IMG/VR virus record: IMGVR_UViG_3300026095_000001 | Length of the DNA: 64,000 nucleotides | Direction: 5' to 3' (one strand) | Source of the DNA: an uncultured virus (IMG/VR IMGVR_UViG_3300026095_000001) | Taxonomy: Duplodnaviria > Heunggongvirae > Uroviricota > Caudoviricetes > Crassvirales | Shown here: positions 1 to 64,000 of the stretch, in pieces | Layout: each line of letters begins with the position of its first letter | Numbering within the stretch: position 1 is the first letter of the stretch | Made by a program: the position numbers and the translations under genes | The notes under the pieces: model-generated | Database searches by the model: none | What the model saw: the letters and a program-made list of their open reading frames with translations, nothing else | Told to the model about the DNA's origin: nothing

Positions 1-1093
1 AATAGGGGGTTAGCCGATCATCCAGCCCGTGCGGCTCCCGCACCTGCATCCGGAAAACTTCAGAATAAAACGACTCCCGGATGGGCTTCGGTCCTGGCGG
101 ACCGTCCTCTCCAAAGATGTAATATTCGGGATCGCATTCTTTGAGCCTCATCTTCATGAACAGCTCCTCCAATTCCGGCACCATAAAAATCCAGCGGCCT
201 CGTTCCCCCTTGCCCAGTGCCACCGGAATGTCGATGTTATGCCTACCCCATATGATGTGTTTTACCTGGAGATTACCCAATTCCTTATCGGGTCGCATAC
301 AGGAATAATAAATGACTTCACACCAATTCCGCAGGTGCTCCCCCCAGCGTTCAACCTCTGAAATCCATTTCTTCACATCGGGGATAACATCGTCTTCGAA
401 CGGATATAGCTTAACCACCCCTCCCTTCTTCAGTTTCTTGATGCCCGCCATAGGGGTCGATTCTAGGTATTGATTGTCCGTACAGAACTTGAAAAATGTC
501 ACTAGCTTTGCGATCTTGTCATTGTAGGTGGTATTGCTCCAATCTTTCTCGATCTTCGTCTCAATGATAAATTCCTGGATAACATCCTGGGTTACCTCCT
601 CTATTGGGCGGTACCAAAGACTCTCTTGCAATGGTACGGCAGCACTGACGTATTGTTTAAACAGATTGAGCGGAGCGGCCATAAAAGCACGACTCTGCGC
701 TTCGTATTGCGAAAGGAACCGCTCCGCAGCCGCATTGAGTGTGATCTGCGCTTTCTTAGCTGCGTCCGCTGCTGCTTCATCTGCCTTCAGGCGGTTGAGC
801 TGATCGATCTCAAAATCAAAGGGGTTGTTACCCTCCTTCAGCCACGCCTCGATTGTTTCTAACACATGTTTCGTATAGGCGGGATCATTGATACGGTTGA
901 TATCGCAAAAGGTGCGAAAGCGTTCCCACTTGCCGGGCCGCTTTTCCGTATGCAATGCTGCGATCTCCGGGGGCAATCCTTCCGGCACGCGGTAATAGTA
1001 CTCGATATAGTGTCTCCCCGTGTCATTCACCAGCCGGGGCGACTTCCAGGTGATATTTTTTCCTTTTGACACTGTTTTGACATTTTCAGTCAT
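1..1093 (-). CDS. int: Tyrosine recombinase/integrase, partial (3' end runs off window)
   Basis: Manual translation: MTENVKTVSKGKNITWKSPRLV...WLKEGNNPF...IYYSCMRPDKELGNLQVKHI...LGKGERGR. Catalytic R box and K loop are present; the GxNPF motif is typical of Bacteroidota integrases. Missing from the ORF track because there is no stop inside the window. Confidence 0.9.
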   Translation of the reverse strand, partial: MTENVKTVSKGKNITWKSPRLVNDTGRHYIEYYYRVPEGLPPEIAALHTEKRPGKWERFRTFCDINRINDPAYTKHVLETIEAWLKEGNNPFDFEIDQLNRLKADEAAADAAKKAQITLNAAAERFLSQYEAQSRAFMAAPLNLFKQYVSAAVPLQESLWYRPIEEVTQDVIQEFIIETKIEKDWSNTTYNDKIAKLVTFFKFCTDNQYLESTPMAGIKKLKKGGVVKLYPFEDDVIPDVKKWISEVERWGEHLRNWCEVIYYSCMRPDKELGNLQVKHIIWGRHNIDIPVALGKGERGRWIFMVPELEELFMKMRLKECDPEYYIFGEDGPPGPKPIRESFYSEVFRMQVREPHGLDDRLTPY

Positions 1094-1251
1094 TGAAAAT
1101 ACGAACTTTCTGATTTTCAACGGTTTTTTTTGCCCCGGATTGATAGCCTGTATCAACAGGGGCGCTCTTTCGGAGAGTGTGTCATTGATTTTCAATGCAT
1201 TTGCTGAGCGCATTTTGATGAATTTTGGTGTTTTTTGGCACTGTTTTGACA
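1064..1251. other. Candidate attachment site (attP-like) next to the integrase start
   Basis: Direct repeats TTTTG(A/G)CACTGTTTTGACA at 1064-1082 and 1233-1251; TGATTTTCAA at 1111 and 1186; central dyad GCCCC-GGA-TTGATA-N5-TATCAA-CA-GGGGC at 1132-1163. Confidence 0.5.
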
Positions 1252-1306
1252 CTACAAAGCTACAACGAATTCTACAAGTATTCAAGAAAAATAATAAATT
1301 CGCTTC

Positions 1307-1603
1307 ATGGAATACACGCTCGAAGACGCCTTCGCCATGGCCATATTACACTCACAAACTTTTGAAATCCCTTCGAATGCAGAATTAAGGGGGATTAAAA
1401 TTGGCGATCATGTAAAGCTCTGCTTCATCCCAACAAATTCTACATTAAAATCCGAACGCATGTGGGTGAAAGTGAAAGAGATTTATCCTGATGGAACGCT
1501 GGCTGGGGAGCTGGATCAGGACCCGTTCAATCTACATTTCCTTAAGGACAAGGATAGAATAGAATTCCATACCAAGAATATCTACCAGATACTCGAACAT
1601 TAA
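1307..1603 (+). CDS. DUF2314/YegJ-like protein
   Basis: VKL.F...ERMWVKV....G.L...P pattern; TAAATTCG -7-like box at 1295. Confidence 0.7.
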   Translation: MEYTLEDAFAMAILHSQTFEIPSNAELRGIKIGDHVKLCFIPTNSTLKSERMWVKVKEIYPDGTLAGELDQDPFNLHFLKDKDRIEFHTKNIYQILEH

Positions 1604-1767
1604 AATACTTCTTTCACAACTGCCCGCCGCTTCACCAACCACGGCTTAATCTCCTGCAAGGTCTTTCCGATCATCCAGGCGGCGATAGGTGCTGCCTCGA
1701 TGATCTTCCCCTCGCTGCTAATGATGCCGAAGGTGGCGTATGGCAAAGAGATATAAAAGCACCTCAT
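1600..1767 (-). CDS. Small phage protein (55 aa)
   Basis: Manual translation MRCFYISLPYATFGIISSEGKIIEAAPIAAWMIGKTLQEIKPWLVKRRAVVKEVF; below the ORF-track cutoff. Confidence 0.65.
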   Translation of the reverse strand: MRCFYISLPYATFGIISSEGKIIEAAPIAAWMIGKTLQEIKPWLVKRRAVVKEVF

Positions 1768-1810
1768 AGAATTCTGCATTCCATCATAATATATTCACCG
1801 TTGTGGCCCG

Positions 1811-2317
1811 CTATGAATGCTTTTTCATTTTTCTCCTTTTTCTGCGGTGCGCATTGTAGGCTTCCACTTTTTTTGGATGGTTCTTCCGCCATGCCTGATA
1901 TCTTTCAGGCTTATACTTTTTCTTGGTTCGCTTGTGTTTGTTCCGATGATACGAGGCATTGGCAATTTCTTTCCTTCTATCCGGATTTTTTTTTGCCCAT
2001 TGGGTCGAACTATTTCGAAGGCATTGGTCGCAAGTATGCCTAATACCCCCCTGTCGTGTAAACGCCGGCAACGGCAGCTCATTCCAACAATGTTGACACA
2101 CTCTCGTTCTCTCCTGCGATGGCTTTTTCCGCAATTGGCTGTATGCCGTTGCATCGGTATACCGCTTGAAAAAAGCTTTATAAACATGCTCCTCTATAGG
2201 ATGGGATGAAAGGAGGAAGGCATCATGCACTATATCGCGTGGATCATCAAAAAAGCGGTACTTCTTCGATAATTTAGATGCATAATCTAATAATCGTTTG
2301 TAAAGTTGAGGGGCCAT
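1811..2317 (-). CDS. Hypothetical protein with sigma-region-2-like N-terminus and CxxC...CxxC zinc finger
   Basis: DDPRDIVHDAFL, RVCQHC...TCDQC, basic C-terminus. Confidence 0.6.
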   Translation of the reverse strand: MAPQLYKRLLDYASKLSKKYRFFDDPRDIVHDAFLLSSHPIEEHVYKAFFKRYTDATAYSQLRKKPSQERTRVCQHCWNELPLPAFTRQGGIRHTCDQCLRNSSTQWAKKNPDRRKEIANASYHRNKHKRTKKKYKPERYQAWRKNHPKKVEAYNAHRRKRRKMKKHS

Positions 2318-2357
2318 ACGCCTAAAATATAAAAAAAAGATAGTCTTAGGAAGGGGA

Positions 2358-2718
2358 TTATAATATATTTCTCAGCCGTTTCAACACCAGCCAGGCCGTT
2401 TTTTGCGTGCACTTTATTTTCATGGCCAGCTGACGGGAGCTAAGGGGTTTCTTACTGGATGTCAATATATAGAGCGCAGCGAACCATTTACGCAAGGGGA
2501 GCTTGGTATACTCAAACAACGTGCCGGTCAATACTGTGAATTTCTTATAGCAGGCCTTAGAGCTACACTTAAACCCTCGGCTTGTGCGCCACGGGTCGCC
2601 GGCGTCACAGTGCGGACATTGAGGGTGCCCGTGCCATCGTTGCTCTTCTAAGTACGCAATACATGCCGCTTTGCCATTGAAATAGGCCAGGAAGTCGGTC
2701 AGGGTAGCAAAACTTCAT
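2358..2718 (-). pseudogene. IS1595-family transposase N-terminal Zn-ribbon + HTH only; start out of frame
   Basis: Frame 2714-2358 reads SFATLTDFLAYF...YLEEQRW...CPHC...FKCSSKACYKKFTVLTGTLFEYTKLPLRKWF...SSRQLA...TQKTAWLVLKRLR. The ATG at 2718 is 1 nt out of frame (TTTT run). No DDE domain follows. Confidence 0.8.
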
Positions 2719-3200
2719 TGCGGCGGCGGCAATTTGAAATATCGATGCAATTTCTCCGCCGTATTGTAAGACATGGTCGTGAACTTTCTTCTTTCAACAT
2801 CTATAATGGTAGCCTGGGCAAGCCCTACCGCTTTGGCGACCTGATAACTGGTAAGCCCCTCCTTTTCCCGCAATTTTTTGAAATCATGTTGAATGGTCAC
2901 TTTGGGTCCTCTTGCTTTAATGGAATGCTGGTCCGCAGTAAAAGCAACGTTATCCCTTGACCTGTCATTAGCCGGCCTCTCCTCGGCTTCAACGATCTGC
3001 ATGAGAGAGGGGAGTTCATCCCGATCAATGTCTCTTTCCCGCAGCCAGTCTGTTAGATCGTAAATTAAGCGGAAATCAGATTTAAGTCCCCCTATACTGA
3101 GGATATCGCAGAGGGAAACGATGTCCTTGGCGGATAAATCACGTTCCGAAAACCATGCAGCTAAACGTGCTGCAAAAGGTAAATGTGAATGGAATTCCAT
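2715..3200 (-). CDS. Protein with C-terminal XRE-type HTH
   Basis: KKLREKEGLTSYQVAKAVGLAQATIIDVER. Confidence 0.8.
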   Translation of the reverse strand: MEFHSHLPFAARLAAWFSERDLSAKDIVSLCDILSIGGLKSDFRLIYDLTDWLRERDIDRDELPSLMQIVEAEERPANDRSRDNVAFTADQHSIKARGPKVTIQHDFKKLREKEGLTSYQVAKAVGLAQATIIDVERRKFTTMSYNTAEKLHRYFKLPPPQ

Positions 3201-3209
3201 ATGTAAAAT

Positions 3210-3590
3210 TTAGATAGGTTCTGTCGGCGGTTCCGTCAGGCCATATAATTTATCTAATTTGTCGTACGTAGATTGCTTAGCGATCGATTTACCTGTTTCC
3301 ACGTTTTGAATCGTCCCCCGGCTTACGCCGCTTAAGTCAGAGGCGGTTTCCAAGCTGAACCCTTTGGCATACCGCGCCGCCTTGTAATCATGCTTTGGAG
3401 GGGGCGGTGGAACGTCCGTTCGGTTCCTCTTTTTCTTCTGCGGTTTTTCGATAGCGGCAGGCCGTCCCGGCCCTCTCGTGCCAACGATCTCCAGGAGCTT
3501 ATTTACCTCCGCCATCTCCACATTATTACTTTTGAGCCATTGGAGAACTTTGATGGCTTTGTCCGGGTCGAACTTATTGAGGTCGATCAT
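3210..3590 (-). CDS. Protein with C-terminal XRE-type HTH
   Basis: ARYAKGFSLETASDLSGVSRGTIQNVETGK. Confidence 0.8.
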   Translation of the reverse strand: MIDLNKFDPDKAIKVLQWLKSNNVEMAEVNKLLEIVGTRGPGRPAAIEKPQKKKRNRTDVPPPPPKHDYKAARYAKGFSLETASDLSGVSRGTIQNVETGKSIAKQSTYDKLDKLYGLTEPPTEPI

Positions 3591-3607
3591 GTTGATTATG
3601 CTTGTAG

Positions 3608-3678
3608 TTGCGGGACCGGGAATCGAACCCGGATGCTGGGCTTATGAGACCCGCGTGTTACCGTTACACTATCCCGCG
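3608..3678 (-). tRNA. tRNA-Met(CAT), initiator-like
   Basis: CGCGGGA acceptor with C1:A72 mismatch, anticodon loop CTCATAA, T-loop TTCGATT; CCA not encoded. Confidence 0.88.
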
Positions 3679-3682
3679 ATGT

Positions 3683-3955
3683 TTAATTTTGCTTACCTCT
3701 TTGTAAAATCTTTTTCTCGATCGTCATCATATACTTCCCTTCCAACAGCAATTCTGTTCCAAATCTAGTTTTCACTTTCATCACCAAATCGTTTCTCTTT
3801 CCCGTCGGTACATGTGGCGCAGCTGTTTCCCCGTTTGAATGACACATCTCCACAAAATCCGTTTCCTCGCCCTCCCACTCGTGACCCGGCAGGACAAGAA
3901 TTTTTCGTCCGCTAAAGAACTTATTGAGGTCTCTTACTGTCTTGAACTTACTCAT
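3683..3955 (-). CDS. Hypothetical protein
   Basis: 90-aa ORF in operon context. Confidence 0.65.
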   Translation of the reverse strand: MSKFKTVRDLNKFFSGRKILVLPGHEWEGEETDFVEMCHSNGETAAPHVPTGKRNDLVMKVKTRFGTELLLEGKYMMTIEKKILQRGKQN

Positions 3956-3958
3956 ATA

Positions 3959-4222
3959 TTATTCCTCCGTGTTTTCCTCTTCTGGTGGAGGGTCTTCGAA
4001 TTTAACTACCGCGACCTTATAACATAAATCGGATTCTGACACCTTTAGAAAATCGGCTATCGCCCTAACATCGGATAGCATTGGCTCCTGTCCCCGCTCC
4101 AATCTGCCGATTTTGGCATGGTCAAACCCTATCGCCATACTCATTTCGGGAGCCGTGAGGTCCAAATACGATCGCCAAAGTGCAAGATTCCGCCTGAAAT
4201 AATTTTCCATGTTGTCGAGCAT
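3959..4222 (-). CDS. XRE-family HTH protein
   Basis: NLALWRSYLDLTAPEMSMAIGFDHAKIGRLERG. Start moved to 4222 because the longer ORF overlaps tRNAs. Confidence 0.8.
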   Translation of the reverse strand: MLDNMENYFRRNLALWRSYLDLTAPEMSMAIGFDHAKIGRLERGQEPMLSDVRAIADFLKVSESDLCYKVAVVKFEDPPPEEENTEE

Positions 4223-4230
4223 TACATTTG

Positions 4231-4323
4231 AGCGGAGGGGTGGATTCGAACCCCCATGGGGGTGCCTAGAATTCCCCCCATTCAGTTTTAATGAATGCCG
4301 TCTACCAACTCCGGCACCTCCGC
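4231..4323 (-). tRNA. Atypical type II tRNA (Leu-like body, apparent anticodon AAA)
   Basis: Acceptor GCGGAGG/CCTCCGC, D-region GGTAGACG, stem ATTCA/TGAAT closing loop TTAAAAC, long variable arm GGGGG/CCCCC, T-loop TTCGAAT, discriminator U. Confidence 0.75.
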
Positions 4324-4326
4324 ATG

Positions 4327-4398
4327 TTGTCCCGTCCGGGTTCGAACCGGAGACCCCTTCCGTATCAGAGAAGTGCTCTACCGCTGAGCTACAGGACA
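4327..4398 (-). tRNA. tRNA-Ile(GAT)
   Basis: Full cloverleaf; anticodon arm CTTCT-CTGATAC-GGAAG. Confidence 0.9.
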
Positions 4399-4400
4399 AT

Positions 4401-4769
4401 AGGGGAGCTGGTCGTATCCTGCCAGCCCCCGATACACTTGTTACGGTTTACGAGACCGCTGCTACTGTGCAGGTAGCTAACCTCCAGGCGTACGGTTTTC
4501 ATGCGGCCTTAAGCTAAGGCTAACATCTGATGATTTGACCACTAATCTACTCCGCCATATAACGGGGGTACCGGGCGACACAAGTGCCATCGGCCCCCGA
4601 GTTGCTGTTTGCCAACACTAACTGAGGCGGAGACAGGATTCGAACCTGCGTTGTCAGAATTGGGACCACATGACCGCACGCGATAATAAACAAAGCTGAA
4701 GCTGTTGACACAATGCTAAAGCTAATCTATCTAGGATCGGCTGAAGCTAAGGCTGAAGCTAAGGCTCTG
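4401..4769 (-). ncRNA. Structured RNA containing a circularly permuted tRNA-like domain and AGC-N3 repeats
   Basis: The 3' tRNA half (4658-4625) precedes the 5' tRNA half (4556-4526) and all four stems pair. About 10 AGC-N3 hexamers; terminal hairpin at 4402-4430. Confidence 0.8.
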
Positions 4770-5564
4770 TCAAATTTTTCCATCGTGGATATATCCAAAG
4801 ATCATTTCTGCTGTCAACTTAGATTCAACCACCGGCGCTTCGTTTGCGACCGCTAGCGCCTCCTGCACCGAAGCTTTCAGATTTGTTATTCGGCGCAACA
4901 TGGTGGCTCTATCAAGGTGCGAAAGCTCCCCGCTGTACTCTTGCAATTCGAAGGTACCTTCCGTAATGGTCGTATTGGTTTGCACAACTTGCGGTACATA
5001 ACTTTTGGTGTCTTTCAGCTGTGCCAGATTGGGATCAGTCAAGATGATCGAAGCCTTCTCCGTTGTTCGTTGCACCTGCGTTTTTACCTCCGTTTCATAA
5101 ATCAGCTTCGCCGACATTTCTGGATCGGCGGATAACTTCCAGTTTTTGGTATCCGATCGTACAGGGAGTGTCTGATACATTTTGGTCAGCTCCGCATTGT
5201 TCAACAAATCACGGAGCCGCATCAACTCCAGTGTCGTGAATTCTCCCCAGGTAACCCCTTCCACAATAAGTGGGGCCTTTTTTCCCGTTGCGTTTGTCGC
5301 CTCAACCGAAAACCGATTGTTGATATATTCTTTCACCGTCGATACGAACCATGCTAAATAATCACGTACGGTAGACTGCACAGCAGTAAAACCTGTGAGG
5401 TGCGGGTGCTCATCGCGCCCCGGCGCCGCAGTATATACCTGTCGTTTGCCCTGGAAAATCCCCTGCTTCTTTGCAAACGTGTCCAGATAGTCTTTTACCA
5501 GCGCGACGTACTGCTTCCCCGTATGCTCTGCTTTTGCCAGCAGCGCGTTTAATTTTTGTCCCAT
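4770..5564 (-). CDS. DUF7873-like protein (family name from memory)
   Basis: KLNALLA N-terminus, F.G....Y, LPVRS...W, YSGE.....RA.ML.R...L...V.EAL..AN. Confidence 0.7.
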   Translation of the reverse strand: MGQKLNALLAKAEHTGKQYVALVKDYLDTFAKKQGIFQGKRQVYTAAPGRDEHPHLTGFTAVQSTVRDYLAWFVSTVKEYINNRFSVEATNATGKKAPLIVEGVTWGEFTTLELMRLRDLLNNAELTKMYQTLPVRSDTKNWKLSADPEMSAKLIYETEVKTQVQRTTEKASIILTDPNLAQLKDTKSYVPQVVQTNTTITEGTFELQEYSGELSHLDRATMLRRITNLKASVQEALAVANEAPVVESKLTAEMIFGYIHDGKI

Positions 5565-5578
5565 ATAGTTGCATTTAT

Positions 5579-5770
5579 TTACTTATCCTCTTTAAAGTAG
5601 GCGGCGATATAGTCTTCCGTTCCAATGGTCAACCCCCGCACTATTTCCCTGCCCTCTTCGATACCAACGTCCCAGCCCAATGCCTTGGTGCACGATATAA
5701 TGATATCGAACACTTCTTCCGGGTGACGCGTCGAACCTTCGATGAAGTCTTTTATATCTTGTATTTCCAT
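5579..5770 (-). CDS. Hypothetical protein
   Basis: MEIQDIKDF...; start placed just downstream of tRNA-Asn. Confidence 0.65.
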   Translation of the reverse strand: MEIQDIKDFIEGSTRHPEEVFDIIISCTKALGWDVGIEEGREIVRGLTIGTEDYIAAYFKEDK

Positions 5771-5771
5771 G

Positions 5772-5844
5772 CGGGGCGGAGCGGACTCGAACCGCCGACC
5801 CAAGGATTAACAATCCTTTGCGCTACCAACTGCGCTACCTCCCC
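5772..5844 (-). tRNA. tRNA-Asn(GTT)
   Basis: Anticodon arm AAGGA-TTGTTAA-TCCTT, T-loop TTCGAGT, G73; one acceptor mismatch. Confidence 0.88.
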
Positions 5845-5847
5845 ATG

Positions 5848-5921
5848 TCCCCCCACCTGGGTTCGAACCAGGGACCCACGAATTAAAAATCCGTTGCTCT
5901 AGCCAGCTGAGCTATGAGGGG
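5848..5921 (-). tRNA. tRNA-Lys(TTT)
   Basis: Anticodon arm ACGGA-TTTTTAA-TTCGT; canonical D and T arms. Confidence 0.9.
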
Positions 5922-6047
5922 GTTAACGGGGGGAAGGCTATTTCACGCATCCGGGCCTTCTGCCGGAAACCATTGATCCGCCGACTGCGCTATTTATCCC
6001 CCGTTGATGCTAATCCTTGCCTTGTACCTAAAAATAAATCAGCGACG

Positions 6048-6368
6048 TCATCCCGCCTTTGGCGTTCTTTTCTTTCTCTTAACGTATTCGATGCACCAGA
6101 TGCCGATACCATTATCTAAGACACGCCACGCATAATCGTGCGGCAATTGGCTGCGCGAACGCAGATGGCCCAGGTAAGAGGAAAGTGATTTTTTTATATC
6201 TTCCGTAACTTCCATTTCCAATACGAGACTCTGGCCGATCGTCATTTTTTTGATATTAAAGGCATCCCATTGTGACTTTATCTCGCGCTGTTTTTTTGTC
6301 GGTATGGGAACACCTTCGCGAAACTCCGGAATTTTGTCTGGGATGGGGATAATCACCTTGGCTTTCAT
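6048..6368 (-). CDS. Hypothetical basic protein, possibly DNA-binding
   Basis: 106-aa ORF with GVPIP and KKMTIGQS pattern. Confidence 0.65.
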   Translation of the reverse strand: MKAKVIIPIPDKIPEFREGVPIPTKKQREIKSQWDAFNIKKMTIGQSLVLEMEVTEDIKKSLSSYLGHLRSRSQLPHDYAWRVLDNGIGIWCIEYVKRKKRTPKAG

Positions 6369-6383
6369 ACCTATAATGATAGT

Positions 6384-6911
6384 TTAAAAATTTTTCAATG
6401 TCTCAATTTTACTCATGGTTAATATTCCAACCTTCATACCGTCCATGATCTCTTTTCCGATGTACTTCAACCATGCTTCCATTTCCGCTTGCGGCGGCAG
6501 GTATCTCCTATGACAATTCGCCACGAGCTTATTGACATAGTTACCTGACTTGGTGGGCCGTTCGAGGTGATGGCCCGTGCGCATATAATAATAAGCCGCC
6601 GCTACTACCCAGCTCCTGTTTCTACCGCTGTGGCAATACAAGTAGACAGATTCATTATTTTGTTCTGCCTCCCATAAAATAACACAGGCAGCAAAGATGT
6701 TGTTGAGCCCCATTTCCATCTTGAACTCTGAAAGCGGAAACCACCAGTACCGTCTCCGTTCATAAATGGGCATCTCGCCGAAATACAACTCATCCGATAC
6801 GTTAATAATCGTCGCGTATTTACCAGGATGCCACTCCTTCAACGCCGGGCTTGGCATGGGACCCACTTCCAGCTTATCCGTGAACCATGATTGAAAATTA
6901 TGGTTGCTCAT
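6384..6911 (-). CDS. Dual-specificity/protein-tyrosine-phosphatase-like protein
   Basis: P-loop VYLYCHSGRNRS (Cx5R), IINVSDE. Confidence 0.85.
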   Translation of the reverse strand: MSNHNFQSWFTDKLEVGPMPSPALKEWHPGKYATIINVSDELYFGEMPIYERRRYWWFPLSEFKMEMGLNNIFAACVILWEAEQNNESVYLYCHSGRNRSWVVAAAYYYMRTGHHLERPTKSGNYVNKLVANCHRRYLPPQAEMEAWLKYIGKEIMDGMKVGILTMSKIETLKNF

Positions 6912-7089
6912 CGACCTCTTTATTTTGTTCCATCTTTGAATGCACCTGCCTCAGTATCTCTTTCCAATATTCCAATACTTCCGGCGTTTCAAACGCATAT
7001 TGCTTCCCATCGTCTAGCGTAATGACGATCTTGTTCATTTTGTTGATGGCTTTTTTCAATTCGCGCTTGTCCATATTGCCTATATCCAT
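6898..7089 (-). CDS. Hypothetical protein
   Basis: Short ORF translationally coupled within the operon. Confidence 0.55.
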   Translation of the reverse strand: MDIGNMDKRELKKAINKMNKIVITLDDGKQYAFETPEVLEYWKEILRQVHSKMEQNKEVDEQP

Positions 7090-7310
7090 TTTTCCACGAT
7101 TAACGGGTCCTCTCCCATAATGCGTTCTTCGCAATAGAGATGCAGTTCGCGCATGTGCTGGCGAATTTGTTTTAGGGATAAATTGGTGATGAAATCCTTC
7201 TGTATTTCTGTGCCGCCATAGGGTCCGATCAGCTGTAGATGTACGACGTATTGATCCTTATCTTTGGCATCGTGACAAACGATGTATATTTTCTTCGCAA
7301 TGAGGAGCAT
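7080..7310 (-). CDS. Hypothetical protein
   Basis: 76-aa ORF. Confidence 0.5.
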   Translation of the reverse strand: MLLIAKKIYIVCHDAKDKDQYVVHLQLIGPYGGTEIQKDFITNLSLKQIRQHMRELHLYCEERIMGEDPLIVEKWI

Positions 7311-7315
7311 AAATA

Positions 7316-7404
7316 GAAGGAGCAGGTGTTACATCTAAATTGCAATCAGAATGAAACGTCGGTTAACGAATTGTGTGCGTTAATCTCACCCCGCTCCTCC
7401 GTAC
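7316..7404 (-). ncRNA. Candidate trans-acting small RNA antisense to early-gene start regions
   Basis: Closing stem GGAGGAGC..GGTG/CACC.GCTCCTTC followed by TATTT; inner hairpin TTAACG/CGTTAA; loop TTTCATTCTGATTGCAATTTAGAT. A TTTG...TAATTTGC promoter-like sequence lies upstream (7406-7438). Confidence 0.55.
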
Positions 7405-7466
7405 AGCAAATTAGGTACATTTTTATTGAATTACCAAATATTCGTTTCACTATTTTTATGAAACAA

Positions 7467-8225
7467 TTATTTTCTTCCTGGCACTTCCGGATATAACTCC
7501 GTCACGACATCACTCTGCCAATACTCTTTTGTATCGAGGTCCATGATCGTCAACTTACCATTCCAACCGCCGCCCGTATCCAGGTTCCAGACACCTCCAG
7601 CGCAGACCGGACGCATCTCATCTATACGCTGACAGGTGGTATGCCCGATGAATATTTCCGTAAAATCATCCGCCGTTTTCAATCTATCCAGCCCTTTACA
7701 GCACAATGCTTTTTCCCACAGGTCGCGGTCCCAGTAGAACATATACTCATGATTGTGTTCATTTTGCTCCATGGTCAGCAGGCGATCAAATCCGCCATGC
7801 ACAAAGCAACGACCATTCTCCACGTAGTACAACTGCATCTGTTCGAAGAAGCGCCGATGGGCGAATGGGATATCCTGCGGCAACAGAAATTCCATGAATC
7901 CCCCAGCGCGATTGAGATGCATATTTTCCTCCGGCACACGCTTGCAATACGACAGCGCGGTCGCTTTACCGCCCTGCCGCCATCCATCTGAATGATAGCC
8001 GCTTAATATCCAGCGCAAGAACCATTCATCGTGATTGCCCAGGATATCGATGCGGTTAGGGATCGTTAGCAGCTCTTCCACGCACTCGTATACGTCCGGC
8101 CATCCGTCGCATATGTCGCCCAAAAAGATGAGGCGGTCTTCCTCTTTATTGATCTTACACCGCTCCAGCACCTGCTTCAAGCCCCGGTAACAGCCGTGCA
8201 GATCGCCTAATACAAATGTTCTCAT
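7467..8225 (-). CDS. Calcineurin-like metallophosphoesterase (Ser/Thr phosphatase, NinI/PphA-like)
   Basis: GDLHG, GDICD, GNHD, FVHGG, IGHT, NLDTGG motifs. Confidence 0.93.
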   Translation of the reverse strand: MRTFVLGDLHGCYRGLKQVLERCKINKEEDRLIFLGDICDGWPDVYECVEELLTIPNRIDILGNHDEWFLRWILSGYHSDGWRQGGKATALSYCKRVPEENMHLNRAGGFMEFLLPQDIPFAHRRFFEQMQLYYVENGRCFVHGGFDRLLTMEQNEHNHEYMFYWDRDLWEKALCCKGLDRLKTADDFTEIFIGHTTCQRIDEMRPVCAGGVWNLDTGGGWNGKLTIMDLDTKEYWQSDVVTELYPEVPGRK

Positions 8226-8908
8226 TTTCCTCTAAAGCTAGTTTTTTTACTAAATCCTTTGTTTTCAAATCTACTCATGTCGGTGGGGTCATCCGGCATC
8301 TTTGGCTCCTGATATGGTATCCAATTGTACAGCGCCATGTACGCCTGCGCGGGCGTCATCACCTGCCCAAACTTCACCTCTTTTAACAACCCATTCTTGA
8401 TGCGTAGGCAGTCAGGGTACTGGCCATCTCTATAGCAGCTGAATAATACCGGCGTGCTATACTTCGTATTCAACTTGACCTTGATCTTCCGAAAGTGCGT
8501 GGAATACCACCAATTTCGATGCTGATCGCGCTTATCCAGTTCGATATCGAAATGCCCTTCCAGACTCATGTGTCGATAATAGGCGCAGGAGAATGCGTCA
8601 GCCTGACGATCGAAAGTACGGCCATAGCGACTCACGATACGCGGGTTGATCGCCTCCTTAACGGCGGGCGGTATTTGGTAATAGTCGTACCAAAATGTAT
8701 CTTCTTTCCAGTCCCTTACATAGGGATACAGCTTATCGCAAAACCAGACCTCTCCCAGAAAGTACCGAGAATGGAGCAGGGCGTAGGAGAGTTCCTTCCC
8801 TACTTCTTTCTCCAGCACCTCCTCTTTTCGCACATACACCTTGCGCGGATCGCTGTCATGGCCGACCACGAAATCGTAGTAGTCTTTTTGTTTGGAAATG
8901 ATCTTCAT
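8222..8908 (-). CDS. Phage hypothetical protein
   Basis: MKIISKQKDYYD...GFSKKTSFR; ATGA overlaps with neighbours. Confidence 0.8.
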   Translation of the reverse strand: MKIISKQKDYYDFVVGHDSDPRKVYVRKEEVLEKEVGKELSYALLHSRYFLGEVWFCDKLYPYVRDWKEDTFWYDYYQIPPAVKEAINPRIVSRYGRTFDRQADAFSCAYYRHMSLEGHFDIELDKRDQHRNWWYSTHFRKIKVKLNTKYSTPVLFSCYRDGQYPDCLRIKNGLLKEVKFGQVMTPAQAYMALYNWIPYQEPKMPDDPTDMSRFENKGFSKKTSFRGK

Positions 8909-9171
8909 TTTCTGTTGTTGTCAGCTGGTCTAATAAAATCGCAAACGGTATATTGGTTTACGAGGGCGTTCCGGTGTGGGTACTCTGGATCAAGGTGAAA
9001 AAGATAATCTGGCGCATCTTCATCCATGTCCAGGTTCTGCCACATAGCCCAGCCCTTTCGATATTGCTCCGTGAGCTGCTTCGTACAGCGCCGGTATACG
9101 CGCGCCGCCACTTTCTTCATGTACCGGTTGCTTGGGTCTTTGATCCAAGGCTGTTTGTAACTTCTTGACAT
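8905..9171 (-). CDS. Small basic protein (MSRSYK...CD type)
   Basis: MSRSYKQPWIKD...KKVAARVYRR...YTVCDF. Confidence 0.7.
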   Translation of the reverse strand: MSRSYKQPWIKDPSNRYMKKVAARVYRRCTKQLTEQYRKGWAMWQNLDMDEDAPDYLFHLDPEYPHRNALVNQYTVCDFIRPADNNRK

Positions 9172-9249
9172 AAAACTTATTTTGGTGATGCATCATTGCA
9201 TTTACCAGAAATAAGCTTGTGGGTTGAGTATATTCATATTCGCTATATT

Positions 9250-9624
9250 TTATTTTGGAATTGTTATCGCCTGAAATGCCTTCGTACTGTCTTCCCAAGT
9301 TACGTATACTTGCCATTGGTTCTTTTGAGGGAGCTTAATCATCGTGGCGGATATAAATTTCGTATCGTTACTGTCAATATTCCGATAACAAAATAACGCC
9401 GTCACCGAATCCATTACATGCTGTTCCCGATAGATTTTATATGTCATCCCATCCAGGATAAAGAGCGTTTTTGTCGTGCTTATACTGCTGTTGCAAGGCG
9501 TATACTTCAAATGAGTCCCATCCCTTAGCCCGGAGCCATAGCTGGAAACTGCGTAAGCCTGCAAACGAGACGGGAGGGGTATTTGTGCTAGGATCAATAG
9601 CGAAATAAAGATTATATTATTCAT
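9250..9624 (-). CDS. Putative exported protein
   Basis: Hydrophobic signal-like N-terminus. Confidence 0.6.
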   Translation of the reverse strand: MNNIIFISLLILAQIPLPSRLQAYAVSSYGSGLRDGTHLKYTPCNSSISTTKTLFILDGMTYKIYREQHVMDSVTALFCYRNIDSNDTKFISATMIKLPQKNQWQVYVTWEDSTKAFQAITIPK

Positions 9625-9630
9625 TATCTT

Positions 9631-11133
9631 TTATTTTGCAATTCTCGGCATGGGTTCATTGGGGTTGATAATTAATTTATCAATGACATCCCCCTTGCGC
9701 CAATGATTCCAAGCCGTTATGATATAACGCACCCGGTTCGCTGAGCCTGGGGCGCCGCTAGGTTGTAACGTAGGGTTCTTGCCCCAATTATCCAATATAT
9801 TATACAAAAGAAATATAGAACTCGTTTCGTCTCCTTTTCCGACTTTTTCCTTCATGGCCAGCCGCGTAAAGAATTCTTCCGCCGCTGCTTTGCTTTTTTG
9901 ATGCATTAGAAAAAACATACCTGCCCACAAGTCCTTTCTTAACAGCTTTTTCCCATGTTTAAAAAATATTCTATTGGTTAGCGATGTAGCTAATCTTAAC
10001 CGATCGGCGTCTTCTTCGCGCGACATGAACTCGACGATGTCCGCATTAGTGGCCACCTTCCCCGTTTTCTTATTCTTGCTTGTCGGGACGCCATGCGTAA
10101 GCATGTTTTTAATGACCATTAGATTCTTCGCAAATTGATTGGGGTCGGGTACATTAAGCAACGACATGGTGTCTCCCGCACTTCTACCGCGTCCCGTATT
10201 CAACACGCCATGGGTATTTTCTTTCAGGCCGCAAAAGATCATCGTTTCCTGGGTGGTTCCGGACTTAATGATAGCTAAAAGACGATGCTGTCCGTCTTTC
10301 AGCAGACCGTTGATATCATACCCCACCGTGCTCTCATTTGTCCACTCCCACGCGCTTTTTTCCATATCGATGGAATAGCCGAAAACAGTTTCTACTTTCA
10401 ATTGACGATTGAGCGTATTACGGATCATCATGTCTTCGGCCATGAGCGGGGTAATGAATTCACGAATCGTGCCTCTTGTCTTCGCTTCCCTGTCAATGCG
10501 TTTGAGAATGTCAGTATCCGGTTTATCTTTTTTCGCCACCACATTGGTCAGAAAATATTTTTCGTGACTTGTCATCTCCACTTCGTCTTCGGAGAGGACT
10601 TTTGGTTTTGTTATGGAGTCAATAGAAACGGCCAAATATTCCCTACCCGGTATCTCCTTGAAGGACATTTTTACGATGATCGAGGATTTCAAGATGCTAG
10701 GTAACTCTATTTTTTTATCGATTTCCTTCGATATCGTTATAATCTCTTCTGTAATCCTTTTTTTGTCTCCACGCGATGCGTTCACTTTAAATTTGTCGCC
10801 TTCTACATTTACAGCCAGTTCGATAGCGTGCGTTTTAATGTGATCTGACTTAGGATCGAAAAACGCCAACATCGAACGTTGTTTTTGTGGAATACCGCTG
10901 GTAATGGCGATACTCTTGATATTTGGGTGCGTCTTGAAATAATTCCCAAAGAAAATGTTTTTAATGAAATGTCCCCTGGCGGCACCTACATTCTGTATGA
11001 CAATTTGCAAATCGTAATCCAGTACTTGGCGCCCCTTCACATTAATCTTCAGAGGAAAGTCGCTCTGTTGAAGGTACTTAATAAACGTGGCATCGTCCAT
11101 AGGCTTACCTGGCCTGATGATTTGTTCTTCCAT
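9631..11133 (-). CDS. DGQHR/ParB-like domain protein with long N-terminal extension
   Basis: NRQL...NG.LKDGQHRLLAIIKSG...TGRGRSAGD. Confidence 0.8.
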   Translation of the reverse strand: MEEQIIRPGKPMDDATFIKYLQQSDFPLKINVKGRQVLDYDLQIVIQNVGAARGHFIKNIFFGNYFKTHPNIKSIAITSGIPQKQRSMLAFFDPKSDHIKTHAIELAVNVEGDKFKVNASRGDKKRITEEIITISKEIDKKIELPSILKSSIIVKMSFKEIPGREYLAVSIDSITKPKVLSEDEVEMTSHEKYFLTNVVAKKDKPDTDILKRIDREAKTRGTIREFITPLMAEDMMIRNTLNRQLKVETVFGYSIDMEKSAWEWTNESTVGYDINGLLKDGQHRLLAIIKSGTTQETMIFCGLKENTHGVLNTGRGRSAGDTMSLLNVPDPNQFAKNLMVIKNMLTHGVPTSKNKKTGKVATNADIVEFMSREEDADRLRLATSLTNRIFFKHGKKLLRKDLWAGMFFLMHQKSKAAAEEFFTRLAMKEKVGKGDETSSIFLLYNILDNWGKNPTLQPSGAPGSANRVRYIITAWNHWRKGDVIDKLIINPNEPMPRIAK

Positions 11134-11180
11134 TTGATTTCGGTTGTTGATTATCGTTAGTGGTTAAAAAAATAAAATGT

Positions 11181-11224
11181 AAAAAGGGATGGAAGTTAAA
11201 GAATTTATCCTTAACTTTCATCCC
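11181..11224 (-). terminator. Intrinsic terminator downstream of the repressor gene
   Basis: GGGATGAAAGTTAA/TTAACTTCCATCCC stem followed by TTTTT on the minus strand. Confidence 0.6.
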
Positions 11225-11278
11225 CTTCAACGAGATCGCTATCCGCTAAAATCCTGGTTATGCGCCGCAGAAAAAAAA

Positions 11279-11725
11279 CTACGAAGAAAAATACCCTGAC
11301 TTTAATACTTCGTCGAGCTGACGTGCTGCGTCCTCTAACATTGCTGCCTGTGCCGCCTCCCACTCCTCAGCCGTCTTTTCCTTCTTCTGTTCATTCAGAA
11401 CATAAGCTACCTCCGGCCGAAGGCGGATAACTTCCTTAACCAGCCAGCTGACGACCTGTTCCAAATCAACCTTTACCGCCTCTTCGTCATCGTTCAGCAG
11501 GTGCTTATACTCGCGCTGGAGCTTCAATATATATGTTGAGGCTTCCGCTGGCAGCGGGGCGCCGTCCCGATCTCGTTTTTTCAAAGAACTCAGCCACTGC
11601 TTTCCCATGCCAAGCACCCTCGCCATGTCTTTTTCCATGACGGGCTTCCCGGCCAGGATCGAGGCCGCCTTGATCTTTTCAATTAGGATATTGAGACGGG
11701 GCGGCGTGGGCTTTTGCTTTGCCAT
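11279..11725 (-). CDS. Putative repressor-like HTH protein
   Basis: EKDMARVLGMGKQWLSSLK; divergent from a Cro-like gene. Confidence 0.65.
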   Translation of the reverse strand: MAKQKPTPPRLNILIEKIKAASILAGKPVMEKDMARVLGMGKQWLSSLKKRDRDGAPLPAEASTYILKLQREYKHLLNDDEEAVKVDLEQVVSWLVKEVIRLRPEVAYVLNEQKKEKTAEEWEAAQAAMLEDAARQLDEVLKSGYFSS

Positions 11726-11743
11726 TTTTAAAATTTTTTTGGA

Positions 11744-11854
11744 TGAAATTTAGAGGTTTTTCAAAATTGTTTCAGTCTTCTGCTGAAACAATTATATTTC
11801 CTCCAGGGTGTTCTAAGTTCGTCTGAGTTCGCTTAACTTCGTCTGAGTTCGCTT
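11744..11854. promoter_or_regulatory. Divergent promoters and operators (lysis/lysogeny switch candidate)
   Basis: Minus-strand TAAATTTC (11744-11751), plus-strand TATATTTC (11793-11800), 11-bp inverted repeat at 11765-11793, 17-bp direct repeats at 11818 and 11838. Confidence 0.6.
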
Positions 11855-11889
11855 TAGTTAAGCTACAGGACGCAATATACAACTGCACA

Positions 11890-12114
11890 ATGAATTCTAC
11901 AACTATTTCTACAAAAAAAGGTATCAGGGAGGCGTACGCCTCGTTGACGGCCGAAGAAATCCAGGCCCTGGAGCAGCGCATAGATGGCTATGGCTGGCTG
12001 GCGGATAGCGCCCGGAGAGCGGGGGTGCACACCAACACCATTCGTAACATTATCCGGCGCGGCTACGGGACTGCGGAAGCCGTGAATAGGATACGCATAA
12101 GACTATTGTCGTGA
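11890..12114 (+). CDS. Cro-like HTH protein
   Basis: LADSARRAGVHTNTIRNII; first gene of the rightward replication operon. Confidence 0.7.
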   Translation: MNSTTISTKKGIREAYASLTAEEIQALEQRIDGYGWLADSARRAGVHTNTIRNIIRRGYGTAEAVNRIRIRLLS

Positions 12115-12260
12115 AGATCATACACATCAACCGGACTCGAATAAGGCGCGAAGCACAACGCGATGAAGAGCGGGAGATCACCTTCCGCCAGCTGGAGCAA
12201 GTGTTGCGCAATCGAGTGAACAAAAAATACAAATTACTGAACAAGGAACGCACTAAGTAA
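12111..12260 (+). CDS. Small hypothetical protein (49 aa)
   Basis: GTG start overlapping the upstream TGA; MKIIHINRTRIRREAQR... Confidence 0.5.
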   Translation: MKIIHINRTRIRREAQRDEEREITFRQLEQVLRNRVNKKYKLLNKERTK

Positions 12261-12280
12261 TTCACTAACACATCATACAA

Positions 12281-12952
12281 ATGAACAGTAAAATTCCCGC
12301 TACAAGCGGCCAGGGAGAGCTTTTGCATTCGCTTGTCATTCATGGCGACCTTTCGAAGATGAACGAACAGCAGAAGGTCGCCTATTACATGGAGTTTTGC
12401 CACACCTTAGGATTAAACCCCATCACCCAGCCCTTTGCCATTCTGAAGTTCCAAGGCAAGGAAATTCTGTACGCAAAGAAAGACGCTACCGAACAACTTC
12501 GGAACAGCCGGGGCATTAGCGTGGTGGACCTTACCAACGTTATCGCTGGCGGCTGTTGTGTGACAACCTGCAAAGTCAAAGATAAGGTGGGCAAGACCGA
12601 TATGGCCACCGGCGTCGTAAACATCGAAGGGCTCAAAGGTGAAAACCTCGCTAACGCCATGATGAAAGCAGAGACGAAAGCGAAACGTCGCGCCACACTC
12701 AGCATATGCGGCCTTGGCATGATGGATGAGTCGGAAATTCAATCCGTCGACGCGAATGCGGTCATCGTGGATATCCCCGTCAAAGAACAGACGAAGCCTC
12801 CTCTTTCCGATAAAGCCTTTGGCGCTGCCTTCGAACGTATTCAGAAGGGGGAACTCGACCTGATCCACAAGCTTCGGGAACATTATGAGATATCTACCGC
12901 GCAAAACGATACGTTGGTAGGATTGGAAGACGCTAACATCGTAACACAATGA
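12281..12952 (+). CDS. Putative single-strand annealing recombinase (RecT/Red-beta-like)
   Basis: GDLSKM...C..LGLNP..QPF...ANAMMKAETKAKRRATLSICGLG; position in the replication module. Confidence 0.65.
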   Translation: MNSKIPATSGQGELLHSLVIHGDLSKMNEQQKVAYYMEFCHTLGLNPITQPFAILKFQGKEILYAKKDATEQLRNSRGISVVDLTNVIAGGCCVTTCKVKDKVGKTDMATGVVNIEGLKGENLANAMMKAETKAKRRATLSICGLGMMDESEIQSVDANAVIVDIPVKEQTKPPLSDKAFGAAFERIQKGELDLIHKLREHYEISTAQNDTLVGLEDANIVTQ

Positions 12953-13163
12953 CACCTGAACAAGAAAGAGCCCTGGAGGTGCTGGCGTGGATCATCGTCT
13001 GCACCGCTATTGTTGCCTGCATTTTAATTTTTGTATAACATGGAAATCTACGAATTGGAAGTCGGTCAATACCGCCGGCGCGGATCGCTGGAATACATCA
13101 ACCAGCTCTCCCGCAGCCTGGAAGTGGAATACGCCGTTTATCGCATCAAACAATCTAAACTCA

Positions 13164-13496
13164 ATGACATACCTGATCAAAATGGTGCCGGAACATGTTT
13201 GGCACCCGGATGGTTCGAAATTACAAGGCGAGATTCCGGCAGCCGGAACAGCCCGTTCTTACCTCCATCAGCTGGAGCTGCCGCACTTCTTAAACTCGCA
13301 GCCGGGCCTCGGGCTGGTTACTGCTGGTCATGTTTCTATGATCATCCCATCCGATATGGAACTGAGTATTCAGGATGAGGTGGTGAATGAGTATGGCTGG
13401 AGGGCGCTTGTCGCGGATATCATAGAACGTCGCCCCGCCAAAGGGAATTGGCCTGAGAGGAAACGGCCCGATTTTGTTGAAGTAGCCTACATCTGA
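13164..13496 (+). CDS. Hypothetical protein
   Basis: ATG in an A-rich context; MTYLIKMVPEHVWHPDG... Confidence 0.6.
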   Translation: MTYLIKMVPEHVWHPDGSKLQGEIPAAGTARSYLHQLELPHFLNSQPGLGLVTAGHVSMIIPSDMELSIQDEVVNEYGWRALVADIIERRPAKGNWPERKRPDFVEVAYI

Positions 13497-13505
13497 TCAT
13501 TCCAC

Positions 13506-14027
13506 GTGAAACCAGCTACAATGAAAGCTACAACGAAACGTACAGAGCCGTGGCGCGAAGAGTATAGACGCCTATGGTTTCAGCACCAGAACAAAAAATT
13601 CCCGGAATTTTTTCGGGGATGCGCCAATCCTTACGACTATCTACTATGGCCGGTGGAAAAAAAAGCGAACGGACTCACGAAATTGATTTGTAACTTTCTC
13701 ACGTGGAAAGGCCATCATGCGAATCGAATTAACACGCAAGGCCAAGCCCGCGTACAGAAGATTCCCCGCTTTAATATTTTCACCGAAAGCATACAGACCT
13801 TCGATAAGGTAACGTACACGAAAAGCACCACGAAGAGGGGAACCCCGGACATTACAGCCATTATCAATGGCAGGGCCGTCATGATCGAAGTAAAGGTCGG
13901 CAAGGATCGGCTCAGCGAAGATCAACGAAAGGAGATGGCAGCCATCGAGCAAGCAGGCGGCATTTACTACGTGGCCCGCAACATGGCCGATTTTTATGAA
14001 TGGTACTATAAAACATTTGCCGCATGA
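13506..14027 (+). CDS. VRR-NUC (PD-(D/E)xK) nuclease
   Basis: GTPDITAIINGRAVMIEVK...LSEDQ...AGGIYYVAR. Confidence 0.88.
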   Translation: MKPATMKATTKRTEPWREEYRRLWFQHQNKKFPEFFRGCANPYDYLLWPVEKKANGLTKLICNFLTWKGHHANRINTQGQARVQKIPRFNIFTESIQTFDKVTYTKSTTKRGTPDITAIINGRAVMIEVKVGKDRLSEDQRKEMAAIEQAGGIYYVARNMADFYEWYYKTFAA

Positions 14028-14248
14028 ATTTTAAGATACTGGATAACCTTCAATGTATCGGTGATGTCATCAATCCGAAGCACGGTGAAAAAACGGTGAC
14101 GATCTATGATAACGAAGGATATTTGAAAGATCATTTAACAGCCGCACAATTACTGCTGATCATTGAAGATTTTAAACTGCTTTATCAACAGCTACTCGAT
14201 TGCGATCCTGTTAACGATCCCGACTATTATTCAACTTTTCCAGACTAA
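14024..14248 (+). CDS. Hypothetical protein
   Basis: ATGA overlap. Confidence 0.65.
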   Translation: MNFKILDNLQCIGDVINPKHGEKTVTIYDNEGYLKDHLTAAQLLLIIEDFKLLYQQLLDCDPVNDPDYYSTFPD

Positions 14249-14265
14249 CGCTATCCATACATACC

Positions 14266-16743
14266 ATGAGCGAATCCCTATCCATCGTATGGGAGCAAGT
14301 TAGTGCGCTCCTGGATATTGGTATCTCTGTGATCCCCGTGCGGGACCAGGAGGTGCAAGGTAAACCGGCGAAGACGCCCTATGGCAACTGGAAACAATAC
14401 CAGCAACGCATCATTACGCCACAAGAGTTGTGGGCGTTGATGGAGCGATACAATACCACGGCCATCGCCATGATCTGCGGACCGATATCGGGCAACCTGG
14501 AGGTAATTGACATCGATGTGAAAAATTGGGCAGGTATTGATGCACGTTATTTTGAAGCCATCCGGGAATTGTACCCGGACCTATGGCAAAACCTCCGTAT
14601 CCACAGCACCCCATCGGGGGGGTATCACATATTGTACCGGATAGATAGGCCCGGTACAGGTAACCAAAAGCTCGCGACTGCGTCCACGTCAACGCAGGCC
14701 GGCATTGAAACAAGGGGTGTGGGGGGCTACATTGTGGCGCCCCCCTCCTTGGGTTACCAAGTTTATCGGGACAACCCGATCCCGCTGGTCACCTGGGAAC
14801 AACGGGAAAGCCTGATCAACCTGGCCAAGAGCTTTGACGAAAAGGTAAAAGTCGTCGCGGCGCCAACACTACCCAAAAACAAATCAGATTACTATGATGA
14901 AAATCCATTCGAACACTTTAATGGTTCAAGTGCCGCTGAATCGATCCTTGTCGATCAGGGATGGACAAGAGAACGATCTGGAAATAGCCATTATCAATAT
15001 TTTACCCGACCGGGTAAATCTACTGGTATCAGTGCCTCTTTCATTCATCGGACCCGACTTTACTATATCTTCACTTCCAGCACCGTACTTGAACCATCAC
15101 GCGCCTATGATCCAGCTGCTATCCTCTGCCGACTACGATTTAATGGAGATGCAAAGGCGACCTACGAATGGCTCGTCGCCAACGGATACGGAAAGATCGC
15201 ACCCCGTCACGAGCAACGACTTATCCGGGCCAGAGTATTAGACGGGGACGCCCTTCCCGGTAACGCCAGTGAGGAAGCCAAAGTCACCTATCAGACCGTA
15301 CGCCTTCAGCTCCAGGAGCGCTACCCGCACGGCACCTACTGGGTGCAGGAGGACGACGAAAATGTCGTCAAGATCAACCGCGAACGGTTGTATCATGTAG
15401 CGAACCGCCTGGGCTTCCGTTATTATCAAACGGGGCTGGTACAGATCGAGGGATACCTTATCCGACATGTCACCGACCGGTATTTCTATGACACGCTCAA
15501 AGCCTATTGCACCGAACCGGAGGCGGACTTCCTGGAGGCTATCCGCAACGCCTTCGAAGCCTTCATCCAACGGGCGGGGACGTTCACCATTACGCGCGTC
15601 CAGCTCCTGGACGAAAACGCGCTATTGAACTCGGATAAACGCACCTGCTATAAATTCTACCGCAACGGATATGTCCGAATCACTGCGACGGAACGATCGT
15701 TTCAGCTATACGCCGATCTACCACCAGGCCGCCTGATCTGGGAAGAGCAACTGATACCGCGTGATCACATTCTGTCCGACGCAAGCGCTACGGCGCATCA
15801 GTCGTTGTATTACCAATTCCTGGAGAAAGCCATCGGCATCACACCATACCTGTGGCAGCTGATCGGCTATCTAGCCCATGACTATAAAGATGAAACCATG
15901 GGGTATTTCGTCGTGCTGGTGGAATCCTGCGCCAACCCCCGCGAAGGCGGCGGGACAGGCAAGAACCTCTTCTGCAACCTGCTGTCCCACATTACGACGG
16001 TCAAGAACCTCAGCGGATCGCAGGTACAACTCAACGAAAAGCTCCTGCAAGCGTGGCAGTACGAGCGGGTGTTGGTGATCTCAGATGTACCGAAACATTT
16101 CAACTTCACCTTTTTCAAAGAGCTGTCAACTGGCAGCGCCACGAAAAAAAATCTTTACCGCGATGAGATCATCCTGGCACCGCACCTGCTGCCTAAGCTT
16201 GTCTTCAGCACCAACTATTCCTTTGAAAATGTGGATGGCGGTATCCTGCGGCGCATTCGTCCACTGGAATTCAGCTCCTTCTTTACTAAAATAGGCGGCG
16301 TCGATCAATACTTCGGCAAACTCTTCCCCCAGGATTGGACCGCAGAAGATTGGCAGGCCTATGACTGGCTCTTGCACCAAGCCATCCAATCGTACCTCGC
16401 CAATCCGAAGATACCAGCCCAGGACCTTTCTACGAGCGGGTGGAACAAGCAATTCGACCAAACGTATCATTTCTCCACGCGCGGGTTCATCCTGGAACAT
16501 TGGGAGCTCTGGCAACGTACGAAATTTGTATCGAACGATGATTTCAAACAGGCGTATGATCTGTATTGCAATGCCAACGGCGTGCAGACGCGCTACCGTC
16601 TCACGGCGTTCCGGCTCAACGAAGCATTGGAAGATTATTGCCGCCGACAGGGGGTCTTTTACGATCGAAACGCTGTGCAGCGCTTCAACAACATAGCGAT
16701 TAGGGGGCGGAGCTTTCAATCACTGGTGCCTGCTCCTTTTTGA
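14266..16743 (+). CDS. Bifunctional primase-polymerase fused to SF3/D5-like helicase
   Basis: VIDIDVK, TPSGGYHILY, IETRGVGGYIVAPPS; Walker A GGTGKN; STN and RR motifs. Confidence 0.92.
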   Translation: MSESLSIVWEQVSALLDIGISVIPVRDQEVQGKPAKTPYGNWKQYQQRIITPQELWALMERYNTTAIAMICGPISGNLEVIDIDVKNWAGIDARYFEAIRELYPDLWQNLRIHSTPSGGYHILYRIDRPGTGNQKLATASTSTQAGIETRGVGGYIVAPPSLGYQVYRDNPIPLVTWEQRESLINLAKSFDEKVKVVAAPTLPKNKSDYYDENPFEHFNGSSAAESILVDQGWTRERSGNSHYQYFTRPGKSTGISASFIHRTRLYYIFTSSTVLEPSRAYDPAAILCRLRFNGDAKATYEWLVANGYGKIAPRHEQRLIRARVLDGDALPGNASEEAKVTYQTVRLQLQERYPHGTYWVQEDDENVVKINRERLYHVANRLGFRYYQTGLVQIEGYLIRHVTDRYFYDTLKAYCTEPEADFLEAIRNAFEAFIQRAGTFTITRVQLLDENALLNSDKRTCYKFYRNGYVRITATERSFQLYADLPPGRLIWEEQLIPRDHILSDASATAHQSLYYQFLEKAIGITPYLWQLIGYLAHDYKDETMGYFVVLVESCANPREGGGTGKNLFCNLLSHITTVKNLSGSQVQLNEKLLQAWQYERVLVISDVPKHFNFTFFKELSTGSATKKNLYRDEIILAPHLLPKLVFSTNYSFENVDGGILRRIRPLEFSSFFTKIGGVDQYFGKLFPQDWTAEDWQAYDWLLHQAIQSYLANPKIPAQDLSTSGWNKQFDQTYHFSTRGFILEHWELWQRTKFVSNDDFKQAYDLYCNANGVQTRYRLTAFRLNEALEDYCRRQGVFYDRNAVQRFNNIAIRGRSFQSLVPAPF

Positions 16744-17275
16744 TACAGGGGATTTCGTTGATGCCTATCACTGTTTTTTTCCCGGTACTGTAAACTTGCC
16801 ATTGCCCATCCCGGAACAGGTGAGTAACTTCAATAGTGGCACTTCCTAATTTCTTCCGCTCTTTCTTCCGAAGGCCGCAGGCGCATATTGCGATACGAGA
16901 TTGTTTATACATTTCGCACCGTTTCCAAGGACCATACTTCCATATGTGGTCTCCTGTTCCTGCCCGTACGATCGTCTGAGCGCGCGTAAGCTGCAAGGGA
17001 GGGGGGGGCGCTGTACAAAGAGGCATCATTTTCGGTCGCCGTAGCTGACGTCCGTCTGGAAATACATACAAGGCGGGCGTGCAGGTCCAACTATAGTTAT
17101 CCTTTAATAAATATTTATAAATCGATGCGCCGCAGGCGCACTGAAACAAAAGTCTACGTTTCCCTTCCATGGATACCTCGCCCATGCAATACCAAGTGTG
17201 GCAGTCATTCGGTTCTCGCACCGGTTGTATTTCTTTCTCCTTCTCGAAAGGAACCAGCGGCTTGATCCCGTTCAT
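16700..17275 (-). CDS. Hypothetical protein with two H.W...CACG repeats
   Basis: HTWYC...QCACG and HIWKY...ICACG. Confidence 0.6.
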   Translation of the reverse strand: MNGIKPLVPFEKEKEIQPVREPNDCHTWYCMGEVSMEGKRRLLFQCACGASIYKYLLKDNYSWTCTPALYVFPDGRQLRRPKMMPLCTAPPPPLQLTRAQTIVRAGTGDHIWKYGPWKRCEMYKQSRIAICACGLRKKERKKLGSATIEVTHLFRDGQWQVYSTGKKTVIGINEIPCIKKEQAPVIESSAP

Positions 17276-17276
17276 G

Positions 17277-17429
17277 CTATAGCTTTTTTATGTGTATCAT
17301 ACGGCAGATCGAACACCGGTAGCTTTTCCATTTATACCCTTTTTTCGTCAGCTCCGCTATCCGCATGATCGCCTGATCGAGGTTCCGGTACGCCTTTAGC
17401 GGGCATTTTTTTGGTGTTCCTGGTTTCAT
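17277..17429 (-). CDS. Small zinc-finger protein (50 aa)
   Basis: Manual translation MKPGTPKKCPLKAYRNLDQA...SYRCSICRMIHIKKL. Confidence 0.6.
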   Translation of the reverse strand: MKPGTPKKCPLKAYRNLDQAIMRIAELTKKGYKWKSYRCSICRMIHIKKL

Positions 17430-17913
17430 TGGGTAAGCGCTTAAGTGCTAGTAATAGAGCGATGTTCATAGCTTCTTCCTTCGATGCGGAGGCACCGGCA
17501 TTATTGATCTGATCGCCATCATCGAAGAGAGAGGTATAAAGACCTCCCATCCATAATGGCGGTATGCCTTGTGCCTTGCTACCACGTGCCAGCTTCGCAT
17601 ACACATGTATATTATGCTCCACGCGTAACCACTCCGCCAGTAGGTCCTGCGTCGGACGGGCGTATAACCAGGGTTGCAGCTTGCTATTCTGCACCGGCTG
17701 ATACGCGCCGTTAAACATGCCTGGGCGTTTTCTGGCAGCTTCCGATAATCCCCAATCTACTTTTCGGAAATCCATGACAGGCTTCTCATGTGCTATCGGC
17801 TCCAATGCTGGCTTCCACTCATACCATTCCCAGAAAGCCATACACGGCTCATCAAACCCCTTCTCCATGGCGAGCTTACTGACCGGAAAGTTACATAACG
17901 AAGAGGTGATCAT
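17332..17913 (-). CDS. Phage hypothetical protein
   Basis: LAMEKGFDEPC...PTQDLLAEWLRVEHNIHV...EEAMNIAL; start set at the ATGA overlap. Confidence 0.75.
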   Translation of the reverse strand: MITSSLCNFPVSKLAMEKGFDEPCMAFWEWYEWKPALEPIAHEKPVMDFRKVDWGLSEAARKRPGMFNGAYQPVQNSKLQPWLYARPTQDLLAEWLRVEHNIHVYAKLARGSKAQGIPPLWMGGLYTSLFDDGDQINNAGASASKEEAMNIALLLALKRLPNETRNTKKMPAKGVPEPRSGDHADSGADEKRV

Positions 17914-18149
17914 CGGATGCGGTCTTTTTTGTCTTTCAATCCTTCCATTACCTTGTGCTCCAGGGCCAGCTTCTCGCGCGCGATGGCCGTCGTCAGCTGC
18001 TCGATGGGCAACCCATACTTGCGACACAAGGCTTCATTGTAACGCTTGCATTCCTCGATGAGGTCGTCCCATTGTTCGGGTGTCATGTCACGGATATCTG
18101 TAACCTTGTAGGTAACATTTCCTTTGACGTTGAGCTTCGTGCGTTTCAT
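17910..18149 (-). CDS. Hypothetical protein
   Basis: ATGA overlaps. Confidence 0.65.
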   Translation of the reverse strand: MKRTKLNVKGNVTYKVTDIRDMTPEQWDDLIEECKRYNEALCRKYGLPIEQLTTAIAREKLALEHKVMEGLKDKKDRIR

Positions 18150-18379
18150 TGCTTATAATATTTATCGATTAATTTATTCATAACGGCTTTACAAAATTCG
18201 GCGGTCATACATTCGTGGTCGATTAGGACCGCGTCGCTAGTGGGCTTGGAGATCGTTAGTTCCCCATAATATCCCCTACTGTCACGCCATAGAATCTTTA
18301 TCCCACGCAATCCCATGAGCACATCGTCGATCTCCAGGTCGTCGTATTTATTTTCCGGCGTTGTATTGGTCCCAGGCAT
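18146..18379 (-). CDS. Hypothetical protein
   Basis: Operon context. Confidence 0.65.
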   Translation of the reverse strand: MPGTNTTPENKYDDLEIDDVLMGLRGIKILWRDSRGYYGELTISKPTSDAVLIDHECMTAEFCKAVMNKLIDKYYKQ

Positions 18380-18878
18380 CTTTTACTTGTTTATAGACTT
18401 CGTATGACTCTTGCTTTACTTCGTATGCTTGCAATGCCTCTTCCAAGGTAAAGGTACCGTCTTTCACACATTGGTCAATGGCATGATACTTTGCTATAAA
18501 GGGAGCCAGCTTTTGCAACAGTTCTTCGCCGATGGTGCCGGAATCTCCCGTGGATGGCTTCCTGGGCCGCATGGTTTCTGTCGATCCTTTCGGTACGATC
18601 ACACTGCCTGTCTGCTTTTCATTCCATCCAAGGTCTTCATCTACCTCCGCGCCATTCATGCGGCTGAACTTCCACAGCACGGCATCGGAAGGCAACGGCC
18701 TGTCTGTTGCGTTGATATGGATATACTCGTCGACCCGGACTACCACCGCAGGTATACGTATACCGCCCATGATCCGCGTTAGCTCATCCCCTGGCTTCAG
18801 GGATCGTAACCACATCGCCCGTGCTTCCGCGTTAGCGGGCTTGAATTCGCTCGTATACAAATCATCGTTGGGTATCAT
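18348..18878 (-). CDS. Hypothetical protein
   Basis: 176-aa ORF in operon context. Confidence 0.7.
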   Translation of the reverse strand: MIPNDDLYTSEFKPANAEARAMWLRSLKPGDELTRIMGGIRIPAVVVRVDEYIHINATDRPLPSDAVLWKFSRMNGAEVDEDLGWNEKQTGSVIVPKGSTETMRPRKPSTGDSGTIGEELLQKLAPFIAKYHAIDQCVKDGTFTLEEALQAYEVKQESYEVYKQVKDAWDQYNAGK

Positions 18879-18902
18879 AGCTGTGTTTTTTTCTGTATGG
18901 CC

Positions 18903-19145
18903 TTATTTACAACCCCACTCCTTAGGGTACGTGTACCCGTCTTGCGGGGACAACTTCAACTCGTTCAGTATTCCAAATCGCTCCAATTCCACTTCCAGCT
19001 GCATAAAAATTGCACGCTGGATCACCAGACGGATCGGTAGTTGCCGCCCTTTTCTAATGAAGGCCCTATCCACACGCAACTGTTGCCAAGTTTGAGCGGG
19101 CGTCTCCATCGCTTTCCGTATTAACAAGTCTTCGTATGTTATCAT
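18903..19145 (-). CDS. Hypothetical protein
   Basis: 80-aa ORF. Confidence 0.55.
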   Translation of the reverse strand: MITYEDLLIRKAMETPAQTWQQLRVDRAFIRKGRQLPIRLVIQRAIFMQLEVELERFGILNELKLSPQDGYTYPKEWGCK

Positions 19146-19181
19146 GGATATCTATTTTTAGGTCGATTTCTGAAACCTTCG

Positions 19182-19631
19182 TTACCACGAGATGGCCATG
19201 GGTTTCCCCTGGGTCCATCGGTATATGTTTTGTAGTTCGTGCAGATATTGCACTTCGTGATAACCACGGCCATCGAAGAACGAGATGGCCCCCCGTTCGA
19301 TGGCGTATCCTTCCTCCGTATAATCCTGCGCCCAGAATTTTACATACGGTGCATACGCAAATTCCCAATGGTGCTCCGGATCGTTGAGCCGAAGTCCGTT
19401 GGGGACCGGGTCACGCTCCCATCCCAGCTTCTCCAGCAGGTCAGGTGTCAGCAGGATCGGCTTCAATAACTCCAGCTCGACATGGATGGTAAATAGCAGG
19501 CCATTGTTGCCCGTTACCTGACAGCCTGCCGGATGAATAGAGTGGATGACCACACGGCCCTTCTCGTATTCGAACAGGTTGCCCTGCATCAAATCTTCCG
19601 CGCTGATCAAGATGTGAGTGATGGCTGGCAT
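19182..19631 (-). CDS. Phage protein (YopX-like, PILLT...LHELQN type)
   Basis: EDLMQGN...LKPILLTPDLLEKLGW...YLHELQNIY. Confidence 0.7.
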   Translation of the reverse strand: MPAITHILISAEDLMQGNLFEYEKGRVVIHSIHPAGCQVTGNNGLLFTIHVELELLKPILLTPDLLEKLGWERDPVPNGLRLNDPEHHWEFAYAPYVKFWAQDYTEEGYAIERGAISFFDGRGYHEVQYLHELQNIYRWTQGKPMAISW

Positions 19632-20119
19632 AATTTAAATTTAAGAGGAGAAAGGTTTTTCGTGCGGTACGCCCATGCGCGTTGCAGCTCATGTAGATAG
19701 TTAATGCTCCCCCCATCATAATGTTCCGTGACCCCTCCCCCCAGCTGATGGGAGAAGAAAAGGCCGTTGCAATCGGGACAGGCGGGGGTGCATACGATCA
19801 GCTTCTCATGACACAGATCATATGCGGCCTGCCCATCTGCTTCGCACCAGTCGTCATCGTAACAAAGGTAGATAATAGACCGGGTGGGTTCCTGCACAAT
19901 ACGAAAACCCTGTTCCTCGAAAAATGCCAAGGACAAGGGAAAGCCTGCCCATCGATGCAACGGCAGATCATTGATGTAGCAGACTTCCGTCTTTCGATGT
20001 CGAGCCGTTGGACCTGGCACCTCTTTCCGACAAAGCGACGTGATCTGACAGGGGATGTCCCCCGGTCCCATCAGCCATTGTCCGATCGATAAGCAATGGA
20101 ACTCATCCGCCGTAAGCAT
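19607..20119 (-). CDS. Probable paralog of the adjacent YopX-like protein
   Basis: LSIGQW...FPLSLAFFEEQGF...YLHELQRAW. Confidence 0.65.
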   Translation of the reverse strand: MLTADEFHCLSIGQWLMGPGDIPCQITSLCRKEVPGPTARHRKTEVCYINDLPLHRWAGFPLSLAFFEEQGFRIVQEPTRSIIYLCYDDDWCEADGQAAYDLCHEKLIVCTPACPDCNGLFFSHQLGGGVTEHYDGGSINYLHELQRAWAYRTKNLSPLKFKLCQPSLTS

Positions 20120-20123
20120 ATTG

Positions 20124-20456
20124 TTAGGTTTTAGGTTGTAAAAATGCAGCTTTCTGCTGCTCGTACTCCTCCAGAAACACCTGACAGCGCGCACAGTCTT
20201 GCTTCGATAGGATACGGGCAGAAAAAAAGATGGGTCATCCATTGGCCGTCAGAGGAAGCCTTTTGGATCGGTATTCATAGATCAGCCCGATGTTGCCCAG
20301 CTCCTCATCGGATAACCCCTTGAAACCGCCCAGCGCTAGGATCACAAAGCACGAGGCCAACATCTCCTTCGTGGGACACTGATCGCTGGTAAATACGCGC
20401 CCTTCGGCGATGTCTACGGCCAGCTGGCGCAGCTCCAGATCCGTGTGGACCTTCAT
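20124..20456 (-). pseudogene. Hypothetical protein interrupted by in-frame TGA
   Basis: MKVHTDLELRQLAVDI...IYEYRSKRLPLTANG*PIFFSARILSKQD...QPKT; TGA at 20235-20237. Confidence 0.65.
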
Positions 20457-20605
20457 GGTTTCTTCTTTTTTTGCAAGGTATACAAAAATAACAAGAATAC
20501 AACCATTTGACCAATGAACAGTAGATACAATGCTACAATGGAGGGCCAACAGGCACAGTTTGCGTCTAACATACACAGTGAGATCGTCATGATGATAGCG
20601 ATTTT

Positions 20606-20965
20606 TTAGGATAAACGACCGGTCCGGATCGTCGCATCCCGGTATTCGGATCGGGATGCCAGGGGGGTGAATTCTTTCATCTTGGTAATGGAGCAATAGA
20701 TAGCGGGTCCCTCGGACCCCTCCTTTCGTTTAAATGTCCCCAGGCGGATCGGGCCTTCAACCCGCACCAGGAGCCCTTGTCGGAGCGTAGGAGACCTCCA
20801 GAAGGCAGGAGGAGGGTTGTTGTACTCGCAGGTAACGTGCGTGAAAAAATCGAGCTCTCCGTCCCTGGGTTGATGCCGGAGGGTGAAGCTGACGATCTTT
20901 CCGTCGGTCGTTTCGTCGTAAGAAGGGTCGGAGATGAGAAGGCCGGTGATTTTGAGGTTATTCAT
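20606..20965 (-). CDS. ssb: Single-stranded DNA-binding protein
   Basis: MNNLKITGLLISDP...LRQGLLVRVEGPI...KRKEG OB-fold pattern. Confidence 0.8.
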   Translation of the reverse strand: MNNLKITGLLISDPSYDETTDGKIVSFTLRHQPRDGELDFFTHVTCEYNNPPPAFWRSPTLRQGLLVRVEGPIRLGTFKRKEGSEGPAIYCSITKMKEFTPLASRSEYRDATIRTGRLS

Positions 20966-21104
20966 ATAGGAAAAAAGTTGATGTTTCACGAAATTACTGA
21001 AACGAATATTTCCATGTATGGTTCCGTGTAGTTTTTGTTGTACACTTTATAATTTATACTCATGCCAAAGTGGTCGTTTGTAGCATTGGTGGATAAATAA
21101 AGTC

Positions 21105-21585
21105 ATTTTTTGTAACTTTTCGAAATTTTTTGTAACGCGCAAGACCAAGAGAACCAATCGGTTACACGAAATGTTACAGAATTACAAAAAATTTCCCCCT
21201 TTGTTTGCTATGCAATTTTTAAAAATGAAATCTACAAGAGATTTATTTATTCGACCGCATGTGGAATTCCATGTGCTTTTCATTGTAGCGTTTTTGATGA
21301 AGCCCATTGCTCTTCTTTTTTTTCGATAGAACTTTTATAGGAAATTTTTTGTAATTCTGTAACAAACCGGATAAGGCTATGATTCTTACAGCGTTAGGCG
21401 TTACAAAAAATGTTACAAAAAAAATGGGTTTTGTAACGCCTACCGGCTAATGTCTTGGTGCACATTCTTTTAAAAAAATGCTATGTTACAAAAAAGCTTG
21501 TAGATTTGTTACGCAATAAGACAAAGCACTTATACAAGCATCGGGCTAACACTTAGAACAAGCGATGCTACAAGCGATGCTACAT
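21105..21585. repeat. Iteron-like TGTAAC/GTTACA array with 25-bp inverted repeat (putative origin)
   Basis: About 12 TGTAAY/RTTACR units; TGTTACAGAATTACAAAAAATTTCC (21172-21196) is inverted at 21340-21364; tandem ACAAGCGATGCT near 21558-21583; non-coding and AT-rich. Confidence 0.75.
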
Positions 21586-21718
21586 TTGCCCGCCAAGAAG
21601 AGGGGTCAGCTGCCCTCCCCATGTTCCAGGCATTCGATGAAACAAAAAATTTCCGGATTCGGGAATCTTCCTATCTTAGCGTGAAACAAAGGGGTCCATT
21701 AACCAAAAATCCTCCATC

Positions 21719-22039
21719 ATGCCGGACGAACAGCCCGTCTATATCGCTAACTACACCGTCACCATGACTTTCGATCAACGGGCGGACACCTTGCAAAAAG
21801 TGCGCACGTTCATCAAGGCCAAGCAGCCGGAGATACAGCGCCGGATCGATACGGAGATAAAATTCAAATGTGATATGGCGCTATCCATCACAGCAGCGGG
21901 TATAGTGGCGATGCTATGAGAATATGAACATTTGGGAGGCTATCCGCCTGAATTCAATCTGGCGCAGCTGATACAACTGGTGTCTATTTATCTAGCGAAG
22001 GATAGTATGGTTTTCGGCCCAGACGCGGAAAAACTTTAA
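21719..22039 (+). pseudogene. Hypothetical protein interrupted by in-frame TGA
   Basis: ...AAGIVAML*EYEHLGGYPPEFNLAQLIQLVSIYLAKDSMVFGPDAEKL; TGA at 21917-21919; the frame ends just before the next gene. Confidence 0.55.
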
Positions 22040-22044
22040 CCAAT

Positions 22045-22329
22045 ATGTATACAAAGAACCTTACGCTCCAGCTTGATTACAAAGACAATGGCCATATTAA
22101 GTGTACTGGCTCTCTTAATTACAGCAATGCTGAAGCAGAAGCGAAATGCAGAAGCAAACAGTCCGGAGCGACTGAGCTGTATGATGTTTTTGCAAAAGGA
22201 CTCGCCGCTACCATCTTCAAGTTTGGGCATGATCCCGTCGCAGTAATGAGAGACGTCGCTGCTCATGTATACGTTAATCATCACGCGATGACAATCAGCG
22301 GGAACTTGCAAGATGGAAATTTAAATTAA
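22045..22329 (+). CDS. Hypothetical protein
   Basis: 94-aa ORF with A-rich start context. Confidence 0.7.
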   Translation: MYTKNLTLQLDYKDNGHIKCTGSLNYSNAEAEAKCRSKQSGATELYDVFAKGLAATIFKFGHDPVAVMRDVAAHVYVNHHAMTISGNLQDGNLN

Positions 22330-22334
22330 GTGGT

Positions 22335-22616
22335 ATGTCAACCGTTACAAGATTGATCATCGAATTACATGATGCTCCAGGCCATGAAACGTCTTTCTGT
22401 GAAGTGACATTGGATAGCATCTCGGAAGTATATAAACAAAAAGCGGAGGTTGATCCTCCTACGACACAATATTCACTTATTATGATGATGCTCATTGCTG
22501 CCATATCGAAAACCATCGTCAATGCGGGATGGCCTATTGATCACGTCCTGCAAGTGACAAATGACCGTATTAAAGAAGGAGTAAGAATTCAAGAAGTAAT
22601 AATCAAAAAACAATGA
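22335..22616 (+). CDS. Hypothetical protein
   Basis: 93-aa ORF. Confidence 0.7.
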   Translation: MSTVTRLIIELHDAPGHETSFCEVTLDSISEVYKQKAEVDPPTTQYSLIMMMLIAAISKTIVNAGWPIDHVLQVTNDRIKEGVRIQEVIIKKQ

Positions 22617-22919
22617 GACCAATACTCTACTGTGATCATAGGGTAAGATCGGGGGGCCGGATCGCCGGGGGAAAACGCGTTTTTTCGGAGGGGGTGGGGG
22701 TCGCCGGATGGTTTTTCGTTTTTGGAACAGGCCGCGCAAACCCGCGCCTAGAGCGGTTTTCAGATGGCCTATAAATATGATTATGTTAACTAGACAATCT
22801 GTCATCCCCTACCCTATCGCGTTAGAACGCACGTTTGCGGGAAAATGTTGTGTATTGTGGACCACATGGTACAAAATGATTATTCACTGGACCAACAAAA
22901 CATATAATCCAATTATTGT

Positions 22920-23303
22920 ATGTATGCAGTAAAGACAGTCATCACGCCAATTGATTACGGATGGAGATTGCCGGATGCCATGCTGCATTACAACAATGAT
23001 GCAAAGAAGAAGGCATACCGATTAGATGTTAGGATATTACAGGTATTGCGGCACGCTGATGTTAGAGGGGTAAGAGCGTATGCAGTCCGAGAGGCTGCAA
23101 AAGAGCAACAAACAATTTTCAGTGCAGTATTCAACAGATCAGTAAACAGGTTATTGGAGTATAAGCTCATTACAAGACGCAAATACAAGAATGCGGTGTA
23201 TTACAATATAACGACACAAGGCATTGAAATGTTAGACAATCTAAACGACATCCTGGCCAAGATCGTGCAAGAGGAATTTGATGCCAGGAATAAAGATAAA
23301 TAA
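22920..23303 (+). CDS. Winged-helix (MarR-like) protein
   Basis: FNRSVNRLLEYKLITRR...YYNITTQGIEML. Confidence 0.7.
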   Translation: MYAVKTVITPIDYGWRLPDAMLHYNNDAKKKAYRLDVRILQVLRHADVRGVRAYAVREAAKEQQTIFSAVFNRSVNRLLEYKLITRRKYKNAVYYNITTQGIEMLDNLNDILAKIVQEEFDARNKDK

Positions 23304-23489
23304 CTGGGTGGTACCGACCGTGGCGTTAGATACAGATGCCGGCCAATTGGCCGGCATTGCTGTTATGATCCTGTCTGCTGCACGGGGAATATGCGTCTTT
23401 GCTACCTCGAAGATACAATAATAATACAAACGGCCATCATTTGATGGCCGTTGCTGTTTGGAAGGGATATTTGCAATGTACACAGATGT

Positions 23490-23572
23490 AAAAATAAAGT
23501 GCGGACCTCGAAGCCACTAGCGATCCGCACTGCACTAATCAATTCCTGTAACCATTAAACCTTATCCTATTA
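23490..23572 (-). ncRNA. Candidate ~80-nt small RNA divergent from the early promoter
   Basis: Minus-strand TACATTCG box (23578-23585); stem GTGCGGA/TCCGCAC followed by TTTATTTTT; no plausible ORF. Confidence 0.4.
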
Positions 23573-23626
23573 GAATTCGAATGTAAGGGTATTATTTATA
23601 TTAACAAAAATTTTTTTAAAAAAACA

Positions 23627-23667
23627 TTGCGTAATACGCGCGTATTACGCAAACTTGTTTATATTTG
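23627..23667 (+). promoter_or_regulatory. Early-operon promoter with perfect 26-bp palindrome
   Basis: TATATTTG -7 box at 23660-23667; TTGCGTAATACGCGCGTATTACGCAA at 23627-23652. Confidence 0.75.
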
Positions 23668-23962
23668 TCCTGTCAGCGGGTAACACCGTTGTAGCTCATT
23701 GCGAAATAAGGCTGTTATCTCCTTCGTGTATACAGGCATCGATCATGTTAGCGTTGAACGTCATGCGATTGATTAGACAACGGATCAGCGTTACCCGTAA
23801 GGGCTGTAAAGAGTGCTGCAATCGACTAGGAAATAAGACGGCAACGCACGGATTAACGGGGATCACTCTATAATGTACTTATATAGTACACACGGATAGC
23901 TAACGAACTTGCAAAGACGTGCGAAGGGAGCGAGACCCTTAAGAGTGCTAAAACTATTTATC

Positions 23963-24217
23963 ATGAAACGACTACAACGTATCAACATCCCAGACGGACA
24001 GGACCCAATGGACGTATTGCACGAACAGCGGACTTTCACCGGCAGAATGACCGCCAAGCGTATGGAATGCTTACAGGCCATAGCCGCCGGTCATACATGG
24101 GAAAGGTATTGCGGACATGAATACGATTGCTGCGGGTGTGCCTGTAAGCAGAAGGCATCCGTAACCTATGCAGCCGGACAAGTAGCTTTTACTATCACCA
24201 CATATTTCAATCATTAA
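23963..24217 (+). CDS. Early protein, Cys-rich (CGHEYDCCGC)
   Basis: First ORF after the leader; A-rich start context. Confidence 0.75.
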   Translation: MKRLQRINIPDGQDPMDVLHEQRTFTGRMTAKRMECLQAIAAGHTWERYCGHEYDCCGCACKQKASVTYAAGQVAFTITTYFNH

Positions 24218-24220
24218 ATC

Positions 24221-24445
24221 ATGAATAATCAAATGCAGCAAAAGGCAGTGCTCGAACAATTGGAGCACCTGATAGATGCACATGGCTTGTCCGGCATTAT
24301 TAGCGGCCTAACAGAGATAGCGAGACAGAAAGCTGATCATATCCGCGAAAATTGGCAGGACAGGGAGCTAAGTAAAGAGTGGGAAAGGTCGGCCAAACAT
24401 TTAGAACGGGCACAGGTGGCGATAGACCGGCTGAACCATTCATAA
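24221..24445 (+). CDS. Early hypothetical protein
   Basis: LE.LID..GL...L..IA..KADHIRENWQD. Confidence 0.75.
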   Translation: MNNQMQQKAVLEQLEHLIDAHGLSGIISGLTEIARQKADHIRENWQDRELSKEWERSAKHLERAQVAIDRLNHS

Positions 24446-24520
24446 CCCCTCATCCCCCGGACAGGCTTAGGCCGGGTCCGCATGCTGTTCGAGTCAGCGG
24501 GGGGAGCTAAATTTTCAACT

Positions 24521-24757
24521 ATGCCTTACTTAGTCAATGTATCCTTAAATGGAAAGCACCTGTTTGCTACGGCGGATCATTCCATCACCAGTTCATCTGA
24601 GCTACTGAAGGTTATGGAGATATTTGAAAAAAAGTTCACCAGCGAAGAGGGCTACAAGATCGGGGTGCAGTATGATCCAAAGTGCAACTATGGGGTGCAT
24701 GTAGATACAGCCAGGAAGGAAGTAATCAACTACTATTATCAGAAAGACGGACAATAA
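24521..24757 (+). CDS. Early hypothetical protein
   Basis: Y.VNVSLNGKHLFAT; start follows a tRNA-like element. Confidence 0.75.
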   Translation: MPYLVNVSLNGKHLFATADHSITSSSELLKVMEIFEKKFTSEEGYKIGVQYDPKCNYGVHVDTARKEVINYYYQKDGQ

Positions 24758-24783
24758 CCCCTCATGAACCGCCTGACGTTTGC

Positions 24784-24822
24784 GTATACGGGGATAGACC
24801 TTCATCTATCCCCGTATACTTT
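24784..24822 (+). terminator. Perfect 15-bp hairpin (terminator or processing site)
   Basis: GTATACGGGGATAGA-CCTTCA-TCTATCCCCGTATAC-TTT. Confidence 0.5.
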
Positions 24823-24893
24823 ATCCATAACGGGTTAAAAGCCCGCTATTCGGGTGCGAAGCCTGGAATGGAGCTAATCTAAATTGCAACATT

Positions 24894-25211
24894 ATGACAG
24901 CTACAGAGTTTAAAAACCGTATTGCTACTGCCTATAAGCAGAACCAGGACGTTAGCGTCCTATTGTATTGGATCAATAAAGAAGGTGCCTATTAATTGCA
25001 GCGGGACTATGGACCGCGTAAGGTATCCATCCTTCAGACACAACGCTATGCATTTAAGACAGAAAAGTTAGAGAAAGGAGAGTCAACCGGCAAAATGGTT
25101 GATTCTTGGTCTGACTTCCCGAAGGCAAAGGAGCTTAAAGACATTGACGCGAACACCGTGGAAGTGTCTTTCGAGTTTGGTAAGATGATCTATACGTTTC
25201 CTAACAGCTAA
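24894..25211 (+). pseudogene. Early protein with in-frame TAA
   Basis: MTATEFKNR...KEGAY*LQRDYGPRK...; TAA at 24993-24995; the ATG carries the conserved upstream motif. Confidence 0.6.
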
Positions 25212-25221
25212 ATCCAATCAC

Positions 25222-25410
25222 ATGAACACTACCACGATCGATAAGCTAAAGAAGGGGGACTACTTCCGTCTCCCTGGTAAACAGCGAGTATATGTCCGCA
25301 AAGAATACAGCAGGGAAGCGAAGAAGTATGAAGCATCTCGCTTCGACGATGTAAATCACTTCATCTATAAGAAGAAAGGGACCATCGTCGAAATTGATTT
25401 TGATTTTTAA
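25222..25410 (+). CDS. Early hypothetical protein
   Basis: KLKKGDYF...VYVRKEY.R..KKY...FDDVN. Confidence 0.75.
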   Translation: MNTTTIDKLKKGDYFRLPGKQRVYVRKEYSREAKKYEASRFDDVNHFIYKKKGTIVEIDFDF

Positions 25411-25642
25411 CCTATAATAACCACGGCATGCCTATCAATTCCAGTAGTATTAATATGACTTCCCATTTAGAGGACCAACGTACGCAATTGATACTTGCCT
25501 ATGCATGGTTTTCATGTCAGCAAGTGTCTGAAGGAAGGGACGGGGCTATGCAAAGTCTTTCACGTGCTATTACTGCATTAGAAAATGCAATCAAATGTAG
25601 TACTCATGTGGTTTAACATTAGAGTAAACAACACTATAGTAT

Positions 25643-25816
25643 ATGCGACAATTAAAAATCGAAGTAAAAGGCGAAGGGACCAAATCAGAAATTGCCTATG
25701 CCCTTCTCAGTATCGTTAATTCCTTATTGGACCCTACACAAGATATAGACGAACAGGCAGGAGCAGGGATTGAATGGGAAGATAAGACGTTAATGACGAA
25801 TATCAATCCAGCGTAA
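25643..25816 (+). CDS. Early hypothetical protein (57 aa)
   Basis: Manual translation MRQLKIEVKGEGTKSEIAYAL... Confidence 0.65.
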   Translation: MRQLKIEVKGEGTKSEIAYALLSIVNSLLDPTQDIDEQAGAGIEWEDKTLMTNINPA

Positions 25817-25890
25817 ACACCACAGCGGGACAACGGCCCATGGCGTAGGAATTCATCATTCCGACCCGCGCTCATCTAAATTGCAACGTT

Positions 25891-26382
25891 ATGAAAAGAA
25901 GAAAAAAGGAAAAGATTATCCCCTACACGGCGGCAAAGTTACGCTGGCATTTGCAAAATAATGTAATGGGGTTGACAGACTACACTATTGACAACATCAT
26001 TGCTACCTGTCAGAAGGTAAATGATCGTAAGCTAACACTCTCAGATGATCCTAATATAGGCTGTACGGTGGCGGAGATGTTAGACGACCTAAGGATTGAG
26101 TATCGCTTCATTGAAGAGAACGACCTTCAGCGGATGTTAGTGCCCCTCGTTGAACGTACAGACTCATGTATCCTATTGGAGGAGCTGGACAAGATCATTA
26201 ACAGGAATAAGAAGGTAACGGACCTAGATAAGCGCTGGTATGAAGAAAAGCTGATTACGCTAGTAGAGAATATGGGGTACGCGCTTATTAAGCATACAGG
26301 TTCTTTGCCAGAGTTGGAAAAGATAGAAGCATTTCAGCAATCGTTAACACAGAATCCGTATCAGTTACGGCTCATTGCCTAA
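25891..26382 (+). CDS. Early hypothetical protein
   Basis: Motif-preceded ATG. Confidence 0.75.
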   Translation: MKRRKKEKIIPYTAAKLRWHLQNNVMGLTDYTIDNIIATCQKVNDRKLTLSDDPNIGCTVAEMLDDLRIEYRFIEENDLQRMLVPLVERTDSCILLEELDKIINRNKKVTDLDKRWYEEKLITLVENMGYALIKHTGSLPELEKIEAFQQSLTQNPYQLRLIA

Positions 26383-26461
26383 CGGTTCAGCGTACGGGGA
26401 GTCTGGGGGATGACCTACCGTCTCGCAAACGGGGTACGCTACTCATCTAAATTGCAATAAC

Positions 26462-26605
26462 ATGAAAACGATCATTAAGACCATTCTTATCGGGATAGCA
26501 ACGGTTGCTATCCTGCTGGTGACGACCTACAGCGTGTATACGCATTCGCTACGCGGGAAATACACGAACGTAGCAACGATACTACAAGGCAACGCGGATC
26601 AATAG
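26462..26605 (+). CDS. Small membrane protein (47 aa)
   Basis: MKTIIKTILIGIATVAILLVTTYSVY; motif-preceded ATG. Confidence 0.65.
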   Translation: MKTIIKTILIGIATVAILLVTTYSVYTHSLRGKYTNVATILQGNADQ

Positions 26606-26686
26606 CACACACCAGGAACACACGGAAGGATCAACACGGGGCGGGCATGGGGTCCGCCCCATTATTATGTAATTAAATCTAAATAT

Positions 26687-26938
26687 ATGGATGAATTATT
26701 AGACAGCCGCGAAAGTATCTATTTTATCAACACAATCACAAAGGGCAAAGATACGTTGCGGTTCAAGCGAGAAGCAAAAAGCGACAAAGAACTAACCCAA
26801 ATGCTGGTCCACAATGGGACGCACTATACCGGCATCAAAATCAGCCGTACAAAGAATGAGCGGACCTTTAGTCAACATTATGACCTTAGCAAAAATGATA
26901 TTAAGATATTAATAAAGTTTCTGCAAGATCAACTTTAA
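26687..26938 (+). CDS. Early hypothetical protein
   Basis: ORF with A-rich start. Confidence 0.7.
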   Translation: MDELLDSRESIYFINTITKGKDTLRFKREAKSDKELTQMLVHNGTHYTGIKISRTKNERTFSQHYDLSKNDIKILIKFLQDQL

Positions 26939-26978
26939 CTAAAACTGATCCCCACAGTATAACAGGCGGAACCATAAT

Positions 26979-27227
26979 ATGAGGCGATCAATTGCTAAAA
27001 TGCTAGTTGATTTTTATTCTGGCATTATCCCAGCCAAGGACATTATAGAGGATTATGAGCAGCTACAAGAGAATGAACAGGATTTGTATGCACTATGTAA
27101 GGAAATTTATGAGACAGTAAATAAAGAAAAATACAGCTGGCCAATGTTTCAAGAGCTTGTAGGCCATGAATTGGCCGATAAGCTGGAAACTATGGTACAA
27201 GCTGGCGCTGATCCGCGCATATCCTAA
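26979..27227 (+). CDS. Early hypothetical protein
   Basis: ORF in operon. Confidence 0.65.
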   Translation: MRRSIAKMLVDFYSGIIPAKDIIEDYEQLQENEQDLYALCKEIYETVNKEKYSWPMFQELVGHELADKLETMVQAGADPRIS

Positions 27228-27306
27228 CACCCCCACAGGGACCGCTGGCCGCAAGGTCGGGCAGCCGTTCGTCACGGCAACCCTGGCTAATCTAAATTGC
27301 AATCTC

Positions 27307-27744
27307 ATGAACAATTATGTAAGGGAAATTGAGCTGTGTTATGGCTCAAAAAAAATCCCAAACGGTAAGATCAATAATGCCAGTTCAGCCGTAGATTTTT
27401 TTCGATCTATATGGGCGAAAGATATAGAGATACGAGAAAGAGCATACGCTGTATATATCAACAACAAGGGGGAGGTATTAGGCTGGTATGAAATAAGTAG
27501 TGGGGGATTAACTGGAACGGTAATGGACGCGCGTTTGATATACAGCGTAGCGTTAAAATGTCTCGCAGCCAGTGTCGTCGTAGCACACAATCACCCTTCG
27601 GGTGATTTGCAACCGAGCCGGGCAGACAGAGAAATGACGCTGAAGCTAAAAGAGGGGGCAACGGTATTGGACATTAAATTGCTAGATCATGTAATCATTA
27701 ACGCGGATAGCTTTTATAGCTTTCAGGAGAGCGGGTTGATTTAA
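27307..27744 (+). CDS. RadC-like JAB-domain protein
   Basis: ISSGG.TGTVMD...AHNHPSG...S..D...LLDHVII...YSF. Confidence 0.92.
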   Translation: MNNYVREIELCYGSKKIPNGKINNASSAVDFFRSIWAKDIEIRERAYAVYINNKGEVLGWYEISSGGLTGTVMDARLIYSVALKCLAASVVVAHNHPSGDLQPSRADREMTLKLKEGATVLDIKLLDHVIINADSFYSFQESGLI

Positions 27745-27769
27745 TCACAGAAATCTAAATTGCAATCAT

Positions 27770-28111
27770 ATGTTTACATTAACACTGTATGACAGGAAAG
27801 GAAAGCCTTTAAAAGAAGGTGATATTGTACGGGTACACGGCGGCACAAACGTTCAATTCTATGCGGAAGTGAAATATTTGGAAAAGGAGCAGGCCATTGC
27901 TCCGTTTCATACCTTTTCATTCCATTCATTCGAAAAGGTTGATAAACTTCCTGACAATGCAGTTCAAAGCACTGAAGAGCGTTATAAGATTTGGTATACG
28001 CACAATCCTAAGACTAAGCTAAAGGAAAATCCAACCTCCAAATATTTACTTGACTGGCGTCAATGCGAGCATTTATTGAAGGATAAATGTTTTCGCATAA
28101 GCAAAATCTAA
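27770..28111 (+). CDS. Early hypothetical protein
   Basis: DRKGKPLKEGDIV; motif-preceded ATG. Confidence 0.75.
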   Translation: MFTLTLYDRKGKPLKEGDIVRVHGGTNVQFYAEVKYLEKEQAIAPFHTFSFHSFEKVDKLPDNAVQSTEERYKIWYTHNPKTKLKENPTSKYLLDWRQCEHLLKDKCFRISKI

Positions 28112-28182
28112 CCTTATCCCCGCTCAGGCCCATAGGCTGTGCATCGAATGCAGGCGGGGAGCTAATCTAAATTGCAAGAGTT

Positions 28183-28680
28183 ATGAAATACGTTAAGATT
28201 CACTACTTCACCGATTGTAAGACAATGGATGAAGTAAAAAAGGCTTATCGAAAGTTAGCCGTAGAACTCCATCCCGATAAGGGGGGGGATGAAGAAAAAT
28301 TCAAGGCGCTAGGTTTGGAATACGAATTTGTATGCAAAAAACTAGCAGCCGGGGAAAAAGTAACAGCAGAGGAACAAGAAAACAGCATCCTGGATGCAGA
28401 AGCGTATAAAAAGGCAATAGACGCGATTGCTAACCTGGAAGGACTTATTATTGAGATTGTCGGGACCTGGATATGGGTAACGGGCGAAACCCGCACACAT
28501 AAAGACGTGCTGAAGGCGGCAGGCTATATGTGGGCTAAGGCTAAAATTGCGTGGTACTTTCGTACAGAGGCACACCGGTCATTCAATCGCCGTAAAATGT
28601 CCCTGGATGAAATACGGGAACGGCATGGGAGTCAACGATACAATGGAAATGGTTATGAAAAGTATCTCAAAGCTAGTTAA
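28183..28680 (+). CDS. J-domain (DnaJ-like) protein
   Basis: VKKAYRKLAVELHPDKGG; GTWIWVTG; SLDEIRERHGS. Confidence 0.88.
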   Translation: MKYVKIHYFTDCKTMDEVKKAYRKLAVELHPDKGGDEEKFKALGLEYEFVCKKLAAGEKVTAEEQENSILDAEAYKKAIDAIANLEGLIIEIVGTWIWVTGETRTHKDVLKAAGYMWAKAKIAWYFRTEAHRSFNRRKMSLDEIRERHGSQRYNGNGYEKYLKAS

Positions 28681-28724
28681 TCACAGGGAGGGACAGCATG
28701 CTGTCCCTCCGCAATTATTAACAT

Positions 28725-29381
28725 ATGGAAAAGACATTCACCATTACCCAGGCCGAAAGATACGTGCTATCCGACTATGCGAAGGGCAATATTAACAAGC
28801 TGAAGAAACTGAATGAAGAAATTTCGTTACTATATCCCTGCGATGCCTATCTAACAGGCTACTTGAGAGACAAGGAGCTAGTAATAGAAAGGACAGCGGT
28901 GAAGCTTGTTCACCCAACCCTGGAAATAGAGGTAGAATTTAGTACGTACAGAAAAAAATATTCGTTTCGATGTTTAACGGAAAACACGTTTCGGGACATC
29001 GGCAATACCAGCGGGATAGGCAAAGATGTTGAAAAGCCAAATGACGTTGGCGTGTTAACAGCAGCCAAAATACGGCAATGGGTAAGCTATTTTGAACAGC
29101 GGTGTAAGGCCCTTGCAGCAGCGAATAAGGCGAACCAAGATAAGGTAACAGCTTTCAGGGCAGCACTGAAGGGGTTGCCTGTCCGCTGGATGGATAAAAA
29201 CAGCGGACAGGTTGTTCGCGGGGGTTTCCGATATCGTTTTGTCATAGATCGCGGGTACATCTCGGAGTATATGGAGTTAGATTCGTACATAGACAAGGGT
29301 CTGGAAAGATTCCTCCTCATGTCGGACAACAAACTATACGAACGAGAACAACGCAATAAAAGAGCGGGTGAAACCGCCTGA
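28725..29381 (+). CDS. Early hypothetical protein
   Basis: 218-aa ORF. Confidence 0.75.
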   Translation: MEKTFTITQAERYVLSDYAKGNINKLKKLNEEISLLYPCDAYLTGYLRDKELVIERTAVKLVHPTLEIEVEFSTYRKKYSFRCLTENTFRDIGNTSGIGKDVEKPNDVGVLTAAKIRQWVSYFEQRCKALAAANKANQDKVTAFRAALKGLPVRWMDKNSGQVVRGGFRYRFVIDRGYISEYMELDSYIDKGLERFLLMSDNKLYEREQRNKRAGETA

Positions 29382-29452
29382 CATTTGGTTATACGGTCTC
29401 GCTGTGTAGGCGGGACCGTATAACTTATTCTTTAACGTTTAAAAGAATCAAT

Positions 29453-29671
29453 ATGACTACTTATCACACTACCATTGACAACAAAAAGGTAAAAAACGGT
29501 TTCATGTCGCCAAAAGAGGTCTTAGAATATTGTACACAACACGGTCTGGTAAAGCCAGATGTATACCTAGTAAGCATTAACGCAGATTTTGTCCATCGGA
29601 GGCTATTCAACTGGGAAAAACAGGAATACGAAAGGGAAGGGGGTGATTATGACCATATGGGGATGTTATAA
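29453..29671 (+). CDS. Early hypothetical protein
   Basis: ORF with A-rich start. Confidence 0.65.
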   Translation: MTTYHTTIDNKKVKNGFMSPKEVLEYCTQHGLVKPDVYLVSINADFVHRRLFNWEKQEYEREGGDYDHMGML

Positions 29672-29750
29672 AAGATTCATAACTATGAGCGGAACAGGCC
29701 GCGTGCGAGGGTTCAACTCCCTTGCATAGTGCTCATCTAAATTGCAAATC

Positions 29751-29864
29751 ATGAAACAGTATGAAATCACCTTGGCCGGGGTTATACGGCTGGGCATCCC
29801 CGAGGGGACCGTTATTAACAGGGCATATGAACCTAATCGTTTATTTTGGACCTGTATTAGTTAA
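29751..29864 (+). CDS. Small early protein (37 aa)
   Basis: Motif-preceded ATG; MKQYEITLAGVIRLGIPEG... Confidence 0.5.
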   Translation: MKQYEITLAGVIRLGIPEGTVINRAYEPNRLFWTCIS

Positions 29865-29879
29865 CCTCAAAACCATTGT

Positions 29880-30233
29880 ATGATCAAAGAAAAAACAGCC
29901 GTCCGTATTGCCAGCGAAACGGGCGAAGCAGGGACAGCCCTGCATAAATTAGGTCAGGGGAAAGGGTACGATATGGCCTATGCGCTACAGTATTTAAAAG
30001 AGGTTGAAAGAGCCTTACGGCCTGACTTTAACCTGATCCCGGGGGAATTGACCAAACGGGAAGAAAAAGAGCTGAACAAGCTCAAGGAATGGCTCGTGTT
30101 CAAAGGCAATGAATACGGGCTAAAATTCGAATGGGAGAAACACAAACTATATGGATACGTGATCCCGTACTTGACAGAAGATACACCGGATAAGTTAGCG
30201 AACAAGGTAAAACCGATTACGTACCTGAAATAA
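29880..30233 (+). CDS. Early hypothetical protein
   Basis: ORF in operon. Confidence 0.7.
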   Translation: MIKEKTAVRIASETGEAGTALHKLGQGKGYDMAYALQYLKEVERALRPDFNLIPGELTKREEKELNKLKEWLVFKGNEYGLKFEWEKHKLYGYVIPYLTEDTPDKLANKVKPITYLK

Positions 30234-30315
30234 CCGTACAAAACCAGGGGGTAACCGCCCCCTGGTTGTTGTGATCTTCGATGATACTACGTGTGCTTAC
30301 TAAATTGCAAATCAC

Positions 30316-30573
30316 ATGAAACGAACAATCATTTATGTAGGCATGGCCGCGTCCTTTGTTGTATGGGCGGTCTGTGCTACCCTATTGTGCACGGGTCCAT
30401 ATAAGCGGCCTATGTACCTGCACGGGATACCCTACGATTCCCATGCAGTGACCATACACCGCGTATCGGAGCAGCCGGACGGGACAAAAACAGTGTGGTA
30501 CACCCAGGACGGCAAGGACACAACGTTGCGGGTAACGCAGAAACAATACGATTCTTTAACCTCCATTCCTTAA
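30316..30573 (+). CDS. Membrane-anchored early protein
   Basis: N-terminal hydrophobic segment; variant motif upstream. Confidence 0.7.
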   Translation: MKRTIIYVGMAASFVVWAVCATLLCTGPYKRPMYLHGIPYDSHAVTIHRVSEQPDGTKTVWYTQDGKDTTLRVTQKQYDSLTSIP

Positions 30574-30582
30574 CAAAACCAT

Positions 30583-30714
30583 ATGACAAAATCCGATAAG
30601 ATCATCATTGCTGTATTCCTTGCCATGCTGGCCATCTTTTTCTATAAAGCGTATAGAGGTTGGCAGCAGGAAAGGATCATCATGGAGCGGTTGCGATCGA
30701 CCCCACAAGACTAA
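30583..30714 (+). CDS. Small membrane protein (43 aa)
   Basis: MTKSDKIIIAVFLAMLAIFFYKAY... Confidence 0.55.
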   Translation: MTKSDKIIIAVFLAMLAIFFYKAYRGWQQERIIMERLRSTPQD

Positions 30715-30802
30715 ACTTAGGTTGGTATGCGATCTCGCATACATCAAGCTCGCCCATGTCTATGGGGGAGCTTTCATTTTATTAATCTTTAAACAAAAAT
30801 AT

Positions 30803-31018
30803 ATGACAGAGAGCAAGTATACAGTTAAAGTATCTTTCACCTTCACCGGCATTTTCAAGGTAAAAGCCGAAAGCAAAGAGGAAGCCCAACGAATGGTGAG
30901 CGAGGATTGCGGCATGACGATGGGGACGGGTATACAGACAACACTGAATGACGAAGATGTTGATTGGATTTTCGATACCCACCCGGAAAAGACAATTCAT
31001 TTCATCAAAAAACAATAA
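30803..31018 (+). CDS. Early hypothetical protein
   Basis: Y.VKV.F.FTG.F.VKAESKEEA...C...VDW.F. Confidence 0.75.
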   Translation: MTESKYTVKVSFTFTGIFKVKAESKEEAQRMVSEDCGMTMGTGIQTTLNDEDVDWIFDTHPEKTIHFIKKQ

Positions 31019-31021
31019 CCA

Positions 31022-31240
31022 ATGTATAAGAAAAACATCTCCACGATTGCCTTGAACGATGAGGAAGGCATTTTCGTGGATCAACTGAACAACCTAATCG
31101 CGGGATATGATCATGCGCCTAGCATCATATATCTCCTGCATAGATACAAGGATGCGCTCATTGATTGGCCGTCCAAGTTCAAAGACTATGATATAGTGAT
31201 CCTGGAGCCTACGTATCAGTTCGCCTTCGCTAAATTTTAA
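31022..31240 (+). CDS. Early hypothetical protein
   Basis: ORF in operon. Confidence 0.65.
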   Translation: MYKKNISTIALNDEEGIFVDQLNNLIAGYDHAPSIIYLLHRYKDALIDWPSKFKDYDIVILEPTYQFAFAKF

Positions 31241-31251
31241 ACCAAATCAAT

Positions 31252-31566
31252 ATGCCAACAACAAAAGCACACGGAGCCATCCGTAAAAAGGAATTTGAGG
31301 TTCAAAGAAAAAAAGACATCCGCACCATTAGGAGGTGGCTGGAAGAGGGAACAATAAAGTCATGGCAGGATGTGTTTGAGATTATGCCCATGTCGCGGGT
31401 CAGTCTGACCATCGGCATTGCCTATAATCCTTTCCTCATGCGGATAAAGTATCCGGAAAAATTTAGCATTGCGGAAATGCAGGAGATCGCTAAAGCGTTT
31501 GGGTGCGGTTATGAAGCGGTACATCATTTTATTTATTACAAACTGGTTCGTAAAAAGAAACGATAA
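31252..31566 (+). CDS. HTH-like protein
   Basis: PEKFSIAEMQEIAKAFG. Confidence 0.7.
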   Translation: MPTTKAHGAIRKKEFEVQRKKDIRTIRRWLEEGTIKSWQDVFEIMPMSRVSLTIGIAYNPFLMRIKYPEKFSIAEMQEIAKAFGCGYEAVHHFIYYKLVRKKKR

Positions 31567-31568
31567 CT

Positions 31569-31862
31569 ATGCTATCCAAAGAAATGAACAAGTGGCATGA
31601 AGGCGAACCACCGCCAAAGGACCAGCGTCCGAAATGCCCCATGTGTGGCAAAGTATTATCCGTAGATCAGTGGAATGAGAAAGACGAAGCGATACAGAAG
31701 GACCCGAAGTTGATAACAAGGACAGTCCTGCCAAGGGGTAAATGCCTGAAATGGCAATATCATTCGTGGGGGCATTTTTGTTCGCAGACATGTGCCACAC
31801 GATACGCCAACGCTCTCTATGATATGATCGTGCAAGGTAAGTTTAAACTCATTAAAAAATAA
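31569..31862 (+). CDS. Zinc-finger protein
   Basis: CPMCGK...GHFCSQTCA. Confidence 0.75.
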   Translation: MLSKEMNKWHEGEPPPKDQRPKCPMCGKVLSVDQWNEKDEAIQKDPKLITRTVLPRGKCLKWQYHSWGHFCSQTCATRYANALYDMIVQGKFKLIKK

Positions 31863-31867
31863 ATTAT

Positions 31868-32071
31868 ATGGACCAGAAAGAAAAGTATCCATACATCCGC
31901 GCATGGGGCACCTACATGGGTAGCGATGCCACCTACATCGATAGGCAAAAAGAAGAGGCGGAAGAGGAAAACGCTCCAAACGATGTTTACTACAAAAGTA
32001 GTTCGGATGGTTGGAAGCGGTATAGCGAAGCTCCTACCCGTGTGCAGAAATTATTAGATGACCATTTATAA
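31868..32071 (+). CDS. Early hypothetical protein
   Basis: YIRAWG.YMGS...YI. Confidence 0.7.
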   Translation: MDQKEKYPYIRAWGTYMGSDATYIDRQKEEAEEENAPNDVYYKSSSDGWKRYSEAPTRVQKLLDDHL

Positions 32072-32091
32072 CCATTAAAAAATAAAATCAT

Positions 32092-32316
32092 ATGCCGGAA
32101 ATCGATGACCAGATCAACAATCTTCCCAGAGAGATCAGGGAAGAGTTTTCAACCATGGAGGAGAACGAGCAATTCCTGTATGATCTCCTGAAAGAGGTTG
32201 AAGCCAAGCTCCAGGCGAGGCCGTATATGGGCGAATTCGTCATGGGCAAAGCATTACGGGAACGCATCGCGCAGGCCGTAGCGCATGAGCCTGGACAGCG
32301 GATACCGAAGGAATAA
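32092..32316 (+). CDS. Hypothetical protein
   Basis: ORF in operon. Confidence 0.65.
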   Translation: MPEIDDQINNLPREIREEFSTMEENEQFLYDLLKEVEAKLQARPYMGEFVMGKALRERIAQAVAHEPGQRIPKE

Positions 32317-32339
32317 TATTCATTCATCAATTAATCAAT

Positions 32340-32633
32340 ATGTCTACAATCCTAAAAGGATTTATCCTACAGACGCACAAGGCGGAAGCCTTGATGCTGG
32401 AGCTGATGGAAAAGAAAGACGCGCAATCGTATGAAACGATGCAGGATCAGCTACGTAAAAATGTATTGCAGTTTATAGCAGCTCCGATTGGCGACCTGGA
32501 GACAGGCGACCTCCTATATTTGGCGAAGCTGGTGCTACGCTACCGGATCAGGAATTCTTCCGGCTTCATGATCCGGCTGGCGAAAGAAAGTGATCGGTTA
32601 GATAACCAAAATAACAGCCATGAAAACAGTTGA
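32340..32633 (+). CDS. Hypothetical protein
   Basis: ORF in operon. Confidence 0.65.
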   Translation: MSTILKGFILQTHKAEALMLELMEKKDAQSYETMQDQLRKNVLQFIAAPIGDLETGDLLYLAKLVLRYRIRNSSGFMIRLAKESDRLDNQNNSHENS

Positions 32634-32826
32634 CAAAAAGCATTTATTGGATTTGATAGCCACTCAGGGGAGATTAGATGATTTAGACACCCACATGGGC
32701 GAGATTATGCAGGAATATACGAACAATCTTAATCCCTCTCAGGTGAACGTAAAGGAGCTGACAGATGAATTATTAACTAGGGTGCTGATCTACACCATTG
32801 CCCTTAAAGTGTTAGCAGATTCATAA
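32620..32826 (+). CDS. Hypothetical protein
   Basis: ORF in operon. Confidence 0.65.
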   Translation: MKTVDKKHLLDLIATQGRLDDLDTHMGEIMQEYTNNLNPSQVNVKELTDELLTRVLIYTIALKVLADS

Positions 32827-32843
32827 ACCTACAAAACATCAAC

Positions 32844-33074
32844 ATGACACGTAAAGACAGACAAGAGAGTAAGGATATCGAAAGGGTAATTAAAACAGTG
32901 GCACCCTTGATCGAAGATTATGGCCTGGGAAACATTGTTATGACCATCGCGGGATATGCTTCGGCTACCGTCGCGACAGAGAAAGAGGTTGACCCAGAGA
33001 GAGCCGCCGCGTATGCGAAAGCAAGTAACCTCTTAACGATTGCCGCAAAGCAAATCCAAAAATTAGAAATCTAA
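32844..33074 (+). CDS. Hypothetical protein
   Basis: ORF in operon. Confidence 0.65.
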   Translation: MTRKDRQESKDIERVIKTVAPLIEDYGLGNIVMTIAGYASATVATEKEVDPERAAAYAKASNLLTIAAKQIQKLEI

Positions 33075-33086
33075 ATCAACAACACG

Positions 33087-33419
33087 ATGGGCAAATCCAA
33101 AAGGAAACTGCCGGAACCCCTACCGGCCATGACGAATGGGAATCTGAGTCTTGCGCTGCTGGATAAGTTACACGAAGAGTGGTGGGATATGGACAACCCC
33201 CACCATATGTACCTTGTCGGATGCATCAAAGAATTATCCCCTAACGGGGAGCCGATCACACTACGCGATTTGTACGATCTCATGAAATCCATGATGGATT
33301 TTTGCGAGACCGTAAAAATGAGCATAGACGAAATTTCAACCGAATTACAATCAACAAAAAAACCTAAAAATGAAAGGACAAACGAAAACAAAAGCATCCC
33401 CCCGCGAAGGAAAAGCTGA
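33087..33419 (+). CDS. Hypothetical protein
   Basis: ORF in operon. Confidence 0.6.
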   Translation: MGKSKRKLPEPLPAMTNGNLSLALLDKLHEEWWDMDNPHHMYLVGCIKELSPNGEPITLRDLYDLMKSMMDFCETVKMSIDEISTELQSTKKPKNERTNENKSIPPRRKS

Positions 33420-33675
33420 ACCAGCCCCCGCTGGCTTCGGCCCCACCATTCACACGATCATGGAGCAGTATAAAGCGGCAGGGGAATGGTATCCAGAAAA
33501 TCAAATGAAGCTACTTACATTGCGCATCGAAAACGAAAAATTGTTGGAGATGCAAAAGCAGACAAGGATCATGCAGGCATCCCATGACTACCATGTGGAG
33601 CAAATTCAGCTCCTGAAAGAGAGTCATGATAAGCTGAACAACGAATTCAGGGAGGTGATGGACAAACTTAAATAA
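33370..33675 (+). CDS. Hypothetical coiled-coil protein
   Basis: ORF in operon. Confidence 0.6.
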   Translation: MKGQTKTKASPREGKAEPAPAGFGPTIHTIMEQYKAAGEWYPENQMKLLTLRIENEKLLEMQKQTRIMQASHDYHVEQIQLLKESHDKLNNEFREVMDKLK

Positions 33676-33683
33676 CCAATCAT

Positions 33684-34295
33684 ATGGAATATATTCCAAC
33701 GCCAAACCTGTTAAGGATCATGGTACAGGCAAAGGCAGATAACGAAATGCGCGCTTGGGTACGGGAAGCTGTATTGCTCCGCATAGAGCAGTTGCGCAAG
33801 AACAGGGAAGAGGATAAGCTGGAAGCCATGCGGGTACTTTTTAAAGCCGTGGATGAGCATTATGCGGAAAGCGATCAACAAACTACCTGTAAGAAGGGAT
33901 GTAATTTTTGCTGCCGCATGAATGTAGATGCGTCAATGGATGAAGCGGCCCTGATCATTCAGTATTGTAAGGACCATGGCATTGCCATCAATAAGAAAGC
34001 ATTGCGGGACCGCCTGTCCGTTCCTTTCCTGGAGGTGCCATGGAGTAAGCATGCAGCCTGCATGTTTTTGAAAGACGGCGAATGTTCCATCTATCCAGTT
34101 CGTCCCTTGAATTGTAGGACCTATTACGCGCAATCAGACCCGGATCGGTGTAATCCAGAAAAATACCGGTTCGATGCCTATAAGCCCGTCATTATCATCG
34201 ATAGGGACATAGAAATTCTGCAAACAGCGTTCTTTAACCTCGTGTTAGAGGAAGCCGGAAGATTGGAAGAGATGTTATTAGCCCAACTCAGTTAA
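33684..34295 (+). CDS. YkgJ-family cysteine-cluster protein
   Basis: CKKGCNFCC...CMFL....CSIYPVRPLNCRTY. Confidence 0.9.
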   Translation: MEYIPTPNLLRIMVQAKADNEMRAWVREAVLLRIEQLRKNREEDKLEAMRVLFKAVDEHYAESDQQTTCKKGCNFCCRMNVDASMDEAALIIQYCKDHGIAINKKALRDRLSVPFLEVPWSKHAACMFLKDGECSIYPVRPLNCRTYYAQSDPDRCNPEKYRFDAYKPVIIIDRDIEILQTAFFNLVLEEAGRLEEMLLAQLS

Positions 34296-34347
34296 AGGCT
34301 GGCTCCCTGGATCATTGCCGGGGTGGGAGCTTAATATTAAACACAAT

Positions 34348-34608
34348 ATGAAAAAGCAAATTTTCGTGTATCTGAGCTTATTAGGCCTTATTAGCTGTAC
34401 AGCTCGGCAATGTCAGGGCTGCAATCGTGCAACGCAATTTACAGATAGAAACTATGATGTTAAGTTGTATTCCGGCGACTCCATGGTATTCCATGATGTT
34501 TTTCACGGCATTATTAATCAGGAGGAGCATTCTGATGGGTTCTATTATTTCAAGGGAGATACCCTGGTAGAAATCGGCGGAAATTATGTCATTAAATCCC
34601 TTAAATAA
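34348..34608 (+). CDS. Putative lipoprotein
   Basis: MKKQIFVYLSLLGLISC lipobox-like signal. Confidence 0.7.
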   Translation: MKKQIFVYLSLLGLISCTARQCQGCNRATQFTDRNYDVKLYSGDSMVFHDVFHGIINQEEHSDGFYYFKGDTLVEIGGNYVIKSLK

Positions 34609-34880
34609 TGGACCGAACAGAACTACGCATTAAAGTGGGGGTGGCCTTAAACGCTGTCCCCCTCTTACCCACCAATCCGGTGCACGGGTTGGCTATTGAC
34701 ATGATCAACGACGCGGCGGCTGTTAACGGTGCCGTCGATTTAATGAAGTTGCGCAATGCAGCAGGCGAGTACATGAAAGTAATGTATGCGCTCTCAGAAA
34801 CGATTGACACTATTTTAAAAGAGCAAAATCAACAACAACATGCCCAAGAAAAAGGAAGAACGTTACCGGATCACGCTTAA
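34608..34880 (+). CDS. Hypothetical protein
   Basis: TAATG overlap. Confidence 0.65.
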   Translation: MDRTELRIKVGVALNAVPLLPTNPVHGLAIDMINDAAAVNGAVDLMKLRNAAGEYMKVMYALSETIDTILKEQNQQQHAQEKGRTLPDHA

Positions 34881-35052
34881 GGCGGAAGGTACGACCCTGG
34901 AGCTGATCCAGGAGGTTGAGCATTTTTTAGATGCCTTGTACCACGGGGATCATTCCCGGAAACCTGCGTGGACCGTACGCAGTACACGCGGTGCGTTTGC
35001 CACGGTATTATTAAACGATAAAACAAACGTTCGTGGAGCGGATGCCACGTAA
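34840..35052 (+). CDS. Hypothetical protein
   Basis: ORF in operon. Confidence 0.6.
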   Translation: MPKKKEERYRITLKAEGTTLELIQEVEHFLDALYHGDHSRKPAWTVRSTRGAFATVLLNDKTNVRGADAT

Positions 35053-35055
35053 AGC

Positions 35056-35286
35056 ATGAATACAAAGACCAAACATTTCATCACACGCCTGAAGCGTTTG
35101 CCGTTGCAAACAAAGTACGGCAAGATGATGCGCAAAAGAGCATGGAAATGGGAGGACATCCCCCTATCGCTGAACATAACCAATATAAGTGACGGACAAC
35201 ATCGCTTGCTTGCTGTCATGAAAACGGATAAAGAATATCGCTACAACGGTCGCCCCTTCACCACCATCAAAACCATTAAACGTTAG
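35056..35286 (+). CDS. Small protein with DGQHRL motif
   Basis: ISDGQHRLLAVMK. Confidence 0.55.
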   Translation: MNTKTKHFITRLKRLPLQTKYGKMMRKRAWKWEDIPLSLNITNISDGQHRLLAVMKTDKEYRYNGRPFTTIKTIKR

Positions 35287-35303
35287 CGGATCGTAACCGC
35301 TGT

Positions 35304-35528
35304 ATGATTATGAAGGCGGAAAATGCACCAAATAAAGATATAGCCAGCGCTATCTGCAATATGTGTTTCGATTATAAACCGTATGAAACAGTCCTGTGGG
35401 GTGAATCCATCGAAGAGCGGATTTATAACTGTTGGCAGATGTTGCATTATATTCTAAAGCGATCTCCAAACATCATAGAACTCATTCAGGAAACGGAGCC
35501 AGATGAGGAAAATATACTCAACAAATAA
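35304..35528 (+). CDS. Hypothetical protein
   Basis: ORF in operon. Confidence 0.6.
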   Translation: MIMKAENAPNKDIASAICNMCFDYKPYETVLWGESIEERIYNCWQMLHYILKRSPNIIELIQETEPDEENILNK

Positions 35529-35593
35529 CACCCGCCCCACAAGGCTTTAGGCCGATGGATTCGCCCTCCTGGTGGGGTGCCAAAACAACAACT

Positions 35594-36010
35594 ATGTTAG
35601 CAGAAACTATTGTAGAAGAAATAACTGTCAGGGGCCATCGGTTCATCATAAAGAACCTGAAAGGCAATATCGAAGGTGCGCGTCCTGATTACATTGTGAC
35701 TAATCCGGGAGGCGGTTGGCATTGGCCGATCAAGCGCTTAAAGGAAGCGCGACCCATTTGCCGGAGATATATTAAGGGGAAATTGCCCATTCGGTATGTG
35801 GCGGAAATGGTAAAGATCATTCAAGAGGAGTGGCCGGGCTGTCAAGTAGTATGGGCTATGTCCGGAACGGCCTATATAAGGGTTATTGGGAAGATTGTGC
35901 GTGTATCCAATCACGATGTAAATCCAAAACGCGAAACTGTTCGCGCGGACGTTTATTTATTTGCAAAGCTATTTACCAAAATTGAAATTCTTGCTCTTAT
36001 AAAGGGTTAA
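35594..36010 (+). CDS. Hypothetical protein (SG.AY...VRVSNH motif)
   Basis: Start follows a tRNA-like element. Confidence 0.65.
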   Translation: MLAETIVEEITVRGHRFIIKNLKGNIEGARPDYIVTNPGGGWHWPIKRLKEARPICRRYIKGKLPIRYVAEMVKIIQEEWPGCQVVWAMSGTAYIRVIGKIVRVSNHDVNPKRETVRADVYLFAKLFTKIEILALIKG

Positions 36011-36062
36011 GCCCACGGCCGGATCATGCCCGGCTTAGAGCGCTCATCTAAATTGCAATCTT

Positions 36063-36284
36063 ATGTCACAGAAAGATTTATTATTCCGGGGGTATACCAA
36101 CTTCCAGGCATTCTATTTTGATCTTATGGTCAAGAGCCGTAGCGGCCCATTCAGCACGCAAGACATGTACCAAGAGCTGGAGAAGGCGCAACAGCGCGAA
36201 TGCCTGCTGTATCTCCTGGAGGAGGCCAAGGGGCACGACAAAGATGCGTTCAACGCACTGGAGGCCATTGCCGTGATCGTGTAA
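36063..36284 (+). CDS. Hypothetical protein
   Basis: Motif-preceded ATG. Confidence 0.7.
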   Translation: MSQKDLLFRGYTNFQAFYFDLMVKSRSGPFSTQDMYQELEKAQQRECLLYLLEEAKGHDKDAFNALEAIAVIV

Positions 36285-36294
36285 ACCATTTACC

Positions 36295-36582
36295 ATGAAT
36301 ATAGGAAAAGCGCTGGAGATCATCCGGAAAGAGAAAAAAGTCCGGCAAGTAGACGTGGCCGCCGCGGTCGGTATTACGCAGACGAGCTATTCGCAAATTG
36401 AGAATAGCCGAAAACGCCCACTGTATGCAACGCTGGAGGCAATAGCTAAGGCGTTGGATGTTTGTATTGTCGATATCTATCTATTGGCTTTGGAGCCGGA
36501 AGACTTCCCAGCGTCGCGGCGAGAAAAATACGACCTAATGTATCCGGCGGTCAAGGCGCTTATAAAAATTATTATTCGATAA
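36295..36582 (+). CDS. XRE-family HTH regulator
   Basis: IRKEKKVRQVDVAAAVGITQTSYSQIENSRKRP. Confidence 0.9.
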   Translation: MNIGKALEIIRKEKKVRQVDVAAAVGITQTSYSQIENSRKRPLYATLEAIAKALDVCIVDIYLLALEPEDFPASRREKYDLMYPAVKALIKIIIR

Positions 36583-36597
36583 CTTAATAAAAAGCAT

Positions 36598-37050
36598 ATG
36601 CACATCGTAGATTTAGTAGAGAAATATCAATGTCCCGGTTGTCATTATGGCAATGGGAAGGCAAGAATTTGTCCCCGGTTCAAAGTAGAGAAGATTGAAG
36701 AGGCACAGCGTTGCCAGAATCATTACCCGTCTACCTTTTTGGGAATTGATAAGAAGATTGTAGGCAGAATTTTTGAAGGATTGCCAAATGGATTCAACAG
36801 AGTTGGAGGAAACATAGGGGACCCGATGTATACAAACATATATCTTTTCGAAAAATTCGGAGAAAGCGGTTGGGGATACGATATGTTCAATGTTCCAGTT
36901 TGGAAGCATTTAACGAAAGAGGGCCATACCATCGTCAGAGTCATGATACCACGGATTAATCGGACAGATATTCACATCTATGCTGATAATTGCATAGAGA
37001 AGATAGATTGTCTCGAAATCACACAAGAGATGGTAAACGAAATGGACTAG
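36598..37050 (+). CDS. Phage hypothetical protein
   Basis: YQCPGC...GLPNGFNRVG...FNVPVWK...PRIN. Confidence 0.75.
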   Translation: MHIVDLVEKYQCPGCHYGNGKARICPRFKVEKIEEAQRCQNHYPSTFLGIDKKIVGRIFEGLPNGFNRVGGNIGDPMYTNIYLFEKFGESGWGYDMFNVPVWKHLTKEGHTIVRVMIPRINRTDIHIYADNCIEKIDCLEITQEMVNEMD

Positions 37051-37066
37051 GAATAATACAAATTAT

Positions 37067-37327
37067 ATGACAGCACGAAAACCGTTCACCGTAAAAGAGC
37101 TGGCCGAATATCTCGTTGCTACTTACCCCCCGGACATGCTGGTAGTAGGCGATGCTTACGAAGGGGGATTTAATGACCTTTGTTTCAAAGAGGAGGAAGT
37201 TGTCAATCGTGGTAGTAAGCGTTATTATGACGGCAAATATGAAAACTATGATCCTCGCTATCATTATGGGAAATTTATTCCTATCAAAGTAGTGGTCATT
37301 CACACCGCGCTCCGAGACGATAACTAA
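37067..37327 (+). CDS. Hypothetical protein
   Basis: TVKEL...PDMLVV...YEGG. Confidence 0.7.
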   Translation: MTARKPFTVKELAEYLVATYPPDMLVVGDAYEGGFNDLCFKEEEVVNRGSKRYYDGKYENYDPRYHYGKFIPIKVVVIHTALRDDN

Positions 37328-37394
37328 AATTTAGCACAGGAGGAAACACTACAACTTAGCTACATGATTTCACTAACACCTAAATAAAACATAT

Positions 37395-37697
37395 ATGCGA
37401 AAACGACACTTGATTACCCTGCTGTTATTTTTGAGCAGCCATGCGCACGCTCAGTCCGATACGATTCGGATAGATCACCAGACCTGCATTTTACGCCAGA
37501 AGCAAGGAGCCTGGGTACAGGTATGGGTACGAACAATGGATGAAAGGATTTTCGATGCCTTTCAAAGGCAAGAGGAAAAGACAATCATCTATACAGTGGT
37601 ATTATGGCCGGAACCAAAAATATTTAAGATCGCGTTCAAACCGATGTATTTGGAACAGGTAAAAGCGTGGTTGAAAGCTCAAAAAGGAAAACAATGA
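37395..37697 (+). CDS. Putative exported protein
   Basis: Signal-peptide-like MRKRHLITLLLFLSSHAHA-Q. Confidence 0.7.
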   Translation: MRKRHLITLLLFLSSHAHAQSDTIRIDHQTCILRQKQGAWVQVWVRTMDERIFDAFQRQEEKTIIYTVVLWPEPKIFKIAFKPMYLEQVKAWLKAQKGKQ

Positions 37698-37948
37698 GAA
37701 GGAAAAGAAAAAAAACAAGCGAATACCTTTTAGAAAAAGGGTTGGAACGAGCGAATTATGATCTCCCCCCTGCATTGATTGGTGATTTGGATAAGGCAGG
37801 GGCAGCTATAGGCATTTCTAAAAAAGAGATGGGAGAAGAGTTATTGAATTACCTCTATGAGCGAAGCAAGAAGGACTGGACCGCTGTTCTGAAGCTGGCG
37901 CAAGAACAGTTCGTGTCCAAAAAATTAAAGCCCTTTCGACAGGGGTAA
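37694..37948 (+). CDS. Hypothetical protein (possible ribbon-helix-helix)
   Basis: ATGA overlap; ANYDLPPALIGDLDKAGAAIGISK. Confidence 0.6.
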   Translation: MRRKRKKTSEYLLEKGLERANYDLPPALIGDLDKAGAAIGISKKEMGEELLNYLYERSKKDWTAVLKLAQEQFVSKKLKPFRQG

Positions 37949-37959
37949 AACAACGTTAA

Positions 37960-38325
37960 ATGGATATATTAAAAAACGCTCCCGTGTTGCAGGAAGCAAC
38001 ACGGGTCATGATCGCACTAGACTCGCCTGTGCGGCAGCAGATTCTGGCGCTGCTGATAGAGCATGGCGAGTTAACGGTTGGAAGCATGGTCACGCTGACG
38101 GCGCAAAGCTATTCCAACATTTCAAACCATCTCAATGTTTTGTACGAAAACGCGCTCGTGGATTATCGAGCTATCAAAACGCCCAGGGCAGGGCAACAGC
38201 CCATTAGTTACTTTACCGATGAGTCCATCCTGCAATCGGCCATTCGATGCGCAGAAATTCTGTGCAGCATTCGATGGCAGCGCAAGAAGGCAGCAGATGG
38301 GAAAGCCAAAAGGCGCAAGACATAG
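37960..38325 (+). CDS. ArsR-family winged-helix regulator
   Basis: ALDSPVRQQILALL...LTVG...SNISNHLNVL...LV. Confidence 0.85.
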   Translation: MDILKNAPVLQEATRVMIALDSPVRQQILALLIEHGELTVGSMVTLTAQSYSNISNHLNVLYENALVDYRAIKTPRAGQQPISYFTDESILQSAIRCAEILCSIRWQRKKAADGKAKRRKT

Positions 38326-38351
38326 TCTTGTGCCTTTTGGGGAGTGATGAA

Positions 38352-38927
38352 TTACCAGCCGTGGACCATTTTTTTCTTGCGGATCGTATCGTTGTAATCA
38401 ACCTTCGCTTTGGCGTTAGCCGACCAGCCGGGGCGTTGTACAGCAGCGAAAGGGTAACATACGAAGATCGGTTGCTCCGTCTGGTAATCATCGATGTGAA
38501 CATCATCCGGCGTTCGGAGGAATTGATCGTAATAGCGTTGATGAATGATGTAGCAATGAAAGCCAGCAGGGCGGTGACAAATGGCCAAATGATCAAATTG
38601 AGCTTGCTTCAGCGGTTCTACATGACCATAATGACCGCCCAGGTAAAGGTTATACTCAACAGTAGGAAGGTATTGGTTGAAATAAAACCATCCATCTGGT
38701 GCGGGGAAGTGAACGTCGTCCTCCAGCACACAAACCGATTCAAGTCCGTTGGTACGGGCATACTCCACGATGCGCTTATGGGCGCGGTTGATGGTGATCT
38801 TCGCCTCACCGGGTTCGGGATGGCCGAACCATATTTCATACTCCGTGATCCCCTGTCGGGTCACCTCGCTCATTACTTCTCCTAATTTATGCGGCTCTCG
38901 CGGGTCACTGATGATATGCACTTCCAT
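38352..38927 (-). CDS. Glycosyltransferase, GT25-like
   Basis: AHKRIV...VCVLEDDV...YLGG...GFHCYII...Q.PGWS. Confidence 0.75.
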   Translation of the reverse strand: MEVHIISDPREPHKLGEVMSEVTRQGITEYEIWFGHPEPGEAKITINRAHKRIVEYARTNGLESVCVLEDDVHFPAPDGWFYFNQYLPTVEYNLYLGGHYGHVEPLKQAQFDHLAICHRPAGFHCYIIHQRYYDQFLRTPDDVHIDDYQTEQPIFVCYPFAAVQRPGWSANAKAKVDYNDTIRKKKMVHGW

Positions 38928-39318
38928 GGTCGAATAATAATTGTTCAATCATTTCTTTAAGAACATCTCCATGGCACAGATAGGGGGCGCAGAAGCAAAC
39001 CAAAAAGATATCGTGCTTTGCCGCTGCCCGCACGAGCTGGTAGAAGGCTTTGTATTCCATTGTCCATTTATTAGATAGGGCATGAATCAGCCATTGCTTA
39101 TACTTCTTCACCGCCTCCTCTCTTGTCTCTACCCAATAGAGCGCCTTCCCTTTGTTTTCTTTCAAATCCATCTTTCGATGCGTATACGGATTGCCAAGCG
39201 GCGTTCCACGTCCGATGTAAAAATCCCATTTCGTGGGCGTGTGGGTACGTTTATTGACGACGGTGATCACAATAATACGCTTGTGAGGCAAAAAAACCGA
39301 AACAAACACCTGCCACAC
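38905..39318 (-). CDS. DUF4326-domain protein
   Basis: YIGRGTPLGNPY...REEAVKKY...LVCFCAP..CHGDVL. Confidence 0.85.
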   Translation of the reverse strand: MWQVFVSVFLPHKRIIVITVVNKRTHTPTKWDFYIGRGTPLGNPYTHRKMDLKENKGKALYWVETREEAVKKYKQWLIHALSNKWTMEYKAFYQLVRAAAKHDIFLVCFCAPYLCHGDVLKEMIEQLLFDHGSAYHQ

Positions 39319-39417
39319 ATGAGTGCCACGTTGGCAAGTTGACTATAACCGCCATGACCGCCCAACCCAAGTTGAGACCGGCAAGGAAACAATAGAAATA
39401 GAAATCTTTTTTCGTCC

Positions 39418-40611
39418 TCATATGAATTTATATTTGCCCAACGTTACACCTTTCCATCGCTCAAAGTCATACACATTGCTTACAGCTGTCGTTTGCGGGT
39501 ATCCCTCGATGATAAGATCACATCGGTATCGAAACCTATTGAGTGCGTCCTGGAGGTGATATACGTACTCGGCTTCGGGCTCCGTATCGTGTACGATAAG
39601 CACGGTGTACTTGGCTGCATATTCCTTTAGGTAAACCGCGCGTTCCTCTCCAGGGGCGCAATCAATGAACAAGATGCTCGAATGTAAATCCAGTTGCTGC
39701 GTAAGAATTTTATGATAGTCCTGCGGCACATAGTAAGTGATCATAGGAAAACGATCCGCCCATTCTGGATTGGTTTCATAGGACAGAAATTCCCGGCCTT
39801 GCAGATCGCAGTACCGTTCTAGGATAGGGGTGCTGCCGTATCCAGAACCCAGCTCCACGACCAACCCCGGCTTAATATGCTCCAGGGCCATCCACAGCAT
39901 GGGCTTGTGCGACTCATACTCGTTGTCAACCCACAAGATGTTGGGTATATAGCGCCCGCCACCCCATATCTTTTTTTCTTGTTTATATATCTGCCAAAAT
40001 CCCGTCTTCCAGGGACGCGCGTCGTTCGCCCGCGATGGCTCCACGTATAGATGTGCCTCCCATGGATTAAGCAGGCGGCTCCCCATGATGCTATCCCACA
40101 CACCTTCCTGATCCCAATTATCACAGATGATGATCCCGCCATCCTTAATCTTCGTCAATGCTGCTGCGATACATTCGTCTCTGTATGATCCATCGACAAT
40201 GATGAGATCGAATTCTCCTTCTATCTCATAGATCGCGTTGACATACCAGCTTTTCAACTCTACCTCACCAGGAATGACGGGTCGGTAAAGAATATTGCCG
40301 ACAAAATCACTTCCTTCATAATGGTAATAGCCCAGGGGACCCTCTGGGAACACTGGCGAGATAACCCCCCTTCTTTGCCTAACCTCATCGTAAATTCCAT
40401 CTATCCATTTTCCATCACATTCCACGGTATAGAGTTCTTTCGCATGATGGGCAAACCACAGACTGGAATGCCCGCCCCCATATTCGAATACGCGTTTATC
40501 CTCCAGCCGCCATGTGGTTAATACATCGAGCATGGGCTTGGTGAACCAGGGGAATATCAGCCCACAGCGTTCATCCAGGTATTGCGTATCGTTCATTGGG
40601 GGGAGTGGCAT
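39418..40611 (-). CDS. Tandem class I SAM-methyltransferase-like protein
   Basis: Two units: VFEYGGGHSS...FDLIIVDG..R and VVELGSGYGST...LFIDCAP...VHDTE. Confidence 0.8.
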   Translation of the reverse strand: MPLPPMNDTQYLDERCGLIFPWFTKPMLDVLTTWRLEDKRVFEYGGGHSSLWFAHHAKELYTVECDGKWIDGIYDEVRQRRGVISPVFPEGPLGYYHYEGSDFVGNILYRPVIPGEVELKSWYVNAIYEIEGEFDLIIVDGSYRDECIAAALTKIKDGGIIICDNWDQEGVWDSIMGSRLLNPWEAHLYVEPSRANDARPWKTGFWQIYKQEKKIWGGGRYIPNILWVDNEYESHKPMLWMALEHIKPGLVVELGSGYGSTPILERYCDLQGREFLSYETNPEWADRFPMITYYVPQDYHKILTQQLDLHSSILFIDCAPGEERAVYLKEYAAKYTVLIVHDTEPEAEYVYHLQDALNRFRYRCDLIIEGYPQTTAVSNVYDFERWKGVTLGKYKFI

Positions 40612-40725
40612 GGCTTTACTTTAGTTTGTGATAGAAAGCGGACCGTGTCTTTTTTTCTTGGCCCATACCCAATAACGCAGCCTCATGATAAAGGGACCTG
40701 CTCGCTGCCGCCGCAGACCCCTCTT

Positions 40726-40926
40726 CTAAAAAGCCGATATCGGGATTTGAATCTGTTCGGTCATCCCTTTATACTCATCGGGAATTTGTGTTGCCGCCGC
40801 GATGAGTACTTGTTGTTCGCTGGCGGCTATCATGCTAGTGATGTCCAGCAGAATTTTCGGCTTGATACCTTGCTTACTTTCTTCGCTGTTGGGAAGCCAA
40901 AGGATGGCATACTGAAATAGTTTCAT
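40726..40926 (-). CDS. Small phage protein
   Basis: LFQYAILW.P...AA.QIPDEY. Confidence 0.7.
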   Translation of the reverse strand: MKLFQYAILWLPNSEESKQGIKPKILLDITSMIAASEQQVLIAAATQIPDEYKGMTEQIQIPISAF

Positions 40927-40943
40927 ATACGTTGAATTATTGG

Positions 40944-41072
40944 TTACAAGTTATTTTTCCGAAGCTCCTCAACGATTTGCTGTAAGAGCTGAACCGTTGA
41001 TTCCAAAATAAGACAGATAGCAAATAGAAGAATAAAAACAGCCGCATAAAAGAACAAGGTCACAACAGGCAT
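40944..41072 (-). CDS. Small membrane protein (42 aa)
   Basis: MPVVTLFFYAAVFILLFAICLILE... Confidence 0.5.
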   Translation of the reverse strand: MPVVTLFFYAAVFILLFAICLILESTVQLLQQIVEELRKNNL

Positions 41073-41088
41073 ATGCTTGAATTATTGT

Positions 41089-41928
41089 TTACTGGTTATT
41101 TTGCTTTGACAATACCATGAGATTCGTGAACTCCACACAGTATTCTTCCATCCATGAATGATCTTTGTCCGGATACATCGTGGCGAAAAGCTGCTGAATC
41201 TTCTCAAAATTGTCGGGCGTGTAACCAGGCCGGGGAAGATGGGCGTCCAGGATGTCCGGCGAGACATGCCAGCCATCGCGATCCGCGCGACGGGTAGCGA
41301 ACTGCGTCCCCGGCTGGGCGCGCATGTGCCGAACTATAGGGTATGGGCTAGAGGTAATGGCCTTATAGGCTGTCTCCTGATCCTTCGCCCAGTAGTTCCC
41401 CCGAAAATGCTCTGCCTGGAGGTCACCCAGGAGCTCATCGACGCATTGCTGCGACGTGCGAATACCGATGTCCATGAAGCTGCGCCAGCCTACGACCGGT
41501 GAAGCGATGTAACACATAGGGACCTGTCCCTCCGGTACCAGATCAGCACCGACGATGTTAATAGCGCCGTTGTAATCAAATTGGTGCCAATAGTCCGCAT
41601 TGAACACGCACATATCAGCGTCGGAAGTGATCAGCACATCGGCATCCGGCGCGGGAACAGCCGCCGCATATAAGCGAATGCATTGCGCGTAGGTTGTTAT
41701 CTTCTCCTCGGGAGCTACAAATCTCCGTATTAGCATATCGGGCGCCATTTTCTTCGCCACGCCTAGCGCGAATTCTAACCGAAAAATTTGGCCCCGTGCG
41801 CCATCATAATTATCCAATGGCACATACACGATGCATTCCACGCCTACCAGATGCCAGCTGTAAACGGCAAAAGGCAAATTGAAGGAATACAAATCATTCG
41901 CTGTGCAGCTCAGTATCGCTTTCATCAT
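41089..41928 (-). CDS. Putative glycosyltransferase (GT-A, DxD)
   Basis: AQCIRLYAA...LITSDADM...W.KDQ...DAHLPRP. Confidence 0.6.
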   Translation of the reverse strand: MMKAILSCTANDLYSFNLPFAVYSWHLVGVECIVYVPLDNYDGARGQIFRLEFALGVAKKMAPDMLIRRFVAPEEKITTYAQCIRLYAAAVPAPDADVLITSDADMCVFNADYWHQFDYNGAINIVGADLVPEGQVPMCYIASPVVGWRSFMDIGIRTSQQCVDELLGDLQAEHFRGNYWAKDQETAYKAITSSPYPIVRHMRAQPGTQFATRRADRDGWHVSPDILDAHLPRPGYTPDNFEKIQQLFATMYPDKDHSWMEEYCVEFTNLMVLSKQNNQ

Positions 41929-42136
41929 CGGCTTGGTTTTTTAGCTGTGTCTTAACTCGTTTAAGCTTATTACCGGACAACTTATGGAAGGCATAGATTG
42001 CCGTCCATGCCCGAATGTCATACTGCCCGTCACTACCAACGCGCGTGTGCGGGTTTTCCAATTCGAAGCGCACTTGATCCCCTTCCTCCAACACACGGAT
42101 AACAAATTCATTTTCTTTCAGGATAATCTGATTCAT
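41894..42136 (-). CDS. Hypothetical protein
   Basis: ORF in operon. Confidence 0.55.
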   Translation of the reverse strand: MNQIILKENEFVIRVLEEGDQVRFELENPHTRVGSDGQYDIRAWTAIYAFHKLSGNKLKRVKTQLKNQADDESDTELHSE

Positions 42137-42823
42137 CTATAGTCCTTGAATAAAGAATAAACACTTTTGCGCATTGTAGGGCGTCTGGTAGTACGCTACA
42201 AAATCCTCGTCTTCTCCAGCATGCTTGACCCCCATCGATCGTAACACCACACTGGCCGCGCTCTGATCCTGGCGAGCGAACAAAAATAGCGGGTGCGCAC
42301 TATCTTGCACATTGTGTGTTCGATGGCCCGCGAAGAGCCCAGCATCGCATGCCGCTTGCCAACCGGTATAGAATTCATTACCACGCGGGTTGTCCATGTT
42401 GATGCCCACCGCACCCGTGGCAAACTCTGGTACTTCCTGCAACGCTTCACGCGCAAGACCATAAAACGCCAATAGTCTGTCCGGTGCGGTTTGCGCCAGC
42501 GAATAACCAGACTTGAAGAAATATAAACCATGCTCGTTGATGTAATCAAACAAGGGCATAGGATTAGCAATCGCCCAGAAGGACGCGTCCAACCAAAGGA
42601 CATTCTTATACCCTCGGCGGAAAGCTTCCGCGAAGGCATAAGGCTTGAAAGCATAGGGATTGTCGGAAAGAGACGGACAGCCTGGAGGATATTCATCCCT
42701 CCAAAACAGCATGTCTCCAGGATAGCCGTGAAAAATCAGGGACCGTTCGAGCCGGTCTACGCCTTTGCTATACCAGTGGCCGATGCCACAGGAGATGATC
42801 AGCGGCTTGTTAATTAGTTCCAT
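42137..42823 (-). CDS. Putative glycosyltransferase (GT-A)
   Basis: PYAFKP...VLWLDAS...RQDQSAASV. Confidence 0.7.
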   Translation of the reverse strand: MELINKPLIISCGIGHWYSKGVDRLERSLIFHGYPGDMLFWRDEYPPGCPSLSDNPYAFKPYAFAEAFRRGYKNVLWLDASFWAIANPMPLFDYINEHGLYFFKSGYSLAQTAPDRLLAFYGLAREALQEVPEFATGAVGINMDNPRGNEFYTGWQAACDAGLFAGHRTHNVQDSAHPLFLFARQDQSAASVVLRSMGVKHAGEDEDFVAYYQTPYNAQKCLFFIQGL

Positions 42824-42853
42824 GACAATAATACAACTTTTTCAATAATTGTT

Positions 42854-43543
42854 TCATTTATTTTCTGAAACATCAAAATCTTTGTGGAAGCCGTACCGCT
42901 CGGTAAATGGACTGGAGGTATGCTGGTAATAATAGAGCGGTTTTGGGATATGTACTTCTGTTGTCAGCAATGGCTTAACGAGCCGGCTCCAGGCATGATC
43001 TTCCCCGAACCGGGTGGGAGGCACGGGCACTTGTTGGCAGATGCTGGTCAGGATCGGCGTCTTAAAGAAAGGTGTGCGAACGTAATCATAGCCATCCTGC
43101 TTCTCGCCCCAATCTACGTACTTCAGGCTGAAGTTGCTGCGCTTCTCCACGCCATCGATGATCACCTTTTCCTCGAAGGTGACACAATCCGGACCTTTTT
43201 CAATCGCCTCCAGGATCAGCGGGATCGCGTATTGGTGTATGTTATCATCATCGTCTATCTGCCAGGAGTACGTCCCTTTGGCGATATCATATAAGCGCTG
43301 CCGCTTTAATCCGATCGGCATTTCTTTGTTGTCGCGGATAGCAGTAACATGTACTTGGTCGTGCAAGTCATGCAGATCAAGAATGTTTTTTAGATGGGCG
43401 CAAAGATACTCAAACTGTTCGCTCCGCTCCAGGATCGTAGGAATCAAAATAGAGAGGAGCGGGCGCGCCACACTCTCATGCGCGAAATATACTTTTTCGC
43501 CGTCAGACATTACCAACGGCAAATTACTTATGATCGACTCCAT
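42854..43543 (-). CDS. Glycosyltransferase family 2
   Basis: LSILIPT...GLKRQ...AKGTY..QIDDDD...GEDHAW...LYYY. Confidence 0.85.
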   Translation of the reverse strand: MESIISNLPLVMSDGEKVYFAHESVARPLLSILIPTILERSEQFEYLCAHLKNILDLHDLHDQVHVTAIRDNKEMPIGLKRQRLYDIAKGTYSWQIDDDDNIHQYAIPLILEAIEKGPDCVTFEEKVIIDGVEKRSNFSLKYVDWGEKQDGYDYVRTPFFKTPILTSICQQVPVPPTRFGEDHAWSRLVKPLLTTEVHIPKPLYYYQHTSSPFTERYGFHKDFDVSENK

Positions 43544-44246
43544 CTAAATAGAAATTATGCGCTTGGCGAATTTTAAAATTTAATTCATCCTCTTCCCAAA
43601 AAGTCTGTTGTCGACGATACTGTTCATCCCATTGCGCTAAACCATAGGCCGGATGCAGGTGGTCGAAAATCTGGATGCCCATGTATACATAACAGCCTCG
43701 CAATTTAGCCACCTCCATCGCTTCGTTATCACACCACAAGGATTTATAACTCGGATGGTAGATGTACCCATCGCGCTCGAAATAGGCTCTGTCCATGATG
43801 GACATCGTAGCCAGCATATTTTTGGCGGTCGAATCCGGATAGTGAAGGAACTTATCCGGACCATTGCAGCGAAACCCTTCGCGGATCAGCTCATCCCAGC
43901 CATAGACGGTGAAGCGCATATCATCGGAAAAGTTGACCAGGATGTCCCAGGGAATGGTGTCGGGCACCTTGCGATTGATGGCATCTATTTTTGATACAGA
44001 ATTTCCAGGATCATAGATTATGTTCATCGCCGTGGGCGTGTGGCGAAAGCAAAATTCCGCTGTACGTGCTCTGAAATCGTGTGCGAATTCATCTCCCCCT
44101 TCATCAAAGATCGTCGCATCGTTTCTGTCCAAACAACAGAAAACAGTTAGCAGCTCTGGCCGCGCCACTAAGCTATAGATACTGTCCAGCCCCTCGAAAA
44201 AACGTCCCGGTCGGGACCGGGACGCAAATTTCACCAGGATACGCAT
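43524..44246 (-). CDS. Glycosyltransferase, GT2-like
   Basis: KFASRSRP...SKIDAINR...WDILVNFSDDM...YKSLWCDNE...HLHP. Confidence 0.75.
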   Translation of the reverse strand: MRILVKFASRSRPGRFFEGLDSIYSLVARPELLTVFCCLDRNDATIFDEGGDEFAHDFRARTAEFCFRHTPTAMNIIYDPGNSVSKIDAINRKVPDTIPWDILVNFSDDMRFTVYGWDELIREGFRCNGPDKFLHYPDSTAKNMLATMSIMDRAYFERDGYIYHPSYKSLWCDNEAMEVAKLRGCYVYMGIQIFDHLHPAYGLAQWDEQYRRQQTFWEEDELNFKIRQAHNFYLDGVDHK

Positions 44247-44644
44247 TACATATCGAGTTTGTCGGTATCGAAACGGCTTTTATACGAAACCTGTGTTACC
44301 TGTTCGGGATGACTGTCGCCGAATGTCACGTATTCGCCAAGTGTAGGCTCATCGGTGGGCTGTTCTGGGGCAGAAAGAGGCGTTACCGGACGGGTATGGT
44401 ACGTCTTTTTCATGGGCGTAGCAGGCTCAAGCTCATCGCCATTTTTTATAAACAATAGCGCCAGCTTTGCCTCCCGGATGGTGACGCCAGCCGCCTGCCC
44501 TGGCTGATGCAGCATAGCAAATACGCTATGTCGTAAGTCTTGGTCAGACGTACTAGAGGGTAGGTTCCCGTTGACTTTCGGTTCTCTTGGTTGACGCGGC
44601 TTGCGGGTTTTTCTTTTCGCAGTGCGTCGGGTTGTTTTAGCCAT
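44246..44644 (-). CDS. Hypothetical protein with basic N-terminus
   Basis: TAATG overlap with the downstream glycosyltransferase. Confidence 0.55.
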   Translation of the reverse strand: MAKTTRRTAKRKTRKPRQPREPKVNGNLPSSTSDQDLRHSVFAMLHQPGQAAGVTIREAKLALLFIKNGDELEPATPMKKTYHTRPVTPLSAPEQPTDEPTLGEYVTFGDSHPEQVTQVSYKSRFDTDKLDM

Positions 44645-44664
44645 ATATGTGTGTTGTTAAGAAA

Positions 44665-44910
44665 TTACAAAGAGGTACGCGGGACGACGGGTTCGAAATG
44701 CAGATAATAGTCTTTACCGATTTCGAAAAAGGTAGCGGCTTTTGTCCCCATATCGACGCCCATGCTGAGCTGTCCGTAAGGTGTGGCGTGGGAGTAGTCG
44801 GCATTTTCACCTTCTTTGCTATAAACAGCATTGAAGTAAAGAGTGGCGGTCGCCTCCGGCATGTACTGATTGGGGACGATCGCATTACAGGTAAAACGCG
44901 CTTTTATCAT
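44665..44910 (-). CDS. Phage hypothetical protein
   Basis: ARF.C...ENADYSHATPYG.L.M.VD....FE.GKDYY. Confidence 0.75.
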   Translation of the reverse strand: MIKARFTCNAIVPNQYMPEATATLYFNAVYSKEGENADYSHATPYGQLSMGVDMGTKAATFFEIGKDYYLHFEPVVPRTSL

Positions 44911-44914
44911 AAGG

Positions 44915-45229
44915 TTATGGTTGAATAATAGCCCATATGTCACCGAAGGAGGTGGCCGTAGGACCGTTGAGAAATTTATACCGGATGCCTTCGTACTCTT
45001 GGTCAACGCCCGTGTTCTTCGGGTAGAGGATGCGTTCACCTGCCTGCACATAGGGCGCAACTTCATCGGATACCAGGATAACCGTGCCTTCCTCCAGCTG
45101 GCTGGAGTTGGACATGGGGATGATGATGCCGCGTATCTCCCGCTCCTTCGGCGGATCAGGCTTGACTAAAATTTTGGTGCCGATGGTTCGGATTTTGGGT
45201 GTATCTTGGTTCAATGAAATGGCCGCCAT
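44915..45229 (-). CDS. groES: Co-chaperonin GroES
   Basis: KILVKP...GIIIP...EGTVILV...VQAGERILY...G...Y..L...DIWAII. Confidence 0.85.
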   Translation of the reverse strand: MAAISLNQDTPKIRTIGTKILVKPDPPKEREIRGIIIPMSNSSQLEEGTVILVSDEVAPYVQAGERILYPKNTGVDQEYEGIRYKFLNGPTATSFGDIWAIIQP

Positions 45230-45528
45230 ATATTTTTACAAGAGTTGATGAAGAAGAGTATATTATCTCAACAGAGTTTCCGCATTATGTTATGATCGTG
45301 GTACTTGATCCGATGAGCAATGTGTTGCAATCGTTCCTGAAGGTGCACGTTCAGATAGCAGGGTACGCGATCTATGTTTGCTTTGTTCGATCGCTCAGTT
45401 CCAATTCGGTGGTATTGCATCCCAGCTTCAACAAGGCATTAGTAAAAGAAATGGAGAGATGCGCTTCGTGGTATCTAGTGAACATAATTGGGCAACGTCT
45501 CTCGGAATTCGAGCGCTTTGCGTTGTAG
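45214..45528 (+). CDS. Hypothetical protein
   Basis: MKWPPYIFTR...YIISTEFPHY; fills the gap between minus-strand genes. Confidence 0.55.
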   Translation: MKWPPYIFTRVDEEEYIISTEFPHYVMIVVLDPMSNVLQSFLKVHVQIAGYAIYVCFVRSLSSNSVVLHPSFNKALVKEMERCASWYLVNIIGQRLSEFERFAL

Positions 45529-45909
45529 CCGAAGCGCCAGGAAATTATTAATCAACACCACTTTTCTGCATACGCGTAGGTCTAGCGCATCGGCCCCTGC
45601 TTTATCAAACAACAGGTGAAGCGGTTTATTCTTCTTCTTAAACGCTTCCATTCTTCCCGTCCCATTACGCAACATGGACTTATATCTTCCCAGTTTATAC
45701 AGATAATCCTTGTAAGACATGTCCAGGTAGTGGCAGATGTCTTGCATAGCATACCCTCTCTCCGATGCAATCCCCACAAATACCAGTCGAGCCGTTTGAT
45801 AGGAATTTGATTCCCAATCGTACACCGTCTCCAGGCGCTTCGCCCCATCGTCCTTTAGCACGAAGTTGACACGTATGCCCGCTTCAATATCGTCCAGGGT
45901 GATGTTCAT
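45475..45909 (-). CDS. Hypothetical HTH-like protein (DnaA C-terminal-like)
   Basis: ARLVFVGIASERGYAMQDICHYLDMS. Confidence 0.6.
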   Translation of the reverse strand: MNITLDDIEAGIRVNFVLKDDGAKRLETVYDWESNSYQTARLVFVGIASERGYAMQDICHYLDMSYKDYLYKLGRYKSMLRNGTGRMEAFKKKNKPLHLLFDKAGADALDLRVCRKVVLINNFLALRLQRKALEFRETLPNYVH

Positions 45910-46379
45910 CGAATGTTTTGATACTGCCGATAAAAGGCGCTGGTAGTGCCTGGGTTGAGCATAATGGCAGGCGCTGTCACGCCCGGCAATTTGTCGGCGA
46001 CCGCCCGCAGCGGTATATATGGCGAATCATTGTATCCCCCCATTGGCCCTTGTGCGACCTGCTTCGTTTGCTGCAAGATATTGTCCACGACGGGGTCTTT
46101 GCTGCCGATATCATACAGGGATTGAATGCGCTTGTCCGCATTCTGTTTCAGCATATCCGGACGCTGATTGTAGATGGAGAGATGAGACAAGAGCTTTCCA
46201 GCTGTATCTGCTCCAAGATGCGCGCGCAAATAGGTAAACATTTTTCTAGCATCCTCATCCTGTAAGTTGGTGTAACCTTTGCCTACGAATGCAGATAAAA
46301 TGTCGCGTATATTGACAGAGTCTTCCGGACTAAGCCGGGGCATTGTCATTTGCGCCAAAGGTGGCGAAACGGGACCCAT
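45906..46379 (-). CDS. Hypothetical protein
   Basis: ATGA overlap. Confidence 0.65.
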   Translation of the reverse strand: MGPVSPPLAQMTMPRLSPEDSVNIRDILSAFVGKGYTNLQDEDARKMFTYLRAHLGADTAGKLLSHLSIYNQRPDMLKQNADKRIQSLYDIGSKDPVVDNILQQTKQVAQGPMGGYNDSPYIPLRAVADKLPGVTAPAIMLNPGTTSAFYRQYQNIR

Positions 46380-46413
46380 GATGTAAATTGAAAAAGATGA
46401 TAGATAGGCGAGA

Positions 46414-46431
46414 CAAATTTAATTAGATTTG
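46414..46431. promoter_or_regulatory. Back-to-back Bacteroidota -7 boxes
   Basis: TAAATTTG on minus (46414-46421) and TAGATTTG on plus (46424-46431) at the divergence of two operons. Confidence 0.65.
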
Positions 46432-46448
46432 CGACACAACAAAATAAA

Positions 46449-47072
46449 ATGGCAAAAATAATTTCTCCTCAGAACAATGTGATCGTGCAATTAGCAAAAA
46501 AACATGAGGACATGATACAGTGTGCCAATGGTATCATCTTGTACAAAGACACTACGTTCCATCCGGAAGAACATGTCATGATTGAAGCGAAAGTGATTTC
46601 GATACCGCGCAGCATTATTCGGCGAGCAGATTACGAAGGATACAGCGAGCTGCCTGACGTGGGCGACACCATTCTTACCCGCTATGATGTGGTATTTTCG
46701 TACGTGGATCAACCAGATAACGCAAATCCCATTTACAAGAACCTGTTTGATGTCGATGGGCAAGAGTATTGGATGGTCGATGTCATGCAGATTTTTGCGG
46801 TGAAAGAAACACATGGATACCGCATGCTCAACGGGTATGTAATGTGCGCAACAACCGCAGAGGGAGCGCCCGCGCATCAATTTTTGGTGTTGCCGGAATT
46901 CATGCAACTAAAAACACGCAAAGATCGCTTGCTGATACGGCATATCGGGGCGGGTTATTTCCGGGAAGGCGACATCGTCTTTTGCAATCCGCACATTGTA
47001 CAAGAGTACCGCACCTTCGATGATAGCTTCTGCATTGTGAAGCAATCCCACCTCCAGGCCATCTCCTTGTAG
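46449..47072 (+). CDS. GroES-like phage protein at the head of the structural operon
   Basis: AKVISIP...VGDTI...YWMVD..QIFAV; second half EGDIVF. Confidence 0.6.
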   Translation: MAKIISPQNNVIVQLAKKHEDMIQCANGIILYKDTTFHPEEHVMIEAKVISIPRSIIRRADYEGYSELPDVGDTILTRYDVVFSYVDQPDNANPIYKNLFDVDGQEYWMVDVMQIFAVKETHGYRMLNGYVMCATTAEGAPAHQFLVLPEFMQLKTRKDRLLIRHIGAGYFREGDIVFCNPHIVQEYRTFDDSFCIVKQSHLQAISL

Positions 47073-47147
47073 ATTTCCTTGTAGCATTTTAGGGTGAACC
47101 TGGCAGTTAATTCAGCCGGGCGTCTCCCGGCTGGGCTAATTTTAGCC

Positions 47148-47831
47148 ATGGCCCTCGACGAGGATTACGCATTCCTGGACTTTTGGATCAATAAGTACTT
47201 CGGGACTTATTACAGTCCAGAAGAGAAGGACTTGATCGTCGATCGGGCGCAGATGTCCCTCTTTAACGATTATTACGATCGTTTTGGAGCCAGTCAGCGC
47301 CTGAATGACGCTTTAGCGCCTTTCAAACGCGAGTTTGTTTTCACGAATGTCACGTCCCCGGCCGGGCTCATCATACTGCCTGACGAATATCAAAATTTGT
47401 TGAGCGTATACACCATTGTTCAGGATGCCAGTACAGGGCTGGCCGTAAACCGCCCTGTGCCCATCTTGAACGAGGATGAAAAAGTAGCGCGGGATAATAG
47501 CCAAATCTATCCGCCTACCCTATGGGACCCCTATGGCATGGTCGTGCAGAATTGGGATGTCCAGCTATTCCCGGAAGTTCCAATGGCAGGCAAGGTGTAT
47601 TACCTCACGCGACCTGTCGCTCCAAAGTTCGCTTACTACATCGTAAGTGGCCGTGTGATCGTGTACGATCCTGTCAATTCGGTACAACTCGAATGGGCGG
47701 AAAAAGACAAGAACTCCATTCTCATCAAAGCGCTCTCTTACATTGGTATCAATTTACGCGAACAGGATGTCGTGCAGTATGCTGAAATGAAGAGCGGGCA
47801 AAATTTGGGTAACTCTCCCGATAAAATTTAA
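47148..47831 (+). CDS. Putative tail ring/adaptor protein
   Basis: RAQMSLF...YLTRP.APKFAY...Y.P.NSVQLE...L.YIGINLRE..V.Q; structural context. Confidence 0.65.
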   Translation: MALDEDYAFLDFWINKYFGTYYSPEEKDLIVDRAQMSLFNDYYDRFGASQRLNDALAPFKREFVFTNVTSPAGLIILPDEYQNLLSVYTIVQDASTGLAVNRPVPILNEDEKVARDNSQIYPPTLWDPYGMVVQNWDVQLFPEVPMAGKVYYLTRPVAPKFAYYIVSGRVIVYDPVNSVQLEWAEKDKNSILIKALSYIGINLREQDVVQYAEMKSGQNLGNSPDKI

Positions 47832-47833
47832 AC

Positions 47834-48493
47834 ATGGTCACGAAGGGACGTTTAGCCGAAGAAATCTTGCTGCTCCTAAGCGGAGGACGGATCGGCAATG
47901 CGACCAAGTACCATATCAATGAAATAAAGATCAGTTTGTGTCAGGTGTGCAATCAGCTGCTGAAGCTGGAGTACATGAACACGCTGCCGCTGGGTGATAT
48001 GATCCCCAACGGCGCGGCGATCGCCACCTATGAAAATATCCTCGTGACGCAATGGAGCAACACGAGCAAGATTACGTTGCCGGCATTGCCGTTGCGGTTG
48101 CCCCGCAACATGGGCGTGTATCAGATATTCAGCCAGTCAGACTATTTCAGTGAATTCATACCCCTCCAGCTGGGAGAGGCGGGATTGATCCGCAGCCAGG
48201 GATTGGTAAGTGATCTATCAGGGAGCATCGGCTACGAAACGGCGGGTATGGATGTCGTCTTTACGCGTGACCTCACGATCCCTAACACCTCCGTTTACCT
48301 GACCGTGCGGCTGGTGATCCTGGACTTCAGCCAATACGGCGACTACGATCCGTTACCGATCCCGCCAGAAATGGAATGGACGATCAAGCAAGAGGTAGTG
48401 AAACTGTATACAATCGAGAAGGTACCGGATAAATTGGTTGAGCCACTGGTCAAAGAACCCGGACCACCGACAACGCAACAAATGCAAGCGTAA
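47834..48493 (+). CDS. Putative tail ring protein
   Basis: Context; D.LPIP..ME..I...V C-terminal pattern. Confidence 0.6.
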   Translation: MVTKGRLAEEILLLLSGGRIGNATKYHINEIKISLCQVCNQLLKLEYMNTLPLGDMIPNGAAIATYENILVTQWSNTSKITLPALPLRLPRNMGVYQIFSQSDYFSEFIPLQLGEAGLIRSQGLVSDLSGSIGYETAGMDVVFTRDLTIPNTSVYLTVRLVILDFSQYGDYDPLPIPPEMEWTIKQEVVKLYTIEKVPDKLVEPLVKEPGPPTTQQMQA

Positions 48494-48494
48494 T

Positions 48495-48788
48495 ATGACT
48501 AAATATGTTGAAATAGCCATACGGAATGATGGCGTTGACCACCGCTTTAAGATCGAAGCCGGCGAGGTCGATGCGCAAGAGCTGACAAAAGAGGCGATGG
48601 AGGAGTGGACCAAAAATCGTTTTGACTATCGAAATAACGATAATCAGGTTGTTGTGTGGAAATGGTACCAGTATTCGGAGGCCGAGGCGAAAATTCTTTG
48701 GAGAAATGGGGTGTTGTTAAGTGCAAGCATTCCTAAAAACGAATCGTGGGAGACCTTTAATCTCAATCATGGTATACCAATCCCTTGA
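48495..48788 (+). CDS. Hypothetical protein
   Basis: MTKYVEIAIRNDG..., inserted between ring genes. Confidence 0.55.
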   Translation: MTKYVEIAIRNDGVDHRFKIEAGEVDAQELTKEAMEEWTKNRFDYRNNDNQVVVWKWYQYSEAEAKILWRNGVLLSASIPKNESWETFNLNHGIPIP

Positions 48789-49530
48789 TAACATCACGCG
48801 ATCGGTGCTCTTGCAAAAGGGCCTGCCGTTGCATTGGTATGTACAGTTCCTGAAATACGCAGCAGACTGTTACCGGGAACTGTGCTACGATAGCATGCGT
48901 GCTATCAACACGGTGACGCTGACGATCGATCAACGCAACTTCGCGGCGAACCTGCCATGTGATTATGTGGATTGGATCAAGATAGGGGTGCCGCAAGGAC
49001 AGTTTGTGCAGCCTCTAGTGCAGCGGCTGACGATCAACCGGCTCACACAATATACGCCCACGGGACAACCTACCAGCTACGGCGATCCCAACACGGTGAA
49101 CATGGATTTTCCTTTCTGGCCAGGATACTGGATGTTTCAAAACATTGACGACCTGGGTGAGAATGTAGGGCGACTGTATGGATACAATACCGCGTTTACG
49201 AATAACACGTTCAAAGTAATTCCGGAGAGGGGGCAGATTCAGTTCTGCGAAAGCTTAGGGCAGAATGTGTGCGTGCTGGAATACATCTCCAGCGGACAGA
49301 CCATGAGCAACGCAACGAAGATCGATCCGCTGGCGCAAGCTGCCATAGAGTCGTACATGGATTGGAAATATAAGTTACACTCTAAACGATTTTCTCCAGG
49401 AGAGGCAGAGCAGGCATTCGCACATTATAAGATCGAGCTGCGAAGATTTCGCGCCAGGAAGTCGGATATAACGCCCTGGGATATCAGACAAGCGATTTAT
49501 AGGACATATATGGCCGCTCCAAAAACATGA
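48769..49530 (+). CDS. Putative tail ring/structural protein
   Basis: ELCYD...LPCDYVDWIKIG...GQIQF...VLEYISSG...A.AAIESY. Confidence 0.7.
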   Translation: MVYQSLDNITRSVLLQKGLPLHWYVQFLKYAADCYRELCYDSMRAINTVTLTIDQRNFAANLPCDYVDWIKIGVPQGQFVQPLVQRLTINRLTQYTPTGQPTSYGDPNTVNMDFPFWPGYWMFQNIDDLGENVGRLYGYNTAFTNNTFKVIPERGQIQFCESLGQNVCVLEYISSGQTMSNATKIDPLAQAAIESYMDWKYKLHSKRFSPGEAEQAFAHYKIELRRFRARKSDITPWDIRQAIYRTYMAAPKT

Positions 49531-49931
49531 TGCAGCCACTACAAGCCATACAAGGGAAAGAGCAGGCCGAAGAGGATGCCAAGATTCCAAAGGCCGTTGC
49601 CCTCTACATCAACAAGGGCGGCAAGTACACGTGTGCGGAATGCGTATTCTACAAAGAGAAGAAATGTGCACTGTACGGCCCTACGGTTGCGATACAGCCC
49701 TACGGCGGCTGCAATCTCTGGGTAAAAGGCACAGCCGCTGTTCCATGGATCGGCGGCGTTACGAAGAGAGAGACGGGGTATATGGAAAACAAAGAAGGGT
49801 TCTCGTGCAAACGTTGCGAAGAGTTCATCCCGGAAAAAAGAGCTTGTGAAAAGATCAACAAGAATTCTCCCGGTGATGATCCGGGGCAAATAAGCCCGAA
49901 CGGGTGTTGCAACCGATGGGAGAAAAAATAA
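49527..49931 (+). CDS. Protein with two HiPIP-like Cys motifs
   Basis: CAEC..C...PYGGCNLW and CKRC...C...ISPNGCCNRW. Confidence 0.6.
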   Translation: MMQPLQAIQGKEQAEEDAKIPKAVALYINKGGKYTCAECVFYKEKKCALYGPTVAIQPYGGCNLWVKGTAAVPWIGGVTKRETGYMENKEGFSCKRCEEFIPEKRACEKINKNSPGDDPGQISPNGCCNRWEKK

Positions 49932-49953
49932 CCGCCATTGAAGAGTGGCGGTT
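49930..49953 (+). terminator. Hairpin, possible terminator
   Basis: AACCGCCA-N8-TGGCGGTT. Confidence 0.4.
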
Positions 49954-50009
49954 GTAAACCCTTTGAAAAAAATCTGTAGATAATTTCCAGGACTAATTTA
50001 ACTATTTCA

Positions 50010-53000
50010 TTGCAAAAGGAAAAAAAATATTGGGAAGCGTACCTGAATGCTGATGACGCCGATGCATTTATTCAATTCACGGAGTACATCAACATGAAAG
50101 ACATGCGTTTCGGCATAACGAGCGATAAGGGCTTTGCGAAGCAGCTGGAGCTCGTGGGCGGAACGGAGGTAATCAGCAATGCACAATTGCCGGTTGCCAA
50201 TAACATTTGCATTGGGGTTGCGCATGATTATGCCAATCGCCGTATTATCTATTTTACCACATCGACGGAACACATTGACCGCATCTTTTGCTATGAATAC
50301 ATAGGGGATATTGTGTATGTCGTGCTCAAGGGGGAAGATGTAACCGGTGGCTTGAATTTCGATAAAGACCATCTCATCCACAGTGCACGGGTAGAAAATG
50401 GGTGTGTGTATTGGACCGACAACCTCAACGAACCCAGACGCATTAATATAAACGCCGGTATCCATACCTATCAAAGCGCCTACACCGATGTAGACCCCTA
50501 TACCATTCCGATTGCACGATCCGTGGTGTCTTGGATTAGGCGGCAGCCGGGCCTGCCGCCCAATGAGCTGAAGGTGCAGCAGACGGTCCCTGTCGTCGCG
50601 GCCAATCAAATTGCCAATGAGGCCTTTACGTTCGCTTATCGGTATGTGTATCGGGATTTCGAATTGAGCACGCTTTCGGGGCAGTCGCTCCTGGCCAATT
50701 ACAATGCAGAGGGGAGTCTGTACAACGCGATAGATATTACCATTCCGTTGGGCGAACATATAGAGCAGGATGTCATCCAGGTTGATTTAGTGGCCCGCTA
50801 TATGGTGAGCGGAATATTCTTCGTCATCAATAGCTGGGACAAAAATATTCCAGCAGATGCGGCGGCGATCGCTGCGCACAATGCCGGAACGACCGCATTG
50901 ACCTATCGGTTCTACAATGACCGGGCTGGCATTGCCTTGGATACAAGCTACAGCAACAAGATATTTGATTCGGTGCCGCTAGGTTGTGAGACACTGGAGA
51001 TGGCGAAGAGTCGCGCGTTTTTGGGGAATTATTACATCGGTTATGATACACCCATTACAACGTCGCTGGCTTTTACCACCAGCTCCATTACGTTTACCGG
51101 CTCGGGCGCGAGCATTACCGGGGAATGGTTCCTATTGCATTATCAAACCATCGCGCCGAATTTCGCCGGGTCCGCTTATCTGCTGTATACGACACACAAT
51201 TTCGGAGGCAATCCGCCCACGGGCACCTATTGGTATACCTGGAACGCTGGTACGGTCCCTCCCTTTCCGGCGAGTGTCAACTTTTCTGACCTGACGTATC
51301 GGGGTGCTACCTTCACGCAAATGGTGAATAGCTTTTTGGGCGGCGCCATTGCCATCGCTCCAACAGGTTACACCGATCAGTCGGCCTCCAGCATTATCGT
51401 GTCAGGTACGACGCCTCCGTCTCCCGTAGTGGGCAATACGTTTAAATCCAATGCTGCCTACCAATTGTCGATAAGCTTCAAGGACTTTGCGGGAAGGGAG
51501 TGCGGTATTTTATCCAACTCGACATTATTGCTCCAAACACCCGACACAGGGCTGTCCGCCAACACGTATATTAATGCGATCAACTGGACCTTAAGTAACA
51601 GCAATGCTTTGGCAGAAATACCGGATTGGGCGTATGCCTACTCCATCAACATCACCAAGTGTCTTCGCACCCGGTTCTTCCTGCAATCGCTGGGAGTGAT
51701 CATATACGCAGGAAAGGATACGAATAACCTGTACACTTTTACGACGACTACCTATAGTAGCGACCTTGTTGGAGTGGCCATTGATCTTACGTTTCTGACA
51801 ACGCACGCGCAAGGCTATGTGTTCGCCCAGGGAGATACGGTCGAGCTGTACGTCAATGGCGCGCTGTACAATCTCTCTATTATTGCACAATCTGCCCAGT
51901 GGATTATCTGTCAGCTCGTCGATGTTGGGAGCCTTAGTGCGACGACGGGACTTTTTGAAATCTATACTCCTTACCAACGGCAAGCCAATGAACCCTATTT
52001 CGAAGTGGCACAGATATATGCTGTGAACAATCCCGGAACGTCATCCCGCGCCTACAGCGCGTTGACAGGCGTGATAACGGGGGATGTATACATTTTCCAA
52101 CGGATAAATTCGTCCATTACTTATTTCACGGAGGGAATGTCGGATAACGATAAATTCTACCTGAACTGGTTCACGAATAGCGGGCGGCCTGATTTTGTGG
52201 ACCACATCGGGCAGGTGTCGAAACCTACCTCGATTGCCTACAGCAACACCTTTATTCCGGGCTCGCAAAATAATGGCCTGTCGACCTTCGACGCTTTGGA
52301 TACCTCGGACCTGTCTCCGGACTTCGGTCCCATATCAAAATTACAGCTTAGTAGCAAGGTGTCGAAGATCGGAACGGTCATGTTGGCCATATGCAGCGGG
52401 CCGACGACGGCATCGATCTACCTGGGGGAAAATACGCTGATCAGTCAGACAGGTGATGCCGTCATCGCGCAGGCGAACACGGTGATAGGTTCTATCCATG
52501 AGCTGAAGGGAGATTATGGCACGTTGAACCCTGAAAGCGTGGTAGAATTGCGGGGTGATATCTATTGGTTTGATGCGCAAAACGAAAAGGTCATTCAATA
52601 CGCGGACAATGGATTGTTTCCGATCAGCAAATACAAGCTAAGCCGTTTCTGGAAGCTTTTCTCGGATCAATACAAATCGCTGACAGCTGCACAGATTGAA
52701 GCGCTGGGGAGTCGCCCTTTTGTTTTTGGTTCAGCCGATCCGCATCACAACGAAATACTGTTTACCGTTCCCCGCACGCTGGCTGATCCGCCGCTGGGAT
52801 ATCTCCCCGACGATCCTAGTACGCCCTATCCTTTCGATATATGGGATGGGCAGGGGAAGACGCTGGTCTATAAGCTCGACCCACAGCCCAATAGGTGGCA
52901 AGGCTCGTATAGTTTCCAAGCGGAATACATGTTTTACCTGGAGAACAATCTTTTTTCCTTTAAGGAGGGACAGCTGTATCGGCATAATAGCTCGGTAATC

Positions 53001-53387
53001 TATTGTAATTATTATGGTGTCCAATATACACCCGCTGTCATGGACCTATCCAACCAGCAACTTAACAAGCCAAAAGTATACAACAACTTCAGCGTGGAAG
53101 GGAATACGCCTCCATCCAGGGTCTATTTCATGACGCGGTATCCCTTCATTCAGGCCAGTGATTTGGTGACAAGTGATTTCGCGGAGAAGGAGGGAGTTTG
53201 GTATGCAACCATCTACAGGAACAAGCTGGACCCAGCCTTTACATCACCTGAACAGGCGTTGATCGCAGGCGAGAAGATGCGGACGACGGCTTTGTATATC
53301 ATGACGCAGTGGGACGCCACGCAAGGGCTGGTACAAGCGAAATTTCTTAACATAGGCTATACCGTGAGCCTGGGGCAACCGGTATAA
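50010..53387 (+). CDS. Tail muzzle/stabilization protein (crAss muzzle, P22 gp10-like)
   Basis: 1125 aa; LNF......YWTDNLNEPRRINI, FAYRYVY.D, GDYG..NPES, YWFD, KEGVWYA; TTG start. Confidence 0.75.
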   Translation: MQKEKKYWEAYLNADDADAFIQFTEYINMKDMRFGITSDKGFAKQLELVGGTEVISNAQLPVANNICIGVAHDYANRRIIYFTTSTEHIDRIFCYEYIGDIVYVVLKGEDVTGGLNFDKDHLIHSARVENGCVYWTDNLNEPRRININAGIHTYQSAYTDVDPYTIPIARSVVSWIRRQPGLPPNELKVQQTVPVVAANQIANEAFTFAYRYVYRDFELSTLSGQSLLANYNAEGSLYNAIDITIPLGEHIEQDVIQVDLVARYMVSGIFFVINSWDKNIPADAAAIAAHNAGTTALTYRFYNDRAGIALDTSYSNKIFDSVPLGCETLEMAKSRAFLGNYYIGYDTPITTSLAFTTSSITFTGSGASITGEWFLLHYQTIAPNFAGSAYLLYTTHNFGGNPPTGTYWYTWNAGTVPPFPASVNFSDLTYRGATFTQMVNSFLGGAIAIAPTGYTDQSASSIIVSGTTPPSPVVGNTFKSNAAYQLSISFKDFAGRECGILSNSTLLLQTPDTGLSANTYINAINWTLSNSNALAEIPDWAYAYSINITKCLRTRFFLQSLGVIIYAGKDTNNLYTFTTTTYSSDLVGVAIDLTFLTTHAQGYVFAQGDTVELYVNGALYNLSIIAQSAQWIICQLVDVGSLSATTGLFEIYTPYQRQANEPYFEVAQIYAVNNPGTSSRAYSALTGVITGDVYIFQRINSSITYFTEGMSDNDKFYLNWFTNSGRPDFVDHIGQVSKPTSIAYSNTFIPGSQNNGLSTFDALDTSDLSPDFGPISKLQLSSKVSKIGTVMLAICSGPTTASIYLGENTLISQTGDAVIAQANTVIGSIHELKGDYGTLNPESVVELRGDIYWFDAQNEKVIQYADNGLFPISKYKLSRFWKLFSDQYKSLTAAQIEALGSRPFVFGSADPHHNEILFTVPRTLADPPLGYLPDDPSTPYPFDIWDGQGKTLVYKLDPQPNRWQGSYSFQAEYMFYLENNLFSFKEGQLYRHNSSVIYCNYYGVQYTPAVMDLSNQQLNKPKVYNNFSVEGNTPPSRVYFMTRYPFIQASDLVTSDFAEKEGVWYATIYRNKLDPAFTSPEQALIAGEKMRTTALYIMTQWDATQGLVQAKFLNIGYTVSLGQPV

Positions 53388-53475
53388 AAATGGCCCGCAT
53401 AGACATGCAGGCCGAATAAAAAAATTTACAATCAATGAATGAACAAATATACAAACAATTCTAAAATAAACCACA

Positions 53476-54186
53476 GTGGACCCCTTCAGTTTAATATCGG
53501 CAGGTGTCGGAGGCCTGGGTGCCATCGGCGGGATCGTCAACATGTTCACCAGTGGAAGCCGCTTGAAAAACCTGATGTCGCAGGACCCGACCTATACCGC
53601 CAACCCCGTAGCCGCGCAACGGCTGGGACTGGCCAATACCTTATTGAATGCCCGGATGCCGGGCGCGACGGCCATGGAACGAAACATCTATGGGAATCAG
53701 GCCAATCAGCTGGCGAACGTGAACCGCAATGCCACGGACTCCTCGCAGGCGCTGGCGATGGGAGCCGCAGCACAAGGACAAACAAATCAAGCCTTTCAAA
53801 ATCTGTCGACCCAGGAGCAGCAAGACTATTACAATCGTCTCCAAAACCTGACGGGAGCCCAGCAAGGCATGATTGCGGAAGGCGATAAGGTGTACCAGGA
53901 TAAGGTACGTCGCTTCCAGGATATGGCAGGGCTTACTGGAGCCGGGATGCAGAACACCCAGCAAGGCTGGAACAGCATTGCTAATCTAGGATTTGGAGGC
54001 GCCTCGCTGGCCTCGCAGTTTGCCATGATGCGGCAACCGCAGGCATCGAGTGCCATGCCGTATAGCAATAGCTATATGGGCATGCAGCCGGTAAGTCAGG
54101 GAGGCGGAGTTGGGCAGGGTTACATGCCGGGCGGCGGCATGGGCTATATCAATCCGTATCAGAACCAAGGAATATTTGGACAATAA
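53476..54186 (+). CDS. Putative ejection/pilot protein
   Basis: Gly/Ala/Gln-rich with hydrophobic GG-rich N-terminus; follows the muzzle gene. Confidence 0.65.
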   Translation: MDPFSLISAGVGGLGAIGGIVNMFTSGSRLKNLMSQDPTYTANPVAAQRLGLANTLLNARMPGATAMERNIYGNQANQLANVNRNATDSSQALAMGAAAQGQTNQAFQNLSTQEQQDYYNRLQNLTGAQQGMIAEGDKVYQDKVRRFQDMAGLTGAGMQNTQQGWNSIANLGFGGASLASQFAMMRQPQASSAMPYSNSYMGMQPVSQGGGVGQGYMPGGGMGYINPYQNQGIFGQ

Positions 54187-54191
54187 TATCT

Positions 54192-56129
54192 ATGCCACTC
54201 AACGCACAAGAATTTGTTTTACCGGGTTTTGGGGGCGGTGATCCGTCAGCTGGGCTCACGGCGCTCTCCAATAAGCTTTGGATGCGGGGCATGCAAAGCG
54301 AGCGGCTGGCGCTTGCCAAAGAAGCGAAGCGAGAGCAGGCTGGTAGTTTCTTAAGGCAATACCTGGAGCCAAAGGACTATCTGTCCGGTAGCGCCTATGA
54401 TCCTGTCATCAACAGCAAGCTACAAAATGCGATGCGGCAAGGCGCCTCCCTCGCGGCGCAAGGAGCCGACATACCACAATTGCTGATGGCGCTGGGACCG
54501 CAGATGCAGGAGATAACAGATTATTCGACGAAGGCGAAGGCGGTTAACAAACAGGCGGATGACGCCATCAAGACGATGAAAGAAAGCGGCCTCGTAGGCT
54601 ATGACTACGGGCGGCTGAAAGAAGAGGCGCTGAAGATGGCCTTTCATAAGAAAGACCCGAAGACGGGGCAGGATATTGGGTTGGCAGATATTAAAGATGT
54701 CGATCCATCGCAAAATTACCTATTCAAGGTATTGCAAGAGCGACCCGATTTGGTGACGACAGAGGAGGGATTGGATGCGTTCGTTAAAAATTTTCCGCAG
54801 GTAAAAAATTCTACCGACGCGACTACATATACCCCCACCGGCACAAAGACCCGCAACAAGGTCCGCATGGTGGGCCAGGGTTACTTGGTTCCCGAAACAG
54901 ATGATAAGGGGGTATTGACGGGCATGGTACCAGCTTACGAGCATGCAACCGAAGGGGGCGCACCGTTGATTCATAAATTCACCAACGACGAAGGGCAGAC
55001 CGTAGAGGCACCTGTACGTCTTTTGGAGCAGGGGTTGTTCGATCAGGCTGTATCTCATAAAGGAGTAGGTGATTGGTTGCGGGGCCAAGTAATGCGACAC
55101 ATGCAGGAGTACCAGGATCGAACCGGCAAACCCGTAGACATGAACAGCGTACAGGCGCACCAAGTTGCAAGGGCTATCATGTATGACGAACTGAAACGCC
55201 GCTCGCCCGGCAGCATAGAATACCAGGAAGAGCTAAATAAACCATCCGCAGCGGCCGTAAACCTGCATTTGTATGGCGACAAATACCAACAAGCGTACGA
55301 TACGCGGTCCGGCACCATCGATGCCAATATTGCCAATGGATTGCCCGCTTCGGGTAAGGCACCGGACCCAAACAAGCCGCTCAACGCCGTAGATACGATA
55401 CACCAATTTTTTTTAAACAACCCCCATTATTTGACAGGAGAGGTCACCAACATCAAAGGACATGATGTGATAGACGTGTCGGGTAATTTTAAAGGAGGAC
55501 TGTTGCGTTACGCCAAAGGACAAGCTGGAGCATTTCAACACATTTACTTTGATCCCCAGCGGAGAGTGCTCATGACGCAAGAGACGTCTGGCGATACGAA
55601 GGAGTACAAAGAAAATGAATTACAACCCTTCTTGGAGCGCATTGCACAAGCCAATGGCGTAAATGCCGATGCCGTTGAGGGTACCTTCAAGCGAGCTGGC
55701 TACGACTTCAAGAAGGGTACGTACAAAAATGCTGGTTTGCCAGACGATATTAATCAGCGAATGTCTGATTTCCGGACGCAACGTACGGGCGCTATCAAGA
55801 AGGGGATCGATGATCTCGCCACTAATGGAAAGACAACTACGCTGAAAGGAGTGCGTACCGCCGATGGAGAGGTCTCCCATGCAGGCGAGATGCCCTGGTA
55901 TAAATCAGGTAAATACTACCTGGACATTAAAGGGGATGATGGAGCCGTCCATAAGAAGATATTTGGTTCCAAGAAGGAACTAGAGGACTATTTGCACCCA
56001 AGCGCCACGCCCGCCGGTTCGTCGTCTGCTTCAAGCAAACCCGCATCTCCAGCAGCTACGCCTGCGAAAGATGAAAAGAAAAAAGAGGAATCCGACGAGG
56101 ACCTGCTTAACAAATACAAGCCAAAATAA
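54192..56129 (+). CDS. Putative ejection/cargo protein
   Basis: 645-aa helical protein in podovirus core-protein position. Confidence 0.65.
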   Translation: MPLNAQEFVLPGFGGGDPSAGLTALSNKLWMRGMQSERLALAKEAKREQAGSFLRQYLEPKDYLSGSAYDPVINSKLQNAMRQGASLAAQGADIPQLLMALGPQMQEITDYSTKAKAVNKQADDAIKTMKESGLVGYDYGRLKEEALKMAFHKKDPKTGQDIGLADIKDVDPSQNYLFKVLQERPDLVTTEEGLDAFVKNFPQVKNSTDATTYTPTGTKTRNKVRMVGQGYLVPETDDKGVLTGMVPAYEHATEGGAPLIHKFTNDEGQTVEAPVRLLEQGLFDQAVSHKGVGDWLRGQVMRHMQEYQDRTGKPVDMNSVQAHQVARAIMYDELKRRSPGSIEYQEELNKPSAAAVNLHLYGDKYQQAYDTRSGTIDANIANGLPASGKAPDPNKPLNAVDTIHQFFLNNPHYLTGEVTNIKGHDVIDVSGNFKGGLLRYAKGQAGAFQHIYFDPQRRVLMTQETSGDTKEYKENELQPFLERIAQANGVNADAVEGTFKRAGYDFKKGTYKNAGLPDDINQRMSDFRTQRTGAIKKGIDDLATNGKTTTLKGVRTADGEVSHAGEMPWYKSGKYYLDIKGDDGAVHKKIFGSKKELEDYLHPSATPAGSSSASSKPASPAATPAKDEKKKEESDEDLLNKYKPK

Positions 56130-59100
56130 ATGGCAGAAGAACAAGACATAGCACCCCCATTAGAGGAGGAGGCGCCCCCGCAGGAACAAGAGGGCGAAGG
56201 AGCTGGGCCAGGGCCGGAACCTGTATTGTCCGACGAAAAGAAGAAAGAGCTGGCGGGCTTGATCCGGAACATGCAGGCAGATAAAGTACCAGAGGAAAGG
56301 ATTCGATCGGTGGTCGGATTGTACTATAAGAAGTACGCCGTCACCATGCCAACGCAGCCTAATTACCGAACGCCAGCGTCCGCGCAACCCGTGAGCGATA
56401 AGCCCTCCACTCAACAGCAAACTGCTGATAAATATGATATCAGCCAAGACCCCAATAGTGTTGCGCGGAGGCAGCACTACGCGACCTTTCGCGATCAAGC
56501 TATTAAAGACGTGGAGAGTGATGCGTGGCGTGATAAGGTTTTTAAAGGCAAAATCCCGGCGTTAACAGAGGCACCCAATATGCCGATTGAAGCCTTCCAG
56601 GATGTAGATCGCGAACAGCTAGAGAATTACTTGAGTAGTAAGAACCTGGACAACGGTGAACGCTATTGGCTACGGAATCAGCTGCTGAACTACGGAAAGG
56701 CTCGGCAAATGCGCTATTACGTACAGCAGCGGGCACAAAAGAAAATCGATGCGCTGCCAGAAGACGAGAAGAATAATGAGTTAAGTATTCAGAAAGCATA
56801 TCAAGCGGCGGATGTTGAATACCAAAAGCACCGGGAGCAGGCCATTGCCAATCGCCTTAACAACATAGGCCTTGACAATAAGCCACTACGGGGGAACATA
56901 CCTTTCCATGACCAGATTACGGGAGCTAATAAGACGTTGATGGGGGCCATCAATTTTGCAGGCGATCTCGGATCACAAGTTAGCTCTATTCTGGAATTGG
57001 GGAATGTCCCTGGTTTAAGCACGCTGGGCTACCATATGAAGACAACGGCGGATAATCTGAAAGCTAGGAATGAAATTCCGCAGACGGGGGAACTGGGGAA
57101 TAAGCTGGCGGGTGAAATCGTGCCCTTGGCGCTGGATATGGTTGCCCTGCGCAATCTTTCCGGTGGGGGTACAGGCCTGTATCAGGGACTGCGTGGTGCG
57201 CAAGCGACCTCAGCCCTGGGACAATTTGGAGAAGGCGTTGTCGGGGGATTGGTGGTGAGTCCCGCCAATAGCTACATCATGGGTCACCAGTATTATAATC
57301 AACTGGTGCAGCAGGGGGTTCTTCCCGGCGATGCCGCGCACAAGGCCGACCAACTGATCACAAAGAATCTTCTTACTGATATGGTCATGACGCCGTTGCA
57401 GATGGGGCTATTGAAAATGCCAATGGGGAACGCAGCAGCAAAAATCCTTGGATATGGCGCGGAGGGGTTGACATCCGGCGTGCATTTCACCATTCAAGAT
57501 TTCAACCAAAAGAACACCGATAATCCCGCGATGCACATCATTGATTATTTGCAAAGCGGCGATTGGAAGGAACCGATGTTAACGGGGGCTGTGCTTGGCA
57601 CTATGCAAAAGGCGGCGGTCGATGGGCTACACAATTGGTCCGTGAATTCCGAGACAAAAAACATGTTCAGCTATGGGCGAAAATACGGCACGGATGTGCG
57701 GAATAGTTTGCCCAGCAATGAGACGATTGCCAACAATGTATTGTCGGCCATTGAAATGAGAGATACCCCTGGAAGGCCACAGGAGCTAAAGGACTTAGTC
57801 GATGCCATGCAAGAAACCGGCGTATACCGGGAGCATGAGGCAAAGCGCGTCAAAGACATTATTGATGATGTCGTAGCGGCAAAAGCAATGACGCCGAAGT
57901 TCGGGAACCCACTCCAGCGAATGGCAGTTTTCAATGAATTGTTGAACATTCGAAGTGCCAATGAATTCAAAGAAAATGCAGGCGGAGAAGCGGGCGAAAA
58001 ATATATCAATCAGCTGAATAAAGTTAGTGAAGCCAGGATACAGCGGATCATGGCAGATGAAGAACCGTTGTATTTTATCAACGGCAACGAAACGAATAAG
58101 ATACAACTTATGCGCGCGCTGGAGGAGAATCCTGAGTTGCTTTCCAGTAAAGCGGTGCGGATCGATGTTCGCAATGATCCTACTACGCAAAAACAAATAG
58201 CCGATTTAAAAACAAAGCAAGATGCCATTCAAAAGCAAAGCACAGCAAAGGCTGATGTTCGCCCTGCATCCAGCGATAGCGAAGCGGTGGGCGGACGAAA
58301 TGAAGGCCAAAGGGCAATCGATAAAAAAGCTTCCGGAGAAGAAGCCAACGCCGACCAGAGGGTAGAAGAAAGTCGACACAGCCTCACCCCACATGATGAG
58401 CAGGGGATTGTTTCCGGACAAAACCAGCTCGGTCTATCAGATGAGGGCGTAGTAAAAGCCCATGAACTAAAAGATGAAGTGCGAGCTAATAAAAACGTTA
58501 CGAAGGTCATCTCCAGCGATTTAGCCAGGGCGAAAGAAACGGCGGACATTGTTGGCGGAGACGACATCCCCGTCGAAACACGACCCGAATTGCGCTCATG
58601 GGACCTCAAAGATTTCAGCGGGATGAAAGACAAAGATTTCAAGGAAGTCTTAAAATGGTTCGGCGATCACCCAAATGAAGTAAAATACCAGGGGGATATC
58701 GAAAGCGCGAAAGGGAAAGAGCTGGGGGAAAGCTTGAATGATTATGCCAACAGAGCCATTAAAGCCCGTCAGGATGTGGAAGATAATGATCCCGGTTCAT
58801 TCCTTATCAGCCACTCCAACAACATGAATGTATGGGAAGCGTATAAGGCTAATGGGCGGGTATGGGATGAGCATGCTATTAAAGATTATATCTCTCGACC
58901 CTCTCCGGAGCCAGCAACGATTCAACCAACGGAAGCAGAAAATGCCACGGGTCACCAAGTTGTAAATGATATCGAGAGCGGCAAGATATCGGATGAACAA
59001 TTAAAGGACACCGCTCGTCTATTCATAGAAGATGAAGCATACCAACCAGAGCCCGCTGATGCGATTTATGCACCTGATGCAGCAAAAGCCGGAAATAATG

Positions 59101-61682
59101 AACCTGATGAAGCATCTCGACAGTACTCAAAAAGAAAAGGTCCTGAAAAATATGTTCCGCCATCTGGCGAAGGGGGCGAGCCTCCAAACCAAGATTCAGG
59201 CGCCGAACCCCTTCCCGAAAGTGGAGGCACCCCCGACGCGTCTAGGTTGACACGTAACGCTAAGCAGCTTCTAATAGCCGGTCGTACAGACGATCAGATT
59301 GTTACCTATCTCAAACGCAAAGGGCTGGGCGAAGAGGAGGCATTGGCAGCATTAGGTGCGGCAAAGGCAAATCCAATTGATGAGCAACAAAAAGCAAAGT
59401 CGATCCAGGAAGTAATGGATAAATACTTCGGCAAAGAGGATGACTGGCTAGGTAATAAAGAGCTGGCGAAGGTTAATTCGCAACAAACCACCAGAGAATA
59501 CCATGAGGCTTTAAAAGAGTCCGTTAAGCAGGACAATACGCAGAAAGGTACATCCTGGAAGGATGTAGACAAGGCCATACAGATTTATCTGGATAGTAAG
59601 CGAAATCCGGAACATATCAAGATGTACTATGATAAGCTCACACCTGATCAAAAAAAGATTGTTGATCTATCACAGCATTTAAATGAACGTCAAAAAGAAA
59701 TTGCGGATGCCATTCGGGAGGAGTATGATGCGATTGGGCAACAGGCAAAAGACGCGTCTTTAATTAAAGACGTTATCGATAACTATGTAGCCAGGGCCTG
59801 GGAGCTTAGGAATGGTAAACCAGCCACACAAGAGAACTTCAAATTCAATACGTCTAGTAAGCACCAATTACAAAGAACACTAGAAACCATTTTGCAGGGT
59901 TACGCGGAAGGGATGAAGTTGAAAATTGAGGGGGCCACCAATAACCTTCACGTCTTAAAACAAGAAATCAACAACGTCATAGAGAATCGTAGGTTGTTGG
60001 AGCAGGGACTTTCGCTGAAATACGCCTCTGGAGAAAAATATCCCAGCGGTGGCCGCATAAAGAAAACATTGTTTTCTACAACGGCAGAACCAGGATATAA
60101 AAAAATAGAATCCGGCGCTTTTAAAAAGTGGGAATATGCTGGCAAATTAAAAGATTACCCTGAACAGGAAGCGGTCGCGCTAGGTCGGCGAAAGGATATT
60201 CTCGTTACAGAGGATGGAGTTGTAATGAAGAAAGCAGATGTTTATGCGCCCGAAGAGGTTGCAAAGTCGTTGAACAATATCCTCGCTAGTCGCAGGTCAT
60301 CCAGCGGGTTCGTGAATGGGATTGCGGCTTTTAACAGCGCAGTGAAACAATCCATCTTATCGTATTCTGGATTTCACTTTATTGCCTTTACGCGGGCGCA
60401 TGTCCTTAGTACCAAATTCAGCAAGCCTGCCGACGTCTCGCCGATCACGGCATATAAGGCGGGGCTGCAAATGTTGGCAGAACAGCATCCCATTGGTCAG
60501 AAGCTGATCCAGAAGGGGATGACACTTAACCGTCAACCGGATTGGGTTGAAGGAGTTGAGGCGCACAATACATGGCTAGGAAAGCAAATGGATAGGCTCT
60601 CCTTTACGAAGGCAGCGAAAGATAAGTTAATTGATCTCAATACGCAGTTTCATCACTATCTGTTTAATACCTACGGAGCCGGTCTGAAAATGTTTGACGG
60701 CGTAAACATGGTAAAGCAGGAGCTGGCAAAGAATCCAAATGCCAATCCGGATGAAGTATATGCCCGCGTGGCAAAACTAATGAATGATACGTACGGCGGT
60801 ATCAACTGGGATCGGATGAGAGGGACCCACATGCAAAACCCGACCAACCGCCGAGTGGCCAGTATGTTGCTCCTGGCCCCCGATTGGACCGCGAGCAATT
60901 TACGAATGGCGCGAAAATTTTTTGCGCGGGGGGATGAAGGGGGATTGTACCGCAGAGCATGGGGGCGAGTCCTGCTACGGGGGGCTATGCTGACGACAGC
61001 AGCCAATGCAATTATGGCAGTTTGGGATGACAAAGATGATAACGGAAACGACCTCACCTGGACAGAAGCCATGCAGCGAAGGTATTCCAAATCGTGGGAG
61101 TTGGGTAAGCTGCGCTCTACTATGATTGATATTACCCCTCTCTACCGTGCCATCGGTGGCGACTCACAGAAACGTGCATACTTCAGCATTTTCGGAGCAT
61201 ACACCGATCCCATTAAGATGCTGACAAATCCAACTGATTTTTTGGAAAGCAAGGGATCATTTGTATCAAAGGTCGGCCTAGAAGCGCTCACTGGTCAGAA
61301 TTGGCAACATCGAGAGTTTACTACACTCGATGAACTATTAGGCATGGATGATAAGGGAACTTTTACCAAAGCCATGCGAGAGCACAAGAAAGGAGAAATT
61401 AGCCCTACGACGGGAAAGCCCTATGTAAAGGATCAAGCAGGGCACGCAGCTGGCGAGGAAAAAGGCGGCAAATTAACTGGGGAATTAACAAAGTGGCCGC
61501 AAGGCGGCGCCCATCCAGTCACCTGGATGCAGGCGCCCGCATTCATCCTGAATGAAGTCCGAGGGATGATGCCTACGGCTGTTCAAAGCATGTGGCAAAT
61601 CGCAGACGGGGAGAATGATATGGCCACGGGAATTTTGAATGCAGCCGGTTCAGGTGTGCTAACCAATAAAGAAAAGAAATGA
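56130..61682 (+). CDS. Large ejection/polyvalent virion protein with internal histidine-phosphatase domain
   Basis: 1850 aa; RHSLT...SG...GLSDEG...SSDLARAKETA...LRSWD...GES...ISH. Confidence 0.75.
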   Translation: MAEEQDIAPPLEEEAPPQEQEGEGAGPGPEPVLSDEKKKELAGLIRNMQADKVPEERIRSVVGLYYKKYAVTMPTQPNYRTPASAQPVSDKPSTQQQTADKYDISQDPNSVARRQHYATFRDQAIKDVESDAWRDKVFKGKIPALTEAPNMPIEAFQDVDREQLENYLSSKNLDNGERYWLRNQLLNYGKARQMRYYVQQRAQKKIDALPEDEKNNELSIQKAYQAADVEYQKHREQAIANRLNNIGLDNKPLRGNIPFHDQITGANKTLMGAINFAGDLGSQVSSILELGNVPGLSTLGYHMKTTADNLKARNEIPQTGELGNKLAGEIVPLALDMVALRNLSGGGTGLYQGLRGAQATSALGQFGEGVVGGLVVSPANSYIMGHQYYNQLVQQGVLPGDAAHKADQLITKNLLTDMVMTPLQMGLLKMPMGNAAAKILGYGAEGLTSGVHFTIQDFNQKNTDNPAMHIIDYLQSGDWKEPMLTGAVLGTMQKAAVDGLHNWSVNSETKNMFSYGRKYGTDVRNSLPSNETIANNVLSAIEMRDTPGRPQELKDLVDAMQETGVYREHEAKRVKDIIDDVVAAKAMTPKFGNPLQRMAVFNELLNIRSANEFKENAGGEAGEKYINQLNKVSEARIQRIMADEEPLYFINGNETNKIQLMRALEENPELLSSKAVRIDVRNDPTTQKQIADLKTKQDAIQKQSTAKADVRPASSDSEAVGGRNEGQRAIDKKASGEEANADQRVEESRHSLTPHDEQGIVSGQNQLGLSDEGVVKAHELKDEVRANKNVTKVISSDLARAKETADIVGGDDIPVETRPELRSWDLKDFSGMKDKDFKEVLKWFGDHPNEVKYQGDIESAKGKELGESLNDYANRAIKARQDVEDNDPGSFLISHSNNMNVWEAYKANGRVWDEHAIKDYISRPSPEPATIQPTEAENATGHQVVNDIESGKISDEQLKDTARLFIEDEAYQPEPADAIYAPDAAKAGNNEPDEASRQYSKRKGPEKYVPPSGEGGEPPNQDSGAEPLPESGGTPDASRLTRNAKQLLIAGRTDDQIVTYLKRKGLGEEEALAALGAAKANPIDEQQKAKSIQEVMDKYFGKEDDWLGNKELAKVNSQQTTREYHEALKESVKQDNTQKGTSWKDVDKAIQIYLDSKRNPEHIKMYYDKLTPDQKKIVDLSQHLNERQKEIADAIREEYDAIGQQAKDASLIKDVIDNYVARAWELRNGKPATQENFKFNTSSKHQLQRTLETILQGYAEGMKLKIEGATNNLHVLKQEINNVIENRRLLEQGLSLKYASGEKYPSGGRIKKTLFSTTAEPGYKKIESGAFKKWEYAGKLKDYPEQEAVALGRRKDILVTEDGVVMKKADVYAPEEVAKSLNNILASRRSSSGFVNGIAAFNSAVKQSILSYSGFHFIAFTRAHVLSTKFSKPADVSPITAYKAGLQMLAEQHPIGQKLIQKGMTLNRQPDWVEGVEAHNTWLGKQMDRLSFTKAAKDKLIDLNTQFHHYLFNTYGAGLKMFDGVNMVKQELAKNPNANPDEVYARVAKLMNDTYGGINWDRMRGTHMQNPTNRRVASMLLLAPDWTASNLRMARKFFARGDEGGLYRRAWGRVLLRGAMLTTAANAIMAVWDDKDDNGNDLTWTEAMQRRYSKSWELGKLRSTMIDITPLYRAIGGDSQKRAYFSIFGAYTDPIKMLTNPTDFLESKGSFVSKVGLEALTGQNWQHREFTTLDELLGMDDKGTFTKAMREHKKGEISPTTGKPYVKDQAGHAAGEEKGGKLTGELTKWPQGGAHPVTWMQAPAFILNEVRGMMPTAVQSMWQIADGENDMATGILNAAGSGVLTNKEKK
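58222..58365 (+). CDS. Overprinted small basic protein (MPFKSKAQ type), +1 frame
   Basis: MPFKSKAQQRLMFALHPAIAKRWADEMKAKGQSIKKLPEKKPTPTRG; A-rich start context. Confidence 0.6.
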   Translation: MPFKSKAQQRLMFALHPAIAKRWADEMKAKGQSIKKLPEKKPTPTRG

Positions 61683-62269
61683 CCTATACCAAAAAAGCAT
61701 TTGAACAATGCCAATTCAATCCGTTCCAAGGGGGCAAGCTTATATCGGCGTATCCGGTTTTGGCAGAAATCGTTGCGCCGGAATGGGCGAATGATGCGCA
61801 CATCGATCTGCTGTTGCGCTATACCATTATGGTGTATGATCCGAAGAGCCCGATAGCCATTGCGGAACGGGACCTCAACTACCGCAAAGGCATCGCCATG
61901 GAACTGCTGGTAGTCGAAGATGAGGGGCTGAAAGACGCGCTCTTCACCTGTACGTATCCCATCCTGGTAGACCTGACCGTGAAGTATTTAGTCCGGTTCG
62001 TTCGAAGTAAAGAGTGGGCAGCGATCTGTGCCATCGAATTCAAGTTTTGGGAAGCCATCCGTCTGATCATGCAGCCCATCAGTAACGAGAAAGAGGATAA
62101 GGCGCAGCTCGATGCGGCGAATAAAAAGGAGGTCCTATCTGCCTCCATTGACGAAGGGCTCAACAAGATCGACCAGTATTATCGTCGATTCTTTGGCGAA
62201 GATGAAGAATTGTTGAACAAGGCTAAGAAGCGGTTGACGCCCGAGTTGATGGCCGGTAAAATTACGTAG
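61679..62269 (+). CDS. Hypothetical protein upstream of terminase (possible small subunit)
   Basis: YT.MVYDPKSP; directly precedes TerL. Confidence 0.6.
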   Translation: MTYTKKAFEQCQFNPFQGGKLISAYPVLAEIVAPEWANDAHIDLLLRYTIMVYDPKSPIAIAERDLNYRKGIAMELLVVEDEGLKDALFTCTYPILVDLTVKYLVRFVRSKEWAAICAIEFKFWEAIRLIMQPISNEKEDKAQLDAANKKEVLSASIDEGLNKIDQYYRRFFGEDEELLNKAKKRLTPELMAGKIT

Positions 62270-62270
62270 G

Positions 62271-64000
62271 ATGTATTATCCCATAGAAGGGGGCAGCGTC
62301 GAATTGATCCAGGACTACCCTTGTCAGCTACCGCCTGTAGGCTATGGTAAGAACCGGCTAACGGGAGAGCTGGAATACATTGGGGTCATTAAGACCGATC
62401 CGAAGAAGGAAAAGCAGAAATGGCGCCGCTTCGAACTGCCGAAAGACTATGCGAAAAAAAAGAAAGTAGAGGAAGCTCGACAAAAGGAGGACCCGGATCA
62501 TTTTAACCCGGACCTGGAGAAGCTGCGGTCGCAACATTGGAAGTATCGCCTATGCGGCTTGTGGATATATATTAACGGCACTCCGACTTATATCCCATGG
62601 TCCTACTACATGTACCTCCAATGGTGTCCGTTGGATGTGGGTTATCCAGCGTACCGGGATACAGATCGACGATTCTATTACGTGTGGGAATATTGTGTAG
62701 AGGACCCGCGTTGTGCTGGGCTGGTAGACATCGAGCGGCGGCGCATGGGAAAAACCTATAAGAGTGGTTCCATCTTGTTAGATCGGACTTCTATTGCTGC
62801 TCACCATCATGGTGGCATACAAAGCAAAACAGGTATGGATGCCAAGGCGGTGTTTTTAAAGACGGTCGTGCCCTTCTTTAAAAAGTATCCGGATTTCTTT
62901 CGTCCGATTTACGATCAATCGAAAGGGCTGTCTCCGTCTACGGAATTGCGCTTCTTTCAGACCACTATTCGCGGAAAGCGGTCCGATATGTTGATTGATC
63001 AGCCCGAACTGGAAAGCTGGATTGATTGGGGCAGTGCGGAGCCGTTCCATTATGATGGCTCCAAGCTGAACACCTATATCATGGATGAGTACGGTAAGAC
63101 GCAGGAGGTATCCGTATGTGACCGATGGGACGTGGTGCGCTTCTGTTTGGATCAGGATGGTGAATGGTGTGGCAAGGCGCTACTGACGTCGACGATCGAG
63201 GAAATGGAGAACGGGGGTACGGAAGCCAAGCAGATTTGGGAGCAAAGCGATCCAAAACAGCGCGATGCGAACGGGAGAACGAAGACAGGATTGTACCGCT
63301 TCTTTTTACCGGCCTTTGAAACCACCTATTTTGATGAATTTGGCATGCCCGAAACGGAACGCGCCAAGACCTATTATCTGAATCAACGCGCCGGATTAGC
63401 GAACGAACCCCGGCAGCTGTCGTCCATGATCCGAAAGAACCCTTTTACCATTGAGGAGGCCTTTCGGATAGACGGCGACCGGTGTTTGTACGATTCCCAG
63501 AAGCTCAATGAACAACTCGATTGGCTGTCCTGGAGAGAGAACTTAGTGGAACGGGGGAATTTCGAATGGGAGAACGGCGCGCGGTTTACGAAAGTGATCT
63601 GGAAGAAAATGGTGAACGGGCGCTTTCAAATGCCGACGTCCTTCCAGTTTGAAAATCCCAACGCTGTCATTCAGACAGCCGCCGGATACGCGCCGAACAA
63701 TACCGTACGGTTTGCTATGGGATGTGACCCGTTTAAGTACGATAAAGTGAAGGATCAGCGCAGATCGAAATGCGCCGCCTATGCCTTTCAAAAGTTCAAC
63801 CCGAATGATGAATTTTTCTCAGATGCTTTTGTCTGCCGATATACCTACCGCGCATCGACGACCGGGATGCAATACGAGGATGTGCTAAAAATGGCGTGGT
63901 ATTTCGGCTGTCAAATCCTTTTTGAAAGCAACGTGGATAATTGGAAAGAATATTTCCGTAATCCAGCATTCAGCAAAGTGAATTGCTCCGCCTTCTTAAT
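62271..64000 (+). CDS. terL: Terminase large subunit, partial
   Basis: Manual translation: NGTPTYI...YMYLQW...ERRRMGKT (Walker A), IMDEYGK (Walker B), GRTKTGLY, GCDPF (nuclease); open to the window end. Confidence 0.9.
   Translation, partial: MYYPIEGGSVELIQDYPCQLPPVGYGKNRLTGELEYIGVIKTDPKKEKQKWRRFELPKDYAKKKKVEEARQKEDPDHFNPDLEKLRSQHWKYRLCGLWIYINGTPTYIPWSYYMYLQWCPLDVGYPAYRDTDRRFYYVWEYCVEDPRCAGLVDIERRRMGKTYKSGSILLDRTSIAAHHHGGIQSKTGMDAKAVFLKTVVPFFKKYPDFFRPIYDQSKGLSPSTELRFFQTTIRGKRSDMLIDQPELESWIDWGSAEPFHYDGSKLNTYIMDEYGKTQEVSVCDRWDVVRFCLDQDGEWCGKALLTSTIEEMENGGTEAKQIWEQSDPKQRDANGRTKTGLYRFFLPAFETTYFDEFGMPETERAKTYYLNQRAGLANEPRQLSSMIRKNPFTIEEAFRIDGDRCLYDSQKLNEQLDWLSWRENLVERGNFEWENGARFTKVIWKKMVNGRFQMPTSFQFENPNAVIQTAAGYAPNNTVRFAMGCDPFKYDKVKDQRRSKCAAYAFQKFNPNDEFFSDAFVCRYTYRASTTGMQYEDVLKMAWYFGCQILFESNVDNWKEYFRNPAFSKVNCSAFL

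Follow-up and report, generated by a model that had tools for sequence, protein, structure and literature searches.

The locus examined here raises the question of whether an uncultured crAss-like phage encodes an RNA with the shape of a tRNA whose two halves are written in swapped order and, if it does, what kind of RNA this is. The window, by which we mean the whole 64,000-nucleotide stretch of IMG/VR record IMGVR_UViG_3300026095_000001 that was analysed, had been described in an earlier note, made from the letters alone, as carrying a circularly permuted tRNA-like RNA on its minus strand, downstream of an open reading frame at 4770-5564.

A complete tRNA body with swapped halves

The window RNA is a complete tRNA body that lacks an anticodon loop and has its halves in swapped order. 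The 3' half (4625..4658, minus strand), placed by a covariance model match, an unconstrained fold and strand reading, comes first and comprises the 3' strand of the anticodon-like stem P2a (4658-4654), a variable loop (4653-4650), the T arm (4649-4633), the acceptor 3' strand (4632-4626) and U73 (4625). It is followed by the 5' half (4526..4556, minus strand; strand reading and fold), made up of the acceptor 5' strand (4556-4550), U8A9 (4549-4548), the D arm (4547-4532), A26 (4531) and the 5' strand of P2a (4530-4526). Strand reading and an unconstrained fold of 4685-4400 both give an acceptor paired 7/7 (4632-4626 with 4556-4550), a D stem paired 4/4 (4547-4544 with 4535-4532) around the loop AGTGGTCA, P2a paired 5/5 (4658-4654 with 4530-4526) and a T stem (4649-4645 with 4637-4633) closing a TTCGAAT loop. 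The minimum free energy of this fold, -109.2 kcal/mol (z -3.16), was equalled by 1 of 200 shuffles. The helices on which the earlier reading was built (7/7, 4/4 and 5/5) were recovered in this way by a fold given no constraints and by the match to the covariance model described below.

Standard finders had been expected to miss such an RNA, and they did: ARAGORN, and Rfam at its gathering thresholds, reported only five ordinary tRNAs, and the sole match in an Rfam scan of 4200-5000 by E-value was to beta_tmRNA (7.3 bits, E 7.6). The comparison of native with re-permuted sequence that had been suggested as a check was clear, as ARAGORN left the native element uncalled and called 28 of 29 elements as tRNAs once their halves had been re-permuted in silico. 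The sequence of the window element is also present in five sequencing runs from rhizosphere or soil metagenomes, all of them DNA runs, with no RNA run listed.

The element belongs to a conserved phage RNA family

Relatives were sought, as the earlier note had proposed, with a covariance model (R1) of the regions downstream of homologs of 4770-5564, the product of which carries the domain DUF7873; the seed was built from other loci and the window was left out. R1 matched the window at 4520-4663 (minus strand) with 51.8 bits and an E-value of 2.1e-13 in 362,681 bases, and it matched at the expected place in 45 of 52 IMG/VR loci encoding DUF7873. The same layout lies downstream of DUF7873 in the cultured Vibrio phages K479 and D505. 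Among 23 distinct members, 95.4% of cells were paired, compared with 66.9% in shuffles, and double (compensatory) changes were found in 14 of the 16 modelled pairs, a count reached by 0 of 500 shuffles. The half-swap has therefore been kept in homologs together with compensatory changes, as the proposal of a genuine RNA implied. The 29 unique elements contain 23 distinct acceptor stems, and the Levitt pair, formed by G15 with C48 in most members, is formed by A15 with U48 in locus L039. Because a model built from other loci finds the window, and because of the compensatory changes, the element is not a product of chance. We conclude that it belongs to a conserved, previously undescribed phage RNA family, the structure, conservation and covariation of which, like its linkage to DUF7873, are observed directly.

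Two points bear on how these numbers are to be read. Elements passed the first screen only if they had a 7/7 acceptor, began with GG and carried a T discriminator, which biases counts over the 29 unique elements towards those features; members later found by R1 have A1:U72 (L043), U1:A72 (L040) or one acceptor mismatch (L006). With regard to specificity, true members with short or moderate inserts scored 46-82 bits and true members with long inserts 22-31 bits, and, apart from the latter, most R1 matches below 38 bits lay over tRNA arrays, with matches to tRNA junctions reaching a maximum of ~38 bits. That tandem tRNA junctions give weak model matches is a caveat made earlier in a passage of PMC4201824.

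The carriers have different hosts: they are Vibrio phages as well as uncultured phages, crAss-like or other. The element lies inside phage tRNA arrays. Small hypothetical CDSs are annotated over it in the GenBank records of cultured Vibrio phages, and our literature search found no description of the family. Overlooked by tRNA and tmRNA finders and below threshold in Rfam, the family marks a recurrent annotation blind spot in phage tRNA arrays, and R1 gives annotators a means to find its members. Neither a gapped DNA pattern nor the 5'-half string of the element had a match in IMG/VR, and P0001 as a lone query against viral contigs had none. A narrower alignment (A7) found no relative among genome contigs, and no prophage copy, hence no host, was identified; among metagenome contigs it found one locus, a 79,112-bp contig that is apparently the same record as L010. 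The T-arm/acceptor string gave four IMG/VR matches, all to ordinary phage tRNA-Met genes unrelated to the element.

DUF7873 is the conserved genetic partner of the RNA

The gene upstream of the element (4770..5564, minus strand) encodes a protein of 264 aa that matches Pfam DUF7873 (PF25283) at an E-value of 7.5e-33; 14 homologs of this product were found, and relatives are encoded in the 52 IMG/VR loci. This gene is the conserved genetic partner of the RNA, its ORF cluster being the only one common to all 53 regions. The DUF7873 proteins of the Vibrio phages share only 27-29% identity with that of the window. In 25 of 27 measured loci the T stem lies 120-171 nt past the DUF7873 stop codon on the same strand. 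Longer spacers occur in L005 (246 nt) and L050 (355 nt); in L035 ORFs stand between DUF7873 and the RNA, and in L008 the element is ~850 nt downstream of the gene. DUF7873 can also exist without an adjacent RNA, since six DUF7873 loci on Lak-like contigs of 250-550 kb have no element within 2.5 kb.

DUF7873 is a large family (Atlas clusters of 876, 106 and 92 members), and we found no paper that mentions it. An AF2 model of the protein (pLDDT 83.5) had no Foldseek match in PDB or BFVD at E <=0.001, and the top matches of a wide VIA-align search (best Z 6.2) were generic helical proteins; neither method returned a recognisable RNA-binding fold. A PDB sequence profile gave nothing meaningful, and NCBIfam and PHROGs gave no match. 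Other neighbours in the window include a metallophosphatase gene (7467-8225), a DSPc-like gene (6384-6911) and an integrase gene 3.3 kb from the element.

A leader, a rod and a 3' tail flank the tRNA body

From the stop codon to the RNA body runs a conserved leader (4682..4773, minus strand), the sequence blocks of which are kept in alignments A2 and A9. They are TTGACA (4773-4768), which overlaps the TGA stop; hexamer repeats resembling GCNTTA (4767-4739); CTAG; GCATTG-TGTCAA (4716-4705); AGCTTCAGC; and TATTAT. Complementarity of the TTGACA/TGTCAA type reaches at least 5 bp in 18 of 18 cognate pairs, and at least 6 bp in 12 of 18 cognate versus 83 of 306 non-cognate pairs. RNAalifold found 0 consensus pairs in alignment A9, and the window leader folds weakly (z -1.9). 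The leader also holds a promoter-like site, GTGTCA-17-TATTAT at 4711-4683, the only scan match; inspection by eye for sigma-70 or Bacteroidota-type promoters gave no clear reading. In the window, nothing resembling a terminator separates DUF7873 from the RNA. The leader could be an RNA leader or a promoter.

Beyond P2a, the MFE fold of the window continues as two further helices. P2b pairs 4664..4673 (its 5'-side strand, minus strand) with 4508-4499 in 10 bp including two G-U pairs, and P2c pairs 4674..4681 (minus strand) with 4495-4488. The returning strand (within 4488..4525, minus strand) carries, in order, an internal loop with AGCCTTAGCTTAAGG (4525-4509), the P2b 3' strand, an AAA bulge (4498-4496) and the P2c 3' strand, and a junction of the form ...TGA + AA(A/T) is conserved across loci. 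A helix homologous to P2b was recovered by RNAalifold from 14 other loci (6 bp, with double changes in 5 of 6 pairs), and stacked helices equivalent to P2c occur in L051, L010, L008 and the L012 group. The earlier note had extended the anticodon-like stem by a 9-bp helix (4680-4672 with 4508-4500): an extra helix is indeed present and that pairing is possible, but its register gives way to P2b/P2c, which is favoured by the MFE fold and by the homologous helices in L051, L010 and L008. Given equal freedom, P2a paired 5/5 in 20 of 25 cognate and 84 of 590 non-cognate combinations, and rod duplex energies averaged -21.5 kcal/mol for cognate versus -16.8 kcal/mol for non-cognate partners (Mann-Whitney p 6e-6), with the cognate partner ranked first in just 5 of 25 cases.

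The RNA ends in a 3' tail (4403..4487, minus strand; a conserved block in alignment A2, and the MFE fold) composed of small hairpins, the motif ACAAGTG and a terminal hairpin (4430-4403). The loop of this hairpin, CAGGATACGA, is the family's conserved GAAGGATATTGA-type loop, and in several relatives the hairpin has a T run on its 3' side. A tRNA-Ile follows the tail at 4398.

The acceptor end points to possible processing

The acceptor strands are separated in the window by an insert of 68 nt (4557..4624, minus strand) that begins with C74 and folds into hairpins. Insert length ranges from 16 to 312 nt in the 29 unique relatives and is ~400 nt in L035; the inserts of L008 and L035 contain a 56-aa ORF, and insert sequence is unconserved apart from C74 and a frequent A76. 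U73 and C74 are present in 29 of 29 unique elements and A76 in 25 of 29, in a set for which a T discriminator was required; likewise, the acceptor has 7 bp in 29 of 29 screened elements, 7/7 having been a requirement of the screen, whereas L006 has one mismatch. In the Vibrio phages K479 and D505 the CCA is itself encoded, as acceptor-A-CCA and acceptor-G-CCA.

Taken together, the 7-bp acceptor, U73-C74, the inserts of 16 to ~400 nt and the CCA of the Vibrio phages argue for processing by RNase P and CCA addition, and processing into a two-piece tRNA mimic is plausible on these sequence features. The 68-nt insert is predicted to be the leader/trailer removed by RNase P and 3' trimming. The strict 7-bp acceptor and the encoded CCA in the Vibrio phages also suggest a free tRNA-like end, for which a discriminator that is U, A or G by clade argues against one fixed aminoacyl identity. 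The earlier suggestion that the acceptor piece may form the 3' end of the upstream mRNA appears to fit the layout, given the same strand, the spacing of 120-171 nt, conservation starting from the stop codon and the lack of a terminator-like site.

YrlA is the closest known family

To our knowledge, Y-RNA-like tRNA mimics are known only as Ro60 partners, and we know of no binding partner for the tRNA-like module. In YrlA RNAs, the proposed Ro60 contact is a GNCGAAN0-1G motif near the 5' end, and a member of the family would be expected to have a Ro60/TROVE gene in the same orientation no more than ~4 kb away. Judged from sequence comparison, YrlA (RF02553) is the closest known family to the phage RNA. 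The novelty of layout implied in the earlier note is not supported, as passages of PMC4201824 and bioRxiv 10.1101/312249 already describe YrlA RNAs with the order T arm, acceptor, D arm. The same passages report a 7-bp acceptor, cutting by RNase P and the addition of CCA in vivo for M. smegmatis YrlA, and one in PMC4201824 reports YrlA in phages that encode Ro60. The likeness extends to the full order of variable region, T arm, acceptor and D arm, to D and T loops of tRNA type, and to the stem that the 5' and 3' parts of the RNA form in the place of the anticodon loop. RF02553 gave matches that are significant, though below threshold, to 5 of 12 scanned loci (L049, 45.9 bits; L018, 43.3; L051, 35.7; L054, 35.2; L047, 33.7), and the alignment with L049 covers the whole YrlA model (1-114) in the same architecture. 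The other 7 of the 12 scanned relatives had no match, and the window had none even at E up to 10.

Several differences set the phage family apart. All of its scores fall below the Rfam gathering threshold of 69 bits. Its conserved neighbour is DUF7873 and not Ro60; its members have a 7-bp acceptor with U73-C74 or an encoded N73-CCA; its inserts reach ~400 nt, with an ORF; and it alone has the leader repeats and the terminal loop motif. A search of the 110 nt upstream of the T stem found the Ro60-contact motif in 1 of 29 unique elements and not in the window. No Ro60/TROVE match was found among 45 window ORFs scanned with Pfam, and none of 5 related phage records, including 3 rated complete, contains PF05731, which leaves the Y-RNA analogy without its defining protein. 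A 587-aa DUF2828/DUF7788 protein is encoded upstream of DUF7873 in 21 loci and is missing in the window, L010, L051, L009 and K479; considered as a possible Ro60 analogue, it had no PDB sequence match, and its AF2 model (pLDDT 36.7) was too poor to use. What the family presents is a permuted tRNA architecture of Y-RNA-like type, without Ro60 in the ORFs and records scanned and without the Ro60 motif in all but 1 of the 29 elements, and tied instead to DUF7873.

A candidate two-piece tRNA mimic and its alternatives

On balance we lean towards a phage-encoded permuted tRNA mimic of the YrlA (Y-RNA-like) type that is genetically coupled to DUF7873 and cut into a two-piece RNA; its processing, protein partner and function are what we infer. 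The RNA would be transcribed from the minus strand, with or just after DUF7873. It folds into a full tRNA body with a 7-bp acceptor, a D arm with G18G19, a T arm and a variable loop of 4-5 nt, and the flanks form the rod P2a, P2b and P2c in place of an anticodon loop. RNase P would cut between 4557 and 4556, on the 5' side of G1; trimming of the 3' trailer would stop at U73 or C74 (4625/4624), and a CCA-adding enzyme would complete the CCA. Two pieces, joined through the acceptor stem and P2a-c and presenting a free tRNA-like end, are the expected product. If Y RNAs are a guide, the tRNA-shaped module may engage tRNA-handling proteins, and the rod, leader or terminal loop may bind a partner, most likely the co-encoded DUF7873 protein. 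A bolder version is possible though doubtful: a Ro60-independent Y-RNA-like mimic that is made as the 3'-terminal part of the DUF7873 message, yields on RNase P cleavage two pieces with a genuine and possibly aminoacylated N73-CCA end and, with DUF7873, serves phages of several bacterial phyla as a handle on the host tRNA/translation machinery or on tRNA-targeting immunity. The cultured Vibrio phages make RNA cleavage, charging and the role of DUF7873 directly testable.

[quoted passage not shown] It would then be chiefly 3' UTR; an RNase P cut at G1 would make the mRNA 3' end, and a tRNA-like CCA tip, completed in trans by the 5'-half piece, would stabilise the message or control translation. 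We regard this as unlikely on its own terms, and as compatible with the YrlA-type explanation, the two not being mutually exclusive. The shared strand, the T-stem spacing in 25 of 27 loci, a conserved leader that starts at or overlaps the stop codon (TTGACA over TGA in the window) and the absence, in the window, of anything terminator-like ahead of the RNA and after the gene all speak for it, and the cognate TTGAC/GTCAA-type complementarity suggests that the leader is RNA. However, the spacers of L005 and L050, the ~850 nt of L008 and the intervening ORFs of L035 fit it poorly, as do the promoter-like site in the leader and the weak fold without consensus structure, and a mere 3'-end device would not easily account for the elaborate, conserved rod and terminal loop that the downstream piece carries.

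It is also quite unlikely that the element acts chiefly as a decoy or sponge for host factors that recognise tRNA acceptor ends or elbows, such as tRNA-targeting defence toxins or modifying and degrading enzymes. A tRNA body without an anticodon could titrate such factors without entering decoding, and the complete body, the conserved acceptor end, the missing anticodon loop, the position inside phage tRNA arrays and the presence in phages of different hosts are all in keeping with this role. Yet no defence or anti-defence gene is linked to the element, and a decoy leaves unexplained both the strict coupling to DUF7873 and the conservation of the rod and terminal loop.

A ribosome-rescue or tagging RNA akin to a two-piece tmRNA, with an aminoacylated CCA end and the leader frame GCT TTA ... 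(Ala-Leu-rich) as its tag, is distinctly improbable. Such RNAs are known in phages, according to a passage in PMC9004378, and features are shared: in the gene the acceptor 3' piece lies ahead of the 5' piece, the pieces would be joined by base pairing, the intervening segment is expected to be cut out by tRNA-processing enzymes, and beta_tmRNA matches weakly over the T arm and acceptor (15.1 bits in L049 in addition to the 7.3 bits of the window; threshold 84). The earlier statement that this is not a standard tmRNA was nonetheless well founded. The window has a D stem and C:G at 3:70, and across the 29 unique elements this pair is C:G in 17, G:C in 6, A:U in 6 and G:U in 0, the full D stem and anticodon-like stem being further departures from tmRNA. 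Neither the window nor any of 33 loci gave a tmRNA call with ARAGORN, and the Rfam tmRNA models stayed far below threshold. Ala-Leu-rich mini-ORFs (ALALALL*, ALV*, ALALT*) do follow the conserved GTCAA box in many loci, where chance short ORFs are expected in AT-rich sequence, but a tag frame does not appear to be kept throughout. As we read the sequences, the mini-ORF of the window, L010, L018 and L039 reaches the T arm without an in-frame stop; conservation of the GCTTTAG box is by nucleotide and not by synonymous codon, and the leader of the Vibrio phages lacks the repeats.

In red and green algae and in Thermofilum, a splicing endonuclease and a ligase turn permuted tRNAs into decoding tRNAs whose anticodon loop is normal. 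That the element is likewise a permuted pre-tRNA, as in Cyanidioschyzon or Thermofilum, whose flanks are cut and ligated into a circle before the acceptor is opened, is very improbable. The 3' half does precede the 5' half, an intervening sequence initially closes the acceptor, and the flanks pair past the anticodon stem, as described for permuted tRNA genes in a passage of bioRxiv 10.1101/312249; the two phosphatase genes upstream (metallophosphatase and DSPc-like) could also be counted in its favour. The phage element, in contrast, cannot form the conserved 7-nt anticodon loop. In the window its position-33 equivalent is G, a position that varies from locus to locus; the flanks beside P2a are unconserved, and the internal loops (17+5 nt in the window) are of different lengths in different loci. 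After an arbitrary 4+3-nt join, ARAGORN assigned anticodons that disagree between close relatives; no RNA ligase or splicing endonuclease was found when the window ORFs were scanned with Pfam and PHROG, and only DUF7873 is common to all loci. Finally, a chance arrangement, decayed tRNA dimer or attachment-site remnant without a function of its own, which weak matches to tandem tRNA junctions and the integrase gene 3.3 kb away might suggest, is for practical purposes refuted by conservation with compensatory changes in 45 of 52 loci and in Vibrio phages with DUF7873 at 27-29% identity, and by R1 scores of 46-82 bits for members with short or moderate inserts, above every junction match.

A conserved family of permuted tRNA-like RNAs accompanies DUF7873 genes in phages

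On the minus strand of the window, between tRNA-Ile and an ORF at 4770-5564, lies a tRNA-like RNA (4658-4526) whose 3' half precedes its 5' half. The 3' half (4658-4625) reads TCTGA, CAAC, GCAGG-TTCGAAT-CCTGT, CTCCGCC and T, and is followed by an insert of 68 nt (4624-4557) and by the 5' half (4556-4526), which reads GGCGGAG, TA, GATT-AGTGGTCA-AATC, A and TCAGA. Unconstrained folding of 4685-4400 recovered all helices of the element together with two extra helices and a terminal hairpin (-109.2 kcal/mol, z -3.16). Neither ARAGORN nor Rfam at its gathering thresholds reported the element in the window, as an earlier note had anticipated for standard tRNA finders, and the sole Rfam match to the region at E up to 10 was beta_tmRNA (7.3 bits).

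The upstream ORF encodes a 264-aa protein matching Pfam DUF7873 (E 7.5e-33), and a profile of 14 of its homologs retrieved 52 IMG/VR loci (designated by L numbers) with an encoded relative. We screened these for T arms, defined by a heptamer resembling a T loop and at least 4 T-stem pairs, with a fully complementary (7/7) acceptor strand no more than 400 nt away; the element also had to start with GG and have T as its discriminator. Most loci showed the swapped layout 3' of the DUF7873 gene, and their acceptor sequences differed considerably; de-duplication gave 31 elements, and removal of spurious hits in L032 and L035 left 29 unique ones including that of the window. A covariance model, R1, seeded with 14 short-insert loci that excluded the window and restricted to the stems of the T arm, acceptor and D arm, matched the window at 4520-4663(-) (51.8 bits, E 2.1e-13) and matched 45 of the 52 loci at the expected position. 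Hits below 38 bits lay mostly over tandem tRNAs and represent junction false positives, a hazard of which the authors writing on YrlA, a Y-RNA-like tRNA mimic, also warn (PMC4201824); the exceptions were true long-insert elements (22-31 bits), aligned only in part by R1. In L039 the pattern screen also picked up, 3' of the main element, another T-arm/acceptor pair whose gap is 16 nt (3854-3900(+)), which may be a tRNA junction.

The full element is missing from seven loci. Six of these (L020, L021, L022, L026, L032 and L041) lie on contigs of 250-550 kb with a DUF7873 like that seen in Lak phages of Prevotella; in L020 no element is visible, and a terminator-like hairpin lies 3' of the DUF7873 gene. 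The seventh, L011, lacks ~147 nt containing the 3'-half piece relative to its sister loci L013-L017 and keeps the 5'-half piece, reflecting a naturally occurring deletion or an assembly error. The break, at about 3350, apparently falls at a short repeat ending ...agcat.

Several lines of evidence indicate that the element is a conserved family and not a chance arrangement. For pair counts we aligned to R1 the hits from 23 of 53 sources, one per distinct high-scoring element. Standard pairs filled 95.4% of cells, compared with 66.9% in shuffles, and 14 of 16 pairs had changes on both sides, in an alignment that is biased toward the structure by having been fitted to R1. None of 500 shuffles reached any of the pairing measures, and sliding partner columns by 1-3 lowered pairing to 38-51%. 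Offsetting this structural bias, an independent RNAalifold prediction from 14 loci aligned with MAFFT alone returned four helices (T stem, 7-bp acceptor, D stem and the rod helix P2b), with compensatory changes in 17 of 22 predicted pairs. The half-swap is thus kept in homologs with compensatory changes, and free folding, the R1 match and covariation together bear out the permuted tRNA-like RNA that the earlier note had proposed. There are 23 distinct acceptor stems among the 29 elements. The parsed elements (n=29) show U8, A14, G18G19, a TTCRANY T loop and, in most members, the Levitt pair G15:C48 (A15:U48 in L039). When the halves were rejoined in silico, ARAGORN called a tRNA in 28/29, with anticodons that are meaningless because the join is arbitrary.

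The anticodon loop is replaced by a rod of stacked helices. P2a pairs 5/5 in 20 of 25 non-redundant elements, compared with 84/590 non-cognate combinations given the same freedom. Beyond it, family-wide, come an internal loop and P2b, whose upstream strand has TCA as its first bases, 13-44 nt 5' of the T stem, and whose downstream strand always ends ...TGA followed by AA(A/T), while the helix sequence itself is wholly different from locus to locus. In the window fold, P2b (4673-4664 with 4508-4499) is separated by an AAA bulge from P2c (4681-4674 with 4495-4488), all on the minus strand. The 9-bp extension previously drawn at 4680-4672 with 4508-4500 can pair as an alternative register that borrows part of the P2c strand. 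The terminal hairpin of the downstream piece has a conserved loop (GAAGGATATTGA in many loci, CAGGATACGA in the window), with a T run 3' of it in several loci.

Relationship to YrlA and other RNAs

The closest known RNA is YrlA (RF02553), which is bound by the TROVE-domain protein Ro60. Sub-threshold RF02553 matches appeared in 5 of 12 relatives scanned by E-value (45.9, 43.3, 35.7, 35.2 and 33.7 bits; gathering score 69), and the L049 alignment covers the whole YrlA model with the same architecture. Published accounts (PMC4201824; bioRxiv 10.1101/312249) describe YrlA RNAs as resembling circularly permuted tRNAs and M. smegmatis YrlA as having a 7-bp acceptor, being cleaved by RNase P and receiving CCA. 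Since YrlA has the same layout, the novelty that the earlier note implied for it does not hold. The Ro60-partner motif GNCGAAN0-1G occurs in 1/29 phage elements, and no TROVE domain was found in 45 window ORFs scanned or in five related phage records (three rated complete). The phage family is a variant on this layout that lacks the traits tying YrlA to Ro60 and comes with a partner gene, a leader and loop motifs of its own.

A two-piece tmRNA is a poorer match than YrlA: the element has a D stem, G3:U70 is absent in 29/29 elements, and ARAGORN makes no tmRNA call in the window or in 33 loci; in agreement with the earlier note, the element is not a standard tmRNA. Ala-Leu-rich mini-ORFs, a possible tag frame, follow a conserved box in many loci, and the window, L010, L018 and L039 have no in-frame stop ahead of the T arm. 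A permuted pre-tRNA giving rise to a decoding tRNA is an unlikely reading, since the sequences allow no conserved anticodon loop.

The acceptor end and its proposed processing

All 29 screened elements have discriminator U followed by C (U was a screening criterion, and members found only by R1 likewise read TC), and position 76 is A in 25/29. R1 also found variants with A1:U72 (L043), U1:A72 (L040) or a single mismatched acceptor pair (L006). The acceptor strands enclose an insert that is AT-rich and unconserved, spanning 16-312 nt (~400 nt in L035). In L008 (4223-4393(+)) and L035 (about 4256-4426(+)) it contains a very basic 56-aa ORF with no Pfam or PHROG match, so that a gene sits within the acceptor loop at these loci.

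In INPHARED, tblastn located DUF7873 in 15 Lak phages of Prevotella and 29 phages of Vibrio. Two of the latter were inspected for the element: K479 has it ~200 nt 3' of the DUF7873 gene (38.8 bits), with the acceptor followed by A-CCA, and D505 has it at the equivalent position (43.3 bits), with the acceptor followed by G-CCA. From the encoded CCA, the strict 7-bp stem and the unconstrained insert, we infer that RNase P and 3' processing would expose the tRNA-like acceptor end. Both Vibrio phages are in culture, which makes the predicted processing, possible charging and function of the RNA directly accessible to experiment. In the deposited records, small 'hypothetical protein' CDSs overlie the element (K479, GenBank OZ196439.1, L057 3270-3425(-); D505, OZ195742.1, L058 3293-3388(+)), and no RNA feature is annotated there.

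The DUF7873 partner gene and the leader

DUF7873 is the sole ORF cluster common to all 53 regions, and the element is a widespread phage RNA family coupled to it; the distance from stop codon to T stem is 120-171 nt in 25/27 loci. The AF2 model of DUF7873 is confident (pLDDT 83.5), fold searches gave no convincing known-fold match, and the literature searched does not mention it. Between gene and RNA body lies a conserved leader with TTGAC(A/T) at or just past the stop codon, GCNTTA-type hexamer repeats and a GTGTTG..GTCAA..AGCTTTAG block. Its TTGACn and nGTCAA boxes are complementary and co-vary in several clades (TTTGGT/ACCAAA, CTCATGCA/TGTATGAG, CTGTTATA/TGTAACAG), with complementarity of at least 6 bp in 12/18 cognate and 83/306 non-cognate combinations. 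This hints that the leader may be RNA contiguous with the DUF7873 message; against this, RNAalifold found no consensus structure in the leader alignment, and a promoter-like site lies inside the window leader. The GCNTTA/GCTTCA-type repeats (4767-4695(-) in the window and the corresponding stretch of L005-L056) are hexamer-phased, NAG recurring at 6-nt intervals, and one frame reads as Ala-Leu/Ser runs (ALASALASADPR* in the window, LALALA* and ALALASA* elsewhere). They are absent from the K479 leader, and are candidates for a protein-binding site, promoter or coding stretch. A further copy of the leader repeat box occurs in the window's internal loop (4521-4509).

In 21 loci of one clade (L011 and 20 others; the L012-L019, L025, L027-L037, L045, L055, L056 clade), a 587-aa DUF2828/DUF7788 protein (PHROG 850, 'RNA-binding protein'; L011 735-2498(+)) is encoded directly 5' of DUF7873. 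It is absent from the window and four other phages checked, and is a possible Ro60-like partner in its own clade only. AF2 gave no usable model of it (pLDDT 36.7); secondary-structure prediction makes the N-terminal part helical and the C-terminal part alpha/beta. Near DUF7873 loci we also noted RAGATH-34 (L025 277-380(+), 80.5 bits, threshold 60.7) and a type-P3 twister ribozyme (L009 113-195(+), 41.2 bits, threshold 39.9).

The window and its tRNA cluster

The window appears to come from a temperate crAss-like phage of rhizosphere metagenome origin: an integrase-like ORF lies at its left edge and the large terminase at its right, one ORF has a Crassvirus muzzle-protein C-terminal domain, and its DNA is present in rhizosphere and soil metagenome sequencing runs; no RNA run containing the locus was found. 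ARAGORN and Rfam place minus-strand tRNA-Met (3607-3678), a type-II tRNA of 94 nt whose variable arm is long (4230-4323), tRNA-Ile (4326-4398), tRNA-Asn (5771-5844) and tRNA-Lys (5847-5921) around the element. The type-II tRNA, called tRNA-Phe(AAA) by ARAGORN, has anticodon loop UUAAAAC, discriminator U and an Rfam tRNA score of just 38.9 bits; comparably long or unusual tRNAs (called '???', Ser(aga) or 92-nt Ile) lie 3' of the element in L051, L056, L013 and L010. No RNA ligase was seen among the window ORFs scanned. Upstream of the cluster are a DSPc-like phosphatase-type gene (6384-6911(-)) and a calcineurin-like metallophosphatase (PHROG NinI-like, 7467-8225(-)), and an 1850-aa protein (56130-61682(+)) contains a histidine-phosphatase domain.

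Follow-up and report, generated by a model that had tools for sequence, protein, structure and literature searches.

In bacteria of the Bacteroidota, translation starts without Shine-Dalgarno pairing, and to our knowledge almost nothing is known of gene timing in the phages that infect them. In phage T4, RegA, a protein with a loose sequence preference, acts at the initiation regions of many early messages to lower their translation. Regulators made of RNA are described from both hosts and phages. FopS/GibS of Bacteroides thetaiotaomicron repress many mRNAs, which lack Shine-Dalgarno sequences, by pairing at the initiation region near the start codon, and the FopS RNAs are described there as host sRNAs of ~65–70 nt, present in 14 copies, whose seed at the 5′ end is single-stranded and whose terminator is Rho-independent (PMC11697453). 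The c4 RNA of phage P1 is described as a structured phage antisense RNA that acts in trans as a repressor of Ant synthesis (PMC8546580).

A short word placed directly before start codons is known from the Cluster K mycobacteriophages, where SAS, an asymmetric 13-bp word, lies 3–7 bp before the starts of some non-structural genes (PMC3203893, 2011). According to the same article almost all SAS sites have one orientation, with single sites on the complementary strand, and about half are preceded by an inverted-repeat element, ESAS, a conserved 17-bp imperfect pair. The partner of SAS, whether RNA or protein, was not identified in that description (PMC3203893), and in 2025 its function was again described as unverified (PMC12699233).

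In this study, we analysed a 64,000-nt stretch of DNA from an uncultured virus (IMG/VR IMGVR_UViG_3300026095_000001), referred to here as the window, in which a 13-nt tag precedes the start codons of small rightward genes and recurs once in a spacer between leftward genes, where the opposite strand encodes its complement inside a predicted RNA fold.

The source phage and its genome layout

Most of the genome of the source phage lies inside the window. A megablast search of GenBank phages with positions 5000–12000 gave no match. The 1097-aa virion protein has matches of only 24–29% identity, in Flavobacterium, Cellulophaga and Maribacter phages, as well as a weak match, under the Pfam threshold, to the C-terminal domain of the crAss-like muzzle. 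A Bacteroidota host fits, since the genes of the window were seen by eye to lack Shine-Dalgarno sequences. The layout is as follows.

~11.7 kb down to 1.6 kb, minus strand: leftward operon with genes for a ParB-like 500-aa protein, a NinI-like phosphatase, orf76, a dual-specificity phosphatase, five tRNAs and three HTH proteins
14266–16743, plus strand: primase-polymerase (PrimPol), among the rightward replication genes
21.1–21.5 kb: origin-like iterons
21.7–38.9 kb, plus strand: ~60 small rightward ORFs
Downstream of the small rightward ORFs: leftward glycosyltransferase block, then structural genes

The label "early", used below for the genes at 24.9–36.1 kb, is taken from this layout alone.

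A start tag on nine rightward genes and its orphan copy

The word ATCTAAATTGCAA has nine exact copies in the window, all nine on the plus strand. With up to two mismatches allowed there are 14 matches, again all on the plus strand, and 100 shuffled sequences gave a mean of 2.96 matches and a maximum of 7, with 14 reached in none. Eight of the exact copies and one variant with two mismatches lie 3–5 nt 5′ of the ATG of real ORFs that encode 33–165 aa and are spread over 24.9–36.1 kb.

24877–24889, plus strand: tag, 4 nt before the ATG of a 33-aa ORF
25874–25886, plus strand: tag, 4 nt before the ATG of a 163-aa ORF
26445–26457, plus strand: tag, 4 nt before the ATG of a 47-aa ORF
27290–27302, plus strand: tag, 4 nt before the ATG of a RadC-like gene (145 aa)
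27753–27765, plus strand: tag, 4 nt before the ATG of a 113-aa ORF
28165–28177, plus strand: tag, 5 nt before the ATG of a J-domain gene (165 aa)
29735–29747, plus strand: tag, 3 nt before the ATG of a 37-aa ORF
30298–30310, plus strand: variant tag, which starts TACT, 5 nt before the ATG of an 85-aa ORF
36046–36058, plus strand: tag, 4 nt before the ATG of a 73-aa ORF

Written as RNA, the tag of these nine small rightward genes reads GCUM-AUCUAAAUUGCAA-N3-5-AUG; it would be their short leader and is predicted to be mostly unpaired. The mean unpaired probability of the early tags is 0.33–0.88, which is above the mean of their flanks in 11 of the 12 units found in the window and in its closest relative, the contig G001 described below. 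The core TTGCAA is its own reverse complement, so that a part of any "mirror" of the tag is trivially also a "copy" of it.

The remaining exact copy is an orphan, and it is no chance match. It lies inside a 156-nt spacer (7311–7466) that separates two minus-strand genes, and the features of this locus, from right to left, are the following.

7467–8225, minus strand: gene for a NinI-like/calcineurin-like phosphatase (phrog_246, E 7.7e-45; PF00149, E 6e-12)
7436–7472: AT-rich inverted repeat with a GTTTCA-N9-TGAAAC core and 14-nt arms that are 86% complementary
7406–7438, minus strand: promoter-like sequence TTTG-N21-TAATTTGC, with 5 nt between its end and the closing stem (5′ arm)
7316–7400, minus strand: structured RNA module, predicted, with a closing stem (7400–7387 with 7328–7316) that encloses a small hairpin and an anti-tag hairpin
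7363–7383, minus strand: the small hairpin, UUAACG/CGUUAA (7363–7368 with 7378–7383), predicted in the window and absent from G001
7351–7383, plus strand: ORF of 10 codons behind the orphan tag, unlikely to be a gene
7339–7345, minus strand: 7-nt apical loop UUGCAAU of the anti-tag hairpin, with an unpaired probability of 0.95–0.98
7333–7345, plus strand: orphan tag, an exact match, whose complement is the anti-tag of the minus RNA
7080–7310, minus strand: orf76, encoding a small conserved protein, its start codon 5 nt past the module

The original prediction, made from the sequence alone, had described a mirror copy of one 13-nt tag common to eight or nine early starts, and the eight exact copies and one variant bear this out, as do the ATGAAA openings that it gave for the genes at 25891, 26462, 28183, 29751 and 30316. 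Its statement that 7333–7345 is the sole copy outside the early region holds if the tag at 36046 is counted as early, as is implied by its placing of the targets 17–29 kb away. It was likewise correct that the orphan is followed by N5-ATGAAA (with the ATG at 7351), that this opens a plus-strand ORF of 10 codons, that the surroundings are transcribed on the opposite strand (the flanking genes at 7467–8225 and 7080–7310 are both on the minus strand), and that a promoter-like sequence is present just upstream of the module, at 7438–7406 on the minus strand.

Bacteroidota housekeeping-sigma promoters have a −7 box, TAnnTTTG, and a −33 TTTG some 19–21 nt upstream of it. The promoter-like sequence differs at one base from what we take to be the −7 consensus, and in the corresponding spacer of G001 no clear canonical counterpart of it was found. 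It is preceded by the AT-rich inverted repeat, which is located just past the stop codon of the phosphatase gene, is operator- or terminator-like and has a near-identical twin at about 20982–21011 on the plus strand; this arrangement hints at a regulated promoter.

The minus-strand module as a probable leader of orf76

The minus-strand RNA of 7312–7402 has a minimum free energy of −27.7 kcal/mol (z −3.60) and none of 200 shuffles was as stable, whereas the plus-strand RNA reaches −18.7 kcal/mol (z −0.73), with 39 of 200 shuffles as stable. On the scale of the whole genome the fold of the window module is unexceptional: 15% of strand-windows fold as well, and 10.6% show an equally large strand difference. 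The closing stem and small hairpin of the original prediction are both recovered in our fold; the stretch it had drawn as unpaired is predicted instead to form a second hairpin, which exposes only its loop UUGCAAU and keeps the other anti-tag bases paired in the 3′ half of the stem. The loop lies within 13 nt that are complementary to the eight exact targets and have two mismatches to the variant at 30298, and in the modelled structure it is the likely seed.

The original prediction had taken the module for a trans-acting sRNA of ~90 nt with TATTT after its stem, and a stand-alone RNA of this kind appears unlikely. A scan of 6800–7800 returned three terminator-like sites, all on the plus strand, with none on the minus strand and none in the 7311–7466 spacer, and TATTT is unconvincing as a terminator. 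The start codon of orf76 is situated 5 nt past the stem in the window and 16 nt past it in G001, and no terminator was found there in either phage; what follows the stem is only UAUUU in the window and AUUUAAC in G001, and then the AUG of orf76. Since there is no terminator and the start codon lies just past the stem, the sequence suggests that the module most likely forms the 5′ leader of the message for orf76, rather than a separately terminated sRNA. The c4 RNA of P1 is released by processing, and by analogy the module may possibly be released from the orf76 message in the same manner. A switch that acts in cis on orf76 was considered and rejected, as blocking the anti-tag in silico made no difference to the predicted accessibility of the start (0.39 to 0.42 in the window, 0.64 to 0.64 in G001).

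The orf76 protein matches a 77-aa ORF of G001 over its C-terminus (BLASTP E 2e-5) and belongs to a family with eight library matches at E ≤0.001, the alignment of which has a conserved C-terminal motif; it is recorded from four contigs, the longest of 77,276 bp. Searches of Pfam and PHROG gave no match, a structural model (pLDDT 86.7) had no PDB match at E ≤0.001 (the best being 0.37), and no RNA-binding fold or family was found. Rfam, which holds the C4 family, reported only five tRNAs in the window at its gathering threshold and no match to C4 or FopS/GibS. At E ≤10, its matches in 7200–7500 were three unrelated weak ones, with no phage or sRNA family among them.

Co-variation of tag and anti-tag in a related phage

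A query with PrimPol returned 16 loci, only one of which (L130, on the IMG/VR contig G001 of 76,638 bp) is close, at 67% identity; in a group at 42–46% only origin iterons were found near the gene. G001 is the closest relative that we found; its leftward, replication and structural modules are collinear with those of the window, the small rightward genes being mostly different. The 13-mer of the window is absent from G001, in which we identified a sister tag, C-AAATTGCAAT-NAT-ATG, in four copies. Three of these stand before rightward genes at 69.7–73.4 kb, each behind a structured element. The fourth, at L130:4379, is an orphan in the spacer directly before the 77-aa minus-strand ORF that is the homologue of orf76, and it is followed by a 12-codon ORF (manual reading) with no similarity by eye to the 10-codon ORF of the window. 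The spacers of the two phages are otherwise unalignable, and their sole conserved block is the anti-tag, TGATTGCAATTT.

Each orphan resembles the tags of its own phage. All 10 window copies, with the orphan among them, have CT as the two bases before AAATTGCAA. The four copies of G001 all have C next to the core, and three of the four have AC as the pair, again including the orphan, which also obeys the TNAT-ATG spacer rule of that phage. Co-variation between loop and tag, which the original prediction had proposed to look for in relatives, is found in G001, where it concerns two flank positions and the spacer rule, though weakly, as the comparison has one informative relative (n = 1) and the co-variation amounts to two positions and one stem pair.

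The G001 module has a strand-specific fold of its own: the minus RNA reaches −27.5 kcal/mol (z −2.73; 3 of 200 shuffles as stable) and the plus RNA −14.0 kcal/mol (z +0.32), and in the genome-wide scan of G001 1.7% of windows fold as well and 0.4% show an equally large strand difference. The strand asymmetry arises from G·U pairs, which make up three of 30 pairs in the window module and four of 21 in that of G001, each of them an A·C mismatch on the plus strand. The anti-tag hairpin of G001 has the same 7-nt loop, UUGCAAU, with an unpaired probability of 0.95–0.99. A manual reading of the folds in the stem beside the loop, window versus G001, gave two identical pairs, one one-sided change that keeps a wobble, and one double compensatory change, from C-G to A-U. 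The 5′ half of this stem complements the spacer of the orphan, which lacks a fixed sequence in the early copies, and so in the modelled hairpin it appears to have been selected to pair.

Other searches yielded more distant loci. The phosphatase query matched one locus among viral contigs, at 40% and not syntenic, and 11 loci in metagenomes, the best at 47% (short pieces at 64% and 73%), none of them syntenic; one phosphatase locus, L129, diverges right after the gene. The J-domain protein gave one locus at 43%, without tags. A structural-protein profile found 14 viral loci, and nothing among genome contigs. G002, at 74%, is an 18.6-kb fragment without the orphan region and carries degenerate tag-like words 1–2 nt before ATGs, one of them 13 nt past the previous stop codon. 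G003–G005 share only the structural and glycosyltransferase modules with the window phage; the distant G003 and G005 have a comparable leader word ~20 nt downstream of canonical −7 boxes and so within the 5′ UTR, which does not imply homology to the tag. Pattern searches gave at least 117 stretches for the tag plus ATG in viral contigs, with a single match each among the 80 listed, and 51 loci for the word of the anti-tag hairpin, of which only G001 is related by tblastn. A 17-mer gave 41 single matches in genome contigs across unrelated phyla, which were taken as chance.

Proposed pairing of the module with tagged messages

The best single explanation of these observations is, in our assessment, an anti-tag RNA module that pairs with the tagged messages, and we give it about an even chance of being correct. 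A leftward transcript that starts near 7400 would begin with the folded module of 85 nt, whose inner hairpin would display the complement of the private start tag of the phage with the loop UUGCAAU exposed. Pairing of the loop with the leader in the cell would lead to a duplex over the tag, and in G001 over the start codon too, and this duplex would act simultaneously on every tagged message, either by blocking the loading of ribosomes or by marking the RNA for cleavage. Repression is the outcome that we infer, as is its timing, which had been placed in lysogeny, superinfection or the switch from early to middle genes.

When the module was co-folded with 125 gene starts, tagged starts held eight of the top nine places, a ranking that is partly true by construction; the eight places represent seven distinct tagged genes, one tagged site being counted twice, as 29751 and 29761, and the start at 35219 on the minus strand ranks 7th. 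The net gain for the top tagged starts of the window is modest, at −3.2 to −8.3 kcal/mol after unfolding costs, and the remaining two tagged genes come 12th (−2.2) and 15th (−1.1). Gains in G001 range from −4.3 to −15.2, with 19–21 bp of complementarity that extend across the start codon and include one G·U (manual reading). Two of the three G001 co-folds have a continuous duplex through the start codon; the third (73418) keeps the hairpin and pairs elsewhere.

Pairing of this kind needs the tag to be part of the message, and the surroundings of the early tags bear on that point. A GC-rich structured element sits 5′ of each early tag. It starts a few to a few tens of nucleotides past the previous stop codon (e.g., ~8 nt at 27290), is predicted to fold into a closing stem with usually two inner hairpins, and ends 3–5 nt before the tag, to which it is joined by a linker with the consensus GCTM. 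All 12 elements (nine in the window and three in G001) are more stable than shuffles, with z from −0.17 to −4.14, the latter for a terminator-like hairpin before 30298. In nine of the 12 the plus-strand RNA folds better than the minus, and the mean difference is 2.3 kcal/mol. There is no conservation in the sequences of these elements. Canonical-looking tRNA T-arms were seen by eye in three of the 12 units; ARAGORN and the Rfam tRNA model did not report the elements as tRNAs, and a tmRNA 3′-end fragment (Rfam, E 0.82) before 29735 was the sole such match among them.

We consider it fairly probable that the tag is present in mRNA. This is because the adjoining plus-strand structures keep a fixed spacing to it, because it has no −33 element and no match to the host −7 consensus, because no phage RNA polymerase was found, and because of the positions of the tag-like words of G002 and the leader word of G003 and G005. 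By the same consensus there are exact −7 boxes on the plus strand just upstream of the early region, at 21501, 21581 and 23660, and these could drive a long transcript that is processed. A further, tentative reading is that the phage lineage uses a private translation code, in which branched and partly T-arm-like structures would leave a fixed tag leader of 17–20 nt as the ribosome entry site in a host that lacks Shine-Dalgarno pairing, and a single anti-tag hairpin at the head of a leftward (regulatory or lysogeny-side) transcript would be the master switch of the whole tagged class, acting by a kissing loop.

Alternative explanations

If the tag were instead a DNA promoter, −10/−7-like (TAAATT/TAAATTG), for nearly leaderless mRNAs, the orphan would be a convergent promoter that fires rightward into the leftward promoter ~60–100 bp away and yields a short plus RNA with a throw-away ORF of 10–12 codons, and the leftward operon would be controlled by transcriptional interference, as known from the face-to-face promoters of coliphage 186, or by cis-antisense pairing. 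The arrangement of the tagged genes suits such a promoter, as tags head each small gene cassette and untagged genes follow a tagged one in tight succession. Just two exact −7 boxes of the host type occur on the plus strand in 24–38 kb (28310 and 32515), and both are inside ORFs (manual mapping). None of the 46 exact −7 boxes of the window is a tag, the tag TAAATTGC is unlike the −7 consensus, a −33 TTTG is lacking, and the −33 position is filled by the GC-rich branched structure; the tag might still be an unusual or phage-specific promoter. Two terminator-like hairpins inside the early region, at about 24787–24816 and 30244–30265, imply re-initiation and suggest several transcription units, which favours a promoter tag that does not form part of the mRNAs. 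With the G of the tag 5–9 nt before the ATG (manual count), transcription could start at the ATG or directly 5′ of it, and AT-rich hairpins with T-rich tails occur on the plus strand 80–125 nt downstream of both orphans. A phage polymerase that might read such a promoter was not found: the large proteins of the window had no Pfam match to a polymerase and no D.D[GA]D motif, and the G001 ORFs at 25–47 kb had no Pfam match to a polymerase, one 667-aa ORF among them having a lone DQDGD. The tag-like word of G002 that stands 1 nt before an ATG and 13 nt past a stop codon is in a context of translational coupling, and the G003/G005 word, homologous to the tag or not, is inside a 5′ UTR. A promoter would, moreover, leave unexplained the minus-RNA-specific fold of the orphan, the G·U pairs and the compensatory change in both phages. 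We regard this reading as less probable than the anti-tag module, yet as its main and a serious rival.

Two other readings appear less plausible to us. It is quite unlikely that the tag is a protein-binding site, for a phage or host translational regulator on RNA or for a DNA-binding regulator, in which case the orphan would add one more site, bringing the leftward operon (or orf76) under the same control or titrating the factor. The 13 nt invariant in nine copies do exceed what translation in general needs, and the degenerate tags of G002 show relaxed selection; the palindromic core TTGCAA lies in a hairpin loop, and the leftward operon encodes several HTH proteins. The region of the orphan is an imperfect palindrome as well, but the DNA palindrome, 71% complementary and with a bulge, lacks the regularity of the RNA hairpin and its G·U pairs. 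The non-palindromic flank ATCT is kept as its reverse complement in the minus RNA, as expected of base pairing or of a function on the same strand rather than of one protein that reads both RNAs, and no RNA-binding fold or family was found for orf76; for SAS tags, Pope et al. (PMC3203893) leave either a protein or an RNA partner open. That the minus-strand structure is an ordinary 5′-UTR or spacer stem-loop which tunes or stabilises orf76, and the tag copy within it a recombination relic without a role in trans, is very improbable. The module does abut the start codon of orf76, its closing stem persists when the anti-tag is blocked, with no cis switch apparent, and repeated tags could promote illegitimate recombination, as repeats reportedly do in the PeSL cassettes of T4-type phages. 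A neutral relic, however, would not persist as the sole conserved block of otherwise diverged spacers, would not track the tag version of each phage and would not stay at the apex of a hairpin in both.

Comparison with known systems

A module that pairs with tagged messages would, if real, make the private start tag and its mirror RNA a compact, sequence-programmable switch for a whole regulon, and the design is simple enough for reporter and compensatory-mutation tests. Of the described systems, SAS offers a parallel to the tag itself, the nine early copies of which all lie 3–5 nt before an ATG on the plus strand. As given in PMC3203893, the SAS word GGGATAGGAGCCC contains the Shine-Dalgarno core AGGAG, whereas ATCTAAATTGCAA is AU-rich and has no AGGAG; the hosts are Actinobacteria for SAS and, for the present tag, those of a Bacteroidota-type phage; and in place of the conserved 17-bp repeat pair of ESAS the upstream elements here are variable branched structures. 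Judged from these features the tag works like SAS and is not a member of SAS/ESAS. A folded mirror RNA is predicted here and is not among the proposals made for SAS in the description in PMC3203893. If the anti-tag model is correct, it would provide a testable answer to the question of what reads the mycobacteriophage SAS, open since 2011, and an anti-tag hairpin could explain why orphan SAS sites occur on the complementary strand in Cluster K phages.

The module is comparable to P1 c4 in being a phage-encoded, structured candidate antisense RNA that would act on phage genes in trans; c4, as described, has one target operon and a role in immunity (PMC8546580), whereas the module would have nine dispersed putative targets with a common tag. 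The analogy with FopS in the original prediction stands for function, as both would pair near start codons in messages without Shine-Dalgarno sequences, and not for architecture or family. Unlike the FopS RNAs of PMC11697453, the module has one phage copy, has its seed in an internal hairpin loop, lacks a terminator and is apparently fused to an mRNA, and Rfam gave no match. At the level of sequence families, the module is outside both C4 and FopS/GibS. In its proposed reach over many early messages the candidate regulator resembles T4 RegA, from which it differs in being an RNA with exact complementarity rather than a protein with a loose preference, so that the tag and anti-tag, if they act as proposed, would be an RNA counterpart of RegA.

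Structured Elements Preceding the Early Tags

A GC-rich branched structure precedes every early tag, the 13-nt word found just ahead of the ATG of the small early genes, occupying the ~65 nt before each tag in the window (24812-36045) and likewise in the collinear relative G001 (L149:9596-13417). In predicted folds these structures consist of a closing stem and usually two hairpins, and they end 3-5 nt short of the tag, with GCTM as the linker. Their shape is recurrent, their sequences are divergent, and stability relative to shuffled sequences was greater (negative z) in 12 of 12 units of the window and G001, three of which have hairpins that by eye resemble a T-arm. The branched structures may serve to process or punctuate the RNA. 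Two strong terminator-like hairpins also lie within the small-gene region:

about 24787-24816: strong terminator-like hairpin
about 30244-30265: strong terminator-like hairpin (z -4.14) whose GC-rich stem spans 11 bp and is followed by a T-rich tail

At the predicted minus-strand RNA module beside the small gene orf76, codons 1-3 of that gene (7302-7308) can also pair perfectly, over 7 bp, with the closing stem's 5' arm (7393-7399). This alternative pairing was not seen in G001.

Leader Words in Other Phages

The word (C)ACTAAAAA(C) marks small genes in two distant relatives, G003 (51.4-59.0 kb) and G005 (52.9-59.0 kb), for which the structural module is the only part in common with the window phage. 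It stands about 20 nt downstream of -7 boxes that look canonical, and the ATG follows it at a distance of 2-12 nt, mostly 6-9. It is a second case of a shared leader word.

Separately, an unrelated AT-rich phage contig reached through the phosphatase (L118:2740-3030) repeats a ~28-nt unit ending in TACTTCATG three times, each ahead of a small ORF.

Other Genes and the G001 Array

Further genes annotated in the window are the following; among them, the tRNA-Phe gene (94 nt, anticodon AAA) scores low, at 38.9 bits:

3607-5921, minus strand: five tRNA genes (Met, Phe, Ile, Asn, Lys) within the leftward operon
50094-53387, plus strand: 1097-aa virion protein with a weak crAss muzzle C-terminal match, under the Pfam threshold
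56130-61682, plus strand: 1850-aa protein with a mid-protein histidine-phosphatase domain (PF00300, E 2.8e-20)

G001 contains a CRISPR-like array in which a 36-nt repeat recurs about 25-30 times at a 66-bp period (43.4-45.7 kb; L148:3400-5700), adjoined by a tyrosine-integrase gene (41996-43363; PF00589, E 8e-10). Based on these two neighbors, the phage lineage may be temperate and carry its own CRISPR-like array.

Candidate Operator and Origin Repeats

Two sets of repeats were identified in the window:

7436-7472 and about 20982-21011: the inverted repeat TGTTTCA-N9-TGAAACGAATATTT, present in two nearly identical copies
21106-21495, both strands: five copies of the TTTTTTGTAAC repeat

Both copies of the inverted repeat head a spacer containing promoter-like sequence, and the pair could represent a common operator. 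Additional GTAAC words surround the TTTTTTGTAAC copies, which look like origin iterons; similar GTAACA-type iterons sit directly after the PrimPol gene in the PrimPol relatives.

Follow-up and report, generated by a model that had tools for sequence, protein, structure and literature searches.

tRNA-like elements before the start codons of an early-type phage gene block: candidate signals for host tRNA-processing enzymes

Why should a phage place tRNA-like folds between its protein-coding genes? In the window, the 64,000-nt stretch of DNA from a soil Bacteroidota phage that was analysed here, such folds lie in the spacers of about ten small genes, within an early-type block of about 45 small genes. 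A relative from IMG/VR (G001, 76.6 kb), whose primase is 67% identical to that of the window phage, has 12 such elements in a homologous gene block, and all 23 elements (11 in the window, 12 in G001) lie on the coding strand. The window phage has its real tRNA genes elsewhere, on the strand opposite to the elements. The explanation we favour, held tentatively and at slightly less than an even chance, is that the elements are tRNA-derived “t-elements”, predicted from sequence to be cleaved by RNase P of the host and, on the 3′ side, by an enzyme such as RNase Z. If true, host tRNA-trimming enzymes would be told where to split a long phage message.

The window elements are listed below, with coordinates that comprise the body and a 5-nt tail.

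23865-23951, + strand: element A, situated in the leader of the block's first gene and folding into a four-way cloverleaf shape of 82 nt; T-like arm AAGGG-AGCGAGA-CCCTT; tail GCTAA; stem end to ATG 16 nt; energy z −1.9 (−3.3 with 10 extra nt 5′).
24453-24510, + strand: element B, stem TCCCCC/GGGGGA, bulged hairpin, T arm TGCTG-TTCGAGT-CAGCG, tail GCTAA; ATG 15 nt downstream; z −2.0.
24824-24877, + strand: element C, stem TCCAT/ATGGA, loop TGCGAAG, tail GCTAA; z −3.7.
25825-25874, + strand: element D, stem GCGGG/CCCGC, T arm GGAA-TTCATCA-TTCC, 2 unpaired nt, tail GCTCA; z −0.7, the weakest among the Y-shaped elements.
26389-26445, + strand: element E, 7-bp stem AGCGTAC/GTACGCT, T arm CCGT-CTCGCAA-ACGG, tail ACTCA; z −2.0.
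27236-27290, + strand: element F, upstream of a RadC-like gene; stem CAGGG/CCCTG, GNRA-capped hairpin, T arm GCCG-TTCGTCA-CGGC, tail GCTAA; z −1.3.
28117-28165, + strand: element G, upstream of a DnaJ-domain gene; stem TCCCCGC/GCGGGGA, hairpin GGCC-CATA-GGCT, T arm TGC-ATCGAAT-GCA, tail GCTAA; z −1.9.
29682-29735, + strand: element H, stem ACTATG/CATAGT (6 bp) and T arm CGAGGG-TTCAACT-CCCTTG (6 bp), which without a gap make a 12-bp stack; tail GCTCA; z −3.1; its hairpin weakly matches the tmRNA T arm.
34302-34335, + strand: element K, bulged hairpin GCTCCC-TGG-ATCATTG-CCG-GGGT-GGGAGC, tail TTAAT; z −0.5.
35534-35583, + strand: element M, 7-bp stem GCCCCAC/GTGGGGT, hairpin GGC-TTTAG-GCC, T arm GGA-TTCGCCC-TCC; z −1.8; tail GCCAA, which reads as G-CCA-A, a tRNA-like 3′ end.
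35993-36046, + strand: element N, stem GCTCT/AGAGC, whose 5′ strand falls within the final part of the preceding gene; hairpin GGG-TTAAG-CCC, T arm GGCCGG-ATCATGC-CCGGCT, tail GCTCA; z −1.8.

A preliminary description had assigned eleven 7-nt loops to this block, and all eleven are present in the sequence at the positions it gave. The architecture it gave them, an outer stem enclosing a small hairpin and a hairpin with the 7-nt loop, is the minimum-energy fold in B, D, F, G and N and not in the others: H lacks the outer stem in that fold, C, E and M prefer rods (with the T-like hairpin still possible), A is four-way, and K is only a bulged hairpin. The tails it reported after most elements follow 10 of the 11 (GCTAA in A, B, C, F and G; GCTCA in D, H and N; ACTCA in E; GCCAA in M), with K having TTAAT. 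K was also missed in the window by both the anchored fold test and the scorer trained on G001, and its membership of the family is doubtful.

The anchored fold test, which covered both strands of the window, asked for an acceptor stem ending exactly at an NCTMA tail together with an abutting hairpin. It was passed by 20 of 412 NCTMA sites, namely eight elements (B, C, D, E, F, G, H and N) and 12 of the 404 background sites. Energy z-scores are negative for all 11 elements (−0.5 to −3.7), with a Stouffer z of about −6.3 obtained on boundaries that were hand-chosen to take in the outer stems. A scorer trained solely on the loops and tails of G001 placed B, H, G, F, D, N, C and E as the best eight matches on the + strand (18.5–30.0, with B at the top), while the best background match on either strand reached 17.2; M ranked tenth (16.8), and A, like K, was not recovered. 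Forty dinucleotide shuffles gave 0.375 matches of at least 18.5 per 64 kb, with a maximum of 2, versus eight elements. When the tail term is removed from the scorer, the elements are no longer separable from background. Reciprocal scorers recovered 8/11 window elements and 6/12 of those in G001.

The stems had been said to differ while keeping their pairing, and a hand alignment bears this out, as 15 of 17 outer 5-bp strands are distinct and each position shows 3–6 pair types. The same alignment has T, C and R at loop positions 2, 3 and 4 (13/15, 14/15 and 14/15, respectively). The 5′ acceptor strands are C-rich, with T as first base in 7, G in 4, A in 3 and C in 3, unlike bacterial tRNAs, which usually begin with G. 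For 14 of 21 elements, folding is more favourable in the sense strand than in the complement (mean −2.0 kcal/mol, Wilcoxon p 0.019), and G-U pairs number 28 in the sense versus 15 in the complement; both point to RNA rather than DNA. Structures that act in the DNA itself (N4-type hairpin promoters, cruciforms or origins) are disfavoured, and we hold them to be very improbable. The stems could form in single-stranded DNA, and one structural protein weakly matches the C-terminal domain of the crAss muzzle (24.7 bits, where the cut-off is 27), but the G-U pairs favour sense RNA, the T-loop reads as tRNA in the sense strand only, and no RNA polymerase, DFDxD-type or other, was found in the large ORFs of the window or in the whole of G001. 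Counted in favour of DNA-level structures is that single-stranded DNA serves as template for the virion RNA polymerase of one crAss-like phage (10.1101/2020.03.07.982082).

The elements also have a fixed position. The distance from the acceptor end to the ATG is 15–22 nt (15–17 or 20–22) in 22/22 elements of both phages, and the leaders remain unpaired when whole spacers are folded. Between T loop and tail there are 10–12 nt in all 16 measured elements, the value in tRNA being 12, and the split between acceptor and T stems varies from 5+7 to 8+4 in the two phages. RNase P and RNase Z measure the 12-bp acceptor/T stack. The fixed distance and the unpaired leaders would also suit a module that works by structure alone, in which an uncut fold shields the downstream 5′ or upstream 3′ mRNA end from exonucleases, or uncouples the translation of neighbouring genes and keeps the leader open; the window copies have, moreover, lost several tRNA features and retained their stems. 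We regard this as unlikely, since it leaves unexplained the kept T-loop sequence and the 12-nt ruler, as well as the near-perfect T arms and the one near-complete tRNA of G001.

There is good support for the claim that the elements resemble tRNA in stacking their acceptor stem on a T arm; it comes chiefly from the copies in G001, one of which (ga) is above the Rfam cut-off, and from the constant distance from T loop to tail and the reciprocal scorers. In G001 the loops are TTCGACT, TTCGAAC, TTCAAAT, TTCGATT, TTCAAGT, TTCGTGA and TTCAATG, the stacks are gapless (7+5, 5+7 and 6+6 bp), and the minimum-energy fold of ga, gb and gf is a cloverleaf. ga scores 33.7 bits on the Rfam tRNA model RF00005 (cut-off 29, E 3.6e-4), which matched no other G001 element, and ARAGORN reads it as a tRNA with an abnormal anticodon loop, i.e., a defective one. 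Element A has a counterpart there:

G001 L030 20520-20584: g0, with a 7-bp outer stem and the loop TTCGTGA.

The gene behind H is 52% identical to the gene behind ge, and H and ge have fold, loop type and tail in common, but not stem sequence. Among the window elements, only B, G and H have A at loop position 5; 1–2 unpaired bases separate the T stem from the acceptor strand in D, F, M and N; the shortest T stems, in G and M, have 3 bp; and RF00005 gave zero matches even at E ≤ 10. The window copies are poor T-loop mimics and more eroded-looking than those of G001, and from the window alone the tRNA-like reading would be weak. Real tRNA genes and known ribozymes are rejected as the identity of the elements. 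The eroded look, and ga as a damaged tRNA, would be expected of functionless, decaying tRNA pseudogenes. That reading has very little chance of being correct, as pairing is kept with different sequences in 15/17 outer stems, and neutral decay predicts neither the coding strand, nor the 15–22 nt to the ATG, nor the common tail.

From the observed folds, their tRNA likeness, family, strand and fixed place before start codons, we infer all the enzymatic steps of the t-element explanation. Each element would mimic a tRNA's upper half, with its acceptor stem on a T arm and one leftover hairpin, and would form a module with the next gene's start codon and the short, open leader before it. Transcribed within a long sense-strand message of the block, it would be cleaved by the RNase P of the host at the 5′ border of the acceptor stem, and a 3′ enzyme would act after the discriminator-like G in the GCTMA tail. 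Excerpts of one study describe RNase P as acting as a ruler on tRNA (PMC4919913). CCA is encoded by 0 of 12 real tRNA genes in the two phages together, so trimming and CCA addition at such ends must come from the host, and this lack of CCA makes RNase Z the likely 3′ enzyme; a search for a phage RNase found none. Cutting would yield single-gene mRNAs with 5′ ends 15–21 nt before the AUG, and a strong hairpin just upstream (at C; at gy and gg in G001) would shield the new 3′ end of the upstream mRNA.

Excised mini-tRNAs might instead act in trans, as decoys for host nucleases or toxins that attack tRNA, or as a load on RNase P, RNase Z or the CCA enzyme that slows host tRNA maturation. The roughly ten copies per early-type block in two phages and the G-CCA end of M would fit, yet the elements have no anticodon arm, so anticodon nucleases are not addressed, and a decoy would need no tight tie to a start codon; we consider this quite improbable.

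Further features of the block bear on the long message that the t-element explanation presumes, and on the boundaries between genes:

23660..23667, + strand: candidate promoter TATATTTG, read by eye, just downstream of a two-way terminator-like palindrome (23627-23652).
24784..24819, + strand: strong hairpin GTATACGGGGATAG...CTATCCCCGTATAC, then TTTAT, directly 5′ of element C.
26638..26660 (+ strand), 28688-28711, 29387-29425 and 30247-30263: ordinary terminator-like hairpins within the block.
24878, 25875, 26446, 27291, 27754, 28166, 29736 and 36047, + strand: exact, start-proximal copies of the box TCTAAATTGCAA, spanning 24878..36058.
30299, + strand: copy of TCTAAATTGCAA with one mismatch.

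TATATTTG matches the Bacteroidota −7 promoter box perfectly, and it is likely the block's promoter. The hairpin at 24784, whose G001 homologue has compensatory changes in the upper stem, is likely a partial terminator or 3′ stabiliser. The ordinary terminator hairpins within the block may make one long transcript questionable. The box occurs in nine exact copies and one with a single mismatch, all on the + strand and each followed by an ATG after 3–5 nt; its G001 version is (C)AACAAATTGCAAT, and the core common to both phages, AAATTGCAA, contains no TA. The box misfits the host −7 consensus, the elements were rejected as host-type promoters, and the pattern TTTG-N17-23-TANNTTTG has 4 matches versus 1.95 expected, none at elements.

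Another reading takes the elements as composite boundary cassettes like the PeSL of T4-type phages, in which the stem would end one unit, the box would start the next, and the repeats would serve mainly for cassette-shuffling recombination. In its favour, three of the ten box copies (27754, 30299 and 7334, the last on the + strand between minus-strand genes) have no tRNA-like fold, and a terminator hairpin precedes the element at C, gy, gg and L048. Element C and its G001 homologue gy are alike at the nucleotide level, and the spacer is about 70% identical between the phages, with unrelated genes behind it and barely similar genes in front; in a low-depth variant contig, 25811-26939 is replaced by 336 other bases. 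Such cassettes are nevertheless rather improbable, given the misfit of the box and the core without TA, the failure to find a phage RNA polymerase in the sequences searched, and a tRNA shape that is needless for recombination. The elements, moreover, have no U tract and none was flagged as a terminator, and U-tract terminators were rejected as their identity.

Several known systems resemble the t-element explanation in part. In the mitochondrial tRNA punctuation model, reportedly put forward by Ojala et al. in 1981, tRNA units between genes are excised by tRNA-processing enzymes; there, as proposed here, tRNA-shaped units part the genes of a long transcript, but the mitochondrial marks are working tRNAs, whereas the phage elements have no anticodon arm and the phage's real tRNAs are encoded elsewhere, on the opposite strand. 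For phage T7, Dunn and Studier are said to have described RNase III sites between early genes, and in that case, too, an early message is divided by host-nuclease signals in the spacers, with structure left at the new ends; T7 uses long double-stranded hairpins, the present elements 5–8-bp stems in a tRNA-like arrangement. The PeSL of T4-type phages, as presented in excerpts of Comeau et al. 2014 (PMC4122927), are cassettes of a terminator and a host-type early promoter, and they share with the phage elements a repeated stem-loop and conserved sequence between small variable early genes, linked to cassette shuffling; they differ in that the box here misfits the host promoter consensus and the folds are tRNA-shaped, with no U tract. 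There are also the t-elements of plant mitochondria, which excerpts of Forner et al. 2007 (PMC1920247) describe as tRNA-like folds at mRNA borders that are not tRNAs and have been proposed to act in cis as signals for RNase P, RNase Z or both. Like the phage elements they border protein-coding mRNAs; the mRNA ends have been mapped in plants, whereas the phage elements are known from sequence alone. The phage elements are distinct in residing in a bacteriophage, at about ten per operon, with a conserved 5-nt tail and 15–22 nt before the next start codon. The plant t-elements are thereby a precedent for exactly the use proposed here.

Every one of the eleven T-arm-like loops named in the preliminary description is present in the window, and eleven elements (A to H, K, M and N; 23865-36046, plus strand) could be delimited around them. 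The fold ascribed to them, an outer stem enclosing a small hairpin and the loop hairpin, is the minimum-energy structure of B, D, F, G and N, with loops of 5-7 nt, but not of the rest: H folds without the outer stem, C, E and M prefer rods, A takes a four-way fold and K forms only a bulged hairpin. Fold-energy z-scores range from −0.5 to −3.7, modest singly and negative for all eleven. As had been described, a five-nucleotide tail (GCTAA, GCTCA, ACTCA or GCCAA) directly follows most of the elements, namely ten.

The window makes up most of a ~77-kb Bacteroidota-type phage genome. A 77,165-nt contig from a rhizosphere DNA run spans it, including both window ends, indicating that the genome closes on itself, and four DNA runs carry identical sequence with zero variants within the elements. 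The sole relative of the window primase in the genome collection is a Bacteroidota MAG. The main landmarks are as follows.

2-1285, minus strand: integrase
3607-5921, minus strand: five tRNA genes (ARAGORN and Rfam)
14266-16743: primase-polymerase
23627-23652: two-way terminator-like palindrome, ahead of the element-bearing block
23660-23667: perfect Bacteroidota-type -7 box TATATTTG, ahead of the block
From 46 kb on: structural genes and large terminase

The block itself comprises ~45 small plus-strand genes (23.9-38 kb), nearly all without a known family; the families recognized are RadC-like, DnaJ-domain, HTH and CxxCxxCC proteins. Its layout suggests that it is early, and the site at 23660-23667 is the only clean match seen to the Bacteroidota -7 promoter consensus. 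Elsewhere in the window, the gene at 4230-4323 (minus strand) is an odd, 94-nt tRNA with a long variable arm, to which ARAGORN gives the anticodon AAA (Phe) and Rfam 38.9 bits; in its counterpart in the related phage G001 (locus L030, 355-452, minus strand), the anticodon loop is 6 nt long and an anticodon cannot be assigned. In the structural module, an 1850-aa protein (56130-61682, plus strand) contains an internal histidine-phosphatase domain (residues 749-899, E 2.8e-20), and the 1097-aa protein preceding it (50094-53387, plus strand) weakly matches the crAss muzzle C-terminal domain (24.7 bits, cut-off 27).

The window motif forms no cluster in IMG/VR, JGI metagenomes or phage records. 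A 16-mer gave 27 single IMG/VR matches and a 20-base pattern one JGI metagenome match; both results were taken as chance, the latter because the contig looks eukaryotic. Megablast against 50,697 phage records returned zero matches, tblastn against phage records only matches below 60% identity (25-35% among the matches listed), and a search with the DnaJ-like protein one unrelated phage. A two-protein profile search recovered G001 only, and a primase search G001, 15 more distant loci and one Bacteroidota MAG. G001 is a 76.6-kb IMG/VR contig, rated 100% complete, with a primase 67% identical to that of the window. Its homologous block carries 12 elements (g0, gx, gy and ga to gi), the tails of which (GCTAA, GCTCA, CCTCA) are of the same kind as those in the window. 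These elements are far more tRNA-like than the window copies: ge has an acceptor stem of 7 bp, a T stem of 5 bp, the loop TTCGAAC and zero gap; gf and gb adopt cloverleaf folds with a stunted third arm; and ga reaches 33.7 bits against RF00005, the tRNA model of Rfam (cut-off 29), and is called by ARAGORN as a tRNA with a defective anticodon loop. G001 settles the nature of the elements as tRNA-like. Among the primase relatives other than G001, mini-tRNA-like elements scoring at least 19 are found only in two loci, one in each.

L040, 7742-7792, plus strand: mini-tRNA-like element, T arm ACAGG-TTCGAAT-CCTGT, acceptor stem 7 bp; primase 44% identical
L048, 16938-17008, plus strand: mini-tRNA-like element preceded by a terminator hairpin; primase 40% identical

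Both occupy the same kind of slot, between plus-strand genes, and ARAGORN calls neither. A separate hairpin, AAACGTTAGCGGATCGTA(A/G)CCGCT, with a 5-bp stem and the loop ATCGTAA or ATCGTAG, is nearly identical in the two phages that carry it, at 35277-35303 in the window and at 3241-3268 in L046, between flanking genes that are non-homologous by eye.

Conventional models served poorly for scanning. A MAFFT-based covariance model was abandoned, the 5' acceptor strands not being alignable across inserts of variable length, and a model (R1) seeded from the single element ge was rejected as too bound to the ge sequence: in 94 kb it recovered ge itself, gf (E 0.0025), G (0.048), N (0.14), B (0.98) and C (6.4) amid noise and real T arms, and it misaligned short G001 loci. 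A loose, unanchored descriptor is unspecific (32 + 46 matches, then 21 + 32). The alignment and R1 were replaced by an anchored descriptor and a PWM-plus-pairing scorer, and three controls indicate that the elements are unlikely to be chance. First, of the 412 NCTMA sites found on the two strands, 20 combine an abutting hairpin with an acceptor-type stem that terminates exactly at the tail; these comprise eight elements and 12 of the 404 other sites. Second, with loop and tail matrices taken only from G001, the scorer ranks B, H, G, F, D, N, C and E as the top eight on the plus strand (18.5-30.0), against a best background match of 17.2 on either strand; M ranks tenth, and neither A nor K is recovered. 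Third, 40 dinucleotide shuffles average 0.375 matches of at least 18.5 per 64 kb, with a maximum of 2. In the reverse scan, a scorer trained on window loops and tails only places ge, ga, gf, g0 and gx (26.6-30.4) above every real G001 tRNA (at most 21.9) and gi at 20.1, and fails to pick up gb, gc, gd, gg, gh and gy, whose loops are 6 nt long or shifted, or which contain a bulge. When the tail term is removed, the elements no longer separate from background, so the evidence rests on fold and tail jointly.

In tRNAs, a T stem of 5 bp and an acceptor stem of 7 bp add up to 12, and RNase P and RNase Z measure this stacked helix. RNase P is described as a ruler acting on tRNA in PMC4919913. In all 16 elements measured, 10-12 nt (stack plus gap) separate the end of the T loop from the tail, divided variably between T stem and acceptor stem (5+7, 6+6, 7+5, 8+4); G, H, ga, ge and gb have exactly 12 bp, gapless. 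A stack of ~12 bp is what characterizes a mimic of the t-element type, the tRNA-like folds of plant mitochondria that are not tRNAs. In a hand alignment, 15 of 17 outer 5-bp strands are distinct, with 3-6 pair types per position; the percentage of paired positions carries no weight, since pairing was itself a selection criterion. In the same alignment, the loop shows T (13/15), C (14/15) and purine (14/15) at positions 2-4, and A stands at position 5 in 7 of 15; this TTCRANN-type loop is well kept in G001 but poorly in the window (B, G and H only). Elements H and ge precede homologous genes (52% identity) and have only fold, loop type and tail in common. Spacer C and its upstream hairpin are conserved in G001 at the nucleotide level, and the upper hairpin stem has changed in a compensatory manner; the outer stem, displaced by one pair, still abuts the tail, the downstream genes are unrelated and the upstream genes barely alike.

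Of 21 elements, 14 form a better fold as the plus strand than as the complement (p 0.019), there is an excess of G-U pairs (28 versus 15), and tRNA likeness is confined to the sense strand, all of which points to the elements acting as RNA rather than DNA; structures working at the DNA level are highly improbable. All 23 elements examined are intergenic and on the coding strand, where they border coding units, and in 22 of 22 the acceptor end precedes the ATG of the following gene by 15-17 or 20-22 nt. Leaders of the short class are of the type GCTAAAAYTATT, and those of the long class bear AAATTGCAA. GGAG runs in the 3' acceptor strands, which resemble Shine-Dalgarno sites, were dismissed because they lie 17-27 nt from the ATG; to our knowledge, mRNAs of Bacteroidota phages lack such sites.

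A repeated box, TCTAAATTGCAA, lies a few nt before the ATG of block genes. Its core TTGCAA is palindromic, and the G001 form AATTGCAATT is a 10-bp palindrome. An exact copy, ATCTAAATTGCAA, at 7333-7345 (plus strand) has no tRNA-like fold; minus-strand genes flank the spacer that contains it, and a 10-codon ORF has its ATG 5 nt further on. By analogy with RegA-like repressors, this copy could be an operator or a translational-repressor site. The unrelated phage found through the DnaJ-like protein (L028, 5990-6790) has a start-proximal repeat of its own, AACAGACTTAAAGATGAGCAA, ahead of three successive genes and without structured elements. In a low-depth (3.8) contig of one DNA run, X1, 25811-26939 (elements D and E, three genes and one hairpin) is replaced by 336 other bases between diverged flanks, a cassette swap between spacers. 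This swap, and three box copies without the fold (including the outlier at 7334), favor the notion that the elements are boundary and recombination cassettes like PeSLs, which are promoter/terminator cassettes (PMC4122927). The pattern TTTG-N17-23-TANNTTTG gave zero matches at any element or box, which speaks against host-type promoters and PeSL-type cassettes alike, and we consider the cassette reading quite unlikely.

Nor do the elements belong to other familiar classes. RF00005 gives zero matches at E<=10 within 23800-36200, and ARAGORN and Rfam find only the five real tRNA genes in the window; no window copy qualifies as a tRNA gene, which takes a full cloverleaf with a 7-nt anticodon loop and a score above the family cut-off. 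In G001, ga alone exceeds that cut-off. That the elements are dead tRNA genes is very improbable. At E<=10, all of Rfam, ribozymes included, yields only five weak, unrelated matches in 23800-36200, ruling out a known self-cleaving ribozyme or other Rfam family. None of the 11 was flagged in a terminator scan, the stems running into GCTMA instead of a U tract. Neither a phage RNase nor an RNA polymerase was found by Pfam (87 ORFs), PHROGs or a DFDxD motif scan in the window and the whole of G001, indicating that transcription and processing would be host work. The crAss-type virion polymerase raised by the muzzle match was rejected on the absence of the DFDxD motif; such polymerases transcribe single-stranded DNA (10.1101/2020.03.07.982082).

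We tentatively propose, at slightly less than even chance, that the elements derive from tRNAs and serve as processing signals, equivalent in a phage to the t-elements of plant mitochondria, which offer a precedent for tRNA-like processing signals (PMC1920247); we infer all of the enzymatic steps. Cleavage by RNase P would fall at the first acceptor base, and that by a 3' enzyme behind the discriminator-like G. All 12 real tRNA genes of the two phages lack an encoded CCA, a feature linked to RNase Z processing, making RNase Z the natural candidate for the 3' cut. The downstream mRNA would then start 14-21 nt ahead of the AUG with an open, A/U-rich leader, and the hairpin just upstream (C, gy, gg, L048) may guard the new 3' end. 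Against this, the window copies have T loops that are eroded, T stems that are short and gaps of 1-2 nt, and their 5' strands are C-rich, unlike those of tRNAs. Ordinary terminator hairpins lie in the block at 26638, 29387 and 30247, and internal terminators may break up the message. That the structure instead stays on the mRNA as a shield or insulator is a less probable reading, though one to be taken seriously. Trans-acting decoys are improbable. There is little chance, likewise, that ~ten mini-tRNAs are excised from each early transcript and act in trans, luring away host defence enzymes that target tRNAs or throttling the maturation of host tRNAs by competing for RNase P, RNase Z and the CCA enzyme; if so, the punctuation marks would double as a host-takeover weapon.

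Should host RNase P and RNase Z cut the elements, Bacteroidota phages would borrow tRNA maturation to give each small early gene a defined short leader. G001 and the window would then represent successive stages in the decay of tRNA genes into pure processing signals, genome annotators would gain a new class of intergenic feature, and Bacteroidota multi-gene constructs a compact, portable processing signal. Punctuation of messages by tRNAs is textbook knowledge in mitochondria; we know of no established role for it in organizing bacteriophage operons, and a full-text literature search found no description of tRNA-like punctuation in them. Punctuation of the t-element type, known from plant mitochondria, would here occur in a phage, in about ten copies, each welded to a tail and a start-codon leader.
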